This document shows, one piece after another, positions 1 through 64,000 of a stretch of 64,000 nucleotides of DNA (the first letter of the stretch is position 1; each line of letters opens with the position of its first letter). The DNA lies in NCBI GenBank assembly GCA_041391945.1, contig JAWKNC010000001.1, positions 189,817 to 253,816 on the forward strand. The letters are read 5' to 3'. The notes beneath the pieces are model-generated. The model was given only the letters and a program-made list of their open reading frames with translations, did no database searches and was not told where the DNA came from. The DNA comes from Allomuricauda sp. Its GTDB lineage: Bacteria > Bacteroidota > Bacteroidia > Flavobacteriales > Flavobacteriaceae. A program made the position numbers and the translations under genes.

Positions 1-16
1 AACCTGTTTTGAATAG

Positions 17-1612
17 ATGAAGATTAATTTACCTACAAAAAAGGGTGACCCAAACACTAGTCCTGAAGTTGAATTTAACCACCTGGTTGTTATTGGTGCT
101 AACGGTTCTGGTAAAACTAGATTTGGTTCTTGGATTGAAGAAATGTATGCAGGAAGTACCCATCGGATATCTGCTCAAAAATCTTTGCAAATGCCATTAG
201 TGTCAGTTCCATCGACCATGGATAGGGCTGAAAAAGAATTTTTTTATGGGGGCTATTCAGAAAATTGGAAAGAACATTCATATGTATCGCAAAAGGTAAT
301 CAACAGATGGGGGAGAAACATAAATACTCATCTTTTGAACGATTTCTCCAAACTAATGAATTTATTGCATACCGAAGAATATGAACAATCACTTTTATAC
401 AAAGAAGGAAAAATAGAAAAACCTGTTACGAAATTAGATACGGTTCAAAGAATATGGGAACATGTCTTACCTCATCGTAAACTCATAAAGAGGGCAGGCA
501 AAATTGAGACTTATCCAACGGATGATGAATCCAAAGTTTATGAGTCAAGTGAAATGAGTGATGGAGAACGTGTGATTTTTTATTTAATTGGAGAGGTAAT
601 ATGTACACCTAAAGAGTCTATAATAATTATCGATGAGCCTGAAATGCATATCCATAAGGCCTTAGTTAAAGAATTATTTGATTTAATTGAACAAGAAAGA
701 ACTGACTGCTCTTTCATCTATTTGACACATGATATTGATTTTGCTTTCTCAAGACAAAATGCCACCAAGATTTGGACAAAAAATTTTGAAGACAATGTTT
801 GGGATTATGAAATATTAGACAAGGAGATGCCTATCCCTGAACAGCTATATTTAGAAGTTTTAGGAAGTAGAAAACCAATTCTTTTTATTGAAGGTGACAA
901 TAGCAGTATTGATTATGAAATTTACGAACAGGTATATTCCGAATTCACATTAAAACCATTAGGTAGCTGCGAAAAAGTAATTCATGTGGTGAAATCCTTC
1001 GATTCAAACAAAGATTTTCATCATATAGATTCATTTGGACTGATTGACAGAGATAGAAGAACAGATACCGACGTATCAAATCTAATTCAGAAAGGCATAT
1101 GGGTACTCGATGTGGCAGAAGCGGAAAACTTACTATTGATCGAAGAGGTAATTAGAGCTACATCAAGATATTTAGGAAAAAATGAGGATGAAGTTTTTGG
1201 ACAGGTTCAACACAATGTTGTTGAATTTTTTAAATCTCAGCTTGATAATCAAATTCTTATTCATTTTAGGGATTTAATGAGAAGGGAATTAATAAGCCTT
1301 TCAGATTTTGAAGCAAAAAAAATAGAAGCCGTGGAGAATGAAATAGATACGAACTTTGGAAAAATTGACAAACAAAAATTATTTGCCGAAATAAGGGATT
1401 TATTTCAAAAACTAATTGCTGAAAATGATTATAATGGTATTTTAAAAGTTTTCAATCTAAAGAATGCGATTATTCCAGAATCTAAAATTTGTCAATTGTT
1501 AGGGATAAGCTCCAAACCAGAATTCAAAAATTTAGTAGTTACCATACTTAAAATGAAAAATGAACATAGCGAATTAATTGCAGAAGGAATAAAAGCAAGA
1601 GTTATTATTTAA
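17..1612 (+). CDS. ABC/AAA ATPase fused to a TOPRIM (DUF4435/OLD-like) domain; fused PARIS-like defence candidate
   Basis: Walker A GANGSGKT, signature-like SEMSDGE, Walker B IIIIDEPEMH, H-loop LTHD; then TOPRIM-type FIEGD and LIDRD motifs and AENLLL. AT-rich (16/60 and 18/60 GC in two sampled lines). Confidence 0.7.
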   Translation: MKINLPTKKGDPNTSPEVEFNHLVVIGANGSGKTRFGSWIEEMYAGSTHRISAQKSLQMPLVSVPSTMDRAEKEFFYGGYSENWKEHSYVSQKVINRWGRNINTHLLNDFSKLMNLLHTEEYEQSLLYKEGKIEKPVTKLDTVQRIWEHVLPHRKLIKRAGKIETYPTDDESKVYESSEMSDGERVIFYLIGEVICTPKESIIIIDEPEMHIHKALVKELFDLIEQERTDCSFIYLTHDIDFAFSRQNATKIWTKNFEDNVWDYEILDKEMPIPEQLYLEVLGSRKPILFIEGDNSSIDYEIYEQVYSEFTLKPLGSCEKVIHVVKSFDSNKDFHHIDSFGLIDRDRRTDTDVSNLIQKGIWVLDVAEAENLLLIEEVIRATSRYLGKNEDEVFGQVQHNVVEFFKSQLDNQILIHFRDLMRRELISLSDFEAKKIEAVENEIDTNFGKIDKQKLFAEIRDLFQKLIAENDYNGILKVFNLKNAIIPESKICQLLGISSKPEFKNLVVTILKMKNEHSELIAEGIKARVII

Positions 1613-1681
1613 GAGATTAGGTATGAACAACTGTGGTTAACAACTCCCCCATCCCATAGCTTAAAATCCACTCCAAAATCG

Positions 1682-1689
1682 TAAATTTG
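1682..1689 (+). promoter_or_regulatory. Bacteroidetes sigma-A -7 element upstream of purL
   Basis: TAAATTTG matches TAnnTTTG, about 30 nt upstream of the ATG. Confidence 0.6.
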
Positions 1690-1721
1690 CACTTTCTTAA
1701 ACCGCTCAACGCAAAAATTGT

Positions 1722-4700
1722 ATGATCCATTTTTTTGGGGACAAGGCGACCAAGGTTTTTGCCGTCCAGACCACTCAAGAAATTTCGCAACAAGACAATG
1801 ATAAACTGACATGGTTGTTTGGCAACCAACCCCAAATAGAAGCGGCGTCCCTGGACGCCTTTTTTGTTGGACCCCGCGCCGCCATGGTCACCCCTTGGAG
1901 CACCAACGCCACGGAGATTACCCAGAACATGGGCATAAAAGGTGTTGTTCGGATTGAGGAGTACCACGCCGTACCCGAAGACTATACCGAGTACGACCCC
2001 ATGCTCTCCCAAAAATACAAAGGTCTCGACCAGAACATCTTTACCATCCATATCGTTCCCGAAGCCATTTTGGAGATTGAGGATATTGCGGCCTACAACC
2101 AAAAGGAAGGGTTGGCCCTGAGCGATGAGGAAATCGACTATTTGGAAAAACTATCCCAAAAATTGGGTCGCAAATTGACGGATTCCGAAGTGTTTGGGTT
2201 CAGTCAGGTGAATTCCGAGCACTGCAGGCACAAAATTTTCAACGGCACCTTTGTCATTGATGGCCAAGAGATGCCCACCTCCCTCTTCAAATTGATCAAA
2301 AAGACCTCAGAGGCCAATCCCAACGATATTGTTTCGGCCTATAAGGACAATGTCGCCTTTATCAAAGGCCCCAAAGCGGTGCAATTCGCCCCAAAAAGTG
2401 CAGACCAACCTGATTTTTACGAAGAAAAGGAATTTGATTCGGTCCTTTCCCTAAAAGCGGAAACCCACAACTTCCCCACCACCGTGGAGCCGTTCAATGG
2501 TGCCGCTACCGGTTCGGGAGGTGAAATCCGCGATCGTTTGGCCGGTGGAAAGGGATCACTGCCCTTGGCCGGTACCGCAGTGTACATGACCTCCTATTCC
2601 CGTTTGGAAAAAGACCGCCGCTGGGAGAAGGGTATGGCAGAGCGGAAATGGCTCTACCAAACGCCCATGGATATTTTGATCAAGGCGTCCAATGGGGCTT
2701 CCGATTTTGGAAACAAGTTTGGACAACCCTTGATTGCAGGCTCTGTGCTCACCTTTGAACATGATGAATCCAAAGATATCTCGACTGCGCTCGATATGAC
2801 GGCGAGAAGATTGGGGTTCGATAAGGTCATTATGCTGGCGGGCGGAATTGGTTATGGAAAAACGGACCAAGCCTTGAAGGATACACCCCAAAAAGGAGAC
2901 AGAATAGTCATTCTGGGCGGGGACAACTATCGGATAGGAATGGGCGGTGCGGCAGTGTCTAGTGCGGATACCGGGGAGTTTAGTTCGGCCATTGAGCTGA
3001 ACGCCGTGCAACGTTCCAATCCTGAAATGCAAAAAAGGGCTTCCAATGCCATCCGTGGGTTGGTGGAAAGCCATGACAATCCCATTGTTTCCATCCACGA
3101 CCATGGCGCCGGTGGACACCTCAACTGTCTCTCCGAATTGGTGGAAGCGACTGGGGGTAACATCGATACGGACAGGCTGCCCATTGGGGATCCCACCCTA
3201 TCGAAAAAGGAATTGATCGGCAATGAATCCCAGGAGCGTATGGGGTTGGTCATAGCTGAAAAAGATCTGGCTCTGTTGGATCGCATTGCGGCCCGGGAAC
3301 GTTCCCCCATGTACGATGTGGGAGTGGTGACCGGTGACCATCGGTTTACCTTTGAATCCCATACATCTGGTGAAAAACCCATGGATCTGGAGCTTTCGGA
3401 CATGTTCGGCAGTTCGCCCAAGACCATTATGGAAGACGTTTCGGCCCAAAAAAAATACAAACCCCTCTCCTACTCCCTAGAGCATTTTCACGACTATCTG
3501 GAGCAAGTACTGCAATTGGAAGCCGTAGCCTGCAAGGATTGGTTGACCAACAAGGTGGATCGGTGCGTGGGGGGCCATGTGGCCAAGCAACAATGTGCTG
3601 GACCATTGCAATTGCCTTTGAACAACTGTGGGGTAATGTCCTTGGATTTTAAGGGCAAGGAAGGGATTGCCACCAGCATTGGGCACTCCCCAGTTTCCGC
3701 TTTGATAGACCCCGTGGCCGGAAGCCGTAACAGCGTGATCGAAGCTCTGACCAATATCGTTTGGGCACCATTGAAAGATGGATTGAAATCGGTCTCCCTA
3801 TCCGCCAACTGGATGTGGCCCTGCCGCAATGAAGGAGAGGATGCGCGACTGTACGAAGCCGTCAAAGCATTATCGGATTTTGCCATAGCATTGGGCATCA
3901 ACGTGCCCACGGGCAAGGATTCGCTTTCCATGAAACAGAAATACAAGGATGGTGATGTTCTCTCTCCTGGAACCGTAATCGTTTCAGCAGCAGCGCATTG
4001 CAATGAGATTACTAAGGTAGTGGAACCTGTGCTCCAAAAAAATGGCGGGTACATCTATTACATCAATCTGTCCAAAGACAGCCCTAAATTGGGCGGTTCT
4101 TCCTTTGCCCAAATCCTGAACGGTATTGGGGATGAAGCTCCCTCTGTTTTGGATGCGGATTACGTAATAACGGTCTTCAATGTCCTTCAAAAATTGATCA
4201 AAAATGACCAAATTTTGGCCGGGCATGATGTAGCTTCAGGCGGATTGATCACCACACTATTGGAAATGTGTTTCGCCGACAATGATCTCGGCGCCAGTCT
4301 GGATTTGTCAGGCCTGGGTGAATCCGATACCATCAAACTATTGTTTTCAGAAAACGTAGGAATCGTTTTTCAATCCAGAGATACCTCCATTGAAAAAATA
4401 CTTGCAGATACCGGAATTGGGTTCCATAAAATTGGCAGTGTCACTTCAGGAAACAATCTACAAATCAAGAACAACGGCATTGAAATCGGCTTGAACATTG
4501 CATCACTGCGTGATACCTGGTTCAAGACCTCCTATCTGTTGGACAATAAGCAGACAGCCAACGGTCTGGCCAAGGAGCGGTATGATAACTATAAAAATCA
4601 ACCCTTACGCTATACTTTCCCCCAGGATTTTGATGGCACCTTGTCACCTCGAGCGCAGTCGAGAGGTAACAACAAGGTCTTGACTGCGCTCGACCTGACA

Positions 4701-5468
4701 TCCCAATCCATGAGACCCAAGGCAGCCGTTCTTCGCGAAAAAGGAAGTAATTCTGAACGGGAAATGGCCAATGCCATGTATTTGGCAGGATTCGATGTGA
4801 AGGATGTGCACATGACCGACCTCATCACGGGTCGAGAGACCTTACAGGATATTCAGTTTTTAGGGGCCGTAGGTGGTTTTTCCAATTCCGATGTATTGGG
4901 AAGTGCCAAGGGCTGGGCCGGTGCAATCAAGTATAATGAGAAAGCGAATAAGTCAATCTCTGATTTCTTTGCAAGGCCCGATACGCTCTCCGTCGGTATC
5001 TGCAATGGTTGTCAATTGTTTATGGAGTTGGATCTGATCAATCCCGAGCATGAAGTCCATGGAAGAATGACCTACAATGACTCTCATAAGCATGAGAGTG
5101 GTTTCACCTCGGTGAAAATCCAGGAAAACAACGCTGTCATGCTTTCCAATATGGCAGGAGCCACGCTCGGCGTCTGGATCTCCAACGGGGAAGGAAAGTT
5201 TAAACTTCCCTATGCGGAGGACCAATACCACATTGTGGCCAAATATGGTTATGAAAGCTACCCGGCCAATCCCAACGGAAGTGATTACAATACCGCCATG
5301 CTCAGTGATAAGACAGGAAGGCATTTGGTGACCATGCCCCACATAGAGCGGTCTACTTTTCCATGGAACTGGGCCCACTATCCAAAGGATAGGAATGATG
5401 CGGTTTCCCCATGGTTACAGGCTTTTGTGAATGCAAGATTATGGATTGAAAACTTGGCGAAACAATAA
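1722..5468 (+). CDS. purL: Phosphoribosylformylglycinamidine synthase (large single-chain PurL)
   Basis: QVNSEHCRHKIF, KAETHNFPT, GAATGSGGEIRD, HDHGAGG, glutaminase GICNGCQ and MPHIER. Confidence 0.98.
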   Translation: MIHFFGDKATKVFAVQTTQEISQQDNDKLTWLFGNQPQIEAASLDAFFVGPRAAMVTPWSTNATEITQNMGIKGVVRIEEYHAVPEDYTEYDPMLSQKYKGLDQNIFTIHIVPEAILEIEDIAAYNQKEGLALSDEEIDYLEKLSQKLGRKLTDSEVFGFSQVNSEHCRHKIFNGTFVIDGQEMPTSLFKLIKKTSEANPNDIVSAYKDNVAFIKGPKAVQFAPKSADQPDFYEEKEFDSVLSLKAETHNFPTTVEPFNGAATGSGGEIRDRLAGGKGSLPLAGTAVYMTSYSRLEKDRRWEKGMAERKWLYQTPMDILIKASNGASDFGNKFGQPLIAGSVLTFEHDESKDISTALDMTARRLGFDKVIMLAGGIGYGKTDQALKDTPQKGDRIVILGGDNYRIGMGGAAVSSADTGEFSSAIELNAVQRSNPEMQKRASNAIRGLVESHDNPIVSIHDHGAGGHLNCLSELVEATGGNIDTDRLPIGDPTLSKKELIGNESQERMGLVIAEKDLALLDRIAARERSPMYDVGVVTGDHRFTFESHTSGEKPMDLELSDMFGSSPKTIMEDVSAQKKYKPLSYSLEHFHDYLEQVLQLEAVACKDWLTNKVDRCVGGHVAKQQCAGPLQLPLNNCGVMSLDFKGKEGIATSIGHSPVSALIDPVAGSRNSVIEALTNIVWAPLKDGLKSVSLSANWMWPCRNEGEDARLYEAVKALSDFAIALGINVPTGKDSLSMKQKYKDGDVLSPGTVIVSAAAHCNEITKVVEPVLQKNGGYIYYINLSKDSPKLGGSSFAQILNGIGDEAPSVLDADYVITVFNVLQKLIKNDQILAGHDVASGGLITTLLEMCFADNDLGASLDLSGLGESDTIKLLFSENVGIVFQSRDTSIEKILADTGIGFHKIGSVTSGNNLQIKNNGIEIGLNIASLRDTWFKTSYLLDNKQTANGLAKERYDNYKNQPLRYTFPQDFDGTLSPRAQSRGNNKVLTALDLTSQSMRPKAAVLREKGSNSEREMANAMYLAGFDVKDVHMTDLITGRETLQDIQFLGAVGGFSNSDVLGSAKGWAGAIKYNEKANKSISDFFARPDTLSVGICNGCQLFMELDLINPEHEVHGRMTYNDSHKHESGFTSVKIQENNAVMLSNMAGATLGVWISNGEGKFKLPYAEDQYHIVAKYGYESYPANPNGSDYNTAMLSDKTGRHLVTMPHIERSTFPWNWAHYPKDRNDAVSPWLQAFVNARLWIENLAKQ
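2779..2800 (-). repeat. REP-like palindromic element, single copy, in-frame inside purL (encodes ISTALDMT)
   Basis: tctcgactgcgctcgatatgac is the reverse complement of GTCATATCGAGCGCAGTCGAGA and matches copies at 4642, 13977, 14027 and 21300. Confidence 0.85.
4642..4700. repeat. Inverted doublet (REPIN-like) of the REP-like element, in-frame inside purL (encodes LSPRAQSRGNNKVLTALDLT)
   Basis: tgtcacctcgagcgcagtcgagagg (4642-4666) followed by inverted copy ggtcttgactgcgctcgacctgaca (4676-4700). Confidence 0.9.
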
Positions 5469-5593
5469 TAAGATTCTCTATTATTAGCGCTTTCCGTTAG
5501 AAATATTTCAAAAAATACCCAAGGGAATTGTTAAATCAATTTTCTGAAATGGGGGCGATTTCCTATTTTGCAATTACTTTACAGAAACTTACT

Positions 5594-7363
5594 ATGCAAA
5601 CAGTTACCCGATTATTTGATTTTCCCTACTACCAGTTGGAAAAATTTCCACTGGAAAAGTCATTGGTCACCAAATACAATGGCAAATGGGTAGCAACCTC
5701 CACAAAAGAATATATAGATAAGGCCAATGCATTTAGCAGAGGCCTGATTCAATTGGGAGTGAAACCCAATGATAAGATTGCGCTTATTTCCACCACCAAT
5801 CGAACTGAATGGTGCATTGCAGACATCGGAATACTCCAAGTGGGGGCACAAAACGTACCTATTTATCCAACTATTTCAGAGGATGACTATGAATACGTTT
5901 TGAATCACTCCGAAGCAAAATATTGTTTTGTTTCCTGTGATGAAGTACTTCAAAAGGTCCTATCCATTAGCGGAAAACTCAAAAAGTTAATAGATGTATA
6001 TTCCTTTGACCAGTTGGATAATTGCAAGAACTGGAAAGAAGTTTTGGAAATGGGAGCGGATACTTCCAAACAAGAAGAAGTTGAAGAAAGAAAAGCCAAT
6101 GTTACCCCTGCCGATTTGGCTACGCTCATCTATACTTCTGGGACAACGGGGAAACCCAAAGGGGTTATGCTTTCCCATAACAATATAGTTTCAAATGTAC
6201 TGTCTGCCCAAAACCGATTGCCCCTTAAACCTGGGGACAAGGTCTTAAGCTTTCTCCCCATCTGTCATATTTTTGAACGGACTTTCTCCTATGCGTACAT
6301 CTATCTGTGCTATGAAATTTATTTTGCCGAAGGGTTGGATAAAATAAGCGAGAACGTAAAAGAAGTAAAACCCTCGGCCATGACAGTAGTGCCCAGATTG
6401 GTCGAAAAGGTCTATGATGCCATTATTGCAAAGGGAACGGCACTCACGGGAATCAAAAAGAAACTCTTCTTCTGGGCCGTGGAACTTGGATTCAAATTTG
6501 AGCCCTACAAAGCAAATGGTTGGTGGTATGAGCAAAAATTGGCCCTGGCCCGGAAATTGATTTTCAGCAAGTGGAAGGAGGCCCTTGGTGGTAACCTGAA
6601 AATGATGGCTTCGGGCAGCGCCGCATTGCAACCAAGACTTGGGCATATTTTTGCTGCGGCTGACATGCCCATTATGGAGTGCTATGGTCTGACCGAAACA
6701 TCACCCGGAATTTCAGTTAGTGAAATACGCAACCATGGATGGAAAATTGGCAAAGTTGGTAAAATCATGGATGGGATTGAAGTGAAGATTGCCGAAGATG
6801 GTGAAATTCTATGCAAGGGGCCCAACGTGATGATGGGCTATTACAAAGACCCCGAAAAAACTGCGGAAGTAATGACCGGGGATTATTTCCATACCGGGGA
6901 TATTGGTGAAATTGATGAAGATGGCTTTTTACAGATTACCGACCGCAAAAAGGAAATGTTCAAAACCTCGGGAGGTAAGTATGTGGCGCCCCAATTGTTG
7001 GAAAATCGGTTAAAACAATCCAGGTTCATAGAACAGATCATGGTGGTGGGCGAAGGCGAAAAAATGCCAGCAGCGCTGATCCAACCCAATTTTCAATTTC
7101 TTCACGAATGGGCCAAACGCCACAATGTGACCATCGGTGAAAACTCGGACATCATCCACAATGACAAGGTAATCGCCAGAATTCAGGAAGAAGTAGATCT
7201 GGCCAATGAGGATTTTGCCAAATGGGAAAAAGTAAAACAGTTTCGGTTGACCCCCGATGTATGGAGTGTGGATGATGGCCATTTGACCCCCACCATGAAA
7301 CTTCGGAGGAAAATTGTCAAGGAGAAATACCTGAACCTGTATAATGACATATATGGCCACTAA
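5594..7363 (+). CDS. fadD: Long-chain fatty acid-CoA ligase (AMP-dependent synthetase)
   Basis: IYTSGTTGKPKG, YGLTETSP, TGDIG, ITDRKKEMFKTSGGKYVAP; start moved to ATG 5594 (MQTVTRLFD). Confidence 0.92.
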   Translation: MQTVTRLFDFPYYQLEKFPLEKSLVTKYNGKWVATSTKEYIDKANAFSRGLIQLGVKPNDKIALISTTNRTEWCIADIGILQVGAQNVPIYPTISEDDYEYVLNHSEAKYCFVSCDEVLQKVLSISGKLKKLIDVYSFDQLDNCKNWKEVLEMGADTSKQEEVEERKANVTPADLATLIYTSGTTGKPKGVMLSHNNIVSNVLSAQNRLPLKPGDKVLSFLPICHIFERTFSYAYIYLCYEIYFAEGLDKISENVKEVKPSAMTVVPRLVEKVYDAIIAKGTALTGIKKKLFFWAVELGFKFEPYKANGWWYEQKLALARKLIFSKWKEALGGNLKMMASGSAALQPRLGHIFAAADMPIMECYGLTETSPGISVSEIRNHGWKIGKVGKIMDGIEVKIAEDGEILCKGPNVMMGYYKDPEKTAEVMTGDYFHTGDIGEIDEDGFLQITDRKKEMFKTSGGKYVAPQLLENRLKQSRFIEQIMVVGEGEKMPAALIQPNFQFLHEWAKRHNVTIGENSDIIHNDKVIARIQEEVDLANEDFAKWEKVKQFRLTPDVWSVDDGHLTPTMKLRRKIVKEKYLNLYNDIYGH

Positions 7364-7444
7364 CAGTGGCCTAAAGGATTCCTTTTTAAAAATAGGCCCG
7401 CTGTCCCATGGGCTTTTTCTATTGCAGCATTGCATTTTTTACAT

Positions 7445-7472
7445 AAATTTATTATGCATGCATAATAAATTT
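7445..7472. promoter_or_regulatory. 28-bp perfect palindrome, probable MarR operator of the beta-oxidation operon
   Basis: aaatttattatgca|tgcataataaattt, immediately upstream of the -7 box TATATTTG (7476-7483) and the MarR gene. Confidence 0.75.
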
Positions 7473-7502
7473 TTATATATTTGAGGGCACCAAACCGGTT
7501 CT

Positions 7503-7949
7503 ATGAAAGATTTGACGATAGACTATGCCCTCAGGGCCACATGGCAAGCGGTCATTAAAATGTACAATGAGGAAGCGAAGAATTATGGCCTGACGATGGC
7601 CATTGGCTTTACACTGTTGAGCATTGACCCAAAACAGGGGACCCCCAGCACCGCATTGGGCCCTAAAATGGGTATGGAGGCCACAAGTTTATCCAGAATT
7701 TTAAAAAATATTGAGCAAAGAGGCTATATACAAAGGAAGCCAAATCCCAAAGATGGACGGGGCGTTCTCATACACTTGACCGCTTTGGGGCTGGAAAAGC
7801 GAAGGGAATCCAAAGATGTGGTGCTCCGTTTCAATGAAGCGGTACGGGAACATGTTTCGGGAGAGGATTTGAACGGATTTTTCAAAACCGTTGATGTGAT
7901 CAACAAACTTATCTCGGATAAGAAAATATATATCAAAACGACCCATTAA
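7503..7949 (+). CDS. MarR family transcriptional regulator
   Basis: 148 aa winged-helix pattern (LSRILKNIEQRGYIQRKPNPKDGRGVLIHLT); first gene of the fad operon. Confidence 0.9.
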   Translation: MKDLTIDYALRATWQAVIKMYNEEAKNYGLTMAIGFTLLSIDPKQGTPSTALGPKMGMEATSLSRILKNIEQRGYIQRKPNPKDGRGVLIHLTALGLEKRRESKDVVLRFNEAVREHVSGEDLNGFFKTVDVINKLISDKKIYIKTTH

Positions 7950-7968
7950 TATTAATACTCACCCATAC

Positions 7969-10374
7969 ATGAGAAGGCATATCAACAAAGTTGCCGTTAT
8001 CGGTTCCGGTATCATGGGAAGTGGCATTGCCTGTCACTTCGCCAATATTGGTGTCGAGGTTTTATTGCTGGACATTGTTCCCAGGGAACCCAATGAAAAT
8101 GAAAAGGCCAAAGGACTCACCTTGCAGGATAAGTTGGTCAGAAACCGCTTGGTAAACGATTCCCTGGCCGGGGCCCTGAAATCCAAACCCTCCCCTATCT
8201 ACCATCAAAAATTTGCCGATCGCATCTCAACGGGAAACTTGGAAGACGACATTTCCAAAGTAGCCGGGGCAGATTGGATCATTGAGGTTGTGGTGGAACG
8301 GTTGGACATCAAAAAACAAGTGTTTGAAAATTTGGACAAGTACCGGACTCCCGGAACCTTGATCACTTCCAACACCTCTGGTATCCCCATCAAGTTTATG
8401 AGTGAAGGAAGAAGTGAGGATTTCCAAAAACACTTTTGTGGCACACATTTTTTCAACCCGGCACGTTATCTAAAACTTTTCGAGATCATTCCAGGGCCCA
8501 AAACTTCACAGGAAGTCTTGGACTTTTTGAACGGATATGGTGAACAATTCTTGGGCAAGACCTCCGTAGTGGCCAAAGACACTCCAGCCTTTATCGGTAA
8601 CCGTATCGGCATTTTCAGCATTCAGAGCCTTTTTCATGCGGTAAAGGATTTGGGGATGACCGTTGAAGAAGTGGATAAACTTACAGGACCGGTCATCGGC
8701 AGGCCTAAATCGGCTACTTTCCGCACTGTGGATGTGGTCGGTTTGGACACCTTGGTCCATGTAGCCAATGGAATTTATGAAAACTGTAAGGACGATGAGC
8801 AACACGACCTATTCCAACTTCCCGGTTTCATCAAGACCATGGTGGAAAATAAATGGCTCGGCAGCAAATCGGGACAAGGTTTCTACAAAAAGATCACCGG
8901 TGATGATGGAAAAAGCGAAATCCTTACGCTAGATCTGGATACGATGGACTATCGCTCCAAAAAAAGTGCGAAATTTGCCACTTTGGAGCTTACCAAGACC
9001 ATTGACAAGGTCATTGACCGTTTCCCTGTGCTGACTTCCGGTAAGGATAAGGCAGGGGAATTCTACCGGAAAAGTTTTGGGGCTTTATTTGCGTACGTTA
9101 CCCATCGCATTCCCGAGATTACGGACGAGCTCTATAAAATAGATGATGCCATGAAGGCAGGGTTTGGCTGGGAACATGGCCCTTTCCAAATTTGGGATGC
9201 CATAGGGCTGGACAAAGGTCTGGAATTTATCAAGGCCGAAGGTTTGGAAGCCGCATCTTGGGTATCCGAAATGAAAGAAGCCGGCATTGGTTCTTTCTAC
9301 ACGGTGAAAGATGGGGCCACCTATTTCTATGACATCCCCAAAAAGGCCATGGAAAAAGTTCCGGGCCAAGATGCCTTTATCATTTTGGACAACATCAGAA
9401 AATCCAATGAGGTTTTCAAAAACAGCGGTGTGGTCGTAGAGGATTTGGGCGATGGTATCTTGAACTGCGAATTCCAATCCAAAATGAACACCATTGGGGG
9501 CGATGTATTGGCAGGGCTCAACAAGGCCATTGATCTGGCAGAGAAGGATTTTCAGGGATTGGTGGTAGGGAACCAGAGCGCAAACTTCTCCGTGGGTGCC
9601 AACATTGGAATGATTTTTATGATGGCGGTGGAGCAGGAATATGATGAACTCAACATGGCCGTAAAGTATTTTCAGGACACCATGATGCGGATGCGCTACT
9701 CATCCATCCCCACTATTTCCGCACCGCATGGTATGTGTTTGGGTGGGGGATGTGAGCTTTCCATGCATGCCGATAAAGTAGTGGCCGCTGCCGAAACCTA
9801 TATCGGATTGGTGGAATTTGGCGTCGGGGTTATTCCCGGCGGAGGTGGTTCCAAGGAAATGGCACTGAGGGCATCGGACACTTTCAGAAAGAACGATGTG
9901 GAACTGAATGTGCTCCAGGAATACTTCCTTACCATTGGTATGGCCAAGGTATCCACATCGGCCTATGAAGCCTTCGATTTGGGCATCCTTCAAAAAGGAA
10001 AGGATGTAGTAGTGGTGAACAAAGACCGGCAAATAGCAACGGCCAAGGCTTACGCCAAATTAATGGCCGAAGCAGGATACACAAAGCCTCCCAAACGAAA
10101 GGACGTAAAAGTATTGGGAAAACAGGCCTTGGGCATGTTCTTGGTGGGAACTGATTCCATGGAGGCCGGGCACTATATTTCAGAACATGATAAAAAGATG
10201 GCGGACAAACTGGCCTATGTCATGGCAGGTGGTGATCTCTCGGAAGCCAGTTATGTGACCGAACAATACCTATTGGATTTGGAACGAGAAGCTTTTCTTT
10301 CGCTGTGTACTGAAAGAAAGACCTTGGAACGTATCCAACATATGTTGAAAACGGGAAAACCACTTCGTAATTAG
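7969..10374 (+). CDS. 3-hydroxyacyl-CoA dehydrogenase / enoyl-CoA hydratase (FadN-type)
   Basis: Rossmann GSGIMGSG, EVVVERLDIK, TSNTSG, HFFNP; C-terminal crotonase LGGGCE and EFGVGVIPGGGG. Confidence 0.95.
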   Translation: MRRHINKVAVIGSGIMGSGIACHFANIGVEVLLLDIVPREPNENEKAKGLTLQDKLVRNRLVNDSLAGALKSKPSPIYHQKFADRISTGNLEDDISKVAGADWIIEVVVERLDIKKQVFENLDKYRTPGTLITSNTSGIPIKFMSEGRSEDFQKHFCGTHFFNPARYLKLFEIIPGPKTSQEVLDFLNGYGEQFLGKTSVVAKDTPAFIGNRIGIFSIQSLFHAVKDLGMTVEEVDKLTGPVIGRPKSATFRTVDVVGLDTLVHVANGIYENCKDDEQHDLFQLPGFIKTMVENKWLGSKSGQGFYKKITGDDGKSEILTLDLDTMDYRSKKSAKFATLELTKTIDKVIDRFPVLTSGKDKAGEFYRKSFGALFAYVTHRIPEITDELYKIDDAMKAGFGWEHGPFQIWDAIGLDKGLEFIKAEGLEAASWVSEMKEAGIGSFYTVKDGATYFYDIPKKAMEKVPGQDAFIILDNIRKSNEVFKNSGVVVEDLGDGILNCEFQSKMNTIGGDVLAGLNKAIDLAEKDFQGLVVGNQSANFSVGANIGMIFMMAVEQEYDELNMAVKYFQDTMMRMRYSSIPTISAPHGMCLGGGCELSMHADKVVAAAETYIGLVEFGVGVIPGGGGSKEMALRASDTFRKNDVELNVLQEYFLTIGMAKVSTSAYEAFDLGILQKGKDVVVVNKDRQIATAKAYAKLMAEAGYTKPPKRKDVKVLGKQALGMFLVGTDSMEAGHYISEHDKKMADKLAYVMAGGDLSEASYVTEQYLLDLEREAFLSLCTERKTLERIQHMLKTGKPLRN

Positions 10375-10380
10375 AAAAAA

Positions 10381-10434
10381 AGAATCAAGAAAATAGAGTC
10401 AAGACCAAAGTCTTTTCTCTTAGTTCTTGAATCT
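10381..10434. repeat. Intergenic imperfect hairpin of AAGA-type heptamers (same family as the four-helix-bundle flanks)
   Basis: Arms 10381-10405 and 10410-10434 pair at 19/25 positions around a CAAA loop. Confidence 0.7.
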
Positions 10435-10452
10435 AAAAATCATAAAGAAAAA

Positions 10453-11643
10453 ATGAAAACAGCATATATCGTAAAAGCATACAGAACCGCAGTGGGCAAG
10501 GCACCCAGAGGTTTGTTCCGGTTTAAAAGACCCGACGAACTGGCAGCGGAGACCATTGAATACATGATGAAAGAACTGCCCCAATTGGACAAAAAGCGTA
10601 TTGATGACGTAGTTGTGGGCAATGCCATGCCAGAAGCCGAACAGGGATTGAACATGGCCCGGCTCATTTCCCTAATGGGGTTGAACATTGAGGATGTTCC
10701 AGGAGTGACCATCAACAGATACTGCGCCTCTGGGTTGGAGACCGTTGCCATAGCCACGGCCAAGATCCAATCAGGCATGGCAGATTGTATCATTGCGGGA
10801 GGGGCAGAGAGTATGAGCTATATCCCTATGGGAGGATACAAGCCCACACCGGATTATGCCACGGCAAAAGAAGGGCATGAAGATTATTATTGGGGAATGG
10901 GTTTGACGGCCGAAGCAGTGGCCAAACAGTTCAAGGTTTCCAGGGAAGATCAGGATGTATTTGCCTATAACTCCCACATGAAAGCCTTGAAGGCCCAGGA
11001 AGAAAACCGGTTCCAAGATCAAATTGTCCCAATAACAGTAGAACACACCTTTGTGAACGAAGCGGGAAAAAAAGAGACCACTTCCTATACCGTCAATAAG
11101 GATGAAGGGCCACGAAAGGATACCAATATTCCAGCCTTGAACAAGTTGAGACCTGTGTTTGCCGCTGATGGAAGCGTAACCGCAGGGAATTCTTCCCAAA
11201 TGAGCGACGGTGCCGCCTTTGTGATGGTCATGAGCGAGGAAATGGTGAAGGAACTAAATCTGGAACCCATTGCCCGCCTAGTGAACTATGCTGCGGCTGG
11301 GGTTGAACCAAGAATCATGGGGATTGGCCCGGTAAAAGCCATTCCAAAGGCATTGAAACAGGCCGGTGTGCAACAAAATGACATCGAATTGATCGAATTG
11401 AATGAAGCCTTCGCCTCACAATCGCTGGCCGTTATCCGCGAATTGGGTTTGAACCCAGAAATAGTCAATGTAAATGGTGGAGCCATTGCGCTAGGGCATC
11501 CTCTGGGCTGTACCGGTGCTAAATTGTCCGTGCAACTCTTTGATGAAATGCGAAAACGCAACATGAAAGGAAAATACGGAATGGTGACCATGTGCGTGGG
11601 CACAGGACAAGGAGCGGCTGGTATTTACGAATTTTTAAATTGA
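10453..11643 (+). CDS. fadA: Acetyl-CoA C-acyltransferase (thiolase)
   Basis: NRYCASG, TAGNSSQMSDGAA, NEAFA, GGAIALGHPLG, MCVGTGQG. Confidence 0.95.
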   Translation: MKTAYIVKAYRTAVGKAPRGLFRFKRPDELAAETIEYMMKELPQLDKKRIDDVVVGNAMPEAEQGLNMARLISLMGLNIEDVPGVTINRYCASGLETVAIATAKIQSGMADCIIAGGAESMSYIPMGGYKPTPDYATAKEGHEDYYWGMGLTAEAVAKQFKVSREDQDVFAYNSHMKALKAQEENRFQDQIVPITVEHTFVNEAGKKETTSYTVNKDEGPRKDTNIPALNKLRPVFAADGSVTAGNSSQMSDGAAFVMVMSEEMVKELNLEPIARLVNYAAAGVEPRIMGIGPVKAIPKALKQAGVQQNDIELIELNEAFASQSLAVIRELGLNPEIVNVNGGAIALGHPLGCTGAKLSVQLFDEMRKRNMKGKYGMVTMCVGTGQGAAGIYEFLN

Positions 11644-12076
11644 TTAAAAGAACCAAGCGCCAGGATAAAAAGAGAAAAGACTGTGAAAAGACACAATTTC
11701 AAAAAGTTAAAAATCTGGCAAGAAGGCATGAATTTGGTAGATGAAACATACAGAATAGTCAAGGGATTTCCACGTTTGGAAAAATTCAACCTTAGCTCCC
11801 AACTGATACGATGTGCCGTTTCCATTCCTTCAAATATTGCTGAAGGAACGAGCAAATCAACGGACAAACACCTCAATAGATATATTGAAACCAGCTTGGG
11901 TTCTTCTTTTGAGTGGGAAACACAACTTATTGTTGCACTGAACCAAAAATATATTTCAATAGAGCAATTTGAACTTTTAGAACATAAAATACAGCAATTA
12001 CAAAAAATGATTTCAGGATTTCAAGGTGGGCTTAGTTTCGAGTCCTGATTCTTGCTTCCTGGTTCTTAAATCTTAA
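11644..12076. mobile_element. Putative intervening element: four-helix-bundle gene bracketed by imperfect inverted heptamer repeats
   Basis: AAGAACCA (11648-11655) / TGGTTCTT (12060-12067) plus AAGACT/AGTCCT inner ends; inserted between fadA and the acyl-CoA dehydrogenase. Confidence 0.5.
11683..12048 (+). CDS. Four helix bundle protein (23S rRNA IVP / bAvd-like family)
   Basis: LKIWQEGM, EKFNLSSQLIRCAVSIPSNIAEG, SLGSSFEWETQL; GTG start; AT-rich. Confidence 0.9.
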   Translation: MKRHNFKKLKIWQEGMNLVDETYRIVKGFPRLEKFNLSSQLIRCAVSIPSNIAEGTSKSTDKHLNRYIETSLGSSFEWETQLIVALNQKYISIEQFELLEHKIQQLQKMISGFQGGLSFES

Positions 12077-12080
12077 AAAC

Positions 12081-13892
12081 ATGAATGCAGAAACCCTAAA
12101 CAAAGACATTCTAAGAGGCGGCCAGTTTTTGGTGAAAGAGACCAAATGTGAGGACGTATTTACTCTGGAAGACCTGAACGAAGAGCAAAAAATGATGCGC
12201 GAAAGCACCAAGGAATTTGTAGACCGAGAGCTTTGGGCGCACTGGGAGCGTTTTGAGAAAAAAGACTATGCCTATACCCAGGAATGTATGCGCAAGGCCG
12301 GTGAACTGGGATTGTTGAGTGTTGCCGTACCTGAAGCTTACGGTGGCATGGGTATGGGATTTGTGTCCACCATGTTGGTATGCGACTATATTTCTGGCGC
12401 AACAGGTTCCTTTAGCACCGCCTTTGGTGCCCACACAGGAATTGGCACCATGCCCATCACCTTATATGGAACTGAGGAGCAAAAACAAAAATATGTGCCC
12501 AAACTGGCTTCAGGGGAATGGTTTGGGGCGTATTGCCTTACCGAACCCGGTGCCGGTTCCGATGCCAATTCTGGAAAGACCAAAGCCGTTCTGTCCAAGG
12601 ATGGTAAATACTACAGCATCACCGGACAAAAAATGTGGATTTCCAACGCTGGATTCTGCAATATGTTCATAGTTTTTGCACGCATCGAGGATGATAAATA
12701 CATCACTGGGTTCATTGTTGAGAATGATCCCAACAATGGCATCACCTTAGGTGATGAAGAGAAAAAACTGGGTATCCATTCCTCCTCTACCCGCCAAGTG
12801 TTCTTCAATGAGACCAAAGTGCCCGTTGAGAACATGCTATCCGAAAGGGGAAATGGATTTAAAATAGCCATGAATGCCCTTAACATTGGTAGAATCAAAT
12901 TGGCTGGAGCTTGTTTGGAAGCGCAACGAAGAATCATCAACGAAGCCACAAAATATGCCAACGAGCGCATTCAATTCAAAACACCCATCATAAACTTTGG
13001 GGCCATCAAAGCAAAGATTGCCGATATGGCCACCAATGCCTATGTGGATGAGTCTGCCTGCTACCGCGCCTCCAAGAACATTGAAGATAGGATTGCCATC
13101 CGGGAAGCTGAAGGTAATTCCCACCAAGAGGCTGAACTCAAGGGGGTTGAGGAATATGCCATTGAATGTTCCATTCTAAAGGTTGCTGTTTCGGAACATG
13201 TGCAGCACACAACCGATGAGGGCATCCAAGTTTTCGGGGGGATGGGCTTTAGTGCAGATACCCCCATGGAATCGGCCTGGAGGGACGCCCGTATTTCCAG
13301 AATCTATGAGGGAACCAATGAAATCAATAGAATGCTGGCCGTGGGCATGTTGGTGAAAAAAGCCATGAAGGGCCATGTGGATCTTCTGGGCCCAGCTATG
13401 GCCGTGGGTGAGGAATTGATGGGAATTCCCTCCTTTGACACTCCCGATTTCTCCCAACTATTTTCAGAAGAAAAGGATATGATCGCCCGTTTGAAAAAAG
13501 TGTTCCTGATGGTTGCCGGAAGTGCCGTCCAAAAATTTGGACCGGATCTGGAAGAACATCAAATGTTGCTGATGTCCGCAGCAGACATCCTTATCCAGAT
13601 TTATTTGGCCGAATCTGCGATTCTTCGCACCGAGAAAAATGCAAAACGGTTTGGTGAAGAGGCCCAGGCGGCCCAAATTGCCATGTCCAAATTGTATCTG
13701 TACAGGGCCGTTGACATCATTGCCCAAAAAGGAAAGGAAGCCATTGTTTCCTTTGCCGAAGGTGATGAACAACGCATGATGCTCATGGGGCTCAAACGTT
13801 TTACGAAATATACAAATCAACCCAACGTCGTAGCCCTCCGTACCCAAATTGCGGATAAAGTGGCTGCGGATAACGGGTATACCTTTGACTAA
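12081..13892 (+). CDS. Acyl-CoA dehydrogenase
   Basis: [59 protein letters not shown]. Confidence 0.95.
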
Positions 13893-13923
13893 TTCAAATG
13901 ATGCTGAGACAAAGCTGATTTGG

Positions 13924-13952
13924 AAACCGCCCCAGTTGGGGCGGTTTTTTTT
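13924..13952 (+). terminator. Rho-independent terminator of the fad operon
   Basis: aaaccgcccc-agtt-ggggcggttt followed by a T run. Confidence 0.9.
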
Positions 13953-13976
13953 CTGGCCTAATTTACAATACGACCA

Positions 13977-14051
13977 TGTCTGGTCGAGCGCAGTCGAGAC
14001 CCTATTGAATTGTCACATTTTTAAGACCTCTCGACTATGCTCGAGGTGACA
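13977..14051. repeat. Intergenic inverted doublet (REPIN-like) of the REP-like element
   Basis: tgtctggtcgagcgcagtcgagacc (13977-14001) and inverted cctctcgactatgctcgaggtgaca (14027-14051), between convergent genes. Confidence 0.9.
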
Positions 14052-14072
14052 TATACTTTTTTAAAACTTAAG

Positions 14073-15872
14073 CTAGCCTATAGATTCCAAAATCCTTTCC
14101 TCGCTTTTCTTTCTGGAAAAATTGATGGCGCATTCAATCAGTGCCAAATGGGAATAGGCCTGTGGAAAATTGCCCAAAAGTCGTTTGGTCTTAAAATCAA
14201 TGTCCTCGCTGAACAATCCCAAGTGGTTGCTGTAGCCCAACAGTTGTTCAAAATGGGCCAATGCTTTTTCTTCCTCCCCAATCTTAAAAAGACTGTTGAT
14301 GAACCAAAACGTACAAATGGTAAAAGAAGACGAGGGTAGACCAAAGTCATCCTCGTTTTTGTATCGGTACAGTAGTCCGTCGTTGCTCAGATTTTCTTCA
14401 ATTGCCTTTACGGTACTTACATATTTTGGGTCCCTGGCATGGATAAATCCGTAGGATTCCATCAAGAGCACGGAAGCATCGAGATGGCTCGACCCATAGG
14501 ACTGGACAAACGCATTGATATCCCTGTTCCATGCATTTTGGTGAATATCCTTCTTTATCTCCTGCTCCAAGGATGTCCACTTTTCAATTTTTCTATGCTT
14601 GCCGAACATGTTGGCCACCTTTATGGCCCGGTCCAAAGCCACCCAGCACAGCACCTTGGAAAAGGTAAAATGCCTATCCTCTCCCCGAAACTCCCAAATA
14701 CCTTTGTCCGGCTCCTTCCAATGCTTGGCCACGATCCACACAATACCTTTGGTAATGCTCCACAACTCTTCCCCGTTCTCAATATCGTTGCTGAACTTGT
14801 TCAATTGCTCATAGATCACATCCATTAAAATCCCGTAGATGTCATTTTGTCTCTGCATATAGGCTGCGTTGCCCACCCTAACAGGTTTGGATCCCTTATA
14901 CCCTTCCAAATGGTCCAAAGTCCGTTCGGTCAAGGTCTTCTCTTTATTGATGCCGTACATGATCTGTAGTTTTTCGTCCTTGTCGGGCATCAGGTCAATG
15001 ATAAACTGCAGGTATCTTTTTGCTGAATTTTTGTGCCCAAGTTCGGAAACCACTTTGATCACCATGGATGCATCCCGTATCCAACAAAAACGATAATCCC
15101 AGTTGCGTACCTCTCCGATGGTCTCTGGCAACGATGTGGTGGCAGCGGCCAGTACGGCCCCCGTTTTATCGTAGGTGAGCATTTTGAGGGTAATCCCGCT
15201 TCTGATGATTTCATCATTGAACTGGTCATAGGTAGGCGTCTTGTCAACCCAATCCAACCAATATACCTTTGTCCTTTCAAGCTCCAAGGCCATTTTGTCG
15301 GTGGTGGGCCTTAATATTTTTTCATTGTAGCAAATGGAAAAGAAACCATCCTCCTTCAATACGATTTCATCGCCATCCAGCACCCTATCTTTATCGAAAG
15401 AGGTATAGAGGAACAGCGTATCGAATTTTTGTTTGTGGGTAAGACTCACAATAAAATCGTCCTTGACATAATGGGTGGTCAATCCCAACCCATACTCCAA
15501 ACGGGGATCATAGTACACCGAAAACCTTGGTGCTCCAGATATGAGCCTCACAAAACGGATTATCTCGGGAGGGGCATTGTACTTTCCATTGGATTTATGG
15601 TGCCTTGGCATAAAATCGTGGACCTCGAAGATATCCTTTCCATCAGTGTATCGGGTGACCAGAATGGCCGTGTTTCTGTAATATTCCTGATGGATGGTAT
15701 AGCTGGGGGCCGTCCTTATCCCAAAGCTTCCCCCGTTCCCTTCATCCAACAATTTGGCAAATACAGAAGGGGAATCAAATTGAGGGAGACAGCACCAATC
15801 CAAGGAACCGGTTTTTGAAATCAAGGCCGCACTTCTGCAATTACCAATAATTCCATAATCTAAGTTCTCCAT
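14073..15872 (-). CDS. Glycoside hydrolase family 15 (trehalase/glucoamylase-like)
   Basis: YGIIGNCRSAALIS, AAATTSLPE, WDYRFCWIRDAS, GIWEFRG, GLFSEDID, GNFPQAYSH. Confidence 0.9.
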   Translation of the reverse strand: MENLDYGIIGNCRSAALISKTGSLDWCCLPQFDSPSVFAKLLDEGNGGSFGIRTAPSYTIHQEYYRNTAILVTRYTDGKDIFEVHDFMPRHHKSNGKYNAPPEIIRFVRLISGAPRFSVYYDPRLEYGLGLTTHYVKDDFIVSLTHKQKFDTLFLYTSFDKDRVLDGDEIVLKEDGFFSICYNEKILRPTTDKMALELERTKVYWLDWVDKTPTYDQFNDEIIRSGITLKMLTYDKTGAVLAAATTSLPETIGEVRNWDYRFCWIRDASMVIKVVSELGHKNSAKRYLQFIIDLMPDKDEKLQIMYGINKEKTLTERTLDHLEGYKGSKPVRVGNAAYMQRQNDIYGILMDVIYEQLNKFSNDIENGEELWSITKGIVWIVAKHWKEPDKGIWEFRGEDRHFTFSKVLCWVALDRAIKVANMFGKHRKIEKWTSLEQEIKKDIHQNAWNRDINAFVQSYGSSHLDASVLLMESYGFIHARDPKYVSTVKAIEENLSNDGLLYRYKNEDDFGLPSSSFTICTFWFINSLFKIGEEEKALAHFEQLLGYSNHLGLFSEDIDFKTKRLLGNFPQAYSHLALIECAINFSRKKSEERILESIG

Positions 15873-15974
15873 GGATTAAATATCCGTAAAAGGTTTTGAA
15901 TGAATTGCTTTTGCATCCGAATTTCACGAATTTTAAAAAAAATAAAAAACAAAACCCACCAAAAGCACTCTTTT

Positions 15975-18185
15975 ATGGGAAAAACTATCATAATCTCAAA
16001 TCGACTACCGGTTCAACTACAAATTAGCGATGGAAAGATCAATGCAGTACCCAGTGTTGGTGGTTTGGCCACAGGGATGAAGTCTGTGCACAGTGGAGGT
16101 GAAAGCCTTTGGATCGGTTGGTCCGGACTAACGGATGAAGATACGCCGCCAGAACTGGAAAATGACATTGACAAGGCCTTGAAAAAGCATGGATGTGCCA
16201 AGGTAAATCTCACCGCAGCCGAGGTTGAAGGGTTTTATTTTGGTTTTAGCAACCGTACCATATGGCCCCTGTTCCATTATTTTTTGGAATACTCCGAGTT
16301 TGAACTTGATTTTTGGAACACCTACAAGGCCGTAAACCAGAAGTTCGCCGATGCCATCATAGAAAAATCGGATGCGGAAGATACCATTTGGGTGCACGAC
16401 TACCAATTGATGTTGGTACCACAAATGGTCAGAGAAAAGCGCCCCAAAACTTCCATCGGTTTCTTTTTGCACATTCCATTTCCCTCCTATGAAATCTTCA
16501 GGACCCTTCCTTGGCGCGAACAGGTTTTGGAAGGATTGTTGGGGTCTGACCTCATTGGTTTCCACACTTACGATTATGAGCGGCATTTCTTAAGTTCCGC
16601 AAGAAGGCTTTTGGGGCTGGAAGTAAGCTTCAACGATGTTTATTTGGACAACCGGGTGATCAAAGTGGATTCGTTTCCCATGGGAATCGACTTTAAAAAG
16701 TTCAAAAATGCGGCGGTGGAACATGGAAAAAAAGGAATCGCCAACCGCAGCGATTTCCAAAAAAGGCTTGACGACCATAAAGCCTCCGCTCCGGATACCA
16801 AACTGATCCTTTCCATTGATCGGTTGGACTATAGCAAAGGCATCGCCAAGCGCATCAACGCCTTTGAATATTTCTTGAACAAATATCCCGAATACAAGGA
16901 AAAGGTGCGGTTAATCATCTTGGCGGTCCCTTCCCGTTCCAACGTGCCACAATACCAATTGCTCAAAAGGGAGATCGATGAGTTGGTAGGACGAATAAAT
17001 GGGGAGCTTTCCACGGTGAACTGGACCCCAATCTGGTATTTCTACCGTTCGTTGCCCTTTGAGAACCTTATCGACCTCTATACTTCCAGTGATATTGCCT
17101 GGCTTACGCCCCTTCGGGATGGGATGAACCTCGTGGCCAAAGAGTACGTGGCCACCCGAACGGACAAGACCGGAGTGTTGATATTAAGCGAAATGGCCGG
17201 TTCTGCCTATGAGATGAACGAAGCCCTCTTGATCAACCCCAACAATTTTGAAGAACAGGCTGATACCCTGAAACAGGCCATAAACATGCCTTTGGAAGAA
17301 CAGAAGGGGCGCAATACCTTTCTGCAAAATAGGCTGGAACGGTACAATGTGGAGGTCTGGGCCAATGAATTCATGGGCTCCCTTCGACAAAAGAGGGAAG
17401 TGTTCCATGATTTTGTTTCTCAAAAAATATCAAACGATGTCCTTAAAAAAGTGGATGCGAAATATACCAAGGCCAAAAAAAGGCTTTTGTTCCTGGACTA
17501 TGATGGTACATTGACCGGCTTCCACAAAGATCCGCAAAAAGCATCACCGGATGGTGAGCTATACGAACTGTTGGATAAATTACAGCAACAGGAGAATACA
17601 ACCCTCTTTTTGATCAGTGGTAGGGACAAACAGACCTTTGGGAGATGGTTTCTTCCCAAAAAATACAATATGATCGTGGAACATGGGGTTTGGATCTCAA
17701 AAAATGGGGGCAACTTTAAAATGCTGGAAAAAGTAAAGGGAGAATGGATGGAAAAGATCAAGCCAGTTCTGGAATCCTTTGTGGACAGGACCCCGGGGTC
17801 TTTTATTGAGGAAAAAAATTACTCGTTGGCCTGGCATTACCGCAATACCGATCCAGACTTTGGGGAAAAAAGGGCAACGGAACTCAACACGGTATTGACC
17901 AGCCTCATCGGAAACGACGATATCAGTGTGCTCAACGGGAACAAGGTCATAGAGGTGAAGAACAGCAATGTCAACAAGGGAAGGGCGGCCGTCAGGATAT
18001 TGGGCGAAGACGACTATGACTTTGTGTTTGCCATTGGCGATGACTGGACCGATGAATTTATGTTCCAAGAACTTCCTGATTCTGCCATTACCGTTAAGGT
18101 TGGGCTCAAAAAGACCCACGCCAAATACCATGTGGAAAACACAAAGCGGGTACGGGAACTTTTAAAACAGTTTGCGCGATCATGA
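15975..18185 (+). CDS. otsAB: Fused trehalose-6-phosphate synthase/phosphatase (OtsA-OtsB)
   Basis: SNRLP, GGLATG, WVHDYQL, FFLHIPFP, DRLDYSKG, DGMNLVAKEY; HAD domain FLDYDGTL, NKG, AIGDDWTDEFMF. Start set to ATG 15975. Confidence 0.93.
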   Translation: MGKTIIISNRLPVQLQISDGKINAVPSVGGLATGMKSVHSGGESLWIGWSGLTDEDTPPELENDIDKALKKHGCAKVNLTAAEVEGFYFGFSNRTIWPLFHYFLEYSEFELDFWNTYKAVNQKFADAIIEKSDAEDTIWVHDYQLMLVPQMVREKRPKTSIGFFLHIPFPSYEIFRTLPWREQVLEGLLGSDLIGFHTYDYERHFLSSARRLLGLEVSFNDVYLDNRVIKVDSFPMGIDFKKFKNAAVEHGKKGIANRSDFQKRLDDHKASAPDTKLILSIDRLDYSKGIAKRINAFEYFLNKYPEYKEKVRLIILAVPSRSNVPQYQLLKREIDELVGRINGELSTVNWTPIWYFYRSLPFENLIDLYTSSDIAWLTPLRDGMNLVAKEYVATRTDKTGVLILSEMAGSAYEMNEALLINPNNFEEQADTLKQAINMPLEEQKGRNTFLQNRLERYNVEVWANEFMGSLRQKREVFHDFVSQKISNDVLKKVDAKYTKAKKRLLFLDYDGTLTGFHKDPQKASPDGELYELLDKLQQQENTTLFLISGRDKQTFGRWFLPKKYNMIVEHGVWISKNGGNFKMLEKVKGEWMEKIKPVLESFVDRTPGSFIEEKNYSLAWHYRNTDPDFGEKRATELNTVLTSLIGNDDISVLNGNKVIEVKNSNVNKGRAAVRILGEDDYDFVFAIGDDWTDEFMFQELPDSAITVKVGLKKTHAKYHVENTKRVRELLKQFARS

Positions 18186-19366
18186 TCTGTAGATTTTTTC
18201 TTTTTTTCAGCATCCTTATGGTATCGGGGCTGCAAGGGCAGGGGAATACCGAGGTGTATCTTTTTGACCTGAAGTTGAAAGACGGGAATCCGGTACTTTC
18301 CAATCCAAAGAACATCTCCAACAATGAGGGTTATGATAACCAGCCTTCCTTTTGGGATGATGATACCATTTTGTTCTCTTCCACCCGAGCGGACCAAACC
18401 GATATCTTGAGGTTCAATATCAATGAGGGAAGCACCTCCACTTGGATCACCAATACACCCACGGGAAGCGAATATTCCCCTCTCAAAATCCCTGGAAAAA
18501 ATGCCATCTCCTCCATCCGATTGGATTTGGATGGTTTGCAGCGCCTGTATGAATATGACATCACCAGTGGAAAATCCAAGCCCATCACCAATTTGAAGAT
18601 TGGCTATCACGTTTGGTACAACGACTATATTCTGGTCTCATCGGTCTTGGTGGAAAACCGATTGGATTTGGCAGTAAGCAACCTAAAGGATAATTCAAAC
18701 CATACTTTCCAAAAAAATGTGGGCCGCTCTCTGCACAAGATTCCTGGAACCAATCTTATCAGCTATATCAGCAAAGAGAACAAGAAATGGGAGATAAAAT
18801 CCTTAGATCCCATTTCTGGGGCTACCAAAAAAATTGCGGACACCTATCAGAATGAAGAGGATATCTGCTGGTTGGACAACACCACCATGTTGACCGGGGC
18901 CGGGAAGTCTCTTTTCATGTTCGATACAAAATCGGGTATTGATTGGGAACCAGTGATGCACTTTCAACAAGACGAAATCAACAATATCTCCCGGATAGCC
19001 ATCAATGGCAGTAAGACCCGCTTGGTCTTTGTGGCTGATGAATCGCCAAAAGTGATCGTGCAAAGACAGCTTGAAGCCTACAACGCAAGGGATATTGATG
19101 CCTTTATGGATACGTATGCCGAAAATATCAAACTTTACAACTATCCCAACGAGCTTTTTCAGGACAGCAAGGAAAAAATGAGGGCGCGGTATACATCGCA
19201 ATTTGAGAATACCCCCGACCTGCATTGCGAAATAAAAAACCGCATCGTGATCGGAAACAAGGTAATCGATGAGGAGTATGTAAGGATGAACGGGGTTTAT
19301 AGCAGTGCCGTGGCCATTTATGAAGTGGAAAACGGAAAGATTGTCAAGGTCACCTTTATAGATTGA
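18182..19366 (+). CDS. Secreted TolB-like beta-propeller protein with C-terminal SnoaL/NTF2-like domain
   Basis: Signal peptide; YDNQPSF/EYSP repeats; C-terminal VQRQLEAYNARDIDAFMDTY...AIYEVENGKI. Confidence 0.6.
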   Translation: MICRFFLFFSILMVSGLQGQGNTEVYLFDLKLKDGNPVLSNPKNISNNEGYDNQPSFWDDDTILFSSTRADQTDILRFNINEGSTSTWITNTPTGSEYSPLKIPGKNAISSIRLDLDGLQRLYEYDITSGKSKPITNLKIGYHVWYNDYILVSSVLVENRLDLAVSNLKDNSNHTFQKNVGRSLHKIPGTNLISYISKENKKWEIKSLDPISGATKKIADTYQNEEDICWLDNTTMLTGAGKSLFMFDTKSGIDWEPVMHFQQDEINNISRIAINGSKTRLVFVADESPKVIVQRQLEAYNARDIDAFMDTYAENIKLYNYPNELFQDSKEKMRARYTSQFENTPDLHCEIKNRIVIGNKVIDEEYVRMNGVYSSAVAIYEVENGKIVKVTFID

Positions 19367-19448
19367 CAGGTTCTATATTTCCTCCTTGGGGATTTGATTT
19401 TTATTTTAACCCTTTTTTCCTACTTTCATGGAATCTAATCCTATCAAT

Positions 19449-19952
19449 ATGAAAACCAAAGTCAACCTTGCCCTTTTGCTGCTCCTTTTTGTTGGCCTTT
19501 GTCAGGCCCAGACCGAATATGACAAACCGTTTATTTCGATCGGCGTCATTGTTTCCGATTTGGAGAAATCCATGGATTTCTACACCAATGTCCTTGGTAT
19601 GCAGGAAGCCGGGGGGTTCAGTGTCAATGAAGAATTTGGTCAAAAAACCGGGTTAACAGGGGGGATTCCTTTTGATGTGAAAGTTTTAAAACTTTATGAC
19701 GATCCCAACGCCACCGAATATAAGTTGATGTCCTTTGGGAATGAAAGCAAGGGTCCTGACAACCATATACAAGCCCAAAACGGGATACAATACATAACCC
19801 TTTTTCTGAAATCAACGGACGGCGTGCTCCAGCGATTAAAAGAAAACAATATAACCCCCCTAGGTGAAACGCCCATAGAACTTCCAGATGGGAAAACCTT
19901 TATTTTGGTACAGGATCCAGATGGAATTTTCATAGAACTTATCGGCAATTGA
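19449..19952 (+). CDS. Secreted VOC/glyoxalase family protein
   Basis: IGVIVSDLEKSMDFYTNVLG and VQDPDGIFIELI; signal peptide. Confidence 0.75.
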   Translation: MKTKVNLALLLLLFVGLCQAQTEYDKPFISIGVIVSDLEKSMDFYTNVLGMQEAGGFSVNEEFGQKTGLTGGIPFDVKVLKLYDDPNATEYKLMSFGNESKGPDNHIQAQNGIQYITLFLKSTDGVLQRLKENNITPLGETPIELPDGKTFILVQDPDGIFIELIGN

Positions 19953-19959
19953 ACAAAGC

Positions 19960-21294
19960 ATGAAAAAACCTTATATTTTCTTAGCTGCATTGGTCAGCAT
20001 TACCAGTTTATTTTCCCAAACGGATACCCGTTTGTATAAGATTATCGATGCTGTTTCGGCGGAGCGGATTGAAAAGGATGTCACCACCTTGGTGAATTTC
20101 GGGACCAGACATACCCTAAGCGATACCCTCTCCCAAACCCGTGGCATTGGAGCTGCAAGAAGGTGGATAAAATCAGAATTCGACAACATCTCATCGGATT
20201 GCAGTGATTGCTTGGAGGTGTTTTACCAAAAAGATTTGGTAAAGGAAGGTGACGGCAGCCGTATTGTCAAGGATGTCTGGGTGGTCAATGTGGTGGCCAT
20301 ACAACGGGGCACCAAATATCCCAACCGCTTTATCATCATGAGCGGCGATATTGACTCACGTGTAAGTGATCCCACCAACTTCACCTCTGATTCTCCAGGG
20401 GCCAATGACAACGCCAGTGGTATGGCTGGAACCTTGGAAGCCGCACGGGTGCTTTCCAAATACCGGTTTGAGAGCAGTATCATCTACGTGGGCCTTTCAG
20501 GAGAAGAACAGGGACTGTATGGAGGTAGAGGATTGGCAGCCTATGCCAAGGAAAAAGGTTGGGACATTGTGGGAATCCTCAATAATGATATGATTGGCAA
20601 TATAACCGGGGTTGACGGAGTGGTGAACAATCGCGATTTTCGGATTTTTTCAGAACCCGTGCCCCCTACCGAAACCGATGAGGAAAGGCAGGCCCGCCGA
20701 TTCTATGGTGGAGAGGTGGATGGGATTTCCCGCCAATTGGCACGATACGTGTACAAGACCACCAAGACCTATATGCCCGAGATGAATCCCATGCTCGTTT
20801 ATCGTTTGGATCGTTTTGGCCGTGGTGGACACCATAGGCCCTTCAACGATGCAGGTTTTGCAGGAATCCGTATCATGGAAGCCCATGAAAACTACACCCA
20901 GCAGCATCAGGACATCCGAATGGAGGATGGCATTGCTTACGGAGATGTACTGGAACATGTAAATTTTGGGTACGCCAAAAAATTGACGGCCGTCAACGCC
21001 ATCAATCTGGCATCCATCGCCTGGGCACCCCCTGCCCCGAAAACCGTGGAGATCGGGGGCATAGTGGAACCAGCCGCAAAACTGAGATGGAGCAAGGTGG
21101 ATGGGGCCGTGGGATACAAAATTTATTGGAGGGACACTACCTCGCCCACTTGGAACTACTACAAATATGTTGGCGATGTCACCGAGCAGACCTTGGAAGG
21201 CATTGTAATCGACAATTATTTCTTTGGGGTTGCCACAGTGGGCAAGGATGGCCATGAAAGCCCTGTGGTCTTTCCGAATAAAGTTTTTAGATAG
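19960..21294 (+). CDS. M28 family metallopeptidase with C-terminal FN3-like domain
   Basis: SGDIDSR, GANDNASG, GEEQGLYG, NNDMIG, GGHHRPFN. Confidence 0.85.
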   Translation: MKKPYIFLAALVSITSLFSQTDTRLYKIIDAVSAERIEKDVTTLVNFGTRHTLSDTLSQTRGIGAARRWIKSEFDNISSDCSDCLEVFYQKDLVKEGDGSRIVKDVWVVNVVAIQRGTKYPNRFIIMSGDIDSRVSDPTNFTSDSPGANDNASGMAGTLEAARVLSKYRFESSIIYVGLSGEEQGLYGGRGLAAYAKEKGWDIVGILNNDMIGNITGVDGVVNNRDFRIFSEPVPPTETDEERQARRFYGGEVDGISRQLARYVYKTTKTYMPEMNPMLVYRLDRFGRGGHHRPFNDAGFAGIRIMEAHENYTQQHQDIRMEDGIAYGDVLEHVNFGYAKKLTAVNAINLASIAWAPPAPKTVEIGGIVEPAAKLRWSKVDGAVGYKIYWRDTTSPTWNYYKYVGDVTEQTLEGIVIDNYFFGVATVGKDGHESPVVFPNKVFR

Positions 21295-21299
21295 TAATT

Positions 21300-21324
21300 T
21301 GTCACTTCAAGCGCAGTCGAGAAG
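21300..21324 (+). repeat. REP-like palindromic element, single intergenic copy
   Basis: tgtcacttcaagcgcagtcgagaag between the two peptidase genes. Confidence 0.8.
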
Positions 21325-21340
21325 TCATTAAGGTTTAAGT

Positions 21341-22954
21341 ATGAAGATTTTTTTTACAATAGCAGTATTTTTATTGGGTGTAAGTATTATATCTGCCCAA
21401 AACTTTACACGACAAGACACCCTTCGTGGGAGCATTACTCCAGAGCGTGTCTGGTGGGACCTCAATTATTATGACCTAAAGGTGAAGGTGAACCCCCAAG
21501 AGGAATTTATTTCTGGGAGCAACACCGTTCGTTACAAGGTCTTGGAGGCTTCCGATGTGCTCCAGCTTGATCTACAACCCCCCATGAAATTGGAATCGGT
21601 GAGCCAAGATGGCCAAAAGCTCAAAATTACCTCGGAAGGGGCTGCCCATTTTATCAAACTAAAGAAAGTACAGGTTCCCGGTGCTTATAATGAACTCATT
21701 GTGCACTATTCAGGGCATCCCAAAAAAGCGGTAAGGGCACCTTGGGATGGCGGTTTTTCATGGAAAAAGGATTCCGATGGAAACCCTTTTGTGGCCACAT
21801 CCTGTCAAGGCTTGGGTGCCAGTGTATGGTGGCCCAACAAAGATCATATGTATGACGAGGTGGACAGTATGCGTATCAGTGTGACCGTACCCAAAGACCT
21901 CATGGACGTTTCCAATGGCAAACTGGAAGGGGTGGACGACAATGGCAACCAAAAAACCTATCACTGGTTTGTGTCCAACCCCATCAACAATTATGGGGTC
22001 AACGTGAATATTGGAAACTATGTCCATTTTGGTGAAAAATACCAGGGAGAAAAAGGCCCTTTGAACATCGATTATTATGTGCTGCCGGAAAATCTGGAAA
22101 AAGCCAAGGAGCAGTTCAAACAAACCACGATGATGTTCGAGGCCCTGGAACATTGGTTTGGCCCCTACCCTTTTTACGAGGATGGTTTCAAATTGGTGGA
22201 GGTTCCCTATTTGGGGATGGAACACCAAAGTTCTGTAACCTACGGTAATGGATATGCCAACGGATATCTTGGCAGGGACCTTTCAGGATCGGGATGGGGT
22301 TTAAAGTTTGATTTTATCATCATCCATGAATCCGGCCATGAATGGTTTGCCAACAATATCACCTACAAGGATATTGCCGACATGTGGATCCATGAAGGGT
22401 TTACCGCCTATTCCGAAAATCTCTATTTGAATTATCATTATGGCCCCAAGGCAGCATCCGAATATGTCATCGGAACGAGGGCCAACATCCAGAACGACCG
22501 CCCCATCATTGGTCCCTATAACGTTAACAAAGGTGGCTCCGGGGATATGTACTACAAAGGTGCCAATATGCTCCACACACTGCGACAATTGATCGAGGAT
22601 GACGAGCTATGGCGACAGATTTTAAGGGGTCTCAATTCAGAGTTCTACCATCAAACCGTGACCACAAAACAAGTAGAGGATTACCTCAGCGAGAAGACCG
22701 GAAAAGACCTGTCCGCCTTCTTCAACCAATATTTACGTACCACTATGATTCCCAAGTTGGAGTACAAGTTGGAAGGAAATTCCATCACACATCGCTATGT
22801 GGATATCGTTGAAGACTTTGACATGCCCATCAGGGTCTTTGTGGATGGCCAGGAACAATGGTTGTTCCCTTCTTCAGAATGGAAAACAGAGGAACTCAAG
22901 GGAAATGAATTGGTTTTCGACAACAATTTTTACATCAAGACCCAAAAAATCTGA
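21341..22954 (+). CDS. M1 family aminopeptidase
   Basis: GMEHQS, HESGHEW, later HEGF (HExxH-18x-E), YYKGA. Confidence 0.9.
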   Translation: MKIFFTIAVFLLGVSIISAQNFTRQDTLRGSITPERVWWDLNYYDLKVKVNPQEEFISGSNTVRYKVLEASDVLQLDLQPPMKLESVSQDGQKLKITSEGAAHFIKLKKVQVPGAYNELIVHYSGHPKKAVRAPWDGGFSWKKDSDGNPFVATSCQGLGASVWWPNKDHMYDEVDSMRISVTVPKDLMDVSNGKLEGVDDNGNQKTYHWFVSNPINNYGVNVNIGNYVHFGEKYQGEKGPLNIDYYVLPENLEKAKEQFKQTTMMFEALEHWFGPYPFYEDGFKLVEVPYLGMEHQSSVTYGNGYANGYLGRDLSGSGWGLKFDFIIIHESGHEWFANNITYKDIADMWIHEGFTAYSENLYLNYHYGPKAASEYVIGTRANIQNDRPIIGPYNVNKGGSGDMYYKGANMLHTLRQLIEDDELWRQILRGLNSEFYHQTVTTKQVEDYLSEKTGKDLSAFFNQYLRTTMIPKLEYKLEGNSITHRYVDIVEDFDMPIRVFVDGQEQWLFPSSEWKTEELKGNELVFDNNFYIKTQKI

Positions 22955-22955
22955 T

Positions 22956-23534
22956 TTGGAAAAGTTCCCGGAACACTATTTTAAAAATGACCTCGAATGG
23001 CGCGAGTGGCTCCATGAAAATTACGACACTTCAGAGGGCATTCATCTCATTTTCTATAAAGTTGAACATGAAAAAGACAGTATGCGGTGGGAAGAAGCCG
23101 TACGCGTAGCACTTTGCTATGGATGGATAGACAGTACCGTCAAAAGCCTCGGCGATGGGAAGCGGAGGCAATATTTCTGCCCCAGAAAACCCAAGAGTGT
23201 TTGGAGCAAGGTCAACAAACAACACATCAAAGCGTTGAAATCCGACGGATTGATGCACAAAAGTGGGCTGGAAGCCATAAAGGTAGCCAAGCAAAACGGT
23301 TCATGGACCGAGTTGGATGATGTGGAGAACGGTGTAATGCCAGAAGATTTGCAAAAAGCATTCAACAGAAACAAAAAAGCCTTTGAAAACTTTCAAAACT
23401 TCGCTCCTGGACAGCGCAAGAGTTATCTGTATTGGTTGAACCAGGCCAAACGGGAAGAAACACGGCAAAAAAGAATCTCGGAAATAATGGAACTCTGCGC
23501 CAAAAACATAAAATACAGAAACACGGGCAGATGA
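22956..23534 (+). CDS. YdeI/OmpD-associated family protein
   Basis: EWREWL, EEAVRVALCYGWIDS, FCPRKPKSVWSKVNK, TRQKRI; probable TTG start 22956. Confidence 0.8.
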   Translation: MEKFPEHYFKNDLEWREWLHENYDTSEGIHLIFYKVEHEKDSMRWEEAVRVALCYGWIDSTVKSLGDGKRRQYFCPRKPKSVWSKVNKQHIKALKSDGLMHKSGLEAIKVAKQNGSWTELDDVENGVMPEDLQKAFNRNKKAFENFQNFAPGQRKSYLYWLNQAKREETRQKRISEIMELCAKNIKYRNTGR

Positions 23535-24955
23535 AAAGCGCACTTAAAAGCTTCGGCAGTCTTTTGACCCTTTTTCTTATGATGGCCTGCCAGAACAGGG
23601 AACCAAAGCAACCTGTAGAGCTTGCCATAACCAATGGAACCGTAATAGATCTGGTTTCGGGGAAATTGGAAATAAGGGACATCTATGTGGATAAGGGAAA
23701 AATCATTGCTGTCCAGAACACCGGTACAACAAACACTTTCCAAGCTGATACCACTATCGATGCCTCCGGAAAATACATCCTCCCCGGGTTTTGGGACAAC
23801 CACGTCCACCTCCGGGGTGGGGATTCGCTAATTGCCAACAACAAGAACTTTCTAAAACTCTTTATCGCCAACGGTATTACCACCGTCCGGGATGCTGGGG
23901 GCGATCTTACCCCCTGGGTATTGGAATGGAAAAGCCAAATTGCCACTGGCAATCTTCTGGGACCGACCATATTCACGGCCGGACCGAAAATCGATGGTCC
24001 CAATGCTACGTGGGCTGGGTCGCTTGTTGTAGACAATGAAGAGGACATTCCTGTGGCTTTGGATTCTCTCCAAAAGCTGAACGTGGATTTCGTAAAACTT
24101 TATGACAGCCGAATTTCCGGGGAGAATTACCTCAAAGTGATCAAAGAAGCAAAGGAAAGAGGGCTTACCGTTTCTGGGCACATGCCTTTTACCGTTACTT
24201 TGGATGAGACCGTGGATGCTGGGATTGATGCCATTGAACATTTGTATTACATCATGAAGGGATGCGCCGATAATGAGGTAGAAGTGACCCAAAAATTGAA
24301 AGCAGGGGAAATCGGATTTTGGCAGGCCATGCCATCGCTCATGCAAAGTTATTCGGACAGCCCAGCCCAGGAGACTTTCAAGAAGTTGAAGGAGAATGGG
24401 GTGTATGTGGTACCTACACTTCACATTGGCAAGGTTTTGAGTTATTTGGATGAAGTGGGCCATACCTCAGATCCTTATTTGGCTTATATGGGACATGGAA
24501 TCATCAAAACCTATGAAGGAAGGGTGCAAAGCGCATTGCGGGCATCCGAGGAAGCACGGAAGAACAGAAAGGAGTTGGATACCTTTTTTGGCCAATTGGC
24601 CAAATCGTTGAATACGGCGGGGGTGGAACTGTTGGCAGGATCGGATTGTGGTGCCTTCAATTCCTTTATCTATCCCGGAACTTCACTGCACCAAGAGTTA
24701 AAGGCAATGGTAGAGAATGGCATTCCACCTTTGGAGGCCCTGCAGACCTCAGCCTACAATGGCGCAAAATTTTTGGGTCAACTGGAAAATTACGGGACCA
24801 TTTCCGGTGGAAAAGTATCCGATTTGGTAATTTTAGAAGGCAATCCTTTGGAGAATATTGAAAATTCTTCAAAAATATATGCCGTTGTAAAGCAAGCCCA
24901 AGTATGGTCAAAAAGTAGGCTTCAAGAAATTTTAAACAGTGCCGTAATGGACTAA
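23531..24955 (+). CDS. Amidohydrolase family lipoprotein
   Basis: Lipobox-like MMAC; LPGFWDNHVH, GITTVRDAG, SGH, IEH, LLAGSD. Confidence 0.85.
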   Translation: MKSALKSFGSLLTLFLMMACQNREPKQPVELAITNGTVIDLVSGKLEIRDIYVDKGKIIAVQNTGTTNTFQADTTIDASGKYILPGFWDNHVHLRGGDSLIANNKNFLKLFIANGITTVRDAGGDLTPWVLEWKSQIATGNLLGPTIFTAGPKIDGPNATWAGSLVVDNEEDIPVALDSLQKLNVDFVKLYDSRISGENYLKVIKEAKERGLTVSGHMPFTVTLDETVDAGIDAIEHLYYIMKGCADNEVEVTQKLKAGEIGFWQAMPSLMQSYSDSPAQETFKKLKENGVYVVPTLHIGKVLSYLDEVGHTSDPYLAYMGHGIIKTYEGRVQSALRASEEARKNRKELDTFFGQLAKSLNTAGVELLAGSDCGAFNSFIYPGTSLHQELKAMVENGIPPLEALQTSAYNGAKFLGQLENYGTISGGKVSDLVILEGNPLENIENSSKIYAVVKQAQVWSKSRLQEILNSAVMD

Positions 24956-24967
24956 ACACCTTTGGTC

Positions 24968-26257
24968 ATGTATCATAAAAACTTTTATTTCAAAAATATA
25001 CTTCATCCGAAATTTTGGCCGCTCCTTCTATTGATAACGCTGGCAATTCCAGTTCGTGCCCAACTTCTATTGGTGCCCGACCGTGTTTTTGACGGCGAAC
25101 AGGTACATTCAAACTGGGTTGTTTTGGTAACCGAAAATCGGATCACTTATGCAGGACCAATTTCCAATCTCAAAAATTCAAGTTCGTATACAAAACAGGA
25201 ATTAAACGGAACGACCCTCATGCCCGGGATCATTGAAGGGCATTCCCATATTTTGTTGCATCCTTATAATGAAACGGAATGGAACGATCAGGTTCTCAAG
25301 GAATCTCCAACGGAAAGGGCCATTAGAGGAGTGGTACATGCCAAAAATTCCCTTTGGGCCGGTGTCACCAGCATGCGCGACCTAGGCTCAGAAGGTGCCG
25401 GTTACACCGATGTATACCTAAAAAAGACCATTGAGGATGGCATTATCCCGGGACCCCGATTATGGGTGGCCGGACCCGCCATAGTGGCCACTGGGGCCTA
25501 TGGTCCAAAGGGCTTTCACGATGGCGTTACCGTGCCTCTTGGGGCAAAACCGATAAGCGGCAAGGACGAAGCCATCAAAGAGGTCCGTACACAGTTGGGA
25601 CAGGGAGCGGATCTCATCAAGATTTACGCTGACTACCGTTGGAGACCAGGTGAATCTTCCCAACCTACTTTTTTACAGGAAGAAATCGATGCCATGGTAG
25701 CGGCAGCAACCACGGCCGGACGCTACGTAGTGGCCCATGCCAGCACTCCCGAAGGTATGAAACGTGCCATTTTGGGTGGTGTGGAAACCATTGAACATGG
25801 GGATGACGGAACTTTGGAAGTCTTCAAATTGATGAAAGAAAAAAATGTTGCCCTATGCCCTACCCTTGCCGCAGGTGATGCCACAGAGCAATACAAAGGC
25901 TGGAAGAAGGGGGAAGAGCCCGATACCGACCGAATCTCCAATAAGAAGAAATCCTTCAAATTGGCCTTGGAATCGGGGGTGGATATTGTATTTGGTGGCG
26001 ACGTTGGGGTCTTTACCCATGGAGAAAACTATAGGGAAATGGAATTAATGGTGGAGTATGGAATGAAGCCCTTGGAAGTCCTGAAATCGGCCACCTCCAC
26101 CAATGCCCGAATATTGCATTTGGATGGTTTGGGGAGAATTCAAAAGGGGTATTTGGCCGATATCATTGCAATTGAGGGAAATCCCACTGAAACTATAGCA
26201 CAGATGAGGCAGGTACGATTTGTAATGAAGGATGGTGTGGTATACAGAAATGAATAA
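24968..26257 (+). CDS. Amidohydrolase family protein (Xaa-Pro dipeptidase-like subgroup)
   Basis: MPGIIEGHSH, GADLIKIYA, VVAHA, TIEHG, FGGDVG, GYLADIIA. Confidence 0.85.
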   Translation: MYHKNFYFKNILHPKFWPLLLLITLAIPVRAQLLLVPDRVFDGEQVHSNWVVLVTENRITYAGPISNLKNSSSYTKQELNGTTLMPGIIEGHSHILLHPYNETEWNDQVLKESPTERAIRGVVHAKNSLWAGVTSMRDLGSEGAGYTDVYLKKTIEDGIIPGPRLWVAGPAIVATGAYGPKGFHDGVTVPLGAKPISGKDEAIKEVRTQLGQGADLIKIYADYRWRPGESSQPTFLQEEIDAMVAAATTAGRYVVAHASTPEGMKRAILGGVETIEHGDDGTLEVFKLMKEKNVALCPTLAAGDATEQYKGWKKGEEPDTDRISNKKKSFKLALESGVDIVFGGDVGVFTHGENYREMELMVEYGMKPLEVLKSATSTNARILHLDGLGRIQKGYLADIIAIEGNPTETIAQMRQVRFVMKDGVVYRNE

Positions 26258-26361
26258 AACCGTCCCATTCAACAAGCGTGCTTAGAAAGGTCAGTTAACA
26301 TCCTTTTAAGAAATTGGAGTTGGGTTTTTGGTATCTTTAGGCGACTAATTAACTTCCAAAA

Positions 26362-29300
26362 ATGAAAAAGCCTCTACTCCTGTTGATGCTCCTTGCATCC
26401 ATTACCCTTTTTTCCCAAGAATTTTCCATGGATTTGGTCCAGGACATGAAACCGCGAAATATTGGCCCTGCCGGGATGAGCGGACGTGTCACGGCCCTTG
26501 ATGTGGTCCATTCCAACCCTGATATCATGTATGTGGGAACCGCTTCCGGGGGGTTATGGAAATCCACATCCGGGGGTATCAAATGGGAACCCATTTTTGA
26601 TAAGGAAGTCACAGCATCCATTGGTGCCGTGGCCATTCAACAATCCAACCCCTCCGTAGTATGGGTGGGGACGGGAGAAGGGAACCCTCGGAACAGTTTA
26701 AATGGCGGTTATGGCATTTACAAATCATTGGATGGTGGTAAAACCTGGAAATCCATGGGGTTGGAAAAAACCAGGCACATCCACCGGGTCATCATTGATC
26801 CCACCGATCCCAACGTGGTCTATGTCGGTGCCATTGGGTCTCCTTGGGGCGAACACCCAGAGCGTGGGGTCTTCAAAACCAAGGACGGGGGCAAAACCTG
26901 GGAAAAAATCCTTTTTGCCAACAACAGGACAGGAGTGGCCGATTTGGTCATGGATCCCACCAATCCCAACAAACTCATCGCGGCCTTGTGGGAACACAAA
27001 CGTGAACCATGGTTCTTTAAATCAGGAGGCGAAGGCAGCGGTCTCCACATTACCTATGACGGTGGGGAAACCTGGAAAAAAATCACCGATGAGGATGGTT
27101 TGCCCGAAGGCGAATTGGGAAGAATCGGCATTGCCATCGCCAAAAACAAGCCCAACATTGTGTACGCCTTGGTCGAGGCGAAAAAAAATGCACTCTACAG
27201 ATCCGATGATGGTGGGGTGAAATGGAAAAAAATCAACGACAAAAACGATATCGGCAACCGTCCTTTCTACTATTCTGAAATCTATGTGGATCCCGAAAAT
27301 GAAAATCGGGTGTATTCCATCTTTACCTACGTGAACGTTTCGGAAGATGGGGGAAAAAACTTTACCCAATTGATGCCTGCCTATCAGGCGGACAATGGTG
27401 TGCATCCCGATCACCACGCAAGGTGGATCCATCCAGATAACGGCCAGTTCATGATGGATGGAAACGATGGGGGCATGAACATCACCAAGGACGGTGGCAA
27501 AACCTGGCGCTTCATCGGCAATCTGCCCGTGGCACAATTTTACCATATAGCCACCGACAATGAGTACCCTTACAACGTTTATGGGGGTATGCAGGACAAT
27601 GGTTCTTGGAGGGGACCTGCCTACGTGTGGCGTAGCCAAGGTATCAGAAATAGTTATTGGCAGGAAATTGCCTTTGGCGATGGTTTTGACGTAGTTCCCG
27701 ATTTGGAGAACAGTCAATACGGATATGCCATGAGCCAGCAAGGTTTTGTAAGTCGTTATGATTGGAAGACCGGTAACAATTATATTGTCCGCCCTACCCC
27801 TCCCGATGCCACTACCCAACTTAGGTTCAACTGGAATGCGGGCATTGGTCAAGATCCCTTTGACCACAGCACAGTATATTTTGGAAGCCAGTTTGTGCAC
27901 AAATCCACAGACAAGGGATTGACCTGGGAAGTGATTTCCCCAGACCTAACCACCAACGACAAGGAAAAACAGAAACAGAGTGATAGCGGTGGGCTTACCA
28001 TGGATGCCACTGGGGCCGAAAACCACTGTACCGTCATTGTAATTGAACCTTCACCGGTTGAAAAAGATATGCTTTGGGTGGGAACTGATGACGGAAGGGT
28101 CCATTTTACCCAAAATGGAGGGGCATCGTGGGTTGAAGTAACCGCCAATATCAAAGGATTGCCGAAGGGCAGTTGGATTCCCCAAATCAGGGCATCCAAG
28201 ACCAATAAGGGAGAAGCGCTTTTGATCGCCAACGACTATAGAAGGTTCAACTATGCACCCTACGCCTACCGGACCACGGATTATGGCAAAACATGGACCC
28301 GCATTGTAGATCAAAATGATGTGAAGAGCTATGCACTATGCATTATCGAGGATACCGAAAATCCCAATCTCATGTTTTTGGGCACGGATGACGGGTTGTA
28401 CATTTCATTGGATGCAGGAAACAAATGGCAAAAATGGGACGAAGGATTTCCAACAGTTTCTACCAAGGATTTTGCCATTCATCCCAGGGAAAATGATTTG
28501 GTCATAGGTACATTTGGCCGGGCCGCATGGGTCTTGGACGACATCAGGCCACTACGTGCCCTTGCCGGCGACATGTCCATTCTTCAAAAGGATATCAGCC
28601 TGTTCAAAAGTCCCGATGCCTATTTGGCGGCCTATCAACAGCCTACAGGCAGCCGTTTTGGTGGCGATGCCGTGTACAATGCCGAAAACAGGAAACAAGG
28701 AGCCATGATAACCTACTATCTAAAGTCTGGAAGTGAGGTGAAAACTGATGATAGTGACGAAAAAGAAAAAGACGGAGAAGAAAAAGATAGTACAAATGTC
28801 AAGGATAGGGCGAAATCCAAAGATTCTGTTCTCTTTAATTTCTACGATGGGGATAGATTGATCAGGACCCTCAAGGAAAAAAAACCAAAAAAAGCCGGTT
28901 TCCATAGAATTTATTGGGGGCTGGATGAAAAAGGACCCGATACACCGGCACGGAATATCAGTAAGAATAAAAATGAAACCGGAGGTGTCAACGTTAAACC
29001 GGGAACCTACAAAATAGTGGTCCACTATGGGAATTTTACCGATTCCACCAACGTAACCATAAAAACTGATCCAAGGCTGCAAGTCTCCGCCGCTTCCATC
29101 AACGAGGTCTATGAAATGGGCAAAAAACTGGAAAATTATACCCAGATTGCCGCCGATGCCGTAAAACAATTGGTGGAAAGCAGGGATTTGGCCAATAAGT
29201 TCCAAAAAGAGCTGAAGGATCTGGACAAGGAGAAGTTCAAAGATCAAATCGAAGCTTCAAATAATACGATCAAGCAGATAGATTCCATTATTGCACGCTA

Positions 29301-29574
29301 CCTTGGGAAAGAAGACAAACGCCAGGGCATCACCAGAAATCCAGAACCTTCGGTCACACAACGCTTGAACACGGCCAGCTTCTATGTGAACAGCAGGAAA
29401 ACTGGAATCACGGAGACTGAAAAAAGACTTTTTCAATTTGCTGAAGAAGATCTGAATTCCGCTTTGGAAAAAACAAATACATTCTTTGGTGATGCTTGGA
29501 AAACCTACAAGGAATCCATTGAGGCCTTGGACCTATCGCCATTTAAGGAAACGAAAAACTTCAGCCTGGATTGA
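26362..29574 (+). CDS. BNR/Asp-box (VPS10/sortilin-like) repeat protein, secreted
   Basis: Repeated SxDGGxTW boxes (KSLDGGKTW, TKDGGKTW, TYDGGETW, SEDGG), signal peptide. Confidence 0.85.
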   Translation: MKKPLLLLMLLASITLFSQEFSMDLVQDMKPRNIGPAGMSGRVTALDVVHSNPDIMYVGTASGGLWKSTSGGIKWEPIFDKEVTASIGAVAIQQSNPSVVWVGTGEGNPRNSLNGGYGIYKSLDGGKTWKSMGLEKTRHIHRVIIDPTDPNVVYVGAIGSPWGEHPERGVFKTKDGGKTWEKILFANNRTGVADLVMDPTNPNKLIAALWEHKREPWFFKSGGEGSGLHITYDGGETWKKITDEDGLPEGELGRIGIAIAKNKPNIVYALVEAKKNALYRSDDGGVKWKKINDKNDIGNRPFYYSEIYVDPENENRVYSIFTYVNVSEDGGKNFTQLMPAYQADNGVHPDHHARWIHPDNGQFMMDGNDGGMNITKDGGKTWRFIGNLPVAQFYHIATDNEYPYNVYGGMQDNGSWRGPAYVWRSQGIRNSYWQEIAFGDGFDVVPDLENSQYGYAMSQQGFVSRYDWKTGNNYIVRPTPPDATTQLRFNWNAGIGQDPFDHSTVYFGSQFVHKSTDKGLTWEVISPDLTTNDKEKQKQSDSGGLTMDATGAENHCTVIVIEPSPVEKDMLWVGTDDGRVHFTQNGGASWVEVTANIKGLPKGSWIPQIRASKTNKGEALLIANDYRRFNYAPYAYRTTDYGKTWTRIVDQNDVKSYALCIIEDTENPNLMFLGTDDGLYISLDAGNKWQKWDEGFPTVSTKDFAIHPRENDLVIGTFGRAAWVLDDIRPLRALAGDMSILQKDISLFKSPDAYLAAYQQPTGSRFGGDAVYNAENRKQGAMITYYLKSGSEVKTDDSDEKEKDGEEKDSTNVKDRAKSKDSVLFNFYDGDRLIRTLKEKKPKKAGFHRIYWGLDEKGPDTPARNISKNKNETGGVNVKPGTYKIVVHYGNFTDSTNVTIKTDPRLQVSAASINEVYEMGKKLENYTQIAADAVKQLVESRDLANKFQKELKDLDKEKFKDQIEASNNTIKQIDSIIARYLGKEDKRQGITRNPEPSVTQRLNTASFYVNSRKTGITETEKRLFQFAEEDLNSALEKTNTFFGDAWKTYKESIEALDLSPFKETKNFSLD

Positions 29575-30284
29575 TGCAAAAAATAGCTAGAATTCTTTTG
29601 ACCTCATCGGTCGTAATGGCCACTGCACTAAAACTATCCGCCCAAACCCCTGGCGAGGACAAATGGGGGTCTTGGTTCATGTATTTCGGTACAAATCAAG
29701 TTTCGGAACGATTTAGCATTCATTCGGAAGCACAGTTTCGCTACTACGAGACCACAAGTAACTTTAACCAATTGTTGTTGCGAACGGGGCTTAACTATCA
29801 TATCGACCCAAGTGCCATCGCAACGCTGGGATATGGCTTTATCAAGACCGACGGAACCTTTGAAGAGCCCCCGACGGGCAAGGATAGTAGAGAACATCGG
29901 ATGTTTGAACAATTCATCTTAAAGAACAAGGTCTGGGAACTCCTCTTTGAACATCGTTATCGTTTGGAGCAACGCTTCCTTGATTTTGGGAATTTTACGG
30001 ACACCCAACACAGGGCGCGTTACCGGATTCAGGTCACATTGCCGCTCACCGATACCTTTTTTCTGAATTTTTATGACGAACTGTTCATCAATTTGCAGGA
30101 TGAGCTGTTTGGGCAAAATCGTCTGTACGGTGCCTTTGGGGCCAAAGTAACGGAAAACAGCAATATTCAGTTGGGATATATGCGAAACCAGTTCACAAAT
30201 GCAGTTTACAACCGGTTACAAATCGCCTTTTTTTACAATCCCGATCTAAGGAATCTCTTCAAAAAGAAAGGAGATGGCCCATAA
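29574..30284 (+). CDS. DUF2490-like outer-membrane beta-barrel protein
   Basis: Signal peptide; QLLLRTGLNY, HRYRLEQRF, RARYRIQVTLP, YDELFIN, QNRLYGAFG. Confidence 0.8.
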   Translation: MQKIARILLTSSVVMATALKLSAQTPGEDKWGSWFMYFGTNQVSERFSIHSEAQFRYYETTSNFNQLLLRTGLNYHIDPSAIATLGYGFIKTDGTFEEPPTGKDSREHRMFEQFILKNKVWELLFEHRYRLEQRFLDFGNFTDTQHRARYRIQVTLPLTDTFFLNFYDELFINLQDELFGQNRLYGAFGAKVTENSNIQLGYMRNQFTNAVYNRLQIAFFYNPDLRNLFKKKGDGP

Positions 30285-30285
30285 C

Positions 30286-30519
30286 CTAAAGGCGCAAGTG
30301 TAGAATATCAAAATAATCCAAGTCCAGTTCAATGGCGGCCCTGTGGATCTTTCGCAAAGATCTCACATAGCTGTTTTGGTCAATATACCCACGGAACCTA
30401 TCCTTCTTTAGGCGATGATAGCCCTTGCAAAAAGATTTTCTCTTATTGCAATAGATCCAGAAGTTGATATAGTCGGATGCTAGGGAGACCAATGAATTAG
30501 TTTTATGATATATCACCAT
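30286..30519 (-). CDS. Small hypothetical protein (MVIYHKTNS..., 77 aa)
   Basis: Only ORF filling the gap between DUF2490 and YceI; no family recognised. Confidence 0.4.
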   Translation of the reverse strand: MVIYHKTNSLVSLASDYINFWIYCNKRKSFCKGYHRLKKDRFRGYIDQNSYVRSLRKIHRAAIELDLDYFDILHLRL

Positions 30520-30680
30520 AACGCTAGGAAAAAAAAATTCGTATTCCAAAAAGCAAACTGTGGATAAGTAAACGCAGTGGCTAAAGCAAAAACTATGTTA
30601 AGGCTATGCTATTGATGCCATTTAAAGTTGATATCGCGTCAAAATATCTGTACCTTAGACCTATCGTAAAATTACTTCCA

Positions 30681-31301
30681 ATGAAAAAAATTCAAACATT
30701 GGCCCTAGGGCTGATAGTGTTGGCAACTTTTAGTTGCAAACAGGCCAAAAAAGAAGAAATGAAAGAAGAAGCTACCCCTGCGTACAGTATTGTGGAGGAT
30801 TCAACAAGTATTCATTTTACGGCCTACAAGACTACCGAAAAAAAACCTGTCGGTGGTACTTTCACCAAGGTAAACTTGGCCTACACGCCATCCGAAACAC
30901 CTATGGAAACATTGAATGGGCTTGAGTTCTCCATTCCCGTGAGCAGCCTGTTCACCAATGACACCACCAATACCCGCGATCCCAAGATATTGCATTTCTT
31001 TTTTGGCGTTATGGACCAAACTGAATTCATCAAGGGTTCTTTTGCGTTCGATGAGAATAAAAAATGTTCCGTGAACCTTAGCATGAACGGTGTCTCTGCC
31101 CAGCTGCCCATGGAATACGAAATGACCGACGACAACCATGTAAACTTCACAGGAACCATGGACCTGAACAACTGGAATGCCCTAGAAGCATTGGCCTCAT
31201 TGAACAAGGCGTGCTTTGATCTGCATACCGGCGCGGATGGGGTCAGCAAAACATGGGAGGACGTGGCCATACATGCTTCCGTCCTTTTGGAGAAAAAATA
31301 G
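30681..31301 (+). CDS. YceI-like lipoprotein
   Basis: Lipobox TFSC; FTAYKT, VGGTF, FSIPVSS, RDPKI; start set to 30681. Confidence 0.7.
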   Translation: MKKIQTLALGLIVLATFSCKQAKKEEMKEEATPAYSIVEDSTSIHFTAYKTTEKKPVGGTFTKVNLAYTPSETPMETLNGLEFSIPVSSLFTNDTTNTRDPKILHFFFGVMDQTEFIKGSFAFDENKKCSVNLSMNGVSAQLPMEYEMTDDNHVNFTGTMDLNNWNALEALASLNKACFDLHTGADGVSKTWEDVAIHASVLLEKK

Positions 31302-31358
31302 CCTTTCAAGGTATATCCCTATGGGAATCCAAAACACCTAAGAATAAGACCTAGATTG

Positions 31359-31403
31359 TGTAACTGGTTACGTATTTTATATATATTTGCGTAACCAGTT
31401 ACA
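31359..31403. promoter_or_regulatory. Paired operators (14-bp perfect inverted repeat) flanking a -7 promoter box
   Basis: tgtaactggttacg (31359-31372) and cgtaaccagttaca (31390-31403) flank TATATTTG (31382-31389), upstream of the MarR-GNAT gene. Confidence 0.75.
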
Positions 31404-31411
31404 TATTTTAG

Positions 31412-32425
31412 ATGGGAAACGATTTTCTTACCGATTTGGGGCATCTGGGATTCACGGCCCGCATCAAAAGATTGAATGAAAAAATAGTCTCCAGCACCAT
31501 AGAGCATTACGCAAACTCAGATTTGGGAATAGAGGCCAACTGGCATGTTATTTTCATGTTACTGTCCCAAAAAGGAGAACTTACGGTGACCGAAATTGCC
31601 AATATTTTGGGGTTCTCCCACCCAGCCATCATCAAAATGACCCGTAAAATGAAGGAGCAGGGATATCTTGAAACCTTCAAGGCCCCCCAAGATGCCCGTA
31701 AAACCTTCATCAGGCTTTCTAAAAAGAGCAAAAAAGTCTTGCCGATCTATAAAGAGGAATGGTATCGAATAGGGGAGATCCTGCAAGAATTTGTGGATGA
31801 GAACTTTCTCCACAGTTTGGACGGGTTGGAGCAAGAATTCCAAAAAAGAGGGTTTAAGGAAAGGTATGAAACCCGCTTTGGGGCGCCTACCTCGAAATCC
31901 TTTGCCATCAGAAATGCAAAGCCTTCAGAATTTGAAGGAATAGGGAAATTAATGGTGGAAGTGTATTCTGGATTGGAGGGTTTCCCAAAAGCGGATGAAC
32001 AACCTCAATATTACCGGACATTGGCGCATATCGGAGATTTCACCCAAAAACCGAATACAGAGCTTTTGGTGGCCGTATCGCCAAATGGGGAACTTTTGGG
32101 GGGTGTCCTTTACTTTAACGACATGCAGCACTATGGTGCGGGTGGCACGGCAACCATGGAAAAAAATGCTTCGGGGTTTAGACTGTTGGCCGTATCCCCA
32201 AAGGCAAGGGGAATGGGCGTGGGCAGGGCCCTGAGCCTAAAGTGCCTTGAAAAGGCCAAGGCATTTGGAAATGAACAGATTGTCATACATACCACGGAAT
32301 ATATGAAAGTTGCTTGGAAAATGTATGAAAAGCTTGGGTTCAAACGGTCACCAGACCTTGATTTTAAACAAGGAACCCTTCAAGTATATGGGTTTCGCCT
32401 AAAATTTCAAGGGCTTGATCTTTGA
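31412..32425 (+). CDS. MarR-type HTH regulator fused to a GNAT acetyltransferase
   Basis: LTVTEIANILGFSHPAIIK HTH; C-terminal RLLAVSPKARGMGVGRAL and YEKLGF. Confidence 0.85.
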   Translation: MGNDFLTDLGHLGFTARIKRLNEKIVSSTIEHYANSDLGIEANWHVIFMLLSQKGELTVTEIANILGFSHPAIIKMTRKMKEQGYLETFKAPQDARKTFIRLSKKSKKVLPIYKEEWYRIGEILQEFVDENFLHSLDGLEQEFQKRGFKERYETRFGAPTSKSFAIRNAKPSEFEGIGKLMVEVYSGLEGFPKADEQPQYYRTLAHIGDFTQKPNTELLVAVSPNGELLGGVLYFNDMQHYGAGGTATMEKNASGFRLLAVSPKARGMGVGRALSLKCLEKAKAFGNEQIVIHTTEYMKVAWKMYEKLGFKRSPDLDFKQGTLQVYGFRLKFQGLDL

Positions 32426-32439
32426 AAAATCCCAAAGCC

Positions 32440-33420
32440 CTAGAACCACTTTTTGCGCTTGAAGATAATAACGGATATTATAGTGACCACCAGCATAAGC
32501 CCCAGAAGTATAAAATATCCATAGGGCCATTTCAACTCCGGAATGTTCTCAAAATTCATCCCGTAAATCCCAGCCATAAAGGTCAGGGGGATAAATATTA
32601 CGGAAAAAATGGTCAAAGTCTTCATCACTTCGTTCAACCGGTGCCCCTGGATGCTGAAAAAAAGGTTTATCTGACTTTCCAGTTCGTGGATATCCGAATC
32701 TATATCATTGATCAGTGTGTTGACCTGCTCTCGAAGTTCACTGAAGTATTTGGTTTGGAAACCCTTGAGTTCTATCCTTTCCAGTCTCACCAAAATGTCC
32801 CTTAGGCCGTGTGCGGCCTTTTTAAACTGATAGATCATCGCTTTTTTCTGTTCAACCTCCAGCATGACTTCCGGGGTTGGTTCCATTTTGGCAGCTTGGT
32901 CAAGGATGTTTTCCATGGTGATCAACTCTTCATATTTTTCCTTGTAGTTGGAAATGATGGTCTCCAGAATAAAATATAACAGATAATCCGCCTTCTTTTT
33001 TCTAATGATGCCTTTATTGTCAAATATGCGCTTTCGAATCCAATCAAAATGGTCTCCCCATTTTTCTTGAATGCACCAAATAAAGCCTTTATGGGCCACA
33101 AAAAACATCTGCTCCGCATCCAAGTCGTTATCTTCCGTCTTCAAGATTTTTACCGCTATGAAGATCTGATCTTCCAATTCTACGACCTTGTTGCCCAAGT
33201 TTTGGTTCAACAGCAACCTCAATAGAAAATCATCCAGATTATTGCAGATGACCATATTTTTGAATTCTTCCATATAACCGAACCCATAGGTATTGACCCA
33301 AGTAATGGTTTTATCCTCCTTGCACAATTGGGTATCGGTTTCAAAAGAAAACTTTCGGTTATAATAACCTTCCGGCGAATAATTGATGACCCAGGTGTTA
33401 TTTTCGAAATCTGTGTCCAT
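32440..33420 (-). CDS. corA: CorA family Mg2+/Co2+ transporter
   Basis: NEVMKTLT...PLTFMAGIYGMNF signature and two C-terminal TM helices. Confidence 0.92.
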   Translation of the reverse strand: MDTDFENNTWVINYSPEGYYNRKFSFETDTQLCKEDKTITWVNTYGFGYMEEFKNMVICNNLDDFLLRLLLNQNLGNKVVELEDQIFIAVKILKTEDNDLDAEQMFFVAHKGFIWCIQEKWGDHFDWIRKRIFDNKGIIRKKKADYLLYFILETIISNYKEKYEELITMENILDQAAKMEPTPEVMLEVEQKKAMIYQFKKAAHGLRDILVRLERIELKGFQTKYFSELREQVNTLINDIDSDIHELESQINLFFSIQGHRLNEVMKTLTIFSVIFIPLTFMAGIYGMNFENIPELKWPYGYFILLGLMLVVTIISVIIFKRKKWF

Positions 33421-33490
33421 GTTATTAAAGTGAAACGGGTTATTCGTAGTTTAGAGCACTTAAATTAAACCAAAATATTAAGAATAGGCC

Positions 33491-34045
33491 ATGTTGAATG
33501 CAATGTCGTACAAAACTGAAGTCTTGATCACCGCCATTTTGTTAGTAGTCATTATAATTTTAAGTTCCTTGAGCAAAAGGGCCATACGCAGATTCGGTAG
33601 GGTAAGTTCCATTGACATGAACAACCGAAAAATCATTTTTTATCTCAGCAACCTCCTTTTCTACGGGTTGGCTTTAGTGGGGATTTCGATCATTTGGGGG
33701 GTAAATCTTCGCGATTTCTCCGTTTTCCTTTCCTCTGTGTTGGCTATTTTGGGTGTAGGATTTGTGGCACAGTGGTCACTGCTTTCCAACCTGACCGCCA
33801 GTGTTATCCTGTTTTTTAGCCACCCTTTGCGATTGGGAGATCGCATTAGGGTAATGGACAAGGACTTTGATTGGACCGGAAAGGTTGAGGACATCAGCGG
33901 CTTTTACCTTTTTATGCGCACCGATGATGGCCGAAGGATTACCATACCCACCAATCTGGTCATACAAAAAGGTATAGAGATTCTTAAAAAAGAAGATAAG
34001 CCCGTTCGGAGAAAGCGAAAAACAAAGTCCCAACAAGATCAATGA
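33491..34045 (+). CDS. MscS family mechanosensitive channel (short form)
   Basis: Three hydrophobic segments, LSNLTASVILFFSHPLRLGDRI, GKVEDI. Confidence 0.8.
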   Translation: MLNAMSYKTEVLITAILLVVIIILSSLSKRAIRRFGRVSSIDMNNRKIIFYLSNLLFYGLALVGISIIWGVNLRDFSVFLSSVLAILGVGFVAQWSLLSNLTASVILFFSHPLRLGDRIRVMDKDFDWTGKVEDISGFYLFMRTDDGRRITIPTNLVIQKGIEILKKEDKPVRRKRKTKSQQDQ

Positions 34046-34172
34046 TCATCGCCCTGCAGGCGATGCCCTTTGCAGGCTTTGGAAAAATCTAACGTATTTT
34101 TAATATTAAAGCGGCCCTGGGTTCCCTAAAGTGTTATAATTTGCTTTATTTTGACCGGTAAACATTGACCCA

Positions 34173-35363
34173 ATGAACCCTTCTGCTTCTGGCTGGATCA
34201 GCAAGTTTGGACATCTTGTGGAAAAAGATGCCGCAAGTTTTCCAGACCCGGAAAGTTTGTACCATGAACTCAAAAGAAATGGGTTTGTGTACGGGGTGCA
34301 CTTGGATATCCCTTCCTTTATTGATGTGGAGTACTCACTGACCGAAGATGAGATAGCCAAGATCAACTTGCTCACGGCCCTCTACTTTACCTATTTGTTT
34401 GAAAAGGGTAAAACCGATTTCAATGTATTTGTAAATACAATTTTTGACTATTACCAGTCCTTGGAAGTTGGAAAGATATCGTTTTTGAACAAAATCTTGA
34501 GTGGTAACCAAACAGAGGCCCAGCTTGAAAAATTGATAGATTCCCGCATATATCTTGGCAGCAATGCCTTTAACAGGGCCTTGGGGAACAGCCTTACCAA
34601 TTCCCTGCTCTATGTGGACATCCTCATATTCAAAGCCTATCTACAAGGGTCAAAACCTTTAATGGAGCATGCGGAATTGTTGGAATATGTTACGATGAAC
34701 ATTGTCTATCATGCCCTAAACTCCAAAGAGACCCATGAAAAAGACGCCAAGCTCACCCAACTTTTGGCCTCTTCCCTTTCGTATGTGAACCTGAACGAGG
34801 CGCATTTTGATGGCACCTATCTGGATTTGTTGCGACAAAATTTCACCAAAAACGAAAAGGATTATTTTTTGGATATGGCCTGCCTCACCATTTGGGAGGA
34901 CAAGTCTTTGGACTATACCGAATCGGATTACATTTTTGGACTAGGAAAAGATCTGGGCAAGTCTGAAGAGGAAGTAAAATCATCCCTGGATTTTGTAGGG
35001 ACTTTTTTTGAGGAAAACGCCTCCAAGGTCTCCTACTTGAACGACAAAAACTTGGCCCTCCAATTCTATGATGGAATGTCAAAAAATGTGAGCAAACTGA
35101 TTTTGCGAAACAGCAAAAGACTCAAAAAAGAGCTTGCCGAAAGTAGGGAATTGGTCGCACTGTTATCCAAGTCAACGGTCAAGGAACTCAACCCCGAAGA
35201 GCGAAAAAAAGTACAGAATCAGTTGGTGGATATTTTTAAGAGCATCCCCTCTTTGGCCATTTTTATGTTGCCCGGTGGAGCCATCCTATTGCCCATTTTC
35301 ATCAAGCTGATCCCTAAGCTGCTTCCCTCTGCCTTTGATGAAAACAGAATAGAGGAATCTTAG
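34173..35363 (+). CDS. LETM1-related protein (Flavobacteria family)
   Basis: MNPSASGWI start; C-terminal DIFKSIPSLAIFMLPGGAILLPIFIKLIPKLLPSAF. Confidence 0.8.
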   Translation: MNPSASGWISKFGHLVEKDAASFPDPESLYHELKRNGFVYGVHLDIPSFIDVEYSLTEDEIAKINLLTALYFTYLFEKGKTDFNVFVNTIFDYYQSLEVGKISFLNKILSGNQTEAQLEKLIDSRIYLGSNAFNRALGNSLTNSLLYVDILIFKAYLQGSKPLMEHAELLEYVTMNIVYHALNSKETHEKDAKLTQLLASSLSYVNLNEAHFDGTYLDLLRQNFTKNEKDYFLDMACLTIWEDKSLDYTESDYIFGLGKDLGKSEEEVKSSLDFVGTFFEENASKVSYLNDKNLALQFYDGMSKNVSKLILRNSKRLKKELAESRELVALLSKSTVKELNPEERKKVQNQLVDIFKSIPSLAIFMLPGGAILLPIFIKLIPKLLPSAFDENRIEES

Positions 35364-35453
35364 CTTTTTTGAAGCAAAAAACCCACTATAAGAAAAATTT
35401 ATAATTACTTTGTTGAATATTCAATGTTTTGATTACCAAATCATTGAATTATT

Positions 35454-36224
35454 TTATTCCAACCAAAGCTTAAAGTCCCTTACGCGCTCCCTACTCACGA
35501 TGACTTCTTGCTCATTGAAGCGATTAAACTTGATTTGAAGCCTTGAATTTGTGTATGAAATAATGTCCTTGATGTGGTTTAGGTTCACATAGAATTTTCT
35601 GCTTACCCTGAAAAATATTTTGGGCGACAGCTCCTCCTCCAACTGTTCAAGGGTAGTTTCCAACAAGTAATTTCTACCATCCGATGTGGCTGCATAGGTA
35701 CCCTTGTTCTCACTGTAAAAACATTCCACATCATCCGCATTGATGATTTTCAAATGTTGTCCCACCTTTACGGTAAACCTTTTTTTGTACTCGCGTTCCA
35801 AGGGGTTCACCAACAGTTTTTTTATGTCGTTGAAATCCATGGAAATATTTTGGGGACCCGGTTTGAAATTCTGGTATTTTTTCACCGCCCTTTCCAGCTC
35901 TTCGTCATCGATGGGTTTGAGAAGGTAATCTATACTGTTCAACTTAAAGGCCTGAAGGGCATATTCATCAAAGGCCGTGGTGAAAATGATGGCACTGTTG
36001 ACCTCGACCGCATCAAAAATCTCAAAAGAAAGACCATCCGACAATTGAATATCCAAAAAAATCAAATCGGGGTGTGGGTTGTTCTGGAACCACTCAATGG
36101 ACTCATCCACCGAATGCAACGTGGTGGAGACCTCCACATTCAAATCTGACAGTAGTCTGCCCAATCTTCTGGCTGCCGGTTTTTCATCCTCTATGATGAT
36201 CACATTCATTTTTTGTGTGCTCAT
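35454..36224 (-). CDS. LytTR family response regulator
   Basis: IIEDE, FLDIQLSDG, FTTAFDEYAL, DYLLKP; FFRVSRKFYVN and VSRERV LytTR domain. Confidence 0.95.
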   Translation of the reverse strand: MSTQKMNVIIIEDEKPAARRLGRLLSDLNVEVSTTLHSVDESIEWFQNNPHPDLIFLDIQLSDGLSFEIFDAVEVNSAIIFTTAFDEYALQAFKLNSIDYLLKPIDDEELERAVKKYQNFKPGPQNISMDFNDIKKLLVNPLEREYKKRFTVKVGQHLKIINADDVECFYSENKGTYAATSDGRNYLLETTLEQLEEELSPKIFFRVSRKFYVNLNHIKDIISYTNSRLQIKFNRFNEQEVIVSRERVRDFKLWLE

Positions 36225-36560
36225 TTATCGGTAACGTTTTTGGCTATCGTTCTTCTCTTCGTCCAAGTATTTTTGGATCTGTCTTGTTTCCCAATTTTTT
36301 AGGAACGGCAACTTGTTCCTAAATAAGATCACGGCATGGACGGCCAGTATGAACAGCCAGATCACCAGATTGAGGTCTATCCAATCGAAATAATAGTGCT
36401 CAGAAGGAAATCCATCTGGTAGAATTGGCCGCAATACCCCACTTTTTATCAAATACAGCAGGGCATTGACCACAATAAACACTTTGATGTGCCGGTAAAA
36501 CCCCTTCAGTTGTTTGACCCTATCAGTCGCCTTTTTATAGCTACTATCGTTATGTTCCAT
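36225..36560 (-). CDS. 2TM domain protein
   Basis: KKATDRVKQLKGFYRH...WETRQIQKY motif with two hydrophobic helices. Confidence 0.8.
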   Translation of the reverse strand: MEHNDSSYKKATDRVKQLKGFYRHIKVFIVVNALLYLIKSGVLRPILPDGFPSEHYYFDWIDLNLVIWLFILAVHAVILFRNKLPFLKNWETRQIQKYLDEEKNDSQKRYR

Positions 36561-36582
36561 TAGTGTTCGGTTTCTGGCCTTC

Positions 36583-36888
36583 TTATTTATATTTATCCAT
36601 TTCCTTTTTGTCCTTTTCCATATATTTTTGGATTTGTCTTTCTTCCCAGTTTTTGCCAAAAAGAACATTAAACCCAAAAACCTTTGCGGCATGTATGGCC
36701 AACCCTATGCCCCATGCAAACAAGGTAATGAAGTGTGGCCATTTCCAAAAATGGTCGGAGTGCATATTGATATTGACCAAGATAAAGGTGTTGATGATGG
36801 TATAGATGGCCAGGTGTATATAGAAACCTTTGATCTCCTCTACCCTTTTTTTTGCCCTCCTCAATTTTTCCTGTTCAAAATTTTCCAT
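36583..36888 (-). CDS. 2TM domain protein
   Basis: AKKRVEEIKGFYIHL...WGIGLAIH...WEERQIQKYM. Confidence 0.85.
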   Translation of the reverse strand: MENFEQEKLRRAKKRVEEIKGFYIHLAIYTIINTFILVNINMHSDHFWKWPHFITLFAWGIGLAIHAAKVFGFNVLFGKNWEERQIQKYMEKDKKEMDKYK

Positions 36889-36890
36889 GG

Positions 36891-37193
36891 TCATTTCCAT
36901 TTTTTAGTTTTCTCATCTTCTCTCATAATTTCCTTGATCTTGCGCTCTTCCCATCCTTTTCCAAAAAATGGATTGAGGTTAAAGGTTCCCACTGCGTGGA
37001 AAAATATCCCGATGCCCCATCCGAATGCTGCCCAAAGGAACCACATGTAACCAAACCCATTGGTGAGGTAGTTGATCAGGGCCAGTACCGATATCACCAT
37101 AATGTAGGACCAGAGGTGGGCATAAAACTTTTTAAGCTCTTCCACACGTTCCTTTGCCCTCATATACCTACTTTCCTTGTCTTTATTCTCCAT
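36891..37193 (-). CDS. 2TM domain protein
   Basis: AKERVEELKKFYAHL...WGIGIFFH...WEERKIKEIM. Confidence 0.85.
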   Translation of the reverse strand: MENKDKESRYMRAKERVEELKKFYAHLWSYIMVISVLALINYLTNGFGYMWFLWAAFGWGIGIFFHAVGTFNLNPFFGKGWEERKIKEIMREDEKTKKWK

Positions 37194-37236
37194 AGTGTTG
37201 GTTTTGGTCAGATATATCCCTAAATATACTGATTCG

Positions 37237-37515
37237 TTAGAATTCATTGTTATCCATAAATTGTTTGATCTTGCGTTCTTCCCAGTCTTTCCCCAAAAAT
37301 TGGCCATACCCATAGACAAGCAGCCAATGGGCTATAAGCCCCAGGCCCCAACCTACTGCCGGAAAAATCACCCAAGGGTACGAAGTGGTCCTGTAGTTCA
37401 AATAGGCCAAAAATGAGATCACAAGGCAAAATGCCAATAAATTGGCATAGAAGAATTTGATGCAGTGCACTTTTTCCTTAGCCTTTTTATACTTGTATTG
37501 ATCAAAGTTTTCCAT
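37237..37515 (-). CDS. 2TM domain protein
   Basis: AKEKVHCIKFFYANL...WGLGLIAH...WEERKIKQFM. Confidence 0.85.
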   Translation of the reverse strand: MENFDQYKYKKAKEKVHCIKFFYANLLAFCLVISFLAYLNYRTTSYPWVIFPAVGWGLGLIAHWLLVYGYGQFLGKDWEERKIKQFMDNNEF

Positions 37516-37594
37516 TGTTATATTGTTTAGATTTCTTTTTGATTATATCTGGGACAAACTTCGGGATATTCTCCAGTGAAGGAAAAAATGCATT

Positions 37595-37625
37595 CGCGAA
37601 CTGTTGTTTTTGAAGGATGAACCGT
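37595..37625 (-). promoter_or_regulatory. Putative LytTR direct-repeat site upstream of the 2TM genes
   Basis: Sense strand ACGGTTCATC-N11-ACAGTTCGCG, 21-bp period; same spacing to a degenerate -7 TTTG box as two other promoters. Confidence 0.75.
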
Positions 37626-37698
37626 AAGTAGGTGGTGGATGATCACTATCGAAGACCGAACACAAATTGATCTCAAGGAACCATGGGCCCGCCGAAAA

Positions 37699-39042
37699 TC
37701 AAAAATCCTCCCTGTCCATAAGTTCCTGTATCTTGCGTTCTTCCCAACGCTTGCCCCACAGTGGATTATAGCCAAACGCTTCCAGACCGTGCATCAACAC
37801 GCCAAAGCCCCATCCCAAAGTGGGGAAAAAGGCCCACAAAAAGTCCGTGGTCCTAAAGTTGAGCCACCACAAAAAGGGTATCACAATGCAGTAGGATATC
37901 AAATTGGTGTAAAAGTCCTTTATGCCCTTCACTTTTTCAAGGGCCTTTAAATACCTTTTTTCCTCAATGTAACTTTGTTGGGTTTCCATTACGGAAAGTA
38001 GTTTTGTCAACATGGGCAGGGCCACGCTAAAATCTGTCGCGGTTTTGTCTATCACCACCTGCCTATCCGTTAAAATATGATACCGCTGCTTGATATTCTG
38101 CAGTCCTACCCCACTGCTTTTCTTCACCACCTGTTTTTCTTGAAGGTTATTGGCCACCACTAGAGCGCCATCATGTTCAAAAACCCCTATTTTTAAAGGT
38201 TTTGAAGCGGTGACCACATTGTGTTTCACTGCATTTTCCAAAAGTAGTTGCAATGAAAGTGGAACAATCTTGGCATCTGGAATGGAGCATTTTTCGGGTA
38301 TTTCAAAAATGATACTGTCCTCAAACCTCATTTTTAATAGCCTGACATACGTACGGGCAAAGTCGAGTTCCTCATCCACAGTGACCAAATCTTTGTTTTT
38401 CTGTTCCAACACGTAGCGATAGACCTTGGAGAGCGATGTGGTAAATTTCTGTGCCTGATCGGGATCTTCCTCAATCAGACTGGTAAGCACATTTAGACTA
38501 TTGAACAAAAAATGGGGGTCCAATTGGTTCTTGAGGGCATCGAACCGGGCTGATGCCGATCCCGCTATGATCTTTTGTTCCTTGACCCTCTTTTCCTGCC
38601 AGTTCTTATAAAAATAGATAGCATGGAAAAAGACGGACACCACAATGGTTATCAACAGCGCAATGGCATAGTAAATAGGCCTTTCGCCAGCCACAAATCC
38701 TTCCCAGTCCTTCCCTTCAAACCCAATGTGGATAACGATCCTTATCCAAAAAATGCCCAGCATGGTAACGGCAACCCCACCCAGTGCGCTCAGCACCAAA
38801 CGATATTTTGCAAAACGCCCCCAGGTTACCTTATGGTTAAGGTAATCATAGTAGACACTGTTGATAAAGGTCAGTACAATGGAATAGAAAATATAGTACC
38901 CTACGCTGCGCAGCAGGTCCATGTCAAAAGCCACAGTCTCACCGGATGCGGCTTTTAGGCCTATAAAAATTCCGGCGACCACAAGGCCCACCGAAATTGC
39001 TATCAGGAGTAGTCTTACAATGTATACAACTGTTTTTTTCAT
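37699..39042 (-). CDS. LytS-type histidine kinase with N-terminal TM helices and a C-terminal 2TM domain
   Basis: LKNQLDPHFLFNSLN, QLLLENAVKHN, GVGLQNIKQRY; tail ALEKVKGIKDFY...WGFG...WEERKIQELM. Confidence 0.92.
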   Translation of the reverse strand: MKKTVVYIVRLLLIAISVGLVVAGIFIGLKAASGETVAFDMDLLRSVGYYIFYSIVLTFINSVYYDYLNHKVTWGRFAKYRLVLSALGGVAVTMLGIFWIRIVIHIGFEGKDWEGFVAGERPIYYAIALLITIVVSVFFHAIYFYKNWQEKRVKEQKIIAGSASARFDALKNQLDPHFLFNSLNVLTSLIEEDPDQAQKFTTSLSKVYRYVLEQKNKDLVTVDEELDFARTYVRLLKMRFEDSIIFEIPEKCSIPDAKIVPLSLQLLLENAVKHNVVTASKPLKIGVFEHDGALVVANNLQEKQVVKKSSGVGLQNIKQRYHILTDRQVVIDKTATDFSVALPMLTKLLSVMETQQSYIEEKRYLKALEKVKGIKDFYTNLISYCIVIPFLWWLNFRTTDFLWAFFPTLGWGFGVLMHGLEAFGYNPLWGKRWEERKIQELMDREDF

Positions 39043-39662
39043 TCACTGCATTGCTTGTATACCATCTCGGCCCGTTCTTTTCCCCATGTTGGGTAAAACG
39101 GTGTATCATCGTTAAAATTAGCAAAAAGTTCCAAGGCCCTTTCCACATCCTTGCAATAAGGAGCCGTATCCTGTCCAAAATATCGGGCACTTCCCATGTC
39201 CCATTCCGCCTTTGAAAACACAACCCTGGGGTTGTTTGGCGCCAATACCAAGGCTTTTTGGTACAACTGGGCATTCTTACCCGATAATGTTGGACCATAG
39301 GTAGCCCCATCAAAGGCGATCCACGCCGTATTGATCATGGCCTCTTGGACCAATAGTTCAGGATTGTCCGAGGATATGGCCTTGGCCAAATCTAAAGATT
39401 CCTTGGCCTTGCCCAACTGTTTTGACAACTTCTCTTCATCTTTCTCGCCAAAGGAGATGATGGTATTGATCTGGGCAACATAGTAGTGTGGCAGCCAGTT
39501 GTCGGGCTCGGCCATCGCAATGCGCTCAAAAAGGTTGGAAGCTTCAATGATCTTATGGTCTTTCCATAGTTGAAAGGCCTTTTCCATTCCCTGGGTATAT
39601 TGGTCCTGAGCATTGATGGTTGCCATTCCAAGTAGTACAAAAAGTGTTAGGAGTTTTTTCAT
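39039..39662 (-). CDS. Secreted TPR-like helical protein
   Basis: Signal peptide MKKLLTLFVLLGMATINA; helical repeats FERIAMAEPDNWLPHYY and LAPNNPRV. Confidence 0.7.
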   Translation of the reverse strand: MKKLLTLFVLLGMATINAQDQYTQGMEKAFQLWKDHKIIEASNLFERIAMAEPDNWLPHYYVAQINTIISFGEKDEEKLSKQLGKAKESLDLAKAISSDNPELLVQEAMINTAWIAFDGATYGPTLSGKNAQLYQKALVLAPNNPRVVFSKAEWDMGSARYFGQDTAPYCKDVERALELFANFNDDTPFYPTWGKERAEMVYKQCSE

Positions 39663-39732
39663 GACTGTTCGTTTTTAATTGATTAGTATGCCACAAAAAT
39701 TCATGTAATCCACCTATTTGGACAGAAAACTT

Positions 39733-39764
39733 TACCGAGTTGTATTTTTTGGGGGATGGACTGT
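39733..39764 (-). promoter_or_regulatory. Putative LytTR direct-repeat site upstream of the TPR-kinase operon
   Basis: Sense strand ACAGTCCATC-N11-ACAACTCGGT, 21-bp period. Confidence 0.75.
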
Positions 39765-39825
39765 TTCTTTCGGTGTAACAGAATCGATTTTTCATCATCT
39801 TTAAAACAACCATTTTCCAAAACAA

Positions 39826-40986
39826 ATGCAACTGACCAAGACCACTCTTGTCATTTTTCTTTTTTCCATCCTGTTTTACACATCCTCGTGCCGGCATCCG
39901 AAAGCCAAGGAGAACACTTCATCCAAGCAAGGCGATGTTGAATTTGCCCTGGGCGGGCTTGCCGAAAATGGCATGGATTCCCTACTCATCCTACAAATGC
40001 AAGATGCCATCCAAAAAGGCATCTATCCCAATATCCACAGTGTGTTGATTCTTAAGAACAATAGTTTGGTCTATGAAAATTACTTTCAGGGCAAAGATGA
40101 GATTTGGGGGGATGATCTAGGAGTCTTTGATCACCATAGGGACAGTCTACATGATATACGGAGTATATCCAAGAGTATTGTTGCAGCCTGTGTTGGTTTG
40201 AGCCTACAACAAGGGAACATCGATAGTCTCACGCAAAGTATATTTGACTTTTTTCCAGAGTACAAAAAATACGATACTGGTCCACGTTCCAAAATTACCG
40301 TAGAAATGTTGCTTACCATGACCTCGGGGATGGAATGGAATGAAAATGTACCCTATTCGGACCCCAGAAACAGTGAAATTCAAATGACATCCAGTGCCGA
40401 TCCCATAGAATTTGTGCTTAGTAGGCCCATTGTAACCACACCCGGGGTTACTTGGGAATATAATGGTGGCACCACCCAATTGCTTGCTTCCATTGTGGAA
40501 AGGACCAGTGGCTTGAGCATTGATGCCTATGCCAAAAAATATTTGTTCGCTCCCTTGGACATCCATGATTTTGAGTGGATTCATTTTCCTAACCTTGACG
40601 TGCCTGCCGCTGCATCAGGGTTAAGATTGAAATCAAGGGATCTGATGAAATTTGGAATGCTCTATGCCAATAATGGTCAATACAAGGGAGCCCAGCTATT
40701 ATCCAAGGAATGGGTGGAAAAATCCAAACAGCCCCATGTCTGGTTTGGACGCAACAATAATGTGGGATATGGATACCAACTCTGGATATTCAAGGCCCAT
40801 ACCATTATGGAAAGCCAAAGCCATTTGATTCCAGCAGCGGTGGGGAACGGAGGGCAGCGCATCTATATCGATGACAAAAATGGACTAATCATTGTAATTA
40901 CTGCCGGAAACTACAATGATTGGACCCTTAAAAACGATTCAGAAGCTTTACTTATTGATTTTATTTATCCGGCCTTGGCCCAATAA
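39826..40986 (+). CDS. Serine hydrolase (beta-lactamase class C / esterase family) lipoprotein
   Basis: SISK (SxxK), WEYNGG, LLTMTSG, GNGGQ; lipobox TSSC. Confidence 0.85.
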   Translation: MQLTKTTLVIFLFSILFYTSSCRHPKAKENTSSKQGDVEFALGGLAENGMDSLLILQMQDAIQKGIYPNIHSVLILKNNSLVYENYFQGKDEIWGDDLGVFDHHRDSLHDIRSISKSIVAACVGLSLQQGNIDSLTQSIFDFFPEYKKYDTGPRSKITVEMLLTMTSGMEWNENVPYSDPRNSEIQMTSSADPIEFVLSRPIVTTPGVTWEYNGGTTQLLASIVERTSGLSIDAYAKKYLFAPLDIHDFEWIHFPNLDVPAAASGLRLKSRDLMKFGMLYANNGQYKGAQLLSKEWVEKSKQPHVWFGRNNNVGYGYQLWIFKAHTIMESQSHLIPAAVGNGGQRIYIDDKNGLIIVITAGNYNDWTLKNDSEALLIDFIYPALAQ

Positions 40987-42096
40987 TTATTGGGTGCCAT
41001 AATCCTTATAAATGGCTTCTTCAAAAGCTTTCCAATGAGCCTCGGTCATTCGCCCTGGGGTGAACAAACAAATGCCCTTGGCACCGTTCTGCATAGATCC
41101 CCGAATGGCCTCTCCGATTTCCTCGGGCAATAATCCATGGTTTTCAGGATCTTTTTCATTGCCTTTCTTCTCCGGTTTGGGACAAATAAAAAGACCGCTA
41201 TAGACGGGCACACCGTTTTTTGCACTGGCGACCTCTTCCTTCACCATTTCACCTACCCATTCAGGGCCTTCCAAATAAAAGTCGTTGTAGTTCATGGGAT
41301 AAACAGCATCCAGGTTCCAATTGCCCCAATCTTGCCTAACGATTCTTTTTGCAATGGAAGGGCCCGGAAAAACCGCCGCATTTATTTTCTTGTTCTTGGA
41401 GTGTGCCACCTCTGCCAAACGGTTTACCACACTGGTGATCAAATCATACCTGAACTGTTTCCACTCCGGTACCTGGGAGGGATCTTCCACTTCTTTGATG
41501 TCGATTCCCGTTTTTTCCTTGAAATTGGATACACATTCATCACAATAGCAATAATCAAATTGTGGATACTCCCTGTCCATCACCAAACCATATTTGTCCC
41601 ATAGGCCACGGGCCAGTATCACATCGGGGAAACGGATGTAATCCAGATGGATGCCATCCACCACATCAAGGTCGGCCACACTCCCATATAGTTCGGCCAA
41701 AAAATTGTACACGCCTTCCTTGCTAGGGCAAAGGAAGGTATAATGGGGCACATAGGCCGGTTTTTCGAGTGCGGACTCTCCCAAACCATTTACGGCATAC
41801 CATTCTTCCTTGAGCTTTGGGGTCTTGGCCTGGACCATGGTGGGAATCCATGTGTGGAATTCCATTCCAGCTTCCTTGACGAGCTTGCCCACTCTTTTAT
41901 AGGTTTCCGGGTTGTGGTCTCCATGGTACATCAACCCATCAATGCCTTTTTCCTTAAGATCGGCGAACTGCGACGCCAACTCTTCATCGGTTGCATCCCC
42001 TGGACCCCCAATCCATGCGTATACTGGTATTTTGGTTCGTTCCTCACATGCCATCAAGGATAGTACCAGGGCCATCAATAAAAGAAATCTGTTCAT
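40987..42096 (-). CDS. GHL10 / DUF187-like glycoside hydrolase lipoprotein
   Basis: Lipobox LMAC; VDGIHLDYIRFP, INAAVFP, RQDWGNW, YPMNY. Confidence 0.75.
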   Translation of the reverse strand: MNRFLLLMALVLSLMACEERTKIPVYAWIGGPGDATDEELASQFADLKEKGIDGLMYHGDHNPETYKRVGKLVKEAGMEFHTWIPTMVQAKTPKLKEEWYAVNGLGESALEKPAYVPHYTFLCPSKEGVYNFLAELYGSVADLDVVDGIHLDYIRFPDVILARGLWDKYGLVMDREYPQFDYCYCDECVSNFKEKTGIDIKEVEDPSQVPEWKQFRYDLITSVVNRLAEVAHSKNKKINAAVFPGPSIAKRIVRQDWGNWNLDAVYPMNYNDFYLEGPEWVGEMVKEEVASAKNGVPVYSGLFICPKPEKKGNEKDPENHGLLPEEIGEAIRGSMQNGAKGICLFTPGRMTEAHWKAFEEAIYKDYGTQ

Positions 42097-42644
42097 TCTC
42101 GTGTTTTTTGGTTTATGAATTTGGAATTTAATGAATCTTTTTTGGCAAATCCATCATTCTTAGACGAACAACATATATGAACAAACGAACACATCGCCAA
42201 CGCCACTTGGCCATGTTGTCCCCTCAAGTACTTCAAGATTTTGGACCTTGTATCGATATACCGAGGAAACACCCCCTTGGCTCTGTAGGAAAACTTTCCG
42301 GAAACCATCTATTTATTAACAATTTTTGATTTTTAAATCATTCATTTTCAGTTTTTTACTATATTAGGTAACCGATAGCGCAAATAATTCCGCCCCACAT
42401 TATCTTCGGTTTGTTCCCCATTTTAAGTAGATCCTTACTTGCACTTGAGGTTGCTCCATGTTGCTTGAAAATAAGCAAGTTATTGCCCAAAAATCACAAT
42501 CGATCGTTGGCGTATAGTCGTTAAACCAATGAAGGCTTGCAATGTACCTATATTGATTGCCTTCATCTTTGACCGAATTACGAAATGACCCCGACCTTTT
42601 TTGGTCATGGCATTTTTTAATACATAACTTAAAATCAACAAACA

Positions 42645-43166
42645 ATGAAAAAAGTAATTTTCCAATGTGTAATGGTGGTACTGGTATTCAGCGCCTGCCA
42701 GCAGGGTCCCGTACGGTATACCCAAAATTCCCCAGAAATTGACACGGTCAAGAAGTTGATAGCCAACTATGACAGTAAAAATTTCGACACCAGCATGTAT
42801 GCGGATTCTTCAGAAACCTATTACAACACAAACAAAAATCCAATGTCTGCCACAGAGGCCATGAATTACCACAAGCAGTCTGACAGCAACTATGCTTCAC
42901 GTGGATTTGCGGACGAGCACCAGGAATATGAAATGGTGGTGACCGACAAAGGTGAAACTTGGGTAAACAGTTGGCTGGACTGGAAGGGCACCCTAGCTGC
43001 GAACGGCAAGGAAATTGAAATTCCCGTGCATTTGACCTTTCAATTCGTGAATGGAAAGATTGTCAAGGAATATGGGTACTGGGACCCCACTGAAGTTGTT
43101 CTGGAGCTACAAAAAATTGAAGCGGCAGCCAAAATGGCCGAAGAAACAGAAGAAGGAACGGAATAG
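42645..43166 (+). CDS. SnoaL/NTF2-like lipoprotein
   Basis: Lipobox FSAC; WVNSWLDWKGT, PVHLTFQFVNGKIVKEYGYWD. Confidence 0.7.
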   Translation: MKKVIFQCVMVVLVFSACQQGPVRYTQNSPEIDTVKKLIANYDSKNFDTSMYADSSETYYNTNKNPMSATEAMNYHKQSDSNYASRGFADEHQEYEMVVTDKGETWVNSWLDWKGTLAANGKEIEIPVHLTFQFVNGKIVKEYGYWDPTEVVLELQKIEAAAKMAEETEEGTE

Positions 43167-43202
43167 TCAATAAAAAGCAAAGACATCGGTACAGATTATC
43201 AT

Positions 43203-43228
43203 AAAAGGCCCAAAAATGGGCCTTTTTT
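43203..43228 (+). terminator. Rho-independent terminator
   Basis: aaaaggccca-aaaa-tgggcctttt then tt. Confidence 0.8.
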
Positions 43229-43342
43229 ATATCGAATTTAGAATTGGACTCTCTGCCCAATAAACGTTTGATATTTCAAAAGCCTCTCATTTAATATCTT
43301 TGAGCTGCTTTTTATCAAAATTGAATCAACTTTTCCAAAACT

Positions 43343-43954
43343 ATGCACATTCCCCATTACTACAAAAATGAAAACCTTGATGAGGTCAAGGATTTCTTAA
43401 AGAAAAACAGCTTCGGTATTTTGGTCAATCAGTTGAACGGTAAGCCTTGGGCCACCCATATTCCCCTTGAACTGGATGTGGACAAGGATGGGAATGAGGT
43501 TCTTTCCGGTCATATTGCCAAGGCCAATCCACAATGGCAAAGTTTTAATGATACAACAGAGGTGCTCTGCATCTTCAATGGTCCCCATACGTATATTTCT
43601 TCTTCTTGGTACAAAGAGGAAGAAGTGCCCACTTGGAATTACATTGCGGTACATGTGTATGGGAAATTGAAAGTTTTGACCGAAGAGGATACCATGGCTG
43701 CCCTACACAAGCTAGTGGATAAATATGAAGAAGGTTCGAAGAATCCGGTTTCCTTGCACCAAATGTCTCCTAAAACATTGCGACAGGTAAAGGGCATAGT
43801 GGGGTTCCATATTGTAATTTCAGAAATACATGCCGCCTATAAGCTCTCCCAGACCCGTCCGCAGGACCATCCCAAGATCATTGCGGAACTCATGGAACGC
43901 AATGATGCCGGAAGCGTGGCCATAGCCCAAGAGATGGACGGTTCAAAAACGTAG
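43343..43954 (+). CDS. paiB: FMN-binding negative transcriptional regulator (PaiB family)
   Basis: MHIPHYY, ATHIPL, GHIAKANPQW, YISSSWY, VPTWNYIAVH, KLSQ. Confidence 0.88.
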   Translation: MHIPHYYKNENLDEVKDFLKKNSFGILVNQLNGKPWATHIPLELDVDKDGNEVLSGHIAKANPQWQSFNDTTEVLCIFNGPHTYISSSWYKEEEVPTWNYIAVHVYGKLKVLTEEDTMAALHKLVDKYEEGSKNPVSLHQMSPKTLRQVKGIVGFHIVISEIHAAYKLSQTRPQDHPKIIAELMERNDAGSVAIAQEMDGSKT

Positions 43955-43963
43955 AAGCCCCTA

Positions 43964-45739
43964 TTATTCTATATCCTGATAAATGGTGTCCGCCCAATTG
44001 GAATACCGTGGATTGTCCACATGCATGATCCAAAGTTCGTCGGTATACTTTCCTTTCATTTTGGAACGGTACGCGGCATAGGCATCCTCGTTTTCTTGGT
44101 ACTTGGCCAAATACACATAATTAAGGCCATTATCAGGGTTTTTGAAATATTGGGCATCGAGTCCTTTGGCCTTTAGTTCAGCCATGAAACTCTTTAGATA
44201 ACGCTCGTTCTTAAAAACATTGGCCACAATGTAATGCCCCTTGCCCACTCCATCCAAGTCTATGAATTTCTCAATGGGCTTATAATCCCCTCCTGTGAAA
44301 GTGCCCTTACTTTTTTCACTGTGCACATCCTCTTTTTTAGAGGTAGCCGTATTGTCCACCAAACTAGTGGCTTCCATGGCGTTGTACAGGGAATCCAAGT
44401 CTTCATTCTTGGCCAAATAAAGCTGTTGTGCCTTTTCCACAATCTCGGGGCTATCGTCCTTGTTGTATCTTTTCACCATACGCATGACCATTTCAAAACG
44501 TTTTTCAAGATCGCGTTCCCTGTTCTTTTCAAGGGAGTCCATCTTATAGACCAACTCATTGATCACGGCATAGTTGTCTTGTTGCTGGGCTTTCAATAGC
44601 GCTATCTGCTCTTCCCAAAAAGCACGATCTTCCTTATTGGTGGGCCGCAAAGTGGTCTGTGCATCCAATCTGTCCTTTTTGGTTTTCTTGTCCGGTTTTG
44701 CATCCGCAACAAAAGTGCCCTCCAAAGGTTTTTGTCCTGACGCATCATTTGAGGCCACTACGTTCTTGGACATCGTCGGAACAAAGGAATATGCAATGGA
44801 TACTTCATGGGTAACTCCCAAATTGGTAAAATTGCTGTTGATGTTCTTCTCAAAATTGTAGCCAAAGGAAAGTCTCCGGTTCAGGTTAAAACCTGTGCCC
44901 GCGGAAGCTCCATAAAATTGGTCGTATCCGCCCTGGATCCATCCCACTTTGGGCAAATCCAAGATAAGTCCACCACCAAAAATAGGGTCTTGGCCCCCTT
45001 CAAACCGTACCCTTGCCAAAGGGAGCAAGCGGCCATCCTCCAGGATTCCACTTCCATTCCTGAATTCATTGGCAAATTGAATGTGCCCCGAAAAGGTCTT
45101 ATGGTGAAAGTCCGACAAGGATTCCCCGGTTTTGATGTTGTAGTCTACCAAGTTTTGGGCGAAAACACCAAAATCAAACTTTCCCAAAGAAAGATTGATG
45201 CCCGGTTGAAAGGAAATAATGGACGTTTGGGTGGCATCGTTCAATACGGGGTCATCTTCCAGCGCAACCGCCCTGTCTGGGTCAAAACTGCTCACATAAT
45301 ATGGTATGTTGACCCCAAAACTAAGGCTACTATTTTGCCCCAGTTGGATTCCATGGGAGTAGTTGGCCATTATGCCCAAGTTGGAAATAACACCTTCCTG
45401 TTGGTTGTACAGACTAACGCCCATGCCGATCCTATCGTTGAGCCTACTGCTGTAGCTCAAGAAATAGTTCTGGTTGTTGTCATTGAAATTTGCGCTTTGG
45501 CTCCTATGAAACAGGTTGACATAGGATTTGTCTTCCCGAACCGCCGAAAAGGTCGGGTTTATCAAAAAACGGTTGAATTTCAACAGATTCTGGAAGGGCA
45601 CATTATAGCTCACATAGGGATTGCTTTCTTGTGCAGGGACAGTGTTGTTCCACAATGCACAGGAAACAATCAGACAAAAAGTCCAATTAAAACGAAATAT
45701 AGATGCGTTTTTTGGGGACAGGGGTAGTTTTACATCCAT
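43964..45739 (-). CDS. PorP/SprF-family T9SS membrane protein with C-terminal coiled-coil and SPOR-like domain
   Basis: NRFLINPTFS, beta-barrel-like alternating strands to THEVSIAYSF, then helical linker and HYIVANVFKN...YVYLAKY...WIMHV. Confidence 0.75.
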   Translation of the reverse strand: MDVKLPLSPKNASIFRFNWTFCLIVSCALWNNTVPAQESNPYVSYNVPFQNLLKFNRFLINPTFSAVREDKSYVNLFHRSQSANFNDNNQNYFLSYSSRLNDRIGMGVSLYNQQEGVISNLGIMANYSHGIQLGQNSSLSFGVNIPYYVSSFDPDRAVALEDDPVLNDATQTSIISFQPGINLSLGKFDFGVFAQNLVDYNIKTGESLSDFHHKTFSGHIQFANEFRNGSGILEDGRLLPLARVRFEGGQDPIFGGGLILDLPKVGWIQGGYDQFYGASAGTGFNLNRRLSFGYNFEKNINSNFTNLGVTHEVSIAYSFVPTMSKNVVASNDASGQKPLEGTFVADAKPDKKTKKDRLDAQTTLRPTNKEDRAFWEEQIALLKAQQQDNYAVINELVYKMDSLEKNRERDLEKRFEMVMRMVKRYNKDDSPEIVEKAQQLYLAKNEDLDSLYNAMEATSLVDNTATSKKEDVHSEKSKGTFTGGDYKPIEKFIDLDGVGKGHYIVANVFKNERYLKSFMAELKAKGLDAQYFKNPDNGLNYVYLAKYQENEDAYAAYRSKMKGKYTDELWIMHVDNPRYSNWADTIYQDIE

Positions 45740-46009
45740 AGCCGAGAGGGGTTTGTAGGTTAAAAGGCCTGCAGGGGACAGGCATATGTATTTTATTGGG
45801 TCTCATTAGCAAGATTTGGGATTCTTGTAAGACTTTTACTATTAATCTCAACTGTAATATTACGTTTTTTTTCGCCAAATAGCCAATTTACTCGTTGAAC
45901 GGCAATGTGATTCAGTTATTTAACATTTTTGAGCTTAAAAACCGGAGGTGTTTGTAAAAAAAACATTTCAATTCGAACTAATTTTGGTGCTTTAACCTAA
46001 ACCCAATAT

Positions 46010-46492
46010 ATGGCCAATCCACCAATGATAGTTCCTTACTCGGAGATGTATAAATCGGCGTTCAAGGACCTCAACGAAGAATGGATCACCAAGTATTTCA
46101 AAATGGAGGAGATGGACCGCATATCCTTGAACCATCCCAAGGAATATATACTGGACAAGGGAGGCTATATTGCCGTGGCCCTGCTTGATGATGAACCTGT
46201 CGGGGTTTGTGCGCTAATTCCCAGTAACCGTGAAGGGTTTGATTTTGAACTGGCCAAAATGGGCGTTTCGCCAAAAGCCCAGGGCCTGGGAATCGGTAAG
46301 TTATTGGGGCTGCACATCATTGAAATGGCCAAGGGCATGGGCGCCAAAAAATTATACCTGGAAAGTAACAGGATCTTAAAACCAGCCATCAGTTTGTACC
46401 TTAAACTGGGTTTTGTGGAAATGGTCGGGGCCAAATCCCCGTATGAAAGGAGCGACATTCAAATGGAATTGCCCTTGGTGGACAACCCCTAA
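46010..46492 (+). CDS. GNAT family N-acetyltransferase
   Basis: FELAKMGVSPKAQGLGIG, LYLESNRILKPAISLYLKLGF. Confidence 0.9.
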   Translation: MANPPMIVPYSEMYKSAFKDLNEEWITKYFKMEEMDRISLNHPKEYILDKGGYIAVALLDDEPVGVCALIPSNREGFDFELAKMGVSPKAQGLGIGKLLGLHIIEMAKGMGAKKLYLESNRILKPAISLYLKLGFVEMVGAKSPYERSDIQMELPLVDNP

Positions 46493-46497
46493 AATCC

Positions 46498-47592
46498 CTA
46501 AAAACCATTCAAGGCGAAAAGGCGGATTTGTTCCTTCTTGCCCCGTAGTTGAAGTTTGGCAATTTCCCAGAATTCCATAGATTCAGTTTCCTTCAATTTG
46601 TCCCTCAACTGTTCGGACACCAAAATCTTGGTGCCATAATTGTTGCACTGATCTTGTATGCGTGCCGCTGTGTTGAGCACATCTCCCGTGTAGATGATCT
46701 CCTTTTTTATGACCCCTATTTCGCCCGTGGTCACCAATCCCACATGGTACCCTGCCTTGAACGACGGAAAAAAATTGAACTTTTTTTCATAACGGGCCTT
46801 TTTCTGTTCCAAGGTTTTTGAAATGCGCAGAAAGCATTCAATGCAATTGTTTTTGTACAATCCCATTTTTTCTGGCCAAGTGATCACTATCTCATCGCCA
46901 ACATACTGGTATATTTCGCCAGAAGTTTCCAAAATGGGATTGGCCATATCCGCGTAATAGTCCTTCAGCAGTTCAAAAAACTTGGCATGTCCCAGCTGTT
47001 CGGCAATGGTTGTTGAGGATTTCATGTCCAGGAACATGAAAATACGGCTTTCCCGCTTTGGGGTATGATATTTTCCAAACAAGAAGTTTAGGAATACCCC
47101 GGTTCCGACATAGATGGAGAGTTCTGCAAAGAGCATGGCAATGAGCAAGGCGAATGCAATATAAACGACCACGCTCCAAAACGTATACCTTCCCACAAAA
47201 AATTCGACACTTTGGATTACTTCCTGACTTAAGATCGGTGCATCAAACCTTCTTGAGTTCACCGCAAAGGACAACATAATCAGAAATAGGATGATAAAAC
47301 CCGTATAGAATGAAGTTTTGATTGAAATCTTTGTCCATAATCTACTCTTGGCCAGTTTTTTGCTAAGCCATGTCACCTCTATCCAACCGTGGATCAAGCC
47401 CGTGAGGAAACCGCCCACACTTGCATAGATGAGCGAACTTTTAAAATCATATTTGTTGTGGGTGGTAGGGTAATATTCCAATCTTCCCAAAATGCCCTGT
47501 TCTATAATACTGTACACTAGGCCAAAAAGGAACCAAATACAGGCGAACAACAAGGCCTGTTTGGCATAACGGATGTATTTGGGATGGAACAT
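46498..47592 (-). CDS. Membrane-anchored class III nucleotidyl cyclase
   Basis: Several TM helices, then FMFLDMKSST, YQYVGDE, GDVLNTAARIQ. Confidence 0.85.
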   Translation of the reverse strand: MFHPKYIRYAKQALLFACIWFLFGLVYSIIEQGILGRLEYYPTTHNKYDFKSSLIYASVGGFLTGLIHGWIEVTWLSKKLAKSRLWTKISIKTSFYTGFIILFLIMLSFAVNSRRFDAPILSQEVIQSVEFFVGRYTFWSVVVYIAFALLIAMLFAELSIYVGTGVFLNFLFGKYHTPKRESRIFMFLDMKSSTTIAEQLGHAKFFELLKDYYADMANPILETSGEIYQYVGDEIVITWPEKMGLYKNNCIECFLRISKTLEQKKARYEKKFNFFPSFKAGYHVGLVTTGEIGVIKKEIIYTGDVLNTAARIQDQCNNYGTKILVSEQLRDKLKETESMEFWEIAKLQLRGKKEQIRLFALNGF

Positions 47593-47732
47593 GATGATTA
47601 AAGGTAGCACATTATCAAATACGTTTGGAATTGCGGCCAATTTGGGGATATACGGTATGTCTAACGGTGAAAAATTTTAATGCCTCGCTAAAAATGAGTA
47701 CATTAAATGGTTAATTCGATAATTTCGAAACC

Positions 47733-48155
47733 ATGGGTACAGTAAAAAGTTTGAACAAATGGGCCAATGCCCATACGTACTATCCTTTAGATCTGGTACG
47801 TATTGCCTTGGGAATTTTCCTTTTCATCAAGGGCGTTGAGTTTATGACCAACCATGAACAAATGTCTGAAATGGCAAGACCTTTTCAAGATATGCCAGGG
47901 GGCATGATCGTTTTGCACTACATTGCGCCGGCACATTTTGTGGGCGGGTTTTTGATCGTTGTTGGTTTACTGACCCGATGGGCATCCTTGGCTCAAATAC
48001 CGATCCTTATTGGGGCCATCTTGACCAACTTTTTGGGACAAATGCATACCACCAATCTCATTTTGTCCGTAATTACTTTTTTGGTGTGCCTATTTTTCAT
48101 TGTGTACGGCTCTGGAAAGCATTCCGCTGATTATTACCTGAAAATGCAACAATAG
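47733..48155 (+). CDS. DoxX family membrane protein
   Basis: LVRIALGIFLFIKG, GLLTRWAS, GSGKHSAD. Confidence 0.8.
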   Translation: MGTVKSLNKWANAHTYYPLDLVRIALGIFLFIKGVEFMTNHEQMSEMARPFQDMPGGMIVLHYIAPAHFVGGFLIVVGLLTRWASLAQIPILIGAILTNFLGQMHTTNLILSVITFLVCLFFIVYGSGKHSADYYLKMQQ

Positions 48156-48160
48156 TACCA

Positions 48161-50323
48161 TTACAGGTTATCCAACTGATTGCTTTTGCCATCGGAACTG
48201 ATGGTCCAAAAGAAACCTACGAAGAAAAAACTATCGGCCGCTGGGGTTATTGCCCTACGTTCAAAAACACCATTCGTATTTGGAATGTCCGCATACTGGT
48301 AATTGCTGATATTGTTGAAGCCCAGCACATTGCTCACCGAAAAATAAAGAATCTTCTGTTGGTCGATCAAATAGGCCCAGTTTATGCTCAGACTATTGAA
48401 GGATTTGGTCTTTTCTGCCATAAAGTCCATAGTATTGGGATTGTTATAGGGCCTACCAGAACCAAAGGAATAAGATACCCCAACCTGCGAGCGGAGTTTC
48501 TCCACCCAATATTTTGTAACCACCGATAGGTTATGCTTTGACGCGAAATTGGGAGTGGCCCTTTCCGCAAAGTCCCTGTAGTCCCTTTTTGTGTCCAAAT
48601 AAGAGTAGGAAAGCCAGTAGTCTAGATGGTCGATACTCTTATTGTCCCTCCAAAAAATATCCAAGCCCGTGGCATAGCCGCTTCCCATGTTGTCAAAATT
48701 GGAATCAAATTGCGGTGAAGGTGTGTCATATTTGATGAGGTTGTCATAGTCCTTATAATAGGCCTCGGCCCTAAAGGTCTTGCCTTGGTCCAAGTACTGG
48801 TAGTTTAAAATATAGTGCGTGGTTTTTTCGGATAGCACCGAGGCATCAAATTTGACCACTTCTGCCAATGGAGTTTGGTAAAAATCGCCATAGGCCAATG
48901 AAAATTGTCCCTTTTCTCCAGGTTTATAGGCCAACGATATCCTTGGGGAAACCGTAAAATCATCCAAAAGAGAACCATACTCTCCCCTAGCCCCCAATTT
49001 CATGGCAAATCGATTGCTCAGAAAGATATCCGTCTCCACAAAACCGGCCCATAGCCGATCTTTATAATCACTGGTGAAGAAAGAACCGTCGGGTATTGAC
49101 AAAGTATCCCCATAGTCCATTAGGAAAAACTCCCCGCCGAAATTAAGATCAAACCTGCTGCTGAAATTTTTTCTGGCCTTCAATTTTATGTGTGATGCCG
49201 TTTCCTTGGCATCGATGTCATCTCCCTCCAAAGCAATGACATTGGTGTCCCAAGAGATGGAAGCCCCGGAGGTCAAGCTCCAATCATTGTCAAAATAATA
49301 TTTGTGGGATGCATTGAAATACAGATTGTTATTGGCCAATTGAAAACGGACGAAATCGTCAAAATTGATATCTTCCTGCTCAATGTCCAGATTGGCATGG
49401 TTGAAACCCGTGTACAGCTTGAACATGCTTTTATTCCCCCTGCTCCTGAAGACCGCTTCCCCTGCAATGGATTCATAAGGGCTGTTCCACTGCACGCCTT
49501 GGCTGGATGGCACCAACGCCTCATAGGGCGAAAGGTTGATGTAGGAAGCGTTCACACTAAGCGATTGATCGCCCCATATTTTGGTGTGGCCCAATCCCCC
49601 TCCCACGGACATTACCGAAATATCCGTTTTTCCCTGATCTGGCTCATCCGTGGTGTTCAACAACAATACGCTGGAGAGTGCCTGACCATATTCTGCGGAG
49701 TAGCCCCCGGTGCTAAAAGTGATGCCTTTAAAAAGGAATGGTGAGAAACGGCCCCGGGTAGGTATGTTGTTCGCGGTGGCGCTGAAAGGCTGAAAAACCC
49801 GAAGACCATCAATAAATACCTGAGTCTCCCCCGCCTCACCACCCCGCACAAAAAGCCTGCCATCCTCTGATACCGTAGTGGTTCCTGGCAAGGTCTGCAA
49901 AGCTCCCACAAAGTCCCCGACCGCACCGGCGGTGGTCACAATATCCAGAGGTTTTAGCACGGATACCTTGGAATTGTCGCCCGCCTCAAAGGTCCCGGCA
50001 GTCAACGTGACCCCGGTCAACGCATTGATGGACTCGGCCAATTTGATTTTCAACTCCTTAAAAAAGCTCACATCGCCAACCTCATAATGCGTATCATAGG
50101 ACAGCATGGAAATAACCAAGGTCTGGGTACCGGTTTCCGTTGTTTCAAAACCAAAATGGCCTGACTCATCGGTGGAGGCCCCATCATAGGTGCCTTCCAA
50201 ATACACATTGGCCCCCACAATGGGATTGTTCTTCGCATCCGTCACAATTCCAGAAATCGATGTCTGTGCAAAGAGAAGGTGAAAATGACAAAGAAGACAT
50301 AGCAAAAAAATGTGGTTTTTCAT
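48161..50323 (-). CDS. TonB-dependent receptor with N-terminal carboxypeptidase-regulatory-like domain
   Basis: Signal peptide; ISGIVTD...GANV; plug DGRLFVRGGEAGETQVFIDG and GGYSAEYGQALSSV; barrel ending FFVGFFW. Confidence 0.9.
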   Translation of the reverse strand: MKNHIFLLCLLCHFHLLFAQTSISGIVTDAKNNPIVGANVYLEGTYDGASTDESGHFGFETTETGTQTLVISMLSYDTHYEVGDVSFFKELKIKLAESINALTGVTLTAGTFEAGDNSKVSVLKPLDIVTTAGAVGDFVGALQTLPGTTTVSEDGRLFVRGGEAGETQVFIDGLRVFQPFSATANNIPTRGRFSPFLFKGITFSTGGYSAEYGQALSSVLLLNTTDEPDQGKTDISVMSVGGGLGHTKIWGDQSLSVNASYINLSPYEALVPSSQGVQWNSPYESIAGEAVFRSRGNKSMFKLYTGFNHANLDIEQEDINFDDFVRFQLANNNLYFNASHKYYFDNDWSLTSGASISWDTNVIALEGDDIDAKETASHIKLKARKNFSSRFDLNFGGEFFLMDYGDTLSIPDGSFFTSDYKDRLWAGFVETDIFLSNRFAMKLGARGEYGSLLDDFTVSPRISLAYKPGEKGQFSLAYGDFYQTPLAEVVKFDASVLSEKTTHYILNYQYLDQGKTFRAEAYYKDYDNLIKYDTPSPQFDSNFDNMGSGYATGLDIFWRDNKSIDHLDYWLSYSYLDTKRDYRDFAERATPNFASKHNLSVVTKYWVEKLRSQVGVSYSFGSGRPYNNPNTMDFMAEKTKSFNSLSINWAYLIDQQKILYFSVSNVLGFNNISNYQYADIPNTNGVFERRAITPAADSFFFVGFFWTISSDGKSNQLDNL

Positions 50324-50384
50324 GACTGTTCGTTGATTGATGACCCAAAATTGCCCCAATATGCAGTCCTAGACCAAAAGGAAA

Positions 50385-50416
50385 TACCGAACTGTGGAAT
50401 TTTGGCGATGAGTTGA
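50385..50416 (-). promoter_or_regulatory. Putative LytTR direct-repeat site upstream of the TonB-dependent receptor
   Basis: Sense strand TCAACTCATC-N11-ACAGTTCGGT, 21-bp period. Confidence 0.75.
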
Positions 50417-50492
50417 AGAGACCTTTCTATTTTGTCCGTATCACATTAAGCATTACATTTAATTATCTGTTCATCAACCTTAAACCAATACC

Positions 50493-53400
50493 ATCAAACG
50501 GTCTGTTTACATAATATTTATTGTATGCTTTGCCATGGACTTCCTTCAAGGGCAGACCAATCCGATAGACAGTTTGCAAAAGAGGTACCACGAGGTAGAT
50601 TCGGACTCCTTGCGCATCCGTATCTTGAAGGATATTGCGTGGGAATACCTCAATAATCGTGGCAATGCGGAACTGGCAAAGAAGCATATCGATAGTTTTT
50701 ACACTATCAGCAAAGAAGCCAATATCCCTTGGGGAATCACCATGGCCAACTACCAATATGCGGTACTGGACAGGCAGAAGGGAAACTATAGCAAAGCCCT
50801 TGCCCATATTGACGGATACCTCGATTCCCCAATCACCCAAAAAGAGCCTTTTGCCATAGCCAACGGACTGTACCAAAAGGCCTTGATCCTTGACAATTAT
50901 GGCAGTTTAGAGGAAAGCTTGAAAATCTATTACGATATCCTCAAGATCTACGAAAAGCAAAAAGATTCCTTTAGCTATGCCTTTACATTGAATGCCATGG
51001 GCGAAATCCAAAAAAAGACTGGAAAAATGTCCGAAGCCATGGAAAGCTACGAGCATGCTCTGGGTATTTTTAGAGATTTGGGCGACAAAACGGAAATTGC
51101 CAATTGCCTTTTCAACATAGGGGACACCTATCTACAACAAAAACAATACGATAAGGCACTGGAGTACTTGAACAAATCCTTGGCCTTGGATGAAGAGACC
51201 AACAGCGAATGGGGAAAAGCTTTTGATTATGAGGCTCTGGGGAAGGTATATGGTCATCAAAAAAAATATGCCCAATCTTTGGAATACCACAAAAAGGCGT
51301 TGGAACTCAGGGAAAAGTTGGGGCAAAGGTTGGAACTCTCCATGAGCCATACCCAGATTGGCATCATAAATCTAAAAATGAAAGATTTCGCCAATGCCGA
51401 GGAAAGTATTCTTAAGGCCATAGAAGTTTCCAAGGATATTGGCGCAAAACCCCAACTCCAGGAAAATTATGAAATCCTCTCCCAGATATACGAACAAACT
51501 GGGGAATACGAAAAAGCACTGACCTTCAAAAATAAATTTGTCACACTGAAGGACAGTCTGTTCACCGAGGCCAAATCCAGGCAAATTGAAGAACTTCAGG
51601 TGCGGTTTGACACGGAAAAAAAACAGGATGCCATTGCTGCACTTCAAAAAGATGCCGAAATAAACGACCTAAAGCTCCGTCAGCAAAAAACACTCCGTAA
51701 TGTGGTCATCGGTATTGCCCTTGCAGGTTTGGTGTTCCTTTGGTTCGCCTTTAACCGATACAAACAGGCTCAACGTGCCAAGCAGGCCGAAGAGGAGAAG
51801 AAAAGAGCCATTTTGGAGGAACGGAAACGCACCGAAATTGAGAAACAACGGGTAAGCGAGCTTCAAAAAATAGACAAACTCAAGGATGAGTTCCTGGCCA
51901 ATACCTCCCACGAGCTTCGAACTCCTCTGGTGGGGATCATCGGTCTTACGGAGTCCCTGAAAGATGGTGTGGCCGGCAAACTGCCAAAGGCAGCTTTGGA
52001 AAACCTGGATATGATCGCCAATAGCGGCAAAAGGCTCTCACATTTGGTGAACGATATCCTCGACTTTTCAAAATTGAAGAACAAAGATTTGGAATTATCG
52101 CCAAAGCCAGTGGATGTCCATGCTATTTCCAGTATCGTTCTACGCCTGTCCAACCCATTGGTAAAGGATAAAAAATTAAAACTGATCAATTCCATTCCCA
52201 AAGAGGTGCCCTTGGTTGAGGCCGATGAAAACAGACTCCAACAAATATTGTACAATTTGGTGGGCAATGCCATCAAGTTTACGCACAAGGGGTACATTAC
52301 CCTGTCCTCGGAAATACAGGAAAATAGGCTTGCCATATCGATTGCCGATACCGGAATAGGAATCCAAGATGATAAATTGGATATCATCTTCAATTCCTTT
52401 GAGCAGGCGGATGGATCCACACAAAGGGAATATGGCGGTACGGGACTTGGGCTTTCGGTGACCAAACAACTGGTAGAACTCCATGGTGGTACTATAAGTG
52501 CCTCTTCCGAAAAAGGCAAGGGTTCCATTTTCACCTTTACACTTCCGCTAAGCACCAAAAAGAGAAAGGACCTTAAAAAGGAGGACTACACCCCGGAGGA
52601 TTTCGTCCAAAACATAGTCGCTCATGATGAAGATTTATCCATATCCGGAAAAAGGCCCAAATCTTCAGAGGAAGCCGCCAAAATACTTATTGTTGATGAC
52701 GAGCCCGTCAACAGACGGGTCTTGGAAAACCATTTGACCGTTGCCGGATACGACATAACCGAGGTAAGCACGGGAAAAGGAGCCTTAAAGTTGCTTGAGG
52801 AAGATGCATCCTTCAACTTGGTTCTGCTGGATATCATGATGCCCGAAATTTCCGGTTATGAGGTCTGTGAAAAAATCCGAGAAAAATACCCGGCCAGCGA
52901 CCTGCCCATCATTTTACTCACGGCAAAGAACACGGTCAGTGATCTTGTGACCGGTTTCAACTCGGGGGCCAACGATTATTTGACCAAGCCCTTCTCCAAG
53001 AATGAACTTTTGAGCCGGATCAAGACCCACCTCAACCTCAACACCATCCATAGGGCCACTTCACGATTTGTGCCAGCAGAATTTGTGCGTTCCGTGGGCA
53101 AGGAATCCATCACGGATATTCGGCTGGGAGATCACATTGAGAAAAGTGTAACCGTTCTGTTCTCCGATATTCGGGACTACACAACCCTTTCCGAAAGCAT
53201 GACGCCCACCCAGAACTTTAAGTTCGTCAATGCGTACGTGGGTCGTATGGGACCCATCATCAAGGACAACGATGGTTTTGTAAACCAGTATATGGGAGAC
53301 GGAATCATGGCCCTATTCCCCAAAAAACCTGAAAATGCCTTGGATGCCGCCATAGAAATGCAACGGACCTTGGCCCTTTATAATAAAAGAAGAGTCGAGG

Positions 53401-53918
53401 AAAAAGGCTATAAACCGCTATCTGTTGGGATTGGGCTCCACACAGGGCCATTGATCATGGGCATCATTGGCGATTCCAAAAGAAATGATCCCGCGGTGAT
53501 TGCCGATACCGTAAACAGTGCCGCCAGGGTGGAGGGCGTCACCAAATATTTTGGGGCCAACATCATCATCAGTGAGGACAGTCTAAAATTAATGGAGGAT
53601 CCCTCAGGTTTCAATATTAGATATTTGGGAAAAGTGCGGGTAAAGGGCAAACAAAAAGCCATCGAAATTTATGAATGTATCGATGGCGACAGTGTGGAAA
53701 GCATCTCCTTAAAACTGGAGACCAAAAAACATTATGACGAGGGCATAGACCTCTTTTTCAACAGTCAGTTCAACGAGGCTTCCACAGCGTTTGAGTGGGT
53801 CCTCTACAAAAATCCAGGGGATTCCGTAGCCAAATACTTCAATGAAAAAGCCAAGAAATATGCGGTATTGGGTATTCCCGAGGATTGGGCATCAGGAACC
53901 GTACTGTACGAAAAATAG
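50493..53918 (+). CDS. Hybrid sensor: periplasmic TPRs - TM - HisKA/HATPase - REC - class III cyclase
   Basis: TPR repeats; TM VVIGIALAGLVFLWFAF; NTSHELRTP; NLVGNAIKF, DTGIG, GTGLGL; REC VDDE/LLDIMMP; cyclase LFSDIR, GDG, NSAARVE. In-frame ATC at 50493 restores a signal peptide (first ATG is 50535). Confidence 0.9.
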   Translation: MKRSVYIIFIVCFAMDFLQGQTNPIDSLQKRYHEVDSDSLRIRILKDIAWEYLNNRGNAELAKKHIDSFYTISKEANIPWGITMANYQYAVLDRQKGNYSKALAHIDGYLDSPITQKEPFAIANGLYQKALILDNYGSLEESLKIYYDILKIYEKQKDSFSYAFTLNAMGEIQKKTGKMSEAMESYEHALGIFRDLGDKTEIANCLFNIGDTYLQQKQYDKALEYLNKSLALDEETNSEWGKAFDYEALGKVYGHQKKYAQSLEYHKKALELREKLGQRLELSMSHTQIGIINLKMKDFANAEESILKAIEVSKDIGAKPQLQENYEILSQIYEQTGEYEKALTFKNKFVTLKDSLFTEAKSRQIEELQVRFDTEKKQDAIAALQKDAEINDLKLRQQKTLRNVVIGIALAGLVFLWFAFNRYKQAQRAKQAEEEKKRAILEERKRTEIEKQRVSELQKIDKLKDEFLANTSHELRTPLVGIIGLTESLKDGVAGKLPKAALENLDMIANSGKRLSHLVNDILDFSKLKNKDLELSPKPVDVHAISSIVLRLSNPLVKDKKLKLINSIPKEVPLVEADENRLQQILYNLVGNAIKFTHKGYITLSSEIQENRLAISIADTGIGIQDDKLDIIFNSFEQADGSTQREYGGTGLGLSVTKQLVELHGGTISASSEKGKGSIFTFTLPLSTKKRKDLKKEDYTPEDFVQNIVAHDEDLSISGKRPKSSEEAAKILIVDDEPVNRRVLENHLTVAGYDITEVSTGKGALKLLEEDASFNLVLLDIMMPEISGYEVCEKIREKYPASDLPIILLTAKNTVSDLVTGFNSGANDYLTKPFSKNELLSRIKTHLNLNTIHRATSRFVPAEFVRSVGKESITDIRLGDHIEKSVTVLFSDIRDYTTLSESMTPTQNFKFVNAYVGRMGPIIKDNDGFVNQYMGDGIMALFPKKPENALDAAIEMQRTLALYNKRRVEEKGYKPLSVGIGLHTGPLIMGIIGDSKRNDPAVIADTVNSAARVEGVTKYFGANIIISEDSLKLMEDPSGFNIRYLGKVRVKGKQKAIEIYECIDGDSVESISLKLETKKHYDEGIDLFFNSQFNEASTAFEWVLYKNPGDSVAKYFNEKAKKYAVLGIPEDWASGTVLYEK

Positions 53919-54038
53919 GTTCATTTATAGCTTCTGTCCATTGTGCTTGGAACTCCTGTAGGAGTTTTGGGAACTCGGGGCAAACTGAAACATTCATGCG
54001 TTTTGTAGTTTACCCCAAGCTTACCACTCATCCCAATT

Positions 54039-55175
54039 TTATCTCCTGACGAACGATAGTCGGGATTTAATATGTTTAAAGGAAATCGACCGTATCCATA
54101 TCCTTGCCGGTTGTTCAAAATACCTGAAGGACAGCCATGCACTAACGCCATTGCAAAGTAGCATGAAAAGCAATGATAGCAACAATATGATAGTGCCAGG
54201 ATTTTCGCCAGGGTGTGCCGATACCCAATATTGCATCCCGATCCAATAGCCAAATAACCAAAGCGCTTGGAACATATAAAGCGAGAAGGAAATATCCCCA
54301 AAAAAACGTGCGGTACGGTGTGAGGCCAACCGATGAAGTACCCCTTTGTTGTGAGCCAAACTCAATATGACTGCCGCAAAAAATCCGACGGTAATGATAT
54401 CTTGCACCCCATAATGCATGCAGACCACGATCATGGTTAGGAATCCTACTCCAACGATGTCCTTTTCAAAGAAACCGCGGCCAATTTCCGACCTAAACGC
54501 TTGGTAGACCAATATGCCCATGGAGAACTCGGAGATACATCTAAAAAGACCAAACTCCCACGTAGTGTTCAGATTTCCTTCTTCATGCCATCCCGGAATA
54601 AGGAACAACAGTCCAATACCTACAATTGTCAACACCGAAAGGGTTAATTTCCTTTTCTTGAACAGCCATACGAAAACGGGGATCATAATCAGGTAGGTCC
54701 ACCATTCCGCTCCTATGGACCATGCCGGCATGTTCCAGCTCAATCCACTTGGATCTCCAAAGGTTTCCCCAAAAATCAGGTGTCTCCAAAATCCTTCCCA
54801 GGGATAAACAAATGCAAAATCCGATGCGGTCTTGGGCGCCAATGCGAGCAGAGACCCAAAAAAGATGAGATGAATAAAAAGCTGTAACAAATGCAATGGA
54901 TACAGCCTTGCAAACCTGGCCTTGATAAATGAGGCTATGGTCTCGAAACTGGGCGTCTTGAACTTATCGCCATACACATGTGTAATCACGAAGCCGCTCA
55001 AAATAAAAAAGAAATCGACCCACAGATATCCTTTGCCCAATAGCATACTAGCATCCCTCGATATTAGAGTGGGCAATCCCGTAAATGAAGTGACCTCATC
55101 GAAATGAAAGATGACCACCCAAATGGCTGCCAGTCCCCGTAAGGGAGTCAATGTTCCTATATATTTTTTCATCAT
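54039..55175 (-). CDS. Acyltransferase family 3 (OafA-like) membrane protein
   Basis: LRGLAAIWVVIFH, VDFFFILSGFVI, RFARLYPLH, WSIGAEW, GDISFSLYMFQ, RYFEQP. Confidence 0.9.
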   Translation of the reverse strand: MMKKYIGTLTPLRGLAAIWVVIFHFDEVTSFTGLPTLISRDASMLLGKGYLWVDFFFILSGFVITHVYGDKFKTPSFETIASFIKARFARLYPLHLLQLFIHLIFFGSLLALAPKTASDFAFVYPWEGFWRHLIFGETFGDPSGLSWNMPAWSIGAEWWTYLIMIPVFVWLFKKRKLTLSVLTIVGIGLLFLIPGWHEEGNLNTTWEFGLFRCISEFSMGILVYQAFRSEIGRGFFEKDIVGVGFLTMIVVCMHYGVQDIITVGFFAAVILSLAHNKGVLHRLASHRTARFFGDISFSLYMFQALWLFGYWIGMQYWVSAHPGENPGTIILLLSLLFMLLCNGVSAWLSFRYFEQPARIWIRSISFKHIKSRLSFVRR

Positions 55176-55232
55176 AAATAATTTTAAAGTTTAACTTATC
55201 CCTGCCTCTCCTTGGAAAGGCTATTTTGGAGG

Positions 55233-58200
55233 TTATGCCATAACCGATTCCTCTTGATTTTTGTTCGACATGGCGTGATAACCAACATATCTATTCTGTA
55301 CCTTTTTTTGAATCTCCGTGACCCAATATTGGTCCATAGTTTGCTCTTCTTCAAGCATTTTTTGAAATCTCCCTTCCATTTTCAAATAGGCCAACAACGG
55401 TATTTTTGGGGCTTTGGAATCCAGCTGTAAAGGCAATCGGCCCTCTTCAATCATTTTTGGGTCGTGCCTGTACAATAACCACTGCCCCGACGCAACCGCC
55501 GCTTTATGGTATTGCGATGGGTTTTTCATATCGATGCCATGCGAAGGGCTATGGCAATAAGCAATGATAATGGATGGCCCTTGGTGTTTTTCGGCTTCAA
55601 CAAATGCATTGAGTGTCTGTTGTTGATCGGCACCAATGGCCACCGAAGCCACATAAACATCCTCGTAATTCATGGCCAATAAACCCAAGTCCTTCTTTTG
55701 TTTCTTTTTGCCCCTAGCTGCAAATCGGGCCGAGGCGCCATAAGGGGTAGCCTTGGACATTTGCCCTCCCGTGTTGGAATACGCTTCATTGTCCAAAACC
55801 AAAATATTGACGTTCTCGCCAGATGCAAGGACATGATCTAGGCCGCCATATCCAATATCGTAGGCCCAACCATCGCCCCCAACAATCCAAACACTCTTTT
55901 TTACCAAGCTCTCCACTAGGTTGAGCAGTTTTTTGGCATCGTCGGATTCTATTTTTTGCAGCTGGATTTTAAGTGTCTCTATTCGATTTCTTTGTTGATC
56001 AATTTCCAAGTCACTGGATTGTGGCGCATTCAGAATCGCCTCGACCAAATCACTGTCGAGATATTGGGCCATCTTTGCAAGCAAATCTTTGGCTTGATTT
56101 TCCTTTTGGTTTAGGGACAACCGAAATCCAAGACCAAATTCCGCATTGTCCTCGAAAAGTGAGTTGGACCATGCCGGCCCCCTACCCTGTTCATTTTTGG
56201 ACCATGGCGTAGTGGGCAGTGCACCACCAAAAATGGAACTGGCACCAGTAGCATTGGCCACCAACATGCGATCTCCGAAAAGTTGGGACAACAATTTTAA
56301 ATAAGTGGCCTGTCCACAACCATCCTCCCCCATGGGATATTTGAACAAAGGCTCCTGCAATTGTTGCTGACCGACTTTATTTGTATCCAATTTGGTCCTA
56401 TCGAACTCTGGTATAGTTTCAAAATACATCCAGTTTTCCCTTTCTTTTTCGATTCTGGATAGGCTCTTGTTCATCATCAAGGCCTTCGCTGGACAGGCAT
56501 CCACACAATTGTTGCAGGACGTACATTGATCTGGGTTAACTTGAATGGTATAGTTCAACAAGTCGAATCCTTCCATTTCTTCCATAAATTCCATGGATTT
56601 GAAACTGGATGGTGCACCATTTTTGATTGTGTTTTCAAAAGCCTTTATACGCAATGCACCAGACGGACAGGCCATGCTGCAGGCCCCACATTGGGTACAC
56701 AGATCGGTATTCCACTCGGGAAGTTCCACAACCATTTTCCTTGTATTGTGTGTTGAAGTACCTGTGGCAAAGGTTCCATCCACTGGCAATAGGCTCACTG
56801 GAAGTTCATTCCCTTTTCCGGCCAAAAGGCTTCCCAAAAGGGTTTTGGAAAATACTTCATCTTGGGAAAGTATACTTTCATTTTCCAAAATTGAAGTATC
56901 CACTTTTCTGATGAGCTGCCCCAAAGTTTCAAGAGCTGAATTCTGGTTCGCCCCACTTTTCAAAGCAAAATACGATGCGTGCAATCCTGAAACAGCATAT
57001 CCGTTCATCATATAACTGCTGGATAAGACTTCACTGGGAGCAACATATACATCAAGACTTTTCTCCTGAATTAGTTTCTGGGTTCTGCATGGAAGTGTTC
57101 CCCAAAAACGGTCTGGTCCTGAGTCGGATAGTACCAAGAGGGTTCCTGAATTTTGAACGTTCTCCAAAACCGAATCCTGCTCCACAAAAGCCACATCATC
57201 ACAGGCCACAAAATTGGCATGCTGTATCAAATAAGGAGCCTTTATGGGTTCGGGAGCCATACGCAAATGGGAAACATTCCTGGAATTGGATTTTCTATAA
57301 TCGCATTCCATATAGCCCTGCACAAAATTTTCGGTAGTTTCTCCCAATAGCTTTAAAATGACATTGAATTGTTCCTGTGTTTTATCGGTTTTGGTTTGAT
57401 AGAAAAGGGCCTGTTCAAATTTCGATGGCAAGTTGAATCCATCGACCGGAAGGCTCAAGTGGGTAACATCATCCAAAATACCCACAGTGAAATTGTTTTT
57501 GGGTTCCTTGCGTTTTAGGTTGTCCACAAGAGTTTTGACCATGGCAGGGGTAAATTCCTTGGAACTCAACCCATAGCGTCCCCCAACTATTTTTGGGAAT
57601 GAGTCAAATCTATTGCATTGTGCAACGGACTGGACCACATCCAAATACAAGGGCTCACTCGTGGAACCAGGTTCTTTGGTTCGGTCCAATACGGCAATGG
57701 CGCTGCAAGATTTGGGCAAGCTGTTGATGAAATGATCAACACTGAAAGGTCTGAACAATCTAACCTTGACCAAACCTATTTTTTCGCCCTGTACATTCAA
57801 ATGGGCGATGGTTTCCTCCAAGGTCTCCGTAGCAGAGGCCATGGCAACGATCACCTGCTCAGCCTCTGGATGTCCTATATATTCAAAAATCTTGTGCTGT
57901 CTGCCCGTGAGCTCGGCAAATTCATCCATTTTATGCTGAACGATGGTTGGACAAGCATCATAATAGCAGTTGACGGCCTCCCTGCTTTGAAAGAATACGT
58001 CCGGTCCTTGGGAAGTTCCCCTGATAACTGGGTTGTTTGGGTCAAGAGCCCTATTTCGATGGGAGTTGACCATATCTTCATCGATCATACTGCGTATGGC
58101 ATGATCTGTAATTTTTTCAATTTTTGATACTTCATGGGAGGTTCTGAACCCATCAAAGAAGTGTACAAAAGGTATTCTTGATGCCAACGAAGCGGCTTGT

Positions 58201-58670
58201 GATATCAAGGCGAAATCCATAGCTTCCTGCACGGAACCTGAAGCCAAAAGGGCATATCCAGTATTTCGTACGGCCATAACATCGCTATGGTCCCCAAACA
58301 CCGAAAGCGCATGCGTTGCCACCGATCTTGTGGCCACATGGATTACGTTAGGGGTAAGCTCCCCTGCTATTTTATACATATTGGGCATCATCAATAACAA
58401 CCCTTGTGATGCGGTAAAGGTGGTTGACAATGAACCGGTCTGCAATGCGCCGTGCATGGCTCCCGCCACCCCGGCTTCACTTTGCATTTCAAAAGTTGCG
58501 GGGACATTGCCAAAAATATTTTTATGCTGGTATGCACTCCATTCCTCAACCAACTCGGCCATTTCAGAAGCCGGAGTAATGGGGTAAATGGGAAAAACAT
58601 CATTGATGCGGTAGGCTACATGTGCTACGGCCTGATTTCCATTTACGATTATGTGTTTTTGGTTTTTCAT
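55233..58670 (-). CDS. nifJ: Pyruvate:ferredoxin/flavodoxin oxidoreductase homologue with degenerate proximal Fe-S and CoA-binding sites
   Basis: YPITP, MQSEAG, TASQGLLLM, FFDGFRTSHE, two CxxCxxCxxxCP motifs, GDGWAYDIG, YSNTGGQ. Start set to ATG 58670. Confidence 0.9.
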   Translation of the reverse strand: MKNQKHIIVNGNQAVAHVAYRINDVFPIYPITPASEMAELVEEWSAYQHKNIFGNVPATFEMQSEAGVAGAMHGALQTGSLSTTFTASQGLLLMMPNMYKIAGELTPNVIHVATRSVATHALSVFGDHSDVMAVRNTGYALLASGSVQEAMDFALISQAASLASRIPFVHFFDGFRTSHEVSKIEKITDHAIRSMIDEDMVNSHRNRALDPNNPVIRGTSQGPDVFFQSREAVNCYYDACPTIVQHKMDEFAELTGRQHKIFEYIGHPEAEQVIVAMASATETLEETIAHLNVQGEKIGLVKVRLFRPFSVDHFINSLPKSCSAIAVLDRTKEPGSTSEPLYLDVVQSVAQCNRFDSFPKIVGGRYGLSSKEFTPAMVKTLVDNLKRKEPKNNFTVGILDDVTHLSLPVDGFNLPSKFEQALFYQTKTDKTQEQFNVILKLLGETTENFVQGYMECDYRKSNSRNVSHLRMAPEPIKAPYLIQHANFVACDDVAFVEQDSVLENVQNSGTLLVLSDSGPDRFWGTLPCRTQKLIQEKSLDVYVAPSEVLSSSYMMNGYAVSGLHASYFALKSGANQNSALETLGQLIRKVDTSILENESILSQDEVFSKTLLGSLLAGKGNELPVSLLPVDGTFATGTSTHNTRKMVVELPEWNTDLCTQCGACSMACPSGALRIKAFENTIKNGAPSSFKSMEFMEEMEGFDLLNYTIQVNPDQCTSCNNCVDACPAKALMMNKSLSRIEKERENWMYFETIPEFDRTKLDTNKVGQQQLQEPLFKYPMGEDGCGQATYLKLLSQLFGDRMLVANATGASSIFGGALPTTPWSKNEQGRGPAWSNSLFEDNAEFGLGFRLSLNQKENQAKDLLAKMAQYLDSDLVEAILNAPQSSDLEIDQQRNRIETLKIQLQKIESDDAKKLLNLVESLVKKSVWIVGGDGWAYDIGYGGLDHVLASGENVNILVLDNEAYSNTGGQMSKATPYGASARFAARGKKKQKKDLGLLAMNYEDVYVASVAIGADQQQTLNAFVEAEKHQGPSIIIAYCHSPSHGIDMKNPSQYHKAAVASGQWLLYRHDPKMIEEGRLPLQLDSKAPKIPLLAYLKMEGRFQKMLEEEQTMDQYWVTEIQKKVQNRYVGYHAMSNKNQEESVMA

Positions 58671-58708
58671 GAGGGTGGATTGTGACTTTGGTAAGGTGGA
58701 TTCAAATG

Positions 58709-58741
58709 AATAAGCCACTCCAAAAATGGGAGTGGCTTATT
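58709..58741. terminator. 13-bp perfect hairpin between the OsmC-like and PFOR-like genes (terminator or mRNA stabiliser)
   Basis: aataagccactcc-aaaaatg-ggagtggcttatt; weak U-tract on the sense (minus) strand. Confidence 0.6.
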
Positions 58742-58750
58742 TCATGCCTA

Positions 58751-59302
58751 TTACTTTTCGAACTCGATGGTAACAGGAGTTGGGTTGGTCAACATATCGA
58801 ATACGGGGGAGAATTGGGCCAAAGCTCTCAATTGCTCTTCAGAAGCGTCAGTCTTTACCTTGAATTTTACAGTAATACCGTTGTATCCTTTTCTAACTTC
58901 AGGGTCAAGACCCAAGAATCCGTGAAGGTCAACATCACCGGTCAAAGAGGACTCAGCACCTTCAATTTCAATTCCGTTGGCAGCGGCATGGTAAGCCATG
59001 GCACCGGTCAAACAAGAACCAAGGGCGTGCAAAACAATCTCTGCAGGGTTGGGTGCCTGGTCTTTTCCCAAAAGAACCTCAACGTGGTCAGCTTCCATGG
59101 TAAAGGAATCTTTTCTTGTTGGGTGCTCTTGTCCTACACCGTAATAATCTTGGATGCTGGTCACACAGTGACCTCCTTCGATCCAATTGTTTTTGGCCCT
59201 GAACTCGAATTTTGCCAATTCAGGATTTCCTTGTACTGCGTTGATAGTATCTACCAACTGATCTACGTTTACTCCGTTTTTAATGTTTGCTGTTGTAATC
59301 AT
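58751..59302 (-). CDS. OsmC/Ohr family protein
   Basis: NGVNVDQL, LLGKDQAPNPAEIVLHALGSCLT, GDVDLHGFLGL, SPVFDMLTNPTPV. Confidence 0.88.
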   Translation of the reverse strand: MITTANIKNGVNVDQLVDTINAVQGNPELAKFEFRAKNNWIEGGHCVTSIQDYYGVGQEHPTRKDSFTMEADHVEVLLGKDQAPNPAEIVLHALGSCLTGAMAYHAAANGIEIEGAESSLTGDVDLHGFLGLDPEVRKGYNGITVKFKVKTDASEEQLRALAQFSPVFDMLTNPTPVTIEFEK

Positions 59303-59348
59303 TGTTTTTAGATTTTAAGATTAATTGATTAACATTTGCCTCAATAGA

Positions 59349-59364
59349 TGCATTTGCCGTGCCA
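59349..59364 (-). promoter_or_regulatory. Sigma54 (-24/-12) promoter for the OsmC-like/PFOR-like genes
   Basis: Minus strand TGGCACGGCAAATGCA: GG-N10-GC in TGGCAC context, 46 nt upstream of the ATG. Confidence 0.85.
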
Positions 59365-59383
59365 AAAAATGTAATCATCTTAA

Positions 59384-59396
59384 AATCAATATTTTA
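59384..59396 (+). promoter_or_regulatory. IHF-like site between enhancer and sigma54 promoter
   Basis: AATCAA-TATT-TTA matches WATCAR-N4-TTR. Confidence 0.5.
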
Positions 59397-59424
59397 CAAC
59401 GATATTTTGTATCATGTTAGGTAG

Positions 59425-59482
59425 CGAAATTTCATTAATCAACGAAATTTCGTGAATTTATTTATGAGATTTCGTGAATTTA
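59425..59482. promoter_or_regulatory. Putative upstream activator sequences for the sigma54 activator
   Basis: Palindrome ACGAAATTTCGT (59442-59453), partial copy CGAAATTTC (59425-59433), direct repeat ATTTCGTGAATTTA at 59447 and 59469. Confidence 0.7.
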
Positions 59483-61330
59483 TAGAGGCCGGGCTATGCC
59501 CAATGCCTTTATTCTGGAGGTAAGTGTGGTCGGGGGGATTCCCAAAAGTGCGGCAGCACCTTTTTCCCCAGAAATTTTCCAACGGGTCTTTTTCAGGGCC
59601 TTCAAGATATTATCCTTTTCCAACCCAAGGAGTTCTTGGGACGTGTAGATATGATCTTCTTCAATTTGGGTGACCGTCTGCTTGCTTCCGCTTACATCGG
59701 GGATGATGTTGGACCAATCAATTTCCCCATCTTTTGAAACGATGATGGCACGCTCCACCAAATTTTGAAGCTCCCTTACGTTGCCAGGCCAATCGTACTG
59801 CAAAAAAAGTTTCTTTTGCTCCGCTGTGAAAGGATTTATTTTCCGATTCAGTTTTTTGGAAAAATGCCGTACCATGTTTTCTGCAATCAGGCTTACGTCG
59901 TTGCCCCTATCCCGCAGGGCAGGGATCTCTATCGGAAAAACGTTCAACCTATAATAAAGGTCTTCCCTAAATTTTCCATCCTTGGAAAATTGCAGCAAAT
60001 CCCGGTGCGAGGCTGCTATAATGCGGACATCCACCTTTTGTGTGGTGGAGCTTCCCACGGGATCAAATTCCCCTTCTTGGATTACCCTCAGTAATTTGGG
60101 TTGAAGATCCAACGGAAGCTCCCCAATCTCATCCAAAAAGATGGTACCCTTGTCCGCCAGGGAAAACCGGCCTTTTCTACTTGCGGTGGCACCGGTAAAA
60201 GCGCCTTTTTCATGCCCGAAGAGTTCACTCTCAATCAAATTGGCAGGAATGGCCCCACAATTGATACGGATCAACGGTCCATGGGCCCGGTTACTAGCTG
60301 CATGGATGGCCCTGGCCACCAGTTCCTTTCCCGTTCCCGTTTCGCCATGGATCAGTACCGTGGCTTCGGTGTGAGCCACCTGTTTGATCAAATCCAGAAC
60401 TTTTTTGATAGCTCTGTGCTGGCCTATGATGCCGTGATCATTGGTAAGTTCCTTTATCTCCTCCTGCAAATATTGAGTCTGACTTTGCAGGGAAGTTATC
60501 TCGTTTTCTGCTTTTAGGCGATCATCGATGTTACGCAATATTAAGGTATAAAATGTGTCCGTTTCATTTCCATACCTACTGATGGTGCCTTCATTGAGCG
60601 TCTCTTTTTCATCAGACCCAATAACCTTGATGACTTGCGGCAAATAGGTGTTCATAACTTCCCGTTTGCCCTTTTGGCTTGATGCTATCAGAGATTCCAA
60701 CAGCTCTGCACTGGCATCGTCCAAAAAATAAAGCAGGTTCCGTTGAATCACATCATCATTCTGGAACAGAGCCTGCGCCGAGGCATTGGCCAAGACTATC
60801 CTAAAATCGGTATCGAACATGATTATGGCATCCATGGCCCCATCAATGAGCCCGGTCATTTTGGAATTGGCCAGTTCTACCTCTTTTTTAGAAGCCGATA
60901 ATCTTTCCTGAATGATATCCAGTTCCCGGTGCCTTTTGATCAATACCGACAAAACTCCCATGACAAAACCTTTATCCGAGCCGATCAGATTGGAAAAATG
61001 GGATGATTTTATCTTTAAAAGCGTGGTGTCCTCTTCCGCGGTAACCGATACAGATCTCGGTTTTTGGTCCAATAGAGCATATTCCCCGAAACATTCCCCT
61101 TTGGACAATGAACCATAACGATGTTCCTTATCATGCACCTTTACCTTACCTTCAAGTATGACGTACATGCCATCCCCAACATCTCCCTTCTCAATAATAC
61201 GGTGGGTTTTACCAAAATGCTCCTCTTCCGAATTTCTGCAAAGTTCCAAAAGCGAAACTTTTTCCACCTCGGAAAAGAAAGGAACTTCTTTTAGGAAATC
61301 TACCAATTCACGAAGTCGGGTTGAGGTCAT
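59480..61330 (-). CDS. Sigma54-dependent activator (bEBP): cNMP-binding - PAS - AAA+ - HTH
   Basis: FGEYALLDQKPRSVSV phosphate-binding cassette; PAS GAMDAIIMFD; GETGTGKE, ESELFGHEKGAFTGA, FLDEIGE, DLYYRLN, WPGNVRELQN; GAAALLGIPPTTL. Confidence 0.92.
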   Translation of the reverse strand: MTSTRLRELVDFLKEVPFFSEVEKVSLLELCRNSEEEHFGKTHRIIEKGDVGDGMYVILEGKVKVHDKEHRYGSLSKGECFGEYALLDQKPRSVSVTAEEDTTLLKIKSSHFSNLIGSDKGFVMGVLSVLIKRHRELDIIQERLSASKKEVELANSKMTGLIDGAMDAIIMFDTDFRIVLANASAQALFQNDDVIQRNLLYFLDDASAELLESLIASSQKGKREVMNTYLPQVIKVIGSDEKETLNEGTISRYGNETDTFYTLILRNIDDRLKAENEITSLQSQTQYLQEEIKELTNDHGIIGQHRAIKKVLDLIKQVAHTEATVLIHGETGTGKELVARAIHAASNRAHGPLIRINCGAIPANLIESELFGHEKGAFTGATASRKGRFSLADKGTIFLDEIGELPLDLQPKLLRVIQEGEFDPVGSSTTQKVDVRIIAASHRDLLQFSKDGKFREDLYYRLNVFPIEIPALRDRGNDVSLIAENMVRHFSKKLNRKINPFTAEQKKLFLQYDWPGNVRELQNLVERAIIVSKDGEIDWSNIIPDVSGSKQTVTQIEEDHIYTSQELLGLEKDNILKALKKTRWKISGEKGAAALLGIPPTTLTSRIKALGIARPL

Positions 61331-61456
61331 GGTCCAGTCTCGATGTTGCTGTATGAAATAAATATAAAGATTTATGGGGATTACGGATATCAATTGCTCT
61401 TTTCAATAAATTAAATCGATGGTTTTTTCTATTTTTATTCTTCAAACCTATAGCAA

Positions 61457-62398
61457 ATGACCATTACCCAACTTCAATATGTTCTGGCTGTTGCGGAGTA
61501 CAGGAACTTTACCCTGGCGGCCGAAAAAAGCTTCGTAACCCAACCTACCTTGAGCATGCAGGTTCAAAAATTGGAGGATGAATTGGACGTGCTCATATTC
61601 GATCGTAGCAAAAAACCGATTTCCATCACCGAAGTGGGCACAAAAATAGTGGCGCAGGCGAAGAACATTGTAGCGGAAGCGGAACGCATCAAGGATATTG
61701 TAGATCAGGACAAAGGGTTTATTGGTGGAGACTATATCCTGGGAATCATCCCCACGGTGATGCCCACCCTATTGCCCATGTTCCTGAACACCTTCATCAA
61801 AAAATATCCAAAGGTCAATCTCATCATCAAAGAGCAGCCTACCGATGTGATGATCCGCAATATTTTGGACGGACATTTGGACGCGGGCATTGCCGCGACT
61901 CCCTTGGAAATAGAATTCATCAAAGAACGGCCGCTGTACTACGAACCCTTTGTGGGTTATGTGCCGAACAACCATCGGCTGTTTCCGGAAAAAATGCTGA
62001 CCACCGAACATTTGGATGTCAATGACATCCTTTTGTTGCAGGACGGCCACTGTTTTAGGGATGGGGTCATCAACCTTTGCAAATCTCCCAGAAGTGCACA
62101 CAGTGAACAGTTTAAAATTGAGAGTGGCAGTTTCGAGACCTTGGTAAGCCTTTCCGATGAGGGTATGGGAATGACCTTGTTGCCCTATTTGAACACACTT
62201 CACCTAGACAAAGCGAAAAAGGAAAATCTACGGCCTTTCAGGAGTCCTTCGCCAGCTCGTGAAATAAGCCTTATTTACCACAAAAGCGAACTCAAGATAC
62301 AGATTACGGAAGCCTTGAAAGAGGTTATCTCCGGTATCGTGCGGGGTGCCATAGCTTTTCAGGATGTGAAAATTATAAGTCCATTGGCCAAGAGTTAG
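61457..62398 (+). CDS. oxyR: Hydrogen peroxide-inducible LysR regulator OxyR
   Basis: NFTLAAEKSFVTQPTLS HTH; GHCFRDGVINLC carries both redox Cys. Confidence 0.92.
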   Translation: MTITQLQYVLAVAEYRNFTLAAEKSFVTQPTLSMQVQKLEDELDVLIFDRSKKPISITEVGTKIVAQAKNIVAEAERIKDIVDQDKGFIGGDYILGIIPTVMPTLLPMFLNTFIKKYPKVNLIIKEQPTDVMIRNILDGHLDAGIAATPLEIEFIKERPLYYEPFVGYVPNNHRLFPEKMLTTEHLDVNDILLLQDGHCFRDGVINLCKSPRSAHSEQFKIESGSFETLVSLSDEGMGMTLLPYLNTLHLDKAKKENLRPFRSPSPAREISLIYHKSELKIQITEALKEVISGIVRGAIAFQDVKIISPLAKS

Positions 62399-62415
62399 GC
62401 CAATGATGTAAAAAA

Positions 62416-62438
62416 AAGAGCCGCTTTCAGCGGCTCTT
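62416..62438. terminator. Terminator hairpin between convergent oxyR and the 65-aa gene
   Basis: aagagccgc-tttca-gcggctctt preceded by an A run (U-tract for the minus strand). Confidence 0.8.
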
Positions 62439-62441
62439 CGA

Positions 62442-62639
62442 TTATGCTTTTAAGAGTAATAAAGTCGGTTGTAACTCTGGTTTGTCCGAAATAAAAAATT
62501 GCAACCAGATTCTAAGTTCTTCAATTTCACTAGGTAATAACCTTGAAACAGCTTTCTTCAATTCTTTGGCGAAGAGTTTAGCATCAAAACTGACCTTCTG
62601 CAGGATTGTCTTGGTGTAATCTAACATTGCTCTGGGCAT
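62442..62639 (-). CDS. Small conserved hypothetical protein (Bacteroidetes type)
   Basis: MLDYTKTILQKVSFDAKLFAKELKKA pattern recalled from Bacteroidetes; has its own terminator. Confidence 0.7.
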   Translation of the reverse strand: MPRAMLDYTKTILQKVSFDAKLFAKELKKAVSRLLPSEIEELRIWLQFFISDKPELQPTLLLLKA

Positions 62640-62705
62640 AGGAAATTTGCTTATTTTGAATTGGTGTTCACTAATTTAGGAAAAAACGGGTTTTGTTGTT
62701 TTAAA

Positions 62706-64000
62706 ATGCGGTTAAAATTGAAAAAATACATGTTAAAATCGATAAACGGACACATCTATTCCTCTAAAAATCATCATTTTAAGTATTTGACAGTCATTGG
62801 CTTAGTAAGTTTTTTCCTGCTTTATGGATGTTCTTCAGTCCGCAGGACGGTCAATGGCCAACTACGGGATAAATCCCTTAAAAATTCCTTTCACGGATTG
62901 GTGGTCATGAATCCCAAAACGGGAAAGACCGTTTACAATTTCAATGGCGAAGCTTATTTTACACCTGCCAGCAATGTGAAGATCGTTACGTTTTATTCTG
63001 CCTTAAAACTGCTTCCCAAGAACATCCCAGCTGTAACGTATGCCGTTTCCAACGATACCCTTTTCGTGGAAGGAACCGGTGACCCTTCCTGGTTGCATCC
63101 TTATCTCCAAGATAGTACAGCAATCCAATGGTTGAAAAAACAAGGAACCATTGCCCTGTATCTTCAAAATTTTCGAGAGGACCGCTATGGTCCGGGTTGG
63201 GCATGGGAGGATTATGATGCCTATTTTTCTCCTGAAAGAAGTCCATTGCCCCTGTATGGGAATGTGGTAACCATTTCTTATACAGACAGTTTGAACGTAT
63301 CTCCTGTATTTTTTAGAGGAAATGTTTCCTTGAAGGATACCATTAGGCATAGGGATGAATTTTCCAATCGTTTTTATATAGAACCTACTTCCCAGGACAC
63401 TTTGGAAGTACCTTTTTTGACCAGTGATGGGCTCACCAAGCGGCTGTTGGAAACCGTTTTGGAAAAAGAGATTGTTCTCTCCGACCATTTTCCCAATGCC
63501 GATAAAAGAACATTATATGGCATGGAATCGGATTCCATTTACAAACACATGCTACTGGAAAGTGACAATTTTTTGGCAGAACAATTGTTGCTGACCGCTT
63601 CTTCCACCTTATCGGATACCCTGGGCACGCAAAAAACCATTGCCCGCATGTTGGATACTGATCTGAAAGACTTGGAACAACAACCCCGTTGGGTAGACGG
63701 TTCCGGCTTATCGCGGTACAATTTGTTCACGCCAAAATCCTTGGTACAAGTGCTCCAAAAACTATATGCTGAAATTCCTGAAGAGCGATTGTTCAAGATT
63801 TTTCCCATGTGGGATGCCTCTGGGACTGTGGAGAAATGGAAGGACCCTACCATTGAACCCTTTATTTTTGCCAAATCAGGGTCATTGGGCAACAATTACA
63901 ATCTCAGTGGTTATTTGAAAACGAAGTCGGGGAAACTACTCATTTTCAGTTTTATGAACAACCATTTCAAAATACCCACTTCGCAGATACGGAACACCAT
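62706..64000 (+). CDS. dacB: D-alanyl-D-alanine carboxypeptidase/endopeptidase (peptidase S13), truncated by the window end
   Basis: Translated by hand (not in ORF track): lipobox LLYGC, PASNVK (SxxK), GPGWAWEDY, ESDN (SxN), DGSGLSRYN, AKSGSL. Start uncertain (62706 or 62730). Confidence 0.88.
   Translation, partial: MRLKLKKYMLKSINGHIYSSKNHHFKYLTVIGLVSFFLLYGCSSVRRTVNGQLRDKSLKNSFHGLVVMNPKTGKTVYNFNGEAYFTPASNVKIVTFYSALKLLPKNIPAVTYAVSNDTLFVEGTGDPSWLHPYLQDSTAIQWLKKQGTIALYLQNFREDRYGPGWAWEDYDAYFSPERSPLPLYGNVVTISYTDSLNVSPVFFRGNVSLKDTIRHRDEFSNRFYIEPTSQDTLEVPFLTSDGLTKRLLETVLEKEIVLSDHFPNADKRTLYGMESDSIYKHMLLESDNFLAEQLLLTASSTLSDTLGTQKTIARMLDTDLKDLEQQPRWVDGSGLSRYNLFTPKSLVQVLQKLYAEIPEERLFKIFPMWDASGTVEKWKDPTIEPFIFAKSGSLGNNYNLSGYLKTKSGKLLIFSFMNNHFKIPTSQIRNT

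Follow-up and report, generated by a model that had tools for sequence, protein, structure and literature searches.

The purL gene of a marine Flagellimonas genome raises the question of how a palindromic DNA repeat that otherwise lies mostly between genes came to lie in frame inside an essential enzyme. An earlier note on this DNA had claimed that such a repeat entered purL twice, in frame, and indeed three units were located there (one reversed copy and one inverted doublet), all of them in frame, while the ORF stays open and matches solved PurL structures with E-values of about 1e-206 to 1e-213. The translated peptides are also those which the note had written down, ISTALDMT and LSPRAQSRGNNKVLTALDLT. 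The features in the window, i.e., the whole 64,000-nucleotide stretch of DNA that was analysed, are as follows.

1722..5468, + strand: purL, the host gene, an ORF for a large single-chain FGAM synthase of 1248 aa
2769..2798, + strand: site-1 insertion of 30 bp, S350-M359 (SKDISTALDM), an exact gap in orthologues
2776..2801, - strand: site-1 repeat unit in reverse orientation, CGTCA-TA-TC-GAGCGCAGTCGA-GA-TA-T, read as ISTALDMT
4642..4667, + strand: site-2 doublet, repeat unit 1 (TGTCA-CC-...-GG-T), read as LSPRAQSRG
4668..4709, + strand: site-2 extra 42 bp, N983-S996, NNKVLTALDLTSQS, from alignment against one-unit orthologues
4675..4700, - strand: site-2 doublet, repeat unit 2 (TGTCA-GG-TCGAGCGCAGTCAAGA-CC-T), read as VLTALDLT
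13977..14051, no strand assigned: intergenic tag-outward doublet downstream of a terminator-like hairpin, with 16-mers at 13984 (+) and 14029 (-)
21300..21325, + strand: lone intergenic unit, followed after about 15 nt by an ATG, with a 16-mer at 21307 (+)

The units in purL follow the formula TGTCA-NN-TC-GAGCGCAGTCGA-GA-N'N'-T. The 16-mer TCGAGCGCAGTCGAGA, which occurs in purL at 2779-2794 (-), 4649-4664 (+) and 4678-4693 (-, one mismatch), has six matches in the window against 0 expected from shuffles. Folded as single-stranded DNA, the inverted doublet at 4642-4700 forms a hairpin of -20.3 kcal/mol (z = -6.3), and single units under nearest-neighbour rules form weak hairpins of -1.9 to -3 kcal/mol (z about 0). 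Both purL sites are covered without differences by Logan contigs from two separate wastewater-metagenome samples (X1 records 1 and 3, X2 records 8 and 13), and the inserts are likewise present in independent assemblies of other species. Since the two samples and these assemblies reproduce the inserts, an assembly artefact, which the earlier note had considered, is excluded.

According to the earlier note, orthologues are about 10 aa shorter at each site. This holds exactly at site 1, where the 10-aa insert is missing from 19/21 aligned PurL orthologues (protein alignment) and the DNA alignment leaves an exact 30-nt gap in 16/18 same-genus orthologues, but not at site 2, where one unit is widespread among congeners (an orthologous single unit is present in five of them) and the second, inverted unit adds 14 aa, corresponding to an exact 42-bp gap in orthologues, and is rare (2/120 genus clusters). 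Moreover, site-2 alleles with a unit exceed unit-free alleles by 1-3 aa, so the net length change is not simply one unit. The site-1 insert and the site-2 states are patchy across the PurL tree, in which G000 is sister to the insert-free G015 and G002 belongs to a different clade (G numbers denote genomes); some of the sharing therefore reflects allele recombination instead of independent insertion, which makes the count of events uncertain. The site-1 insert is also carried by the cultured Muricauda/Flagellimonas ruestringensis DSM 13258. Among 101 Flavobacteriaceae PurL genes, 46 core matches were found in 32 genes, 45 of which are units clustered at three loop hot spots, in both orientations and from both subfamilies, and one of which is an untagged chance match. 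Outside Flavobacteriaceae, a full-length match to the large PurL was obtained in one of the 55 genomes sampled (other Bacteroidota).

The AlphaFold model of PurL, built from 89 sequences (pTM 0.84; a 21-sequence run gave a mean pLDDT of 53), matches the PurL crystal structures 6jta, 1t3t and 9nb3 at TM 0.87-0.89. In this model, the site-1 insert (residues 302-311) is a loop with pLDDT below 50, with strands 298-300 and 315-317 on either side, and is predicted to be a beta-hairpin loop of the synthetase domain. The extra segment of site 2 (residues 934-947) is coil or of low pLDDT (below 50) and precedes strand 952-957. Site 2 aligns directly upstream of Salmonella PurL residue 1043, which, together with the coil ahead of the first strand, agrees with the earlier placement of this insert in the linker before the glutaminase domain. 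Both inserts thus map to a low-confidence loop or linker, at positions that are variable in length relative to Salmonella and human PurL. The inserted repeat is probably translated as an extra, disordered loop; the insert peptides are presumably present in the mature proteins, and the insertions appear to be tolerated rather than useful. The sole RNA contig ends before purL site 1.

The repeat is a 26-base hairpin, and it is family-wide in Flavobacteriaceae. About 100 tagged copies (101 counted) are carried by the Flagellimonas genome, where GAGCGCAGTCGA is the most frequent 12-mer and TCGAGCGCAGTCGAGA has 57 exact copies, or 94 with up to two mismatches. The 12-nt core was found in 182/301 genus-representative Flavobacteriaceae genomes, with up to about 105 copies, compared with about 0 for the reversed control. 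Each unit consists of a conserved single-stranded 5' tag (TGTC), a five-pair stem (A-N-N-T-C with G-A-N'-N'-T) and the invariant 12-nt head GAGCGCAGTCGA. Judging from its sequence, the head may stack as tandem G.A/A.G pairs followed by G:C and C:G, the last of which would close a GCA triloop that has a bulged T. Read in this way, five Watson-Crick pairs, two G.A, G:C and C:G give about nine stacked positions, and on a simple reading the loop is 6 nt. The tag letters T, G, T and C were found in 90, 98, 104 and 100 of 112 units, respectively (each 80-93%), with CGTC instead of TGTC in some units, including the purL site-1 copy, and among the 4-mers located 5' of perfect hairpins, CGTC and GTCA are the most enriched after terminator-type AAAA. 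In 96 distinct units, pairing is retained at 95-96% in four stem pairs, each of which shows 2-4 pair types, and the covariation score is 0.511 vs 0.145 for shuffled units (0/500 reach 0.511) and at most 0.118 for slid controls. In 66% of units the stem begins with A:T, and its second position varies. A pairing of TCGA with TCGA and a GA bulge was rejected, as no compensatory changes were observed. Adjacent pairs are mostly tag-outward (+,-) (28/31), with CA partnered by GT and CC by GG, and 36/49 single units are oriented with the forward sequence on the G-rich strand (p = 0.0014, with gene-strand bias as a confounder). Rfam 15 gave zero matches at gathering score anywhere in the window.

The distribution of the units points to strong filtering in genes. 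As many as 76 of the 101 tagged units lie in the ~9% of the DNA that is intergenic, and about 15 are robustly intragenic in the ~91% that is coding, a depletion of roughly 50-fold, and all intragenic copies preserve the reading frame. These in-frame units occur in 11-12 genes, such as those for LeuRS, GluRS, MetRS, ArgRS and MetH, with host gene identities confirmed with Pfam; insertion relative to orthologues was demonstrated for PurL, MetH and ArgRS, and the assignment of LeuRS, GluRS, MetRS and the others is based on an open frame and Pfam. Similar to PurL, the MetH and ArgRS loops recurrently carry units. One ArgRS position holds a unit in either orientation, and its forward and reverse alleles are equal in length and mirror images about the centre of TCGA-N6-TCGA, being identical at 24/28 nt after reverse-complementing; in Flagellimonas ArgRS, the unit is kept at one position in all genomes examined except G001. 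Empty insertion sites are rich in Glu (GAA GAA), perhaps only because they lie in surface loops.

Synonymous-codon differences within intragenic units amount to 0.12-0.25 vs 0.43-0.53 in the neighbouring codons of those genes (pairwise counts without phylogeny correction), i.e., the silent sites are 2-4 times as conserved as those of the flanking codons. For the purL unit at 4642..4667, the value is 0.117 vs 0.44-0.47, and the stem pair at purL site 2 was P/G (C:G) in 12 clusters, S/G (T.G) in 10, S/D (T:A) in 9 and P/D (C.A) in 0. Decayed intragenic copies were also identified, for example three in ArgRS and one in PurL. The earlier note had suggested that selfish repeats are creating new protein loops; the in-frame loop inserts are as it described, but a selfish and decaying repeat is an incomplete account, because the silent sites of the units are conserved above background, and so is a reading of the units as passive junk.

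We consider, with a probability of roughly 0.8, that the repeat is a non-autonomous REP hairpin of the CGTC/TGTC class that is copied in trans by a non-RAYT activity, and that the copies in genes are in-frame survivors in loops and linkers. New copies, made in trans by an activity other than a RAYT/IS200-type transposase, would land mainly in intergenic DNA, where two stem types often combine into a tag-outward inverted doublet, and those that hit genes would nearly always be purged by selection. The survivors would be insertions of a multiple of three bases, with stop-free and cysteine-free frames, in surface loops or linkers, and the permitted frames would read SPRAQSR, SSAVE and STALD, or FDSAQ/ASTPLS in the CT..AG subfamily. 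The term mobile element is drawn from distribution, since a mobilising enzyme and fresh insertion or excision polymorphism were sought and neither was found, and no target-site duplication is visible at the few clean insertion borders in purL; the manner of movement is what we infer from this distribution.

The units might also be functional nucleic-acid elements, such as a binding site or a structured DNA/RNA signal for a conserved Flavobacteriaceae factor, which are kept by selection or copy-correction even within reading frames, so that the peptides would be a by-product of a dual constraint and not tolerated junk. This possibility, which we hold tentatively, is consistent with the head being invariant across 182 genera, the covarying stem, the single ArgRS position retained in Flagellimonas, the missing C.A mismatch at purL site 2 and the conserved silent sites, which on our reading persist although the unit uses rare codons. 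However, units lie both along and against the direction of transcription, which speaks against a role as RNA; many of the copies in genes decay, close relatives thrive without inserts, and gene conversion from the ~100 other copies would mimic the signal without function. In a related and likewise rather unlikely form, the unit would be ancient and family-wide, and a putative conserved factor would bind it, probably as a lagging-strand single-stranded DNA hairpin, keep its sequence constant and could flip it; if so, loops of PurL, ArgRS, MetH and other core enzymes would be shaped by nucleic-acid constraint rather than protein constraint. Spread by recombination on quasi-palindromes instead of transposition, that is, by ectopic gene conversion, template switching, in-place inversion and interspecies allele exchange, is doubtful as a full explanation. 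The mirror-image ArgRS alleles of identical length fit it, as do purL site-2 alleles that cross clades yet differ between sister species (G004 vs G008), the independent assortment of insert combinations in 120 genus clusters, chimeric units tagged on both sides, and conservation that is limited to the unit itself. Nevertheless, conversion requires homology and cannot seed a new site, so an insertion step is still needed to found each of the dozen or more (site, orientation, subfamily) combinations seen in PurL, and the bias of single units to the G-rich strand, with its gene-strand confounder, suits a strand-specific single-stranded DNA mechanism.

Partner enzymes fare worse. A DUF559 (Vsr-fold) nuclease is improbable: full-length PF04480 matches are present in 12/16 repeat-rich vs 2/9 repeat-free genomes, a small comparison confounded by phylogeny, but none is found in G263, which has 105 copies, and only a 25-bit fragment in the present genome. 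No units flank the DUF559 genes; the only nearby unit is the intragenic copy in ArgRS, and in three genomes this association is one of synteny because the DUF559 gene adjoins ArgRS. Even less credible is a classical REP/REPIN driven by a RAYT (Y1/HUH) transposase, despite the tag and bulged hairpin, the inverted doublets resembling REPINs/BIMEs, and an orientation that tracks GC skew, a trait of IS200/IS605-type single-stranded DNA elements. The present genome (95% complete) lacks PF01797, as do seven others, G263 among them, while four copy-free genomes have it in abundance; the tag is TGTC and not GTAG; and no gene is bracketed by units. A RAYT/IS200 partner is thus largely refuted, with PF01797 lacking in genomes of 49-105 copies and uncorrelated with copy number. 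A search for a REPtron-like gene between close doublets returned only arginine-biosynthesis and other housekeeping genes. Finally, that the peptides are ancestral PurL sequence, chance resemblance or assembly error draws on nothing beyond the short length of the motif, and it is refuted by the chance expectation of 0 matches, the exact orthologue gaps and the independent reproduction of the inserts, so that its probability is practically negligible.

In-frame palindromic repeats are usually regarded as peculiar to Rickettsia and a handful of other genomes, and a non-exhaustive full-text literature search (core sequence; REP/RPE with Flavobacteriaceae, Muricauda or Gramella) returned no prior description of intragenic copies in Flavobacteriaceae. 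The present case indicates that in-frame repeat insertion also runs in free-living, effectively selected marine Flavobacteriaceae, where the units supply proteins with new segments. In PurL, MetH and ArgRS, permissive loops are hit repeatedly in varied genera, orientations and frames, which provides a natural insertion scan of essential enzymes. To our knowledge, no enzyme is known for CGTC-type REPs, and the family gives a handle on what moves or maintains them; phyletic profiling is feasible because about 60% of genera have the family and the rest lack it. In practice, annotators and aligners should be prepared for odd added loops and for the false N-terminal extensions that the units cause.

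Among known systems, MITEs are 70-300 bp long with terminal inverted repeats and target-site duplication, and were ruled out by the 26-nt unit and the lack of a visible duplication at the purL borders. DNA uptake sequences, which number about 1000 or more per genome, with many in genes, were ruled out by the count of about 100 and the coding depletion. In BIMEs, Y and Z REPs alternate in inverted doublets. Like REP/BIME and REPIN-RAYT systems of Enterobacteria and Pseudomonas, the Flagellimonas repeat has a tag and an imperfect hairpin, two unit types in inverted doublets, copies mainly intergenic within operons, and an orientation bias consistent with single-stranded DNA; unlike them, it has no GTAG tag, RAYT or REPtron, and RAYT is missing in many copy-rich genomes.

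Rickettsia palindromic elements, according to what Ogata and colleagues (in 2000) and Claverie and Ogata (in 2003) reportedly described, lie in frame in many housekeeping genes, including those for aminoacyl-tRNA synthetases. Translation turns them into added surface segments, and only protein-compatible insertions survive selection; RPE-1 is roughly 100-150 nt long, and Rickettsia is obligately intracellular with relaxed selection. The Flagellimonas units are similarly in frame in protein genes, as seen against shorter orthologues, and by analogy the repeat can be regarded as a free-living counterpart of these elements. The comparison that the earlier note had drawn therefore holds functionally. 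Unlike RPEs, however, the Flavobacteriaceae host is free-living (marine or wastewater), the unit is 26 nt compared with RPE-1, only about 15% of copies lie in genes, and units hit the same loops repeatedly across genera with silent sites conserved. Because host and unit length differ, the repeat is described as working like RPEs and not as a member, the comparison being one of behaviour and not of sequence.

The closest class is that of the CGTC REPs, palindromic units of 20-40 bp whose terminal CGTC is often "changed to TGTC", with a stem of 8-9 bp starting with A:T, a loop of 4-5 nt and a short 3' tail (Di Nocera, De Gregorio and Rocco 2013, BMC Genomics 14:522; PMC3733652). They are dispersed, mostly as inverted dimers, mainly intergenic with some intragenic copies, tRNA synthetases included, and "apparently lack a dedicated transposase"; Gramella forsetii (Flavobacteriaceae) is among their hosts, and Rickettsia RPE-4 and RPE-6 were equated with them (PMC3733652). 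For Flavobacteriaceae, the text of that article reports no intragenic copies, purL case or family-wide distribution. In its described features, the Flagellimonas unit fits the CGTC/TGTC-tagged REP class. It is similarly CGTC/TGTC-tagged, 26 nt long, with a short 3' tail, with 101 tagged copies that are mostly intergenic (some are in genes, including those of tRNA synthetases) and mostly inverted dimers, and without a dedicated RAYT transposase. It differs in its head, an invariant 12-nt block that combines tandem G.A pairs with a GCA triloop instead of a plain 4-5-nt loop, and in the second stem position, which is variable and not A/T.

The gene purL, which encodes the large single-chain FGAM synthase, carries the 26-base hairpin repeat at three positions and in both orientations (found with the 16-mer TCGAGCGCAGTCGAGA), as an earlier note on this DNA had claimed, and translation of these units reproduces the peptides given there. 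The window holds six matches to the 16-mer, compared with none in shuffled sequences, and the positions are as follows.

1722-5468, plus strand: purL, open reading frame of 1248 aa
2779-2794, minus strand: sequence match to the 16-mer in purL
4649-4664, plus strand: sequence match to the 16-mer in purL
4678-4693, minus strand: match to the 16-mer in purL with one mismatch
13984 / 14029, and 21307: sequence matches to the 16-mer between genes

The assembly (3.55 Mb, 14 contigs) derives from a wastewater metagenome. Both purL sites are spanned by independently assembled contigs of two samples with zero differences; therefore, the inserts are not assembly errors, a possibility that the earlier note had set against its own reading. 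Genome-wide, the 16-mer is present in 57 exact copies, or 94 with up to two mismatches, and no 12-mer of this genome is more frequent than its 12-nt core GAGCGCAGTCGA. The same 12-mer was detected in 182 of 301 genomes of the family Flavobacteriaceae (one per genus), with a maximum of approximately 105 copies, while the reversed 12-mer used as control was essentially absent from them. An Rfam search of the whole window returned no family match.

The consensus of aligned copies is TGTCA-NN-TC-GAGCGCAGTCGA-GA-N'N'-T, and variation is almost absent from its TGTC tag and its 12-nt head. The stem pairs N:N', N:N', T:A, and C:G are paired at 95-96%, with two to four pair types apiece, and a double compensatory change from TC..GA to CT..AG marks one subfamily, which has 10-42 copies in genomes of Flagellimonas. 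The covariation score of 96 distinct units reached 0.511 versus 0.145 for shuffled ones (0 of 500 shuffles reached 0.511) and at most 0.118 for slid-partner controls. A TCGA:TCGA pairing was considered as an alternative stem and rejected, since it has no compensatory support. Within the head, G.A and A.G are opposed, followed by G:C. DNA mini-hairpins with GNA triloops are the basis on which we read the rest of the head as a putative C:G pair closing a GCA triloop, with T bulged. According to nearest-neighbour folding, single units are weak hairpins and doublets, namely two adjacent inverted units, fold strongly (-20.3 kcal/mol, z = -6.3). Adjacent pairs are inverted with tags facing outward in 28 of 31 cases, and the partners carry complementary stem types (CA with GT, CC with GG), so that two 2x2 internal loops are kept in each long hairpin.

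At least two further (T/C)GTCA-tagged families are also present in the genome, namely [CT]GTCA-NN-CTGAAC..GTTCAG and a longer palindrome, TGTCATTTCGAA...TTCGAAATGACA, and the 4-mers with the highest enrichment just 5' of perfect hairpins are CGTC and GTCA, terminator-type AAAA aside. The form CGTCA-NN-CTGAAC..GTTCAG has 14-17 copies in this genome. The longer palindrome was also seen nested, over about 100 bp or more (TGTCATTTCGAA...TGAGAAATCT..AGATTTCTCA...TTCGAAATGACA), with 32 ends in this genome and a TGTCA end in common with the short units.

The earlier note took orthologues to be shorter at both purL sites, which holds for site 1 and is less simple for site 2, the linker, where several congeners already possess one unit. 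At site 1, the peptide SKDISTALDM between FEH(D/E)E and (T/A)RKLGF is found only in this genome and G002 among 21 aligned PurL proteins, and the remaining 16 same-genus genes have an exact 30-nt gap; the insert occurs in 17 of 120 genus-level PurL clusters. At site 2, G012, G004, G016, G011, and G014 have one forward unit (LSPRAQSRG), whereas in G002, G005, G009, and G007 this position is taken by a reversed CT..AG unit (LPxASTPLS); an extra 24-bp unit (SFDSAQEP) is carried by G003 and G010, and five genomes have neither unit type. The second inverted unit of site 2, with 42 bp (14 aa), is shared by this genome and one other cluster, P0016. A third site, after SYSRLE, is filled in G014 and a few others. 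The PurL tree pairs this genome with the insert-free G015 as its sister and has G002 in a different clade, while the sister species G004 and G008 are unlike at site 2. Therefore, allele exchange explains part of the pattern, and independent insertion events are not exactly countable. Among 101 PurL genes of the family, 46 core matches were found in 32 genes. One of them has no tag and matches by chance, within conserved sequence (column 248). The other 45 are units grouped at these three sites, with either orientation and either subfamily represented, and their carriers are Croceitalea, Maribacter, Pricia (three units consecutively), and several MAGs. Judging from the combinations of site, orientation, and subfamily, at least a dozen separate arrivals are required. 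Outside the family, a full-length single-chain large-PurL match was found in 1 of 55 sampled Bacteroidota genomes, and the split purL/purQ form is suggested for other families of this order by partial matches there at lower identity.

When aligned to solved PurL structures, site 1 falls within a loop of variable length (TYEEKVNSHNG..EELRGYHKP in Salmonella) and site 2 lies directly ahead of Salmonella residue 1043, where the human enzyme has a 15-residue gap. An AlphaFold model (89 sequences, mean pLDDT 78, pTM 0.84) matches 6jta, 1t3t, and 9nb3 at TM 0.87-0.89. It shows the site-1 insert as a loop between two strands (pLDDT <50), whereas the first unit of site 2 is a short helix, and the peptide of its second unit is a low-confidence coil just before the first glutaminase-domain strand, so alignment and model agree with the position before the glutaminase domain that had been proposed.

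Genome-wide, purL included, the robustly intragenic units number about 15 among 101 tagged ones, a depletion of about 50-fold given a coding share of about 91% by an ORF-based gene proxy, and all of them keep the reading frame. Their hosts are PurL, methylmalonyl-CoA mutase small subunit, LeuRS (twice), GluRS, MetRS, ArgRS, MetH (a doublet), an Mfd-like gene, a ketoacyl synthase, a beta-lactamase-family protein, a GSCFA protein, and one unnamed ORF; PurL holds three of the ~15 versus about 0.1% of coding DNA. Only the readings SPRAQSR, SSAVE, and STALD of the main subfamily are used, leaving the stop-containing frame and two cysteine-encoding frames unused. In the CT..AG subfamily, whose head contains G, the frame otherwise expected to encode cysteine is read as FDSAQ. 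Three hosts in this genome are listed here.

C4:272525-275305: MetH, doublet host
C9:20754-22529: ArgRS, single-unit host
C2:136636-139779: LeuRS, insert of 34 aa, VTQSAVEGSDKGGGMLKQVQHDGHSELDSESHEG

About ten congeners have no unit in the MetH loop after GLFPANQIxxDDIEV (loci L121-L146), five carry a doublet there, which adds 26 aa, and four have one forward unit, read as VSSSAVEN. In ArgRS (L147-L171), one unit follows YARIQSILRKA in every full-length Flagellimonas orthologue examined, G001 excepted; 12 of them have it in reverse (DFDVSTALDMT) and 11 in forward orientation (DNVGSSAVETS), at a practically constant length of 591-592 residues. The two alleles are mirror images around the core centre, which suggests that the unit was inverted in place or that an old doublet was resolved in alternative ways. 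In the LeuRS insert, three (T/C)GTCA-tagged hairpins, all of them different, follow one another, and one belongs to the CGTCA-NN-CTGAAC..GTTCAG family. As well, stop-free units just upstream of true starts (C1:426151-428262, C2:165193-166314, and C4:277779-278604) extend ORFs and yield false N-termini, such as AVRSSAVETP ahead of methylmalonyl-CoA mutase large subunit.

The intragenic copies show more than mere decay. In pairwise orthologue counts uncorrected for phylogeny, the codon difference at identical residues was 0.23-0.25 inside the unit versus 0.45-0.52 in the flanks for ArgRS, 0.21 versus 0.43-0.53 for purL site 1, and 0.117 versus 0.44-0.47 for purL site 2, where the variable stem pair is C:G in 12 clusters, T.G in 10, T:A in 9, and never C.A. 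Two processes would each account for this silent-site conservation: ectopic conversion, with the roughly 100 copies elsewhere as donors, or selection acting at the nucleic-acid level. As for mobility, the RAYT/IS200 domain PF01797 is missing from this genome and several copy-rich genomes and common in copy-free ones, and no gene bracketed by units was found in this genome. A DUF559 nuclease was rejected as partner, because its phyletic trend is weak, the 105-copy genome lacks it, and it has no flanking units. A small DUF559 (Vsr-fold) gene does lie convergent with ArgRS, about 55-85 nt from its 3' end, in three Flagellimonas genomes, and is not at this place in the present genome.

G002, C1:696826-697146: DUF559 gene beside ArgRS
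G012, C18:6952-7272: DUF559 gene beside ArgRS
G016, C4:527634-527954: DUF559 gene beside ArgRS

For single units, the forward strand is the locally G-rich strand in 36 of 49 cases (p = 0.0014), which would suit lagging-strand-template activity, with gene orientation as a confounder. Tag-outward doublets also occupy three successive intergenic gaps of the arginine-biosynthesis operon at C2:25500-29800 (argG, argC, proC-like, argD), resembling the placement of REPs within E. coli operons.

Overall, the observation and the interpretation of the earlier note stand. Intragenic copies in Flavobacteriaceae had no earlier description in our non-exhaustive full-text literature searches, while in-frame palindromic repeats as such are already known; what makes the family interesting is that hot spots recur, that some alleles are distinguished by orientation alone, that silent sites are conserved, and that the enzyme is missing. 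The unit behaves like the Rickettsia palindromic elements. According to Di Nocera et al. (2013, PMC3733652), CGTC-tagged REPs often have TGTC as tag, form inverted dimers, are partly intragenic, and have no known dedicated transposase; this class includes the Rickettsia conorii elements RPE-4 and RPE-6, and its listed hosts include Gramella forsetii. The unit resembles them, as described there, in tag, inverted doublets, lack of a RAYT link, and some intragenic copies, and its most fitting assignment is to the CGTC/TGTC-tagged REP class, as a new member with a very wide distribution.

Follow-up and report, generated by a model that had tools for sequence, protein, structure and literature searches.

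Three promoters in a 64-kb stretch of an Allomuricauda genome (the window, 64,000 nucleotides, whose positions are used throughout) carry the same pair of direct repeats. These boxes are probably the operators of the REC-LytTR response regulator encoded at 35454-36224, which would use them to run an autoregulated Hus-type uptake circuit induced by its own cargo. Judged from sequence, the three gene sets behind the boxes, namely an operon of four 2TM genes and the regulator, an operon of the exported protein p207 and a histidine kinase, and the gene of a TonB-dependent receptor, most likely form a self-activating uptake circuit, and no circuit of that kind is described in the papers searched. 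New here are the membership of p207 in the HusA haemophore family, that of the receptor in the HusB family, and a DUF2141 protein as a fourth target in relatives. LytTR regulators are abundant in Bacteroidota, with 18 in this genome alone, and a defined operator or regulon for a Bacteroidota LytTR regulator was not found in the literature searched. The analysis provides a testable prediction: the sequence of the operator, the geometry of its promoters, where transcription should start, four classes of target and one candidate class of ligand.

The pattern CGARYTGT-N11-GATGRRYYG has three exact matches in the window, all on the plus strand (37597-37624, 39736-39763 and 50388-50415). It is limited to these places in the whole 3.55 Mb assembly and matched in none of 100 shuffled controls. 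The first-pass annotation had reported three sites of identical pattern; the sites are real, but the starts given for them (37595, 39733 and 50385) are too low by 2-3 nt. Because the pattern was written after the sites had been seen, a 36-nt weight matrix trained on 25 sites from other genomes only was used. This matrix, which carries out the genome scan that had been suggested as a check, places the three sites at ranks 1 to 3 among 7,094,074 positions of this genome, and model R1 detects Operator 3 with an E-value of 9e-11. The fourth-best matrix match (C1:181446, 19.6 bits) lies in coding DNA at the junction of two plus-strand genes, in the wrong orientation and with no minus-strand gene downstream, and was rejected as a chance match.

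Table. Features of the proposed circuit, in window coordinates.
Feature	Position	Strand	Description
Response regulator, REC + LytTR	35454..36224	-	256 aa; Pfam PF00072 1.2e-13, PF04397 1.7e-21; last gene of the 2TM operon
2TM gene d	36225..36692	-	ORF 155 aa; probable start ATG 36560, giving 111 aa; PF13239 6.2e-18
2TM gene c	36583..36900	-	105 aa; PF13239 2.5e-27
2TM gene b	36891..37319	-	ORF 142 aa; probable start ATG 37193, giving 100 aa; PF13239 2.7e-30
2TM gene a	37237..37515	-	92 aa; PF13239 1.6e-25; first gene behind Operator 1
-7-like box, 2TM-regulator operon	37555..37562	-	GAAGTTTG; predicted start A at 37550
T-tract at -33 position, promoter 1	37583..37588	-	T-tract kept in 67 distinct 2TMa promoters
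Operator 1	37596..37625	-	distal ACGGTTCAT, proximal ACAGTTCGC, 21-bp period; PWM 38.9 bits, genome rank 1
Histidine kinase	37699..39042	-	447 aa; N-terminal membrane region, PF06580 3.2e-26, ATPase motifs, C-terminal 2TM module
p207, exported HusA-family haemophore-like protein	39039..39662	-	TPR-like, all-helical; AF2 model pLDDT 85
-7-like box, p207-kinase operon	39694..39701	-	AATTTTTG; predicted start A at 39689
T-tract at -33 position, promoter 2	39726..39729	-	read from sequence, conserved in aligned promoters
Operator 2	39735..39764	-	distal ACAGTCCAT, proximal ACAACTCGG, 21-bp period; PWM 36.4 bits, rank 2
HusB-family TonB-dependent receptor	48161..50323	-	720 aa from ATG 50323; Pfam Plug, beta-barrel, CarboxypepD_reg
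Predicted 18-nt leader, receptor gene	50324..50341	-	ATCAATCAACGAACAGTC; common to p207 and most orthologous targets; not regulon-specific
-7-like box, receptor gene	50346..50353	-	CAATTTTG; predicted start A at 50341
-33 element TTTG, receptor promoter	50375..50378	-	lies 8 nt past the proximal 9-mer and 21 nt before the -7 box
Operator 3	50387..50416	-	distal TCAACTCAT, proximal ACAGTTCGG, 21-bp period; PWM 24.8 bits, rank 3

Read in gene sense, each of the three sites carries ACA(A/G)TTC twice with a 21-bp period, in agreement with the direct repeats first proposed. The fuller form ACA(A/G)TTCnn, at both positions and with a 12-nt spacer, is present in these sites and in 28 aligned ones. 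The proximal 9-mer is followed after 8 bp by TTTG or a T-tract at the -33 position, and 34 nt separate the proximal box from the -7 box in all three promoters. The constant offset claimed earlier for the -7 elements at 37555, 39694 and 50346 is exact, each starting 42 nt before the plus-strand box start. In these promoters the whole repeat pair, from about -75 to -46, is upstream of the -33 element, its two repeats being centred near -71 and -50.

In Bacteroides promoters, a -33 TTTG precedes the -7 box by about 19-21 bp. The receptor promoter has this TTTG with a 21-nt spacer, and most orthologous receptor promoters keep the element as CCTTTTGG; the other two promoters have only the T-tract. 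All three -7 boxes fit nAnnTTTG and depart only in the first T from the -7 consensus TAnnTTTG (PMC9723704); in Flavobacterium psychrophilum the sigma-A box spans -12 to -5 (PMC9723704). A start is expected about 5 nt after such a box, and the predicted +1 is an A in all three promoters. In 28 aligned promoters the A and the TTTG are invariant at their offset. The boxes had been called degenerate, but with TTTG and A present and only the first T missing they are mildly so. Given these boxes and the good -33 TTTG of the receptor promoter, strict activator dependence is not evident from sequence. Rfam gave no match near any of the three promoters, and a scan for sigma-70-type promoters and terminators found no excess over shuffles. 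No terminator-like site separates the kinase stop from the 2TM operon, so read-through from the upstream operon into the 2TM operon is possible. The shared leader CATCAATCAA...AACGAACAGTC, followed directly by ATG, was considered as an additional regulator site and rejected, as copies of it are found within an ECF/anti-sigma/Toastrack operon and within another receptor operon.

This architecture matches that of known LytTR operators, which consist of 9-11-nt repeats with 11-13-nt spacers (PMC4847170), can lie 4-11 bp upstream of the -35 element and mediate positive autoregulation (PMC6193735), and in the case of AgrA have a proximal repeat centred near -60 (PMC4227749). Like the sites of AgrA at agr P2/P3, of HdrR/BrsR in S. 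mutans and of YpdB at yhjX, the present sites comprise two 9-bp repeats with a 12-bp spacer, a few bp from the upstream promoter element and before the regulator's own operon, an arrangement suited to positive feedback. The core ACAGTT of the present sites also resembles AgrA-type sites, in line with the ACAGTT-like repeats that the first-pass annotation gave for LytTR proteins. The differences are the probable Bacteroidota sigma-A context (-33/-7 instead of -35/-10) and the repeat sequence ACA(A/G)TTC(A/G)(T/G), which is specific to this family.

Phylogenetic conservation supports both the regulon and its autoregulatory wiring. About 80 Flagellimonas and Croceitalea loci keep the footprint ahead of the same genes, and their flanking DNA is not conserved. 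Across 66 distinct p207 and 67 distinct 2TMa promoters, information peaks at both repeats, at the T-tract and at the -7 box only, with near-zero values between and around them. TTTG starts exactly 38 nt after ACAGTTCG in 65/66 p207 promoters and 51/67 2TMa promoters. Of 24 same-genus genomes, 19 contain the strict pattern (reversed control, 0 matches), and its matches there precede p207 or 2TMa orthologues; one match in a relative, without a -7 box and with no related gene downstream, was rejected. Model R1 recovers both the p207 and the 2TMa site in 15/15 same-genus genomes, its extra weaker sites all preceding receptor orthologues, and receptor-type sites were found in all 13 relatives examined. 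Nearly all matrix matches above 14 bits precede a p207, 2TM, receptor or DUF2141 gene (80 loci). The DUF2141 gene, the fourth target in relatives, encodes a secreted protein and is deleted in this genome; the search found no solved relative and no functional literature for it. In other Flavobacteriaceae genera, the same operator and offset are present at 10 of 11 loci. The proposal of a LytTR regulon with autoregulated wiring is therefore supported, as orthologues of all three gene sets have this box ahead of them in each same-genus genome examined and in most of the other Flavobacteriaceae genera sampled.

The signalling genes are distributed over two of the three targets, the REC-LytTR gene being in the operon behind Operator 1 and the PF06580 kinase behind Operator 2. 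Since the genome holds 18 LytTR genes, the box is assigned to the 35454-36224 regulator by its position before that regulator's own operon. This arrangement recurs in relatives, where 2TM gene a orthologues of 52-65% identity stand behind the same box and the regulator orthologue follows the 2TM genes. The nearest NCBIfam models are BtsR and LytR, both far below their cut-offs. The kinase translation contains the H in DPHFLFN, the N-box LLENAVKHN and the G-box GVGLQN, and its C-terminal 2TM module (residues 366-443) matches PF13239 at 6.6e-28. It has no large periplasmic domain, and Pfam at E<=0.01 gave His_kinase and 2TM only, with no 5TMR-LYT match. The pair shares with BtsS/BtsR, YpdA/YpdB and LytS/LytR a PF06580 kinase, a REC-LytTR regulator and an uptake protein as output. 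It differs from them in the missing 5TMR-LYT match, the C-terminal 2TM module, the four free 2TM paralogues, the co-transcription of the kinase with a HusA-like protein and the TonB-dependent outer-membrane receptor as output. A second His_kinase/LytTR locus (C1:281-292 kb) was searched for 21-bp repeats and was uninformative, offering only a CAGTTCAATT pair 46 bp apart.

p207 overlaps the kinase start by 4 nt, and the pairing of the two genes is kept in every locus examined. Its best fold match in the PDB by Foldseek is HusA (6bqs; TM 0.78/0.80, rmsd 2.6), and its profile matches HusA (6bqs/6crl) over residues 44-205 at E 1.7e-9. It is also the sole match in this genome to a Chitinophaga HusA homologue (29% identity, E 3e-22). 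The protein had been described as a secreted TPR protein; export and a TPR-like fold hold, but the family is HusA and not ordinary TPR, since Pfam TPR models remain far below threshold and generic TPR structures match far worse than HusA. Similarly, the Chitinophaga receptor that adjoins this HusA homologue matches the window receptor with 38% identity over 719 aa (E 1e-139), the next match being restricted to the N-terminal domain (E 5e-7), and the window receptor is the unique best match of P. cangingivalis HusB. These two homologies indicate that the output is a Hus-type outer-membrane uptake pair. The ligand, at first left without a name, can on this basis be narrowed to a tentative haem- or porphyrin-like guess.

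[quoted passage not shown] In this genome 10.6 kb lie between the two, and a kinase/LytTR pair takes the place of the winged-helix HusC and the membrane protein HusD, neither of which has a tblastn match here. HusD was also considered as a relative of the 2TM proteins and rejected (no Pfam hit, no 2TM domain, no similarity). Of the HusA residues implicated in porphyrin binding, L123, V124, W130 and Y164 (PMC12094164), none is conserved: they align with p207 A116, F117, G123 and G157, so the ligand may differ. Beside these positions p207 has the invariant aromatics W114, F117, Y122 and W154. The host is also a free-living marine bacterium that possesses ferrochelatase and, unlike P. gingivalis, need not scavenge porphyrin.

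A working mechanism would begin with the kinase at 37699-39042 phosphorylating the regulator, which most likely then occupies the two 9-bp direct repeats as a dimer. The bound regulator would help RNA polymerase with sigma-A to start at promoters with a T-rich -33 region and an nAnnTTTG -7 box. Inferred in this scheme are its binding, the activation, the start sites, what the ligand is and what the 2TM proteins do. Activation would turn on the p207-kinase operon and the operon of four 2TM proteins and the regulator, creating positive feedback on both signalling genes, together with the TonB-dependent receptor 10.6 kb away. The inducer would most likely be the cargo of the Hus pair, that is, haem, a porphyrin or another planar, hydrophobic compound of this sort. 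The p207 protein carries a signal peptide and lacks a lipobox cysteine, a further difference from P. gingivalis, and its gene shares a transcript with the kinase; from the periplasm, p207 may therefore signal the ligand to the kinase.

The wiring could also be as described while the kinase senses the state of the membrane or envelope through its membrane region and 2TM modules, p207 and the receptor being outputs only. This is possible, if doubtful. The lack of a large periplasmic domain, the C-terminal 2TM module, the neighbouring four co-regulated 2TM paralogues, the lack of conservation of the HusA pocket residues in p207 and the host's ability to make haem all suit such a sensor. The translational coupling of p207 to the kinase through the 4-nt overlap, kept wherever the locus was examined, argues against it, as does E. 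coli YpdA/YpdB, a LytS/LytTR-type pair whose signal is pyruvate outside the cell and whose target is the yhjX promoter (PMC4847170). A different question is whether the adjacent regulator is only a target, with the boxes bound by one of the 17 other LytTR regulators or by an AraC-type protein.

Repeat geometry alone cannot name the protein in a genome with so many LytTR genes, and AraC-type proteins also use direct repeats 21 bp apart. Binding by another factor is nevertheless improbable, as all genomes examined, from many genera, have the box ahead of the operons of kinase and regulator. The locus has no conserved AraC-type gene, and the box is absent where Hus genes pair with a winged-helix regulator: in the Porphyromonas and Chitinophaga hus loci with HusC, the best score is 4.3 bits. 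That the 35454-36224 regulator binds the boxes but represses is quite improbable as well. The direction of control is unreadable from the letters, and the near-consensus -33 TTTG of the receptor promoter would suit a repressed gene; the repeats, however, occupy the position of LytTR activators (PMC6193735, PMC4227749) and not the core promoter. Hardly credible is the idea that the similarity is a leftover of promoter duplication with no regulatory meaning. The three promoters also share the leader, as duplicated DNA would, but the restriction of conservation to the repeats, T-tract and -7 box and the mere 52-76% identity of the proteins speak against it. The self-activating uptake circuit remains the preferred reading.

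HusA and HusB have been studied only in the oral pathogen Porphyromonas, and the present system would be a free-living marine counterpart run by a different regulatory module. The 2TM (PF13239) and DUF2141 families, both of unknown function, acquire a defined regulatory setting. Should haem or a porphyrin prove to be the ligand, the circuit would matter for how algae-associated flavobacteria scavenge iron and tetrapyrroles. A more far-reaching version, which we consider unlikely, is that more than half of the sampled Flavobacteriaceae genera share a so far undescribed type of tetrapyrrole-sensing circuit. In this version, the HusA-like protein would report the ligand to a LytS-type kinase, the kinase's 2TM hairpin would swap with the four inducible 2TM paralogues as built-in feedback subunits, and the LytTR regulator would act on the HusB-type receptor and DUF2141. 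The conserved counterpart of the HusA/HusB family is present in 85 of the 151 Flavobacteriaceae genera sampled.

Three transcription units in the window, the 2TM operon, the operon of p207 and its kinase, and the gene of a TonB-dependent receptor, are each preceded by a putative operator of two direct repeats with a 21-bp period. The pattern CGARYTGT-N11-GATGRRYYG matches the 64-kb window three times, always on the plus strand, with the genes behind all three boxes on the minus strand; 100 shuffles of the window gave no match, and the whole 3.55 Mb assembly carries the pattern at these three places only. As the pattern was composed after the sites were known, checks independent of its wording were used. 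A weight matrix of 36 nt, trained on 25 sites taken exclusively from other genomes, placed the three sites at ranks 1, 2 and 3 of 7,094,074 positions (38.9, 36.4 and 24.8 bits). The next match in rank, the fourth (19.6 bits), falls where two plus-strand genes meet, has the wrong orientation and was rejected. In gene sense, a -7-like octamer follows 34 nt past each site, its start lying 42 nt before the box start in plus-strand coordinates. The first-pass annotation had located all three octamers exactly and had recognized their identical offset; the boxes that it described are present, but its coordinates for them were 2-3 nt too low.

Coordinates of operators, genes and minor elements (window positions, unless a contig of this genome, C1 to C10, or a locus of another organism, L070 or L154, is named)
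Feature	Position	Strand	Description
Operator 1, before the 2TM operon	37597	+	gene-sense repeats CGGTTCATC-N11-ACAGTTCG; octamer GAAGTTTG from 37555; predicted start A 37550
Operator 2, before p207 and kinase	39736	+	gene-sense repeats CAGTCCATC-N11-ACAACTCG; octamer AATTTTTG from 39694; predicted start A 39689
Operator 3, before the receptor	50388	+	gene-sense repeats CAACTCATC-N11-ACAGTTCG; octamer CAATTTTG from 50346; predicted start A 50341
p207	39039..39662	-	behind operator 2; 207 aa, exported; no Pfam family
Histidine kinase	37699..39042	-	behind operator 2, overlaps p207 by 4 nt; 447 aa; PF06580 His_kinase and C-terminal 2TM module PF13239
Four small 2TM proteins		-	behind operator 1; regulator follows without a gap
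Regulator	35454..36224	-	REC+LytTR response regulator
TonB-dependent receptor	48161..50323	-	behind operator 3; 720 aa
DoxX-family membrane protein	47733-48155		convergent with the receptor gene at its end
Hybrid TPR-kinase-REC-cyclase gene	50535-53918		divergent from the receptor gene
Gap of about 560 bp	50416-50440		compared with L070:3560-4140
Leader of the receptor	50324-50341		CATCAATCAA...AAAACGAACAGTC
Leader of p207	39663-39689		CATCAATCAA...AAAACGAACAGTC
Further leader copies	C3:62086; C10:54642; C1:285637	-; +; -	CATCAATCAA...AAAACGAACAGTC
Off-locus 2TM module	C4:229941-230183		151-aa frame
Second His_kinase/LytTR pair	C1:281000-292000		divergent from a TonB receptor-DUF4249 operon
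Repeats upstream of husD-husC	L154:3600-3700		Porphyromonas cangingivalis

The layout of these promoters resembles that of published LytTR targets. A consensus of 28 sites, tACAaTtCATCC-N10-ACAgTTCGGtAA, contains the 9-bp unit ACA(A/G)TTCnn twice in direct orientation, separated by 12 bp. This is like the known sites, in which repeats of 9-11 nt, direct or inverted, are separated by 11-13 nt (PMC4847170). In streptococcal LytTR systems, the sites, which mediate positive autoregulation, lie 4-11 bp upstream of the -35 element (PMC6193735); here the proximal 9-mer ends 8 bp before the -33 position, where there is a TTTG or a T-tract. The -33 element of the receptor promoter precedes the -7 box by 21 nt. 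Because the sigma-A -7 box of Flavobacterium psychrophilum spans -12 to -5 (PMC9723704), A residues can be predicted as the start sites. From these predicted starts, the proximal repeat would be centred at about -50 and the distal one at about -71, whereas the proximal repeat of AgrA sites is centred at about -60 (PMC4227749). The -7 elements had been called degenerate, a word that is a little strong, since they depart from TAnnTTTG only in the missing first T and retain the invariant A and TTTG.

Among relatives, which are Flagellimonas species previously placed in Muricauda or Allomuricauda, the strict pattern is present in 19 of 24 same-genus genomes (reversed control pattern, none of the 24), and the genes behind its real matches are in every case orthologues of either p207 (73-76% identity) or 2TMa, the first 2TM gene (52-65%). 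The gene order from p207 and the kinase through the box and the four 2TM genes to the regulator is conserved. With a second model, built on sequence alone from 28 sites, each of the 15 same-genus genomes searched yielded both sites, together with weaker sites 6-20 kb off. All 13 of the weaker sites that were fetched precede a receptor orthologue (74-82% identity, with the same neighbours), so the third promoter is not peculiar to this genome. Across the family, 85 of the 151 Flavobacteriaceae genera that were sampled have p207 orthologues, and 10 of 11 other-genus loci carry the same operator at the same offset. In 80 loci around p207 homologues, matrix matches above a cut-off of 14 bits nearly all stand in gene orientation ahead of p207 and of the first 2TM gene; behind each of the few others is a receptor orthologue, a gene for DUF2141 or a further 2TM gene. 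In about ten of these loci, the operator is farther from p207, at about 520 nt upstream and not about 100 nt.

The likeness of the promoters could in principle be a relic of duplication. In a set of 66 p207 and 67 2TM promoters, all distinct, the only peaks of information content are the two repeats, the T-tract and nA..TTTG, with values near zero elsewhere; the distance from ACAGTTCG to the start of TTTG is exactly 38 nt in 65 of the 66 and 51 of the 67, respectively. This footprint speaks against such a relic and effectively excludes it.

The exported product of the second operon is related to HusA, part of the haem/porphyrin uptake system of Porphyromonas. Its AlphaFold model (pLDDT 85, pTM 0.79) matches P. 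gingivalis HusA (6bqs) best by far (E 1e-6, TM 0.78/0.80, rmsd 2.6 Å over 188 columns), and, independently, a sequence profile of 12 p207 orthologues again finds HusA as its best PDB match (E 1.7e-9, residues 44-205). Generic TPR proteins reach a TM of 0.4-0.6. A hydrophobic groove of HusA takes up haem and, more tightly, porphyrins free of metal, and the protein is thought to pass its cargo to the TonB-dependent receptor HusB (PMC6173696, PMC12094164). Hus-type loci were collected through HusA homologues, and their proteins were searched against this genome. The P. cangingivalis locus comprises husD, husC (winged helix), husB (734 aa) and husA; in that of Chitinophaga, a receptor of 718 aa is accompanied by a HusA homologue and a winged-helix gene. 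Both HusA homologues match p207 best and nothing else in the genome. The Chitinophaga receptor finds the window receptor (38% identity over 719 aa, E 1e-139; the next match, E 5e-7, covers the N-terminal domain only), as does P. cangingivalis HusB, in colinear segments of 34% and 26% identity, with other matches weak (E 5e-5, 1e-3). The adjacency of husB and husA is matched in Croceitalea and several other genera, where the receptor lies directly upstream of p207. The operator is absent from hus loci with a winged-helix regulator (best matrix score 4.3 bits); the box therefore accompanies the kinase/LytTR module rather than the uptake genes.

The analogy has limits regarding the ligand. The four residues of HusA that have been linked with porphyrin binding, L123, V124, W130 and Y164 (PMC12094164), align to A116, F117, G123 and G157 of p207, where invariant aromatic residues adjoin these positions. 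p207 has a signal peptide and lacks a lipobox cysteine. The genome encodes a ferrochelatase, so the organism, unlike P. gingivalis, is not a porphyrin auxotroph. Given these limits, a tetrapyrrole ligand is a reasoned guess and not a finding, and rather less likely than not.

The genome holds 18 LytTR genes and six 2TM modules, five of the latter at the kinase/regulator locus, where the four free 2TM proteins are paralogues of the C-terminal module of the kinase (about 49% identity for the first). The sole off-locus module has no operator match nearby. Site architecture and homologies are observations; for the circuit as a whole, we infer each functional step. The kinase would phosphorylate the regulator, which in this form would bind both repeats and activate sigma-A promoters of its own operon, the kinase operon and the receptor, and in relatives also of DUF2141. 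Induction of a Hus-type uptake pair would thereby amplify itself. p207 shares a transcript with the kinase and is translationally coupled to it; in the periplasm, it may capture the compound that is imported and pass a signal to the kinase. The four inducible 2TM proteins are candidate kinase-modulating subunits. Other arrangements of the same parts could apply: the input could be the state of the envelope instead of a ligand, the boxes could be bound by another factor, or the regulator could act as a repressor.

Compared with an activating, autoregulated LytTR circuit, whose operator layout and positive autoregulation are standard, the new elements are a LytTR operator defined in Bacteroidota promoters, a regulon containing a HusA/HusB-type pair, DUF2141 and 2TM proteins, and a kinase/LytTR module in place of the winged-helix Hus regulator. 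Literature searches found no paper joining HusA with LytTR or with Flavobacteriaceae and porphyrin, and nothing relevant on LytTR with 2TM or with Bacteroidetes regulons.

In 12 of 13 relatives, a gene for an exported 139-aa DUF2141 protein is divergent from the receptor gene, and its promoter carries a second operator in opposite orientation, likewise 34 nt from its -7 box, which makes DUF2141 a putative fourth target in these relatives. This gene is missing beside the receptor here and in one other genome. Alignment with the nearest relative examined shows that about 560 bp, comprising the DUF2141 operator, promoter, coding sequence and terminator, are absent, and the receptor gene is divergent instead from the hybrid gene. 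Elsewhere, the genome encodes one 32%-identical DUF2141 paralogue only. Of the 13 relatives examined, only one departs from the order receptor-DoxX-GNAT.

Several further elements accompany these genes. The leader CATCAATCAA...AAAACGAACAGTC stands directly before the ATG of the receptor, p207 and most orthologous targets, and recurs within an ECF/anti-sigma/Toastrack operon, within a receptor-DUF4249 operon and before a 35-aa ORF. ACGAACAGTCATG has only four copies in the genome, and among 2402 long ORFs, 3 have CAGTC before the ATG. The leader may be a translation-initiation element or a small-RNA target. In relatives, the p207 leaders of loci L004, L011, L012 and L021-L023 contain an insertion of 20-45 nt, which separates the AATCAA motif from the start codon and carries a hairpin-like GCGCAGTCAAG...CTGAGC element. 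The intergenic region at the second His_kinase/LytTR pair has CAGTTCAATT twice, 46 bp apart, instead of 21-bp repeats. Upstream of P. cangingivalis husD-husC, two direct copies of GTTGTCTAA are accompanied by an inverted one, TTAGACAAC, a candidate operator for the winged-helix protein HusC.

Follow-up and report, generated by a model that had tools for sequence, protein, structure and literature searches.

The window, the whole 64,000-nt stretch of DNA analysed here, comes from a marine flavobacterium (Allomuricauda sp.) and carries a module made up of a sensor-cyclase, an activator that combines a cNMP-binding (CNB) domain with a sigma-54 output, and a redox-enzyme operon. The features are as follows, in positions of the window.

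46498-47640, minus strand: second membrane class III cyclase, with a Gln/Ile specificity pair.
50493..53918, plus strand: type A sensor-cyclase (signal peptide, periplasmic TPR, one TM helix, HisKA, HATPase, receiver, class III cyclase).
53142..53660, plus strand: catalytic domain of the sensor cyclase, with metal-binding Asp (FSDI, GDG) and transition-state Asn/Arg (NSAAR) intact and a Gln/Ala pair.
54039-55175, minus strand: Acyl_transf_3 (Acyltransferase_3) membrane protein (Pfam), 57 bp downstream of the PFOR-like gene.
55233-58670, minus strand: PFOR-like gene (TIGR02176, 1403 bits; start ATG 58670), second conserved gene of the operon.
58709..58741, minus strand: perfect 13-bp stem-loop between the OsmC-like and PFOR-like genes, read from the sequence.
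58751-59302, minus strand: OsmC-like gene (Pfam), first gene of the predicted regulated operon.
59350..59364, minus strand: sigma-54 -24/-12 promoter, TGGCACGGCAAATGC (TGGCAC-N5-ATGC), 62 nt upstream of the OsmC ATG.
59424..59475, minus strand: three enhancer (UAS) sites, ACGA-N4-TCGT, placed at -111, -89 and -71 relative to the promoter (59464-59475; 59442-59453, which is a perfect palindrome; 59424-59435).
59480..61333, minus strand: enhancer-binding protein of 616 aa (cNMP, PAS, AAA+ and HTH by Pfam, called on 59480-61393).
60977-61222, minus strand: Pfam core of the activator cNMP-binding domain (residues 1-118), which is followed by a long helix (residues 120-164).
60533-60832, minus strand: activator PAS domain (residues 168-267).
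59699-60436, minus strand: activator AAA+ domain with GAFTGA (residues 300-545), followed by the HTH (residues 564-610).

Every domain that the earlier note had assigned to the sensor and the activator was recovered with Pfam. The sensor matches TPR repeats, HisKA, HATPase_c, Response_reg and Guanylate_cyc (PF00211, E 5.8e-20), and its single TM helix lies at about residue 390. The phospho-acceptor His and Asp are present (H-box HELRTPL and receiver LLDIMMP), and the receiver sits directly N-terminal to the cyclase domain with HisKA and HATPase upstream, the layout of CyaC-type enzymes. The codon at 50493, which the earlier note gave as the start, is ATC and opens a signal peptide that is kept in relatives; the first ATG (50535, ORF 50535-53918) falls inside this signal peptide. 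ATC AAA is kept in six congeners at the place where ATG AAA is found in other genera, and ATC at 50493 is probably the start of the gene. Signal peptides of the orthologs support a periplasmic input to the sensor, as had been proposed.

The cyclase of CyaC, a kinase-receiver-cyclase enzyme, is activated when the proximal receiver is phosphorylated (PMC3009899). Like the sensor, CyaC (Spirulina, Anabaena) and ACR (Dictyostelium) have a class III cyclase domain that is immediately preceded by a histidine kinase and a receiver. They differ in their input, which consists of GAF domains or 7TM rather than a signal peptide and periplasmic TPR; the sensor also has a Gln/Ala pair and its gene is tied physically and phyletically to one receptor gene. 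The sensor might instead be chiefly an ordinary hybrid kinase that feeds a separate response regulator, with a cyclase domain that is accessory or inactive; hybrid kinases normally serve phosphorelays, and these genomes commonly encode TPR-kinase proteins that lack a cyclase domain. However, Pfam finds no HPt domain in the sensor, the receiver abuts the cyclase domain just as in CyaC, the class III catalytic residues (FSDI, GDG, NSAAR) are all conserved in every ortholog, and a cyclase-only protein (type B, below) takes the place of the sensor in other genera. We consider an ordinary hybrid kinase very improbable and favour a true sensor-cyclase, in which the periplasmic TPR domain would control the histidine kinase, and the kinase would phosphorylate the receiver before the cyclase domain and so set cyclase output, as in CyaC-type enzymes.

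The activator has a strong match to cNMP_binding (PF00027, 70 bits against a cutoff of 27.5) and to Sigma54_activat (PF00158, E 1.2e-73), together with PAS, AAA_lid and HTH_8. Walker A (GETGTGKE) and Walker B (FLDEIGE) are readable, as is the sigma-54 contact loop EKGAFTGATA, whose GAFTGA is invariant in 51 homologs. The phosphate-binding cassette (PBC), in which Gly-Glu serves the ribose and Arg-Ser/Thr-Ala the phosphate, reads FGEYAL...PRSVS in the activator of the window, and most homologs have RSAS; its residues G82, E83, R92 and S93 are invariant in the same 51 homologs, which come from A-type and B-type loci alike. In the AF2 model (pLDDT 78) the CNB domain is a beta-barrel with a PBC helix, and its top sequence matches in the PDB are the CNB domains of PKG and PKA, those of PKG being the best. 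A PDB fold search with the full model returned matches to the AAA+ part only and none for the CNB-PAS module. The protein does not belong to the CRP/FNR family, since it is not a CNB domain plus winged helix of about 200-250 aa, and its output consists of PAS, AAA+ and HTH_8; its likeness to CRP would be limited to the reading of a cyclic nucleotide. The nearest relative found outside the family is a GAF-PAS-AAA+ protein (L001).

Upstream of the OsmC-like gene, a TGGCAY element lies 59-73 nt ahead of the ATG in 20/20 loci. The enhancer geometry was judged on these 20 aligned loci, and the UAS positions agree in all of them save that one site of L089 is displaced by 1 nt. A genome-wide scan for a sigma-54 site with at least two UAS found this combination solely at the OsmC promoter; a second sigma-54 site with one UAS-like match (G000:C2:615518) was dropped, as the surrounding sequence does not look intergenic. 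The genome has rpoN (at G000:C4). The conserved enhancers, the -24/-12 promoter and rpoN thus support the predicted sigma-54 control of the OsmC-like and PFOR-like genes, two of the three targets named in the earlier note. The third, the acyltransferase, is absent from 20/20 family-level loci and, among the congeners checked, is confined to G630 and G604. It is an insertion of this lineage rather than a conserved member of the regulon, but is possibly co-transcribed with the operon in this strain.

The OsmC-like gene is the most constant target and is kept in all loci that reach that far. Its product has one conserved Cys (GSCLT), with FSPV where the second Cys would be. The PFOR-like protein keeps two ferredoxin-type clusters but is without two Cys of the proximal [4Fe-4S] site (alignment to 6cin), and the identical losses are seen in the PFOR-like orthologs examined. 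A single redox-enzyme operon appears to be turned on by the cNMP-sigma-54 activator.

The earlier note had named co-occurrence and synteny as a check on the circuit, and both proved strong at the genus and the family level. Activator and sensor are jointly present or absent in 39 of 41 species of the genus (both, n = 15; activator only, n = 1; sensor only, n = 1; neither, n = 24), a figure that cannot be separated from physical linkage, since the whole block may be gained or lost as a single piece. The two genes thus share 15 of the 16 carriers. The sensor-only species is an incomplete assembly with a contig that starts inside the OsmC gene. G599, which has lost the sensor, has an intact activator and two other cyclases elsewhere in the genome. 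Where both genes are on one contig (14 congeners and the window) they are always adjacent and convergent, in line with the arrangement first noted in the window; in G198 the sensor is retained on another contig.

The cNMP-PAS-AAA+-HTH activators form a narrow family that is confined to Flavobacteriaceae (23 genera sampled); among 1.84 billion representatives it accounts for a single full-length cluster at 50% identity. A scan of contigs with the activator alignment yielded unrelated sigma-54 activators only (L001-L080), because it was captured by the generic Walker A pattern; L001 and L004 were kept as outgroup architectures, and activator orthologs were found by a separate genome search. Phylum-wide candidates of 545-660 aa proved to be cNMP-histidine kinases, not activators. 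The cassette of activator, three UAS, -24/-12 promoter and OsmC-like gene is kept in 23 genera, with the PFOR-like gene next in 22 of them. An ortholog of the sensor-cyclase was found in 12 of 201 genera, all 12 within the 22 activator-carrying genera.

Genera without the type A sensor have another cyclase type flanking the cassette in its place, and at least one class III cyclase gene flanks it in 22 of 23 genera; the chance of a cyclase near the activator is about 2% for one, per genome. Type A (signal peptide-TPR-kinase-receiver-cyclase) is convergent in the window, and type B is cyclase-TM-TPR. The two are complementary (both, 1; A only, 9; B only, 12; neither, 1; Fisher p = 1.1e-4), and the activator tree requires at least three switches between them. 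In this genome the activator alone among 10 CNB-domain proteins has a canonical PBC. The same holds in G063 (12 CNB-domain proteins) and G038 (seven), and in both of these genomes the cyclase adjacent to the activator is the only one.

These data bear on the question of whether the CNB domain reads a cyclic nucleotide at all. Many CRP/FNR-family domains bind none, and CNB domains that do not bind nucleotide are the norm in this genome, because nine of its 10 CNB-domain proteins are without a canonical cassette. The activator could accordingly be an orphan, or bind some other ligand, with cyclases nearby merely through inheritance of the block and control exerted via PAS or protein partners; the joint presence or absence of the entire block within the genus and the activator without sensor in G599 would fit such an arrangement. 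It does not explain why Gly-Glu and Arg-Ser of the PBC are invariant in 51 homologs, nor why the sole cyclase of G063 and of G038 adjoins the activator. Moreover, block inheritance does not predict that two unrelated cyclase architectures at different positions should replace each other. An orphan CNB domain is distinctly improbable on this evidence.

We favour a circuit in which the sensor makes a cyclic nucleotide that is read by the CNB-fused sigma-54 activator, which in turn controls the OsmC-like/PFOR-like operon, with cAMP as the most likely messenger. This reading, which we regard as likely, upholds the overall circuit of the earlier note, in which two details failed: the acyltransferase as a target, and the second cyclase. 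The latter is indeed nearby but is missing at the same position in five congeners with collinear flanks, and was rejected as a part of the circuit; it is an insertion unique to the lineage of this genome. The word 'local' may overstate how private the wire is, because the genome has four cyclase domains (two of them within 14 kb of the activator) and one canonical receptor; nucleotide from the other three cyclases may be read by the activator as well.

The identity of the nucleotide is less clear. Adenylyl cyclases have the canonical specificity pairs Lys/Asp or Lys/Thr, and guanylyl cyclases Glu/Cys, Glu/Ser or Glu/Gly. All locus-linked cyclases have Gln at the Lys/Glu position, paired with Ala in type A and with Asp in type B; neither pair is canonical, and the sequence therefore does not fix the product. 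The closest solved homolog of the sensor cyclase domain is PDB 2w01, which we take to be the Synechocystis guanylyl cyclase Cya2; its residues aligned with the specificity pair are Glu and Gly. Taken with the Gln at every locus and the PKG domains that best match the CNB domain, this leaves some room for a messenger other than cAMP, namely cGMP or, with lower probability, a different cyclic mononucleotide; the wire would then be insulated from other signalling. Against this, type B retains the Asp typical of adenylyl cyclases, a Gln-containing pair reportedly occurs in Rv0386, a mycobacterial class III adenylyl cyclase with guanylyl cyclase side activity, and the Arg-Ser-Ala cassette is also found in the cAMP binders CAP and MloK1. 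A messenger other than cAMP is possible but on balance unlikely. It is more doubtful still that the module is a private wire of one cyclase, one receptor and one promoter, run on a non-cAMP nucleotide (cGMP or other) that Gln-type cyclases specify, in which interchangeable periplasmic TPR sensors (a globin/2Fe-2S cyclase in some genera) report envelope or redox state to the sigma-54 promoter of a re-engineered pair, PFOR-like and one-Cys OsmC-like.

With cAMP as the most likely ligand, the cyclic mononucleotide would bind the canonical PBC in the CNB domain at the N-terminus. The C-helix of this domain, which runs on as a 45-residue helix into PAS, would then move and so change the assembly or the ATPase of the AAA+ ring. 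With its HTH on the three ACGA-N4-TCGT sites, the activator would remodel sigma-54 RNA polymerase at the -24/-12 promoter, so that the OsmC-like and PFOR-like genes, and in this strain probably the inserted acyltransferase too, would be transcribed. The PAS domain might itself be the principal input, or add a second one. The sign might also be reversed, with the nucleotide-bound CNB domain keeping the AAA+ ring inactive and the sensor turning the operon off: sequence alone leaves the sign unfixed, and the N-terminal domains of many enhancer-binding proteins are intramolecular repressors. Yet in XylR, DmpR and NorR the ligand relieves repression, so that ligand means ON in the known cases, and most CNB proteins are activated by nucleotide. 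Inhibition by the nucleotide is, in our view, unlikely, and activation remains the preferred sign.

The activator resembles several known regulators in part. CAP (cAMP-CRP), Vfr, GlxR and cGMP-CgrA likewise use a CNB domain with Gly-Glu...Arg-Ser-Ala to make the product of a cyclase a transcriptional decision. Whereas CRP-type factors consist of CNB and winged helix and act on sigma-70 polymerase, which they recruit to many promoters, the activator is a CNB-PAS-AAA+ sigma-54 protein with a Fis-type HTH and apparently one promoter. NorR, NifA and FhlA (GAF), XylR/DmpR (V4R) and TyrR (ACT-PAS) share the N-terminal small-molecule sensor, the GAFTGA motor and the upstream palindromes; here, in contrast, the sensor module is a CNB domain, which no solved activator has, the PDB fold matches covering the AAA+ part alone. 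In FleQ and VpsR, too, a nucleotide second messenger controls a sigma-54-type activator, and the AAA+ domain of FleQ is among the best fold matches; however, c-di-GMP binds the AAA+ domain of FleQ itself (5exx), whereas the present activator would bind its cyclic mononucleotide through a separate CNB domain. A CNB domain also lies ahead of a signalling output in cNMP-histidine kinases, cNMP-HD-GYP, cNMP-SpoIIE, Bd1971 (cNMP-EAL) and MloK1/SthK. The nearest CNB sequence relatives outside the activator family are indeed fusions to other signalling outputs, none of them a sigma-54 activator. We know of no described enhancer-binding protein that senses through a CNB domain, and no paper on a CNB-type sigma-54 activator was found in the literature searched.

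As far as we know, hardly any work has been done on cyclic mononucleotide signalling in Bacteroidota. The module would join two well-known systems of regulation, sigma-54 activators and class III cyclases with their CNB receptors, in an arrangement that lends itself unusually well to experiment; some genomes contain just a single cyclase, a single canonical receptor and a single target promoter, with all three inside 10 kb. For engineering, it would supply a compact sigma-54 switch that is gated by a nucleotide and has tight OFF-state logic, and the function of the conserved but atypical pair of PFOR-like and OsmC-like enzymes could be approached through its regulation. Within the operon, the stem-loop between these two genes may act as an attenuator or stabiliser.

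The region encodes all of the genes and domains that the earlier note had described; these were confirmed by Pfam searches, and the activator sequence shows the motifs FGEYAL...PRSVS and GAFTGA.

46498-47640: second cyclase, membrane-anchored
50535-53918 (+): sensor with TPR repeats, HisKA, HATPase_c, receiver and class III cyclase domain (Pfam)
54039-55175 (-): Acyltransferase_3 protein (Pfam)
55233-58670 (-): PFOR-like protein (TIGR02176, 1403 bits)
58751-59302 (-): OsmC-like protein (Pfam)
59480-61333 (-): activator, 616 aa, with cNMP_binding (CNB), PAS, Sigma54_activat, AAA lid and HTH_8 (Pfam)

The 3.5 Mb genome from which the window comes (G000) contains rpoN, five sigma-54 activators, ten cNMP_binding domains and four cyclase domains, two of them inside the window. 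Besides the sensor, its class III cyclases are encoded at 46498-47640 of the window and, on contigs C6 and C4 of G000, at 92875-94248 and 182845-183342 respectively. At the Lys/Glu position for substrate specificity, all four carry Gln.

The earlier note proposed a local circuit in which the sensor-cyclase feeds the cNMP-gated activator, and co-occurrence and synteny across genera agree with this: all genera with the sensor lie within those with the activator, and 22 of 23 activator loci have a flanking cyclase. The activator is carried by 22 of 201 Flavobacteriaceae genera; one more (G472) was found later in a search of 400 genomes. The order activator, OsmC-like gene, PFOR-like gene (the cassette) is kept in the 23 loci except one, where a second OsmC and a methyltransferase stand in place of PFOR. 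Full-length orthologs of the sensor (type A, > 50% identity) occur in 12 of the 201 genera, all among the 22. In 10 genera including that of the window, type A is convergent after the PFOR-like gene, directly adjoining it in all except the window (one of the 10 placements was established by joining two contig ends). Genera that lack type A beside the cassette have a different cyclase, type B, there. Type B (∼ 680 aa) consists of an N-terminal cyclase domain, one TM helix, a FlgO-like region and TPR repeats. It is usually divergent and within ∼ 150 bp of the activator start, sometimes duplicated, and in two genera it is convergent after PFOR. The cassette is flanked by A only in 9 genera, by B only in 12, by both in 1 and by neither in 1 (G198, whose type A is on another contig). 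A Fisher test finds this complementarity significant (p = 1.1e-4), and at least three switches between A and B are needed on the activator tree. By chance, any cyclase would be expected within 12 kb of the cassette in ∼ 2% of genomes. In two genomes (G063, G038) the cyclase beside the activator is the sole cyclase of the genome, and in three (G008, G032, G119) both cyclases of the genome are located in the cassette locus. Extra cyclases near the cassette are a 2Fe-2S ferredoxin/cyclase/globin fusion in G008 (locus L090:6709-8046), a MASE6-cyclase in G181 (locus L081:9278-10756) and a 443-aa cyclase in G119. The type B-like cyclase of G000 sits on another contig, away from the activator. Genomes from six genera without the activator (G092, G065, G143, G142, G035, G054) encode a 565-585-aa protein whose cyclase domain is 45-47% identical to that of the sensor; 1-2 kb away is a kinase gene whose open frame spans ∼ 1,490 aa (909 aa in G142). 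The pair resembles the sensor split in two, and would feed some other receptor.

Within the genus, 16 of 41 species have the activator, 16 the sensor and 15 both. A single contig carries both genes in 14 congeners and in the window, and in each of these they are neighbours in convergent orientation. In one congener (G599) the sensor is cleanly missing between PFOR and the next gene, and two other cyclases are found elsewhere. In another (G604, a 75%-complete assembly) the contig begins within the OsmC gene, so the activator is probably just beyond its end. Cyclase counts in three complete congeners that lack the cassette are 0, 0 and 1. The block thus behaves as a unit within the genus, in a pattern that is not independent of physical linkage.

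The same comparisons delimit the block. The nearby second cyclase was discarded as a part of the circuit: it is an insertion, and the genes on either side of it are direct neighbours in five congeners. Of the three proposed target genes, the OsmC-like and PFOR-like genes are conserved together with the promoter, and the acyltransferase is not: none of the 20 family-level loci has it, nor do most congeners. In the window strain it is on the PFOR strand, 57 bp downstream, and might share a transcript with PFOR. Synteny between a TonB-dependent receptor gene (48161-50359) and the sensor of type A extends to three other genera (loci L081, L091, L097), and a 140-aa gene beside the receptor (47733-48155) is kept there as well in two of the three.

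Immediately past the activator stop codon are three ACGA-N4-TCGT sites (59464-59475, 59442-59453 and 59424-59435), the central one a perfect palindrome. They are followed by an A/T-rich spacer and then by TGGCACGGCAAATGC at 59350-59364, 62 nt upstream of the OsmC ATG. We aligned 20 loci, one per different genus, whose proteins are only ∼ 60-65% identical. A TGGCAY element is found 59-73 nt upstream of the ATG in all 20; the three sites begin at -111, -89 and -71 from this element throughout, the one deviation being a site in locus L089 that is shifted by 1 nt, and the central site is perfectly palindromic in 19. In our reading of the alignment, an IHF-like WATCAANNNNTTR lies between enhancer and promoter in most loci and is weakly matched in the window. 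G000 contains 180 matches to the sigma-54 consensus (≤ 1 mismatch), and at least two upstream enhancer sites are found at the OsmC promoter only; the activator thus appears, from this pattern of sites, to be dedicated to a single promoter. The sole other candidate combining sigma-54 and enhancer matches was rejected, as the surrounding sequence does not look intergenic. In the whole of G000, ACGA-N4-TCGT occurs 8 times versus ∼ 52 expected from base composition.

Among the ten cNMP_binding proteins of G000, the Gly-Glu...Arg-Ser cassette is present in the activator alone; the remaining nine are short, CRP/FNR-like and without the Arg. The activator is likewise the sole protein with a canonical cassette in G063 (12 cNMP_binding proteins) and G038 (7). 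These counts point to the activator as the one obvious canonical receptor for the cyclases; receptors of other folds are possible. Four residues of its phosphate-binding cassette, G82, E83, R92 and S93, are invariant across 51 homologs. In an AlphaFold model (pLDDT 78), the CNB barrel spans residues 1-118 and is followed by an uninterrupted helix (120-164) that runs into PAS (168-267); beyond PAS come a second helix, the AAA+ domain and HTH. Matches to the model in a PDB fold search were limited to the AAA+ part.

A word-indexed search returned hundreds of ∼ 616-aa proteins with identical domains, all from Flavobacteriaceae, among them Flagellimonas/Muricauda, Zobellia, Maribacter and Psychroserpens. 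When the N-terminal 300 residues were run in a full HMMER scan against 1.84 billion 50%-identity representatives, one full-length cluster and fragments came back. The next CNB relatives outside this cluster have a histidine kinase, an HD-GYP-type domain or a SpoIIE phosphatase as fusion partner, and the nearest activator from outside the family is a GAF-PAS-AAA+ protein. The phylum-wide sample of 400 genomes yielded a single additional ortholog, again in Flavobacteriaceae; its other long matches are cNMP-histidine kinases and were set aside. Proteins of ∼ 550-650 aa with CNB followed by a histidine kinase occur in other families of the phylum (loci L101-L104, L106, L109), and the representative search also found this fusion in ∼ 400-aa proteins.

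Sensor orthologs from other genera begin with Met-Lys; their signal peptide has Gly-Gln at its end and is followed by the TPR domain and one TM helix. This arrangement places the TPR domain in the periplasm, as the earlier note had supposed for the input side, and the kinase, receiver and cyclase are predicted to be cytoplasmic. Conservation of the signal peptide extends to the window and five congeners, but there its first codon is ATC: ATC AAA heads it in all six (window 50493-50555; loci L115-L118, L120), against ATG AAA in other genera. No alternative start codon common to the six sequences was found, and translation probably starts at ATC (Ile) 50493. Pfam detected no HPt domain in the sensor. 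The receiver abuts the cyclase domain, as it does in CyaC, which is activated by phosphorylation (PMC3009899). The catalytic Asp, Asn and Arg are intact in the cyclases; type A has Gln/Ala as its substrate-specifying pair, and type B has Gln/Asp. The solved structure nearest to the sensor cyclase domain is 2w01, the Synechocystis guanylyl cyclase Cya2, with Glu/Gly at these positions. A Gln-Asn pair is reportedly present in a mycobacterial class III adenylyl cyclase (Rv0386) with guanylyl cyclase side activity. The most likely product would be cAMP.

The module would combine three known kinds of component: a CyaC-like two-component cyclase, a CRP-like CNB receptor domain and a ligand-gated enhancer-binding protein. 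Our literature search found no description of such a combined arrangement. It would resemble FleQ and VpsR, in which a nucleotide messenger controls a sigma-54-type activator; there, however, c-di-GMP binds the AAA+ domain, whereas here a separate CNB domain would bind a cyclic mononucleotide. Which ligand is bound, in which direction it acts and what the PAS domain does are inferred from sequence.

The PFOR-like protein (55233-58670; orthologs in loci L081-L100, L107, L108) aligns with solved PFORs end to end. In the orthologs examined, Glu/Asp-Gly-Cys replaces the Cys-x-Gly-Cys of solved PFORs and ANATG-Ala/Ser their ANATG-Cys. Two of the Cys that hold the proximal [4Fe-4S] cluster are thereby missing, and both ferredoxin-type clusters are retained. 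In the OsmC-like protein only one of the peroxidase Cys pair remains (GSCLT), and FSPV replaces CPV in all orthologs; GGHC is also conserved in all genera checked. A redox or stress role for the pair is plausible. A stem-loop (58709-58741, -; perfect 13-bp stem, 7-nt loop) lies in the gap from the OsmC-like stop codon to the PFOR-like start codon and could set the ratio of the two products.
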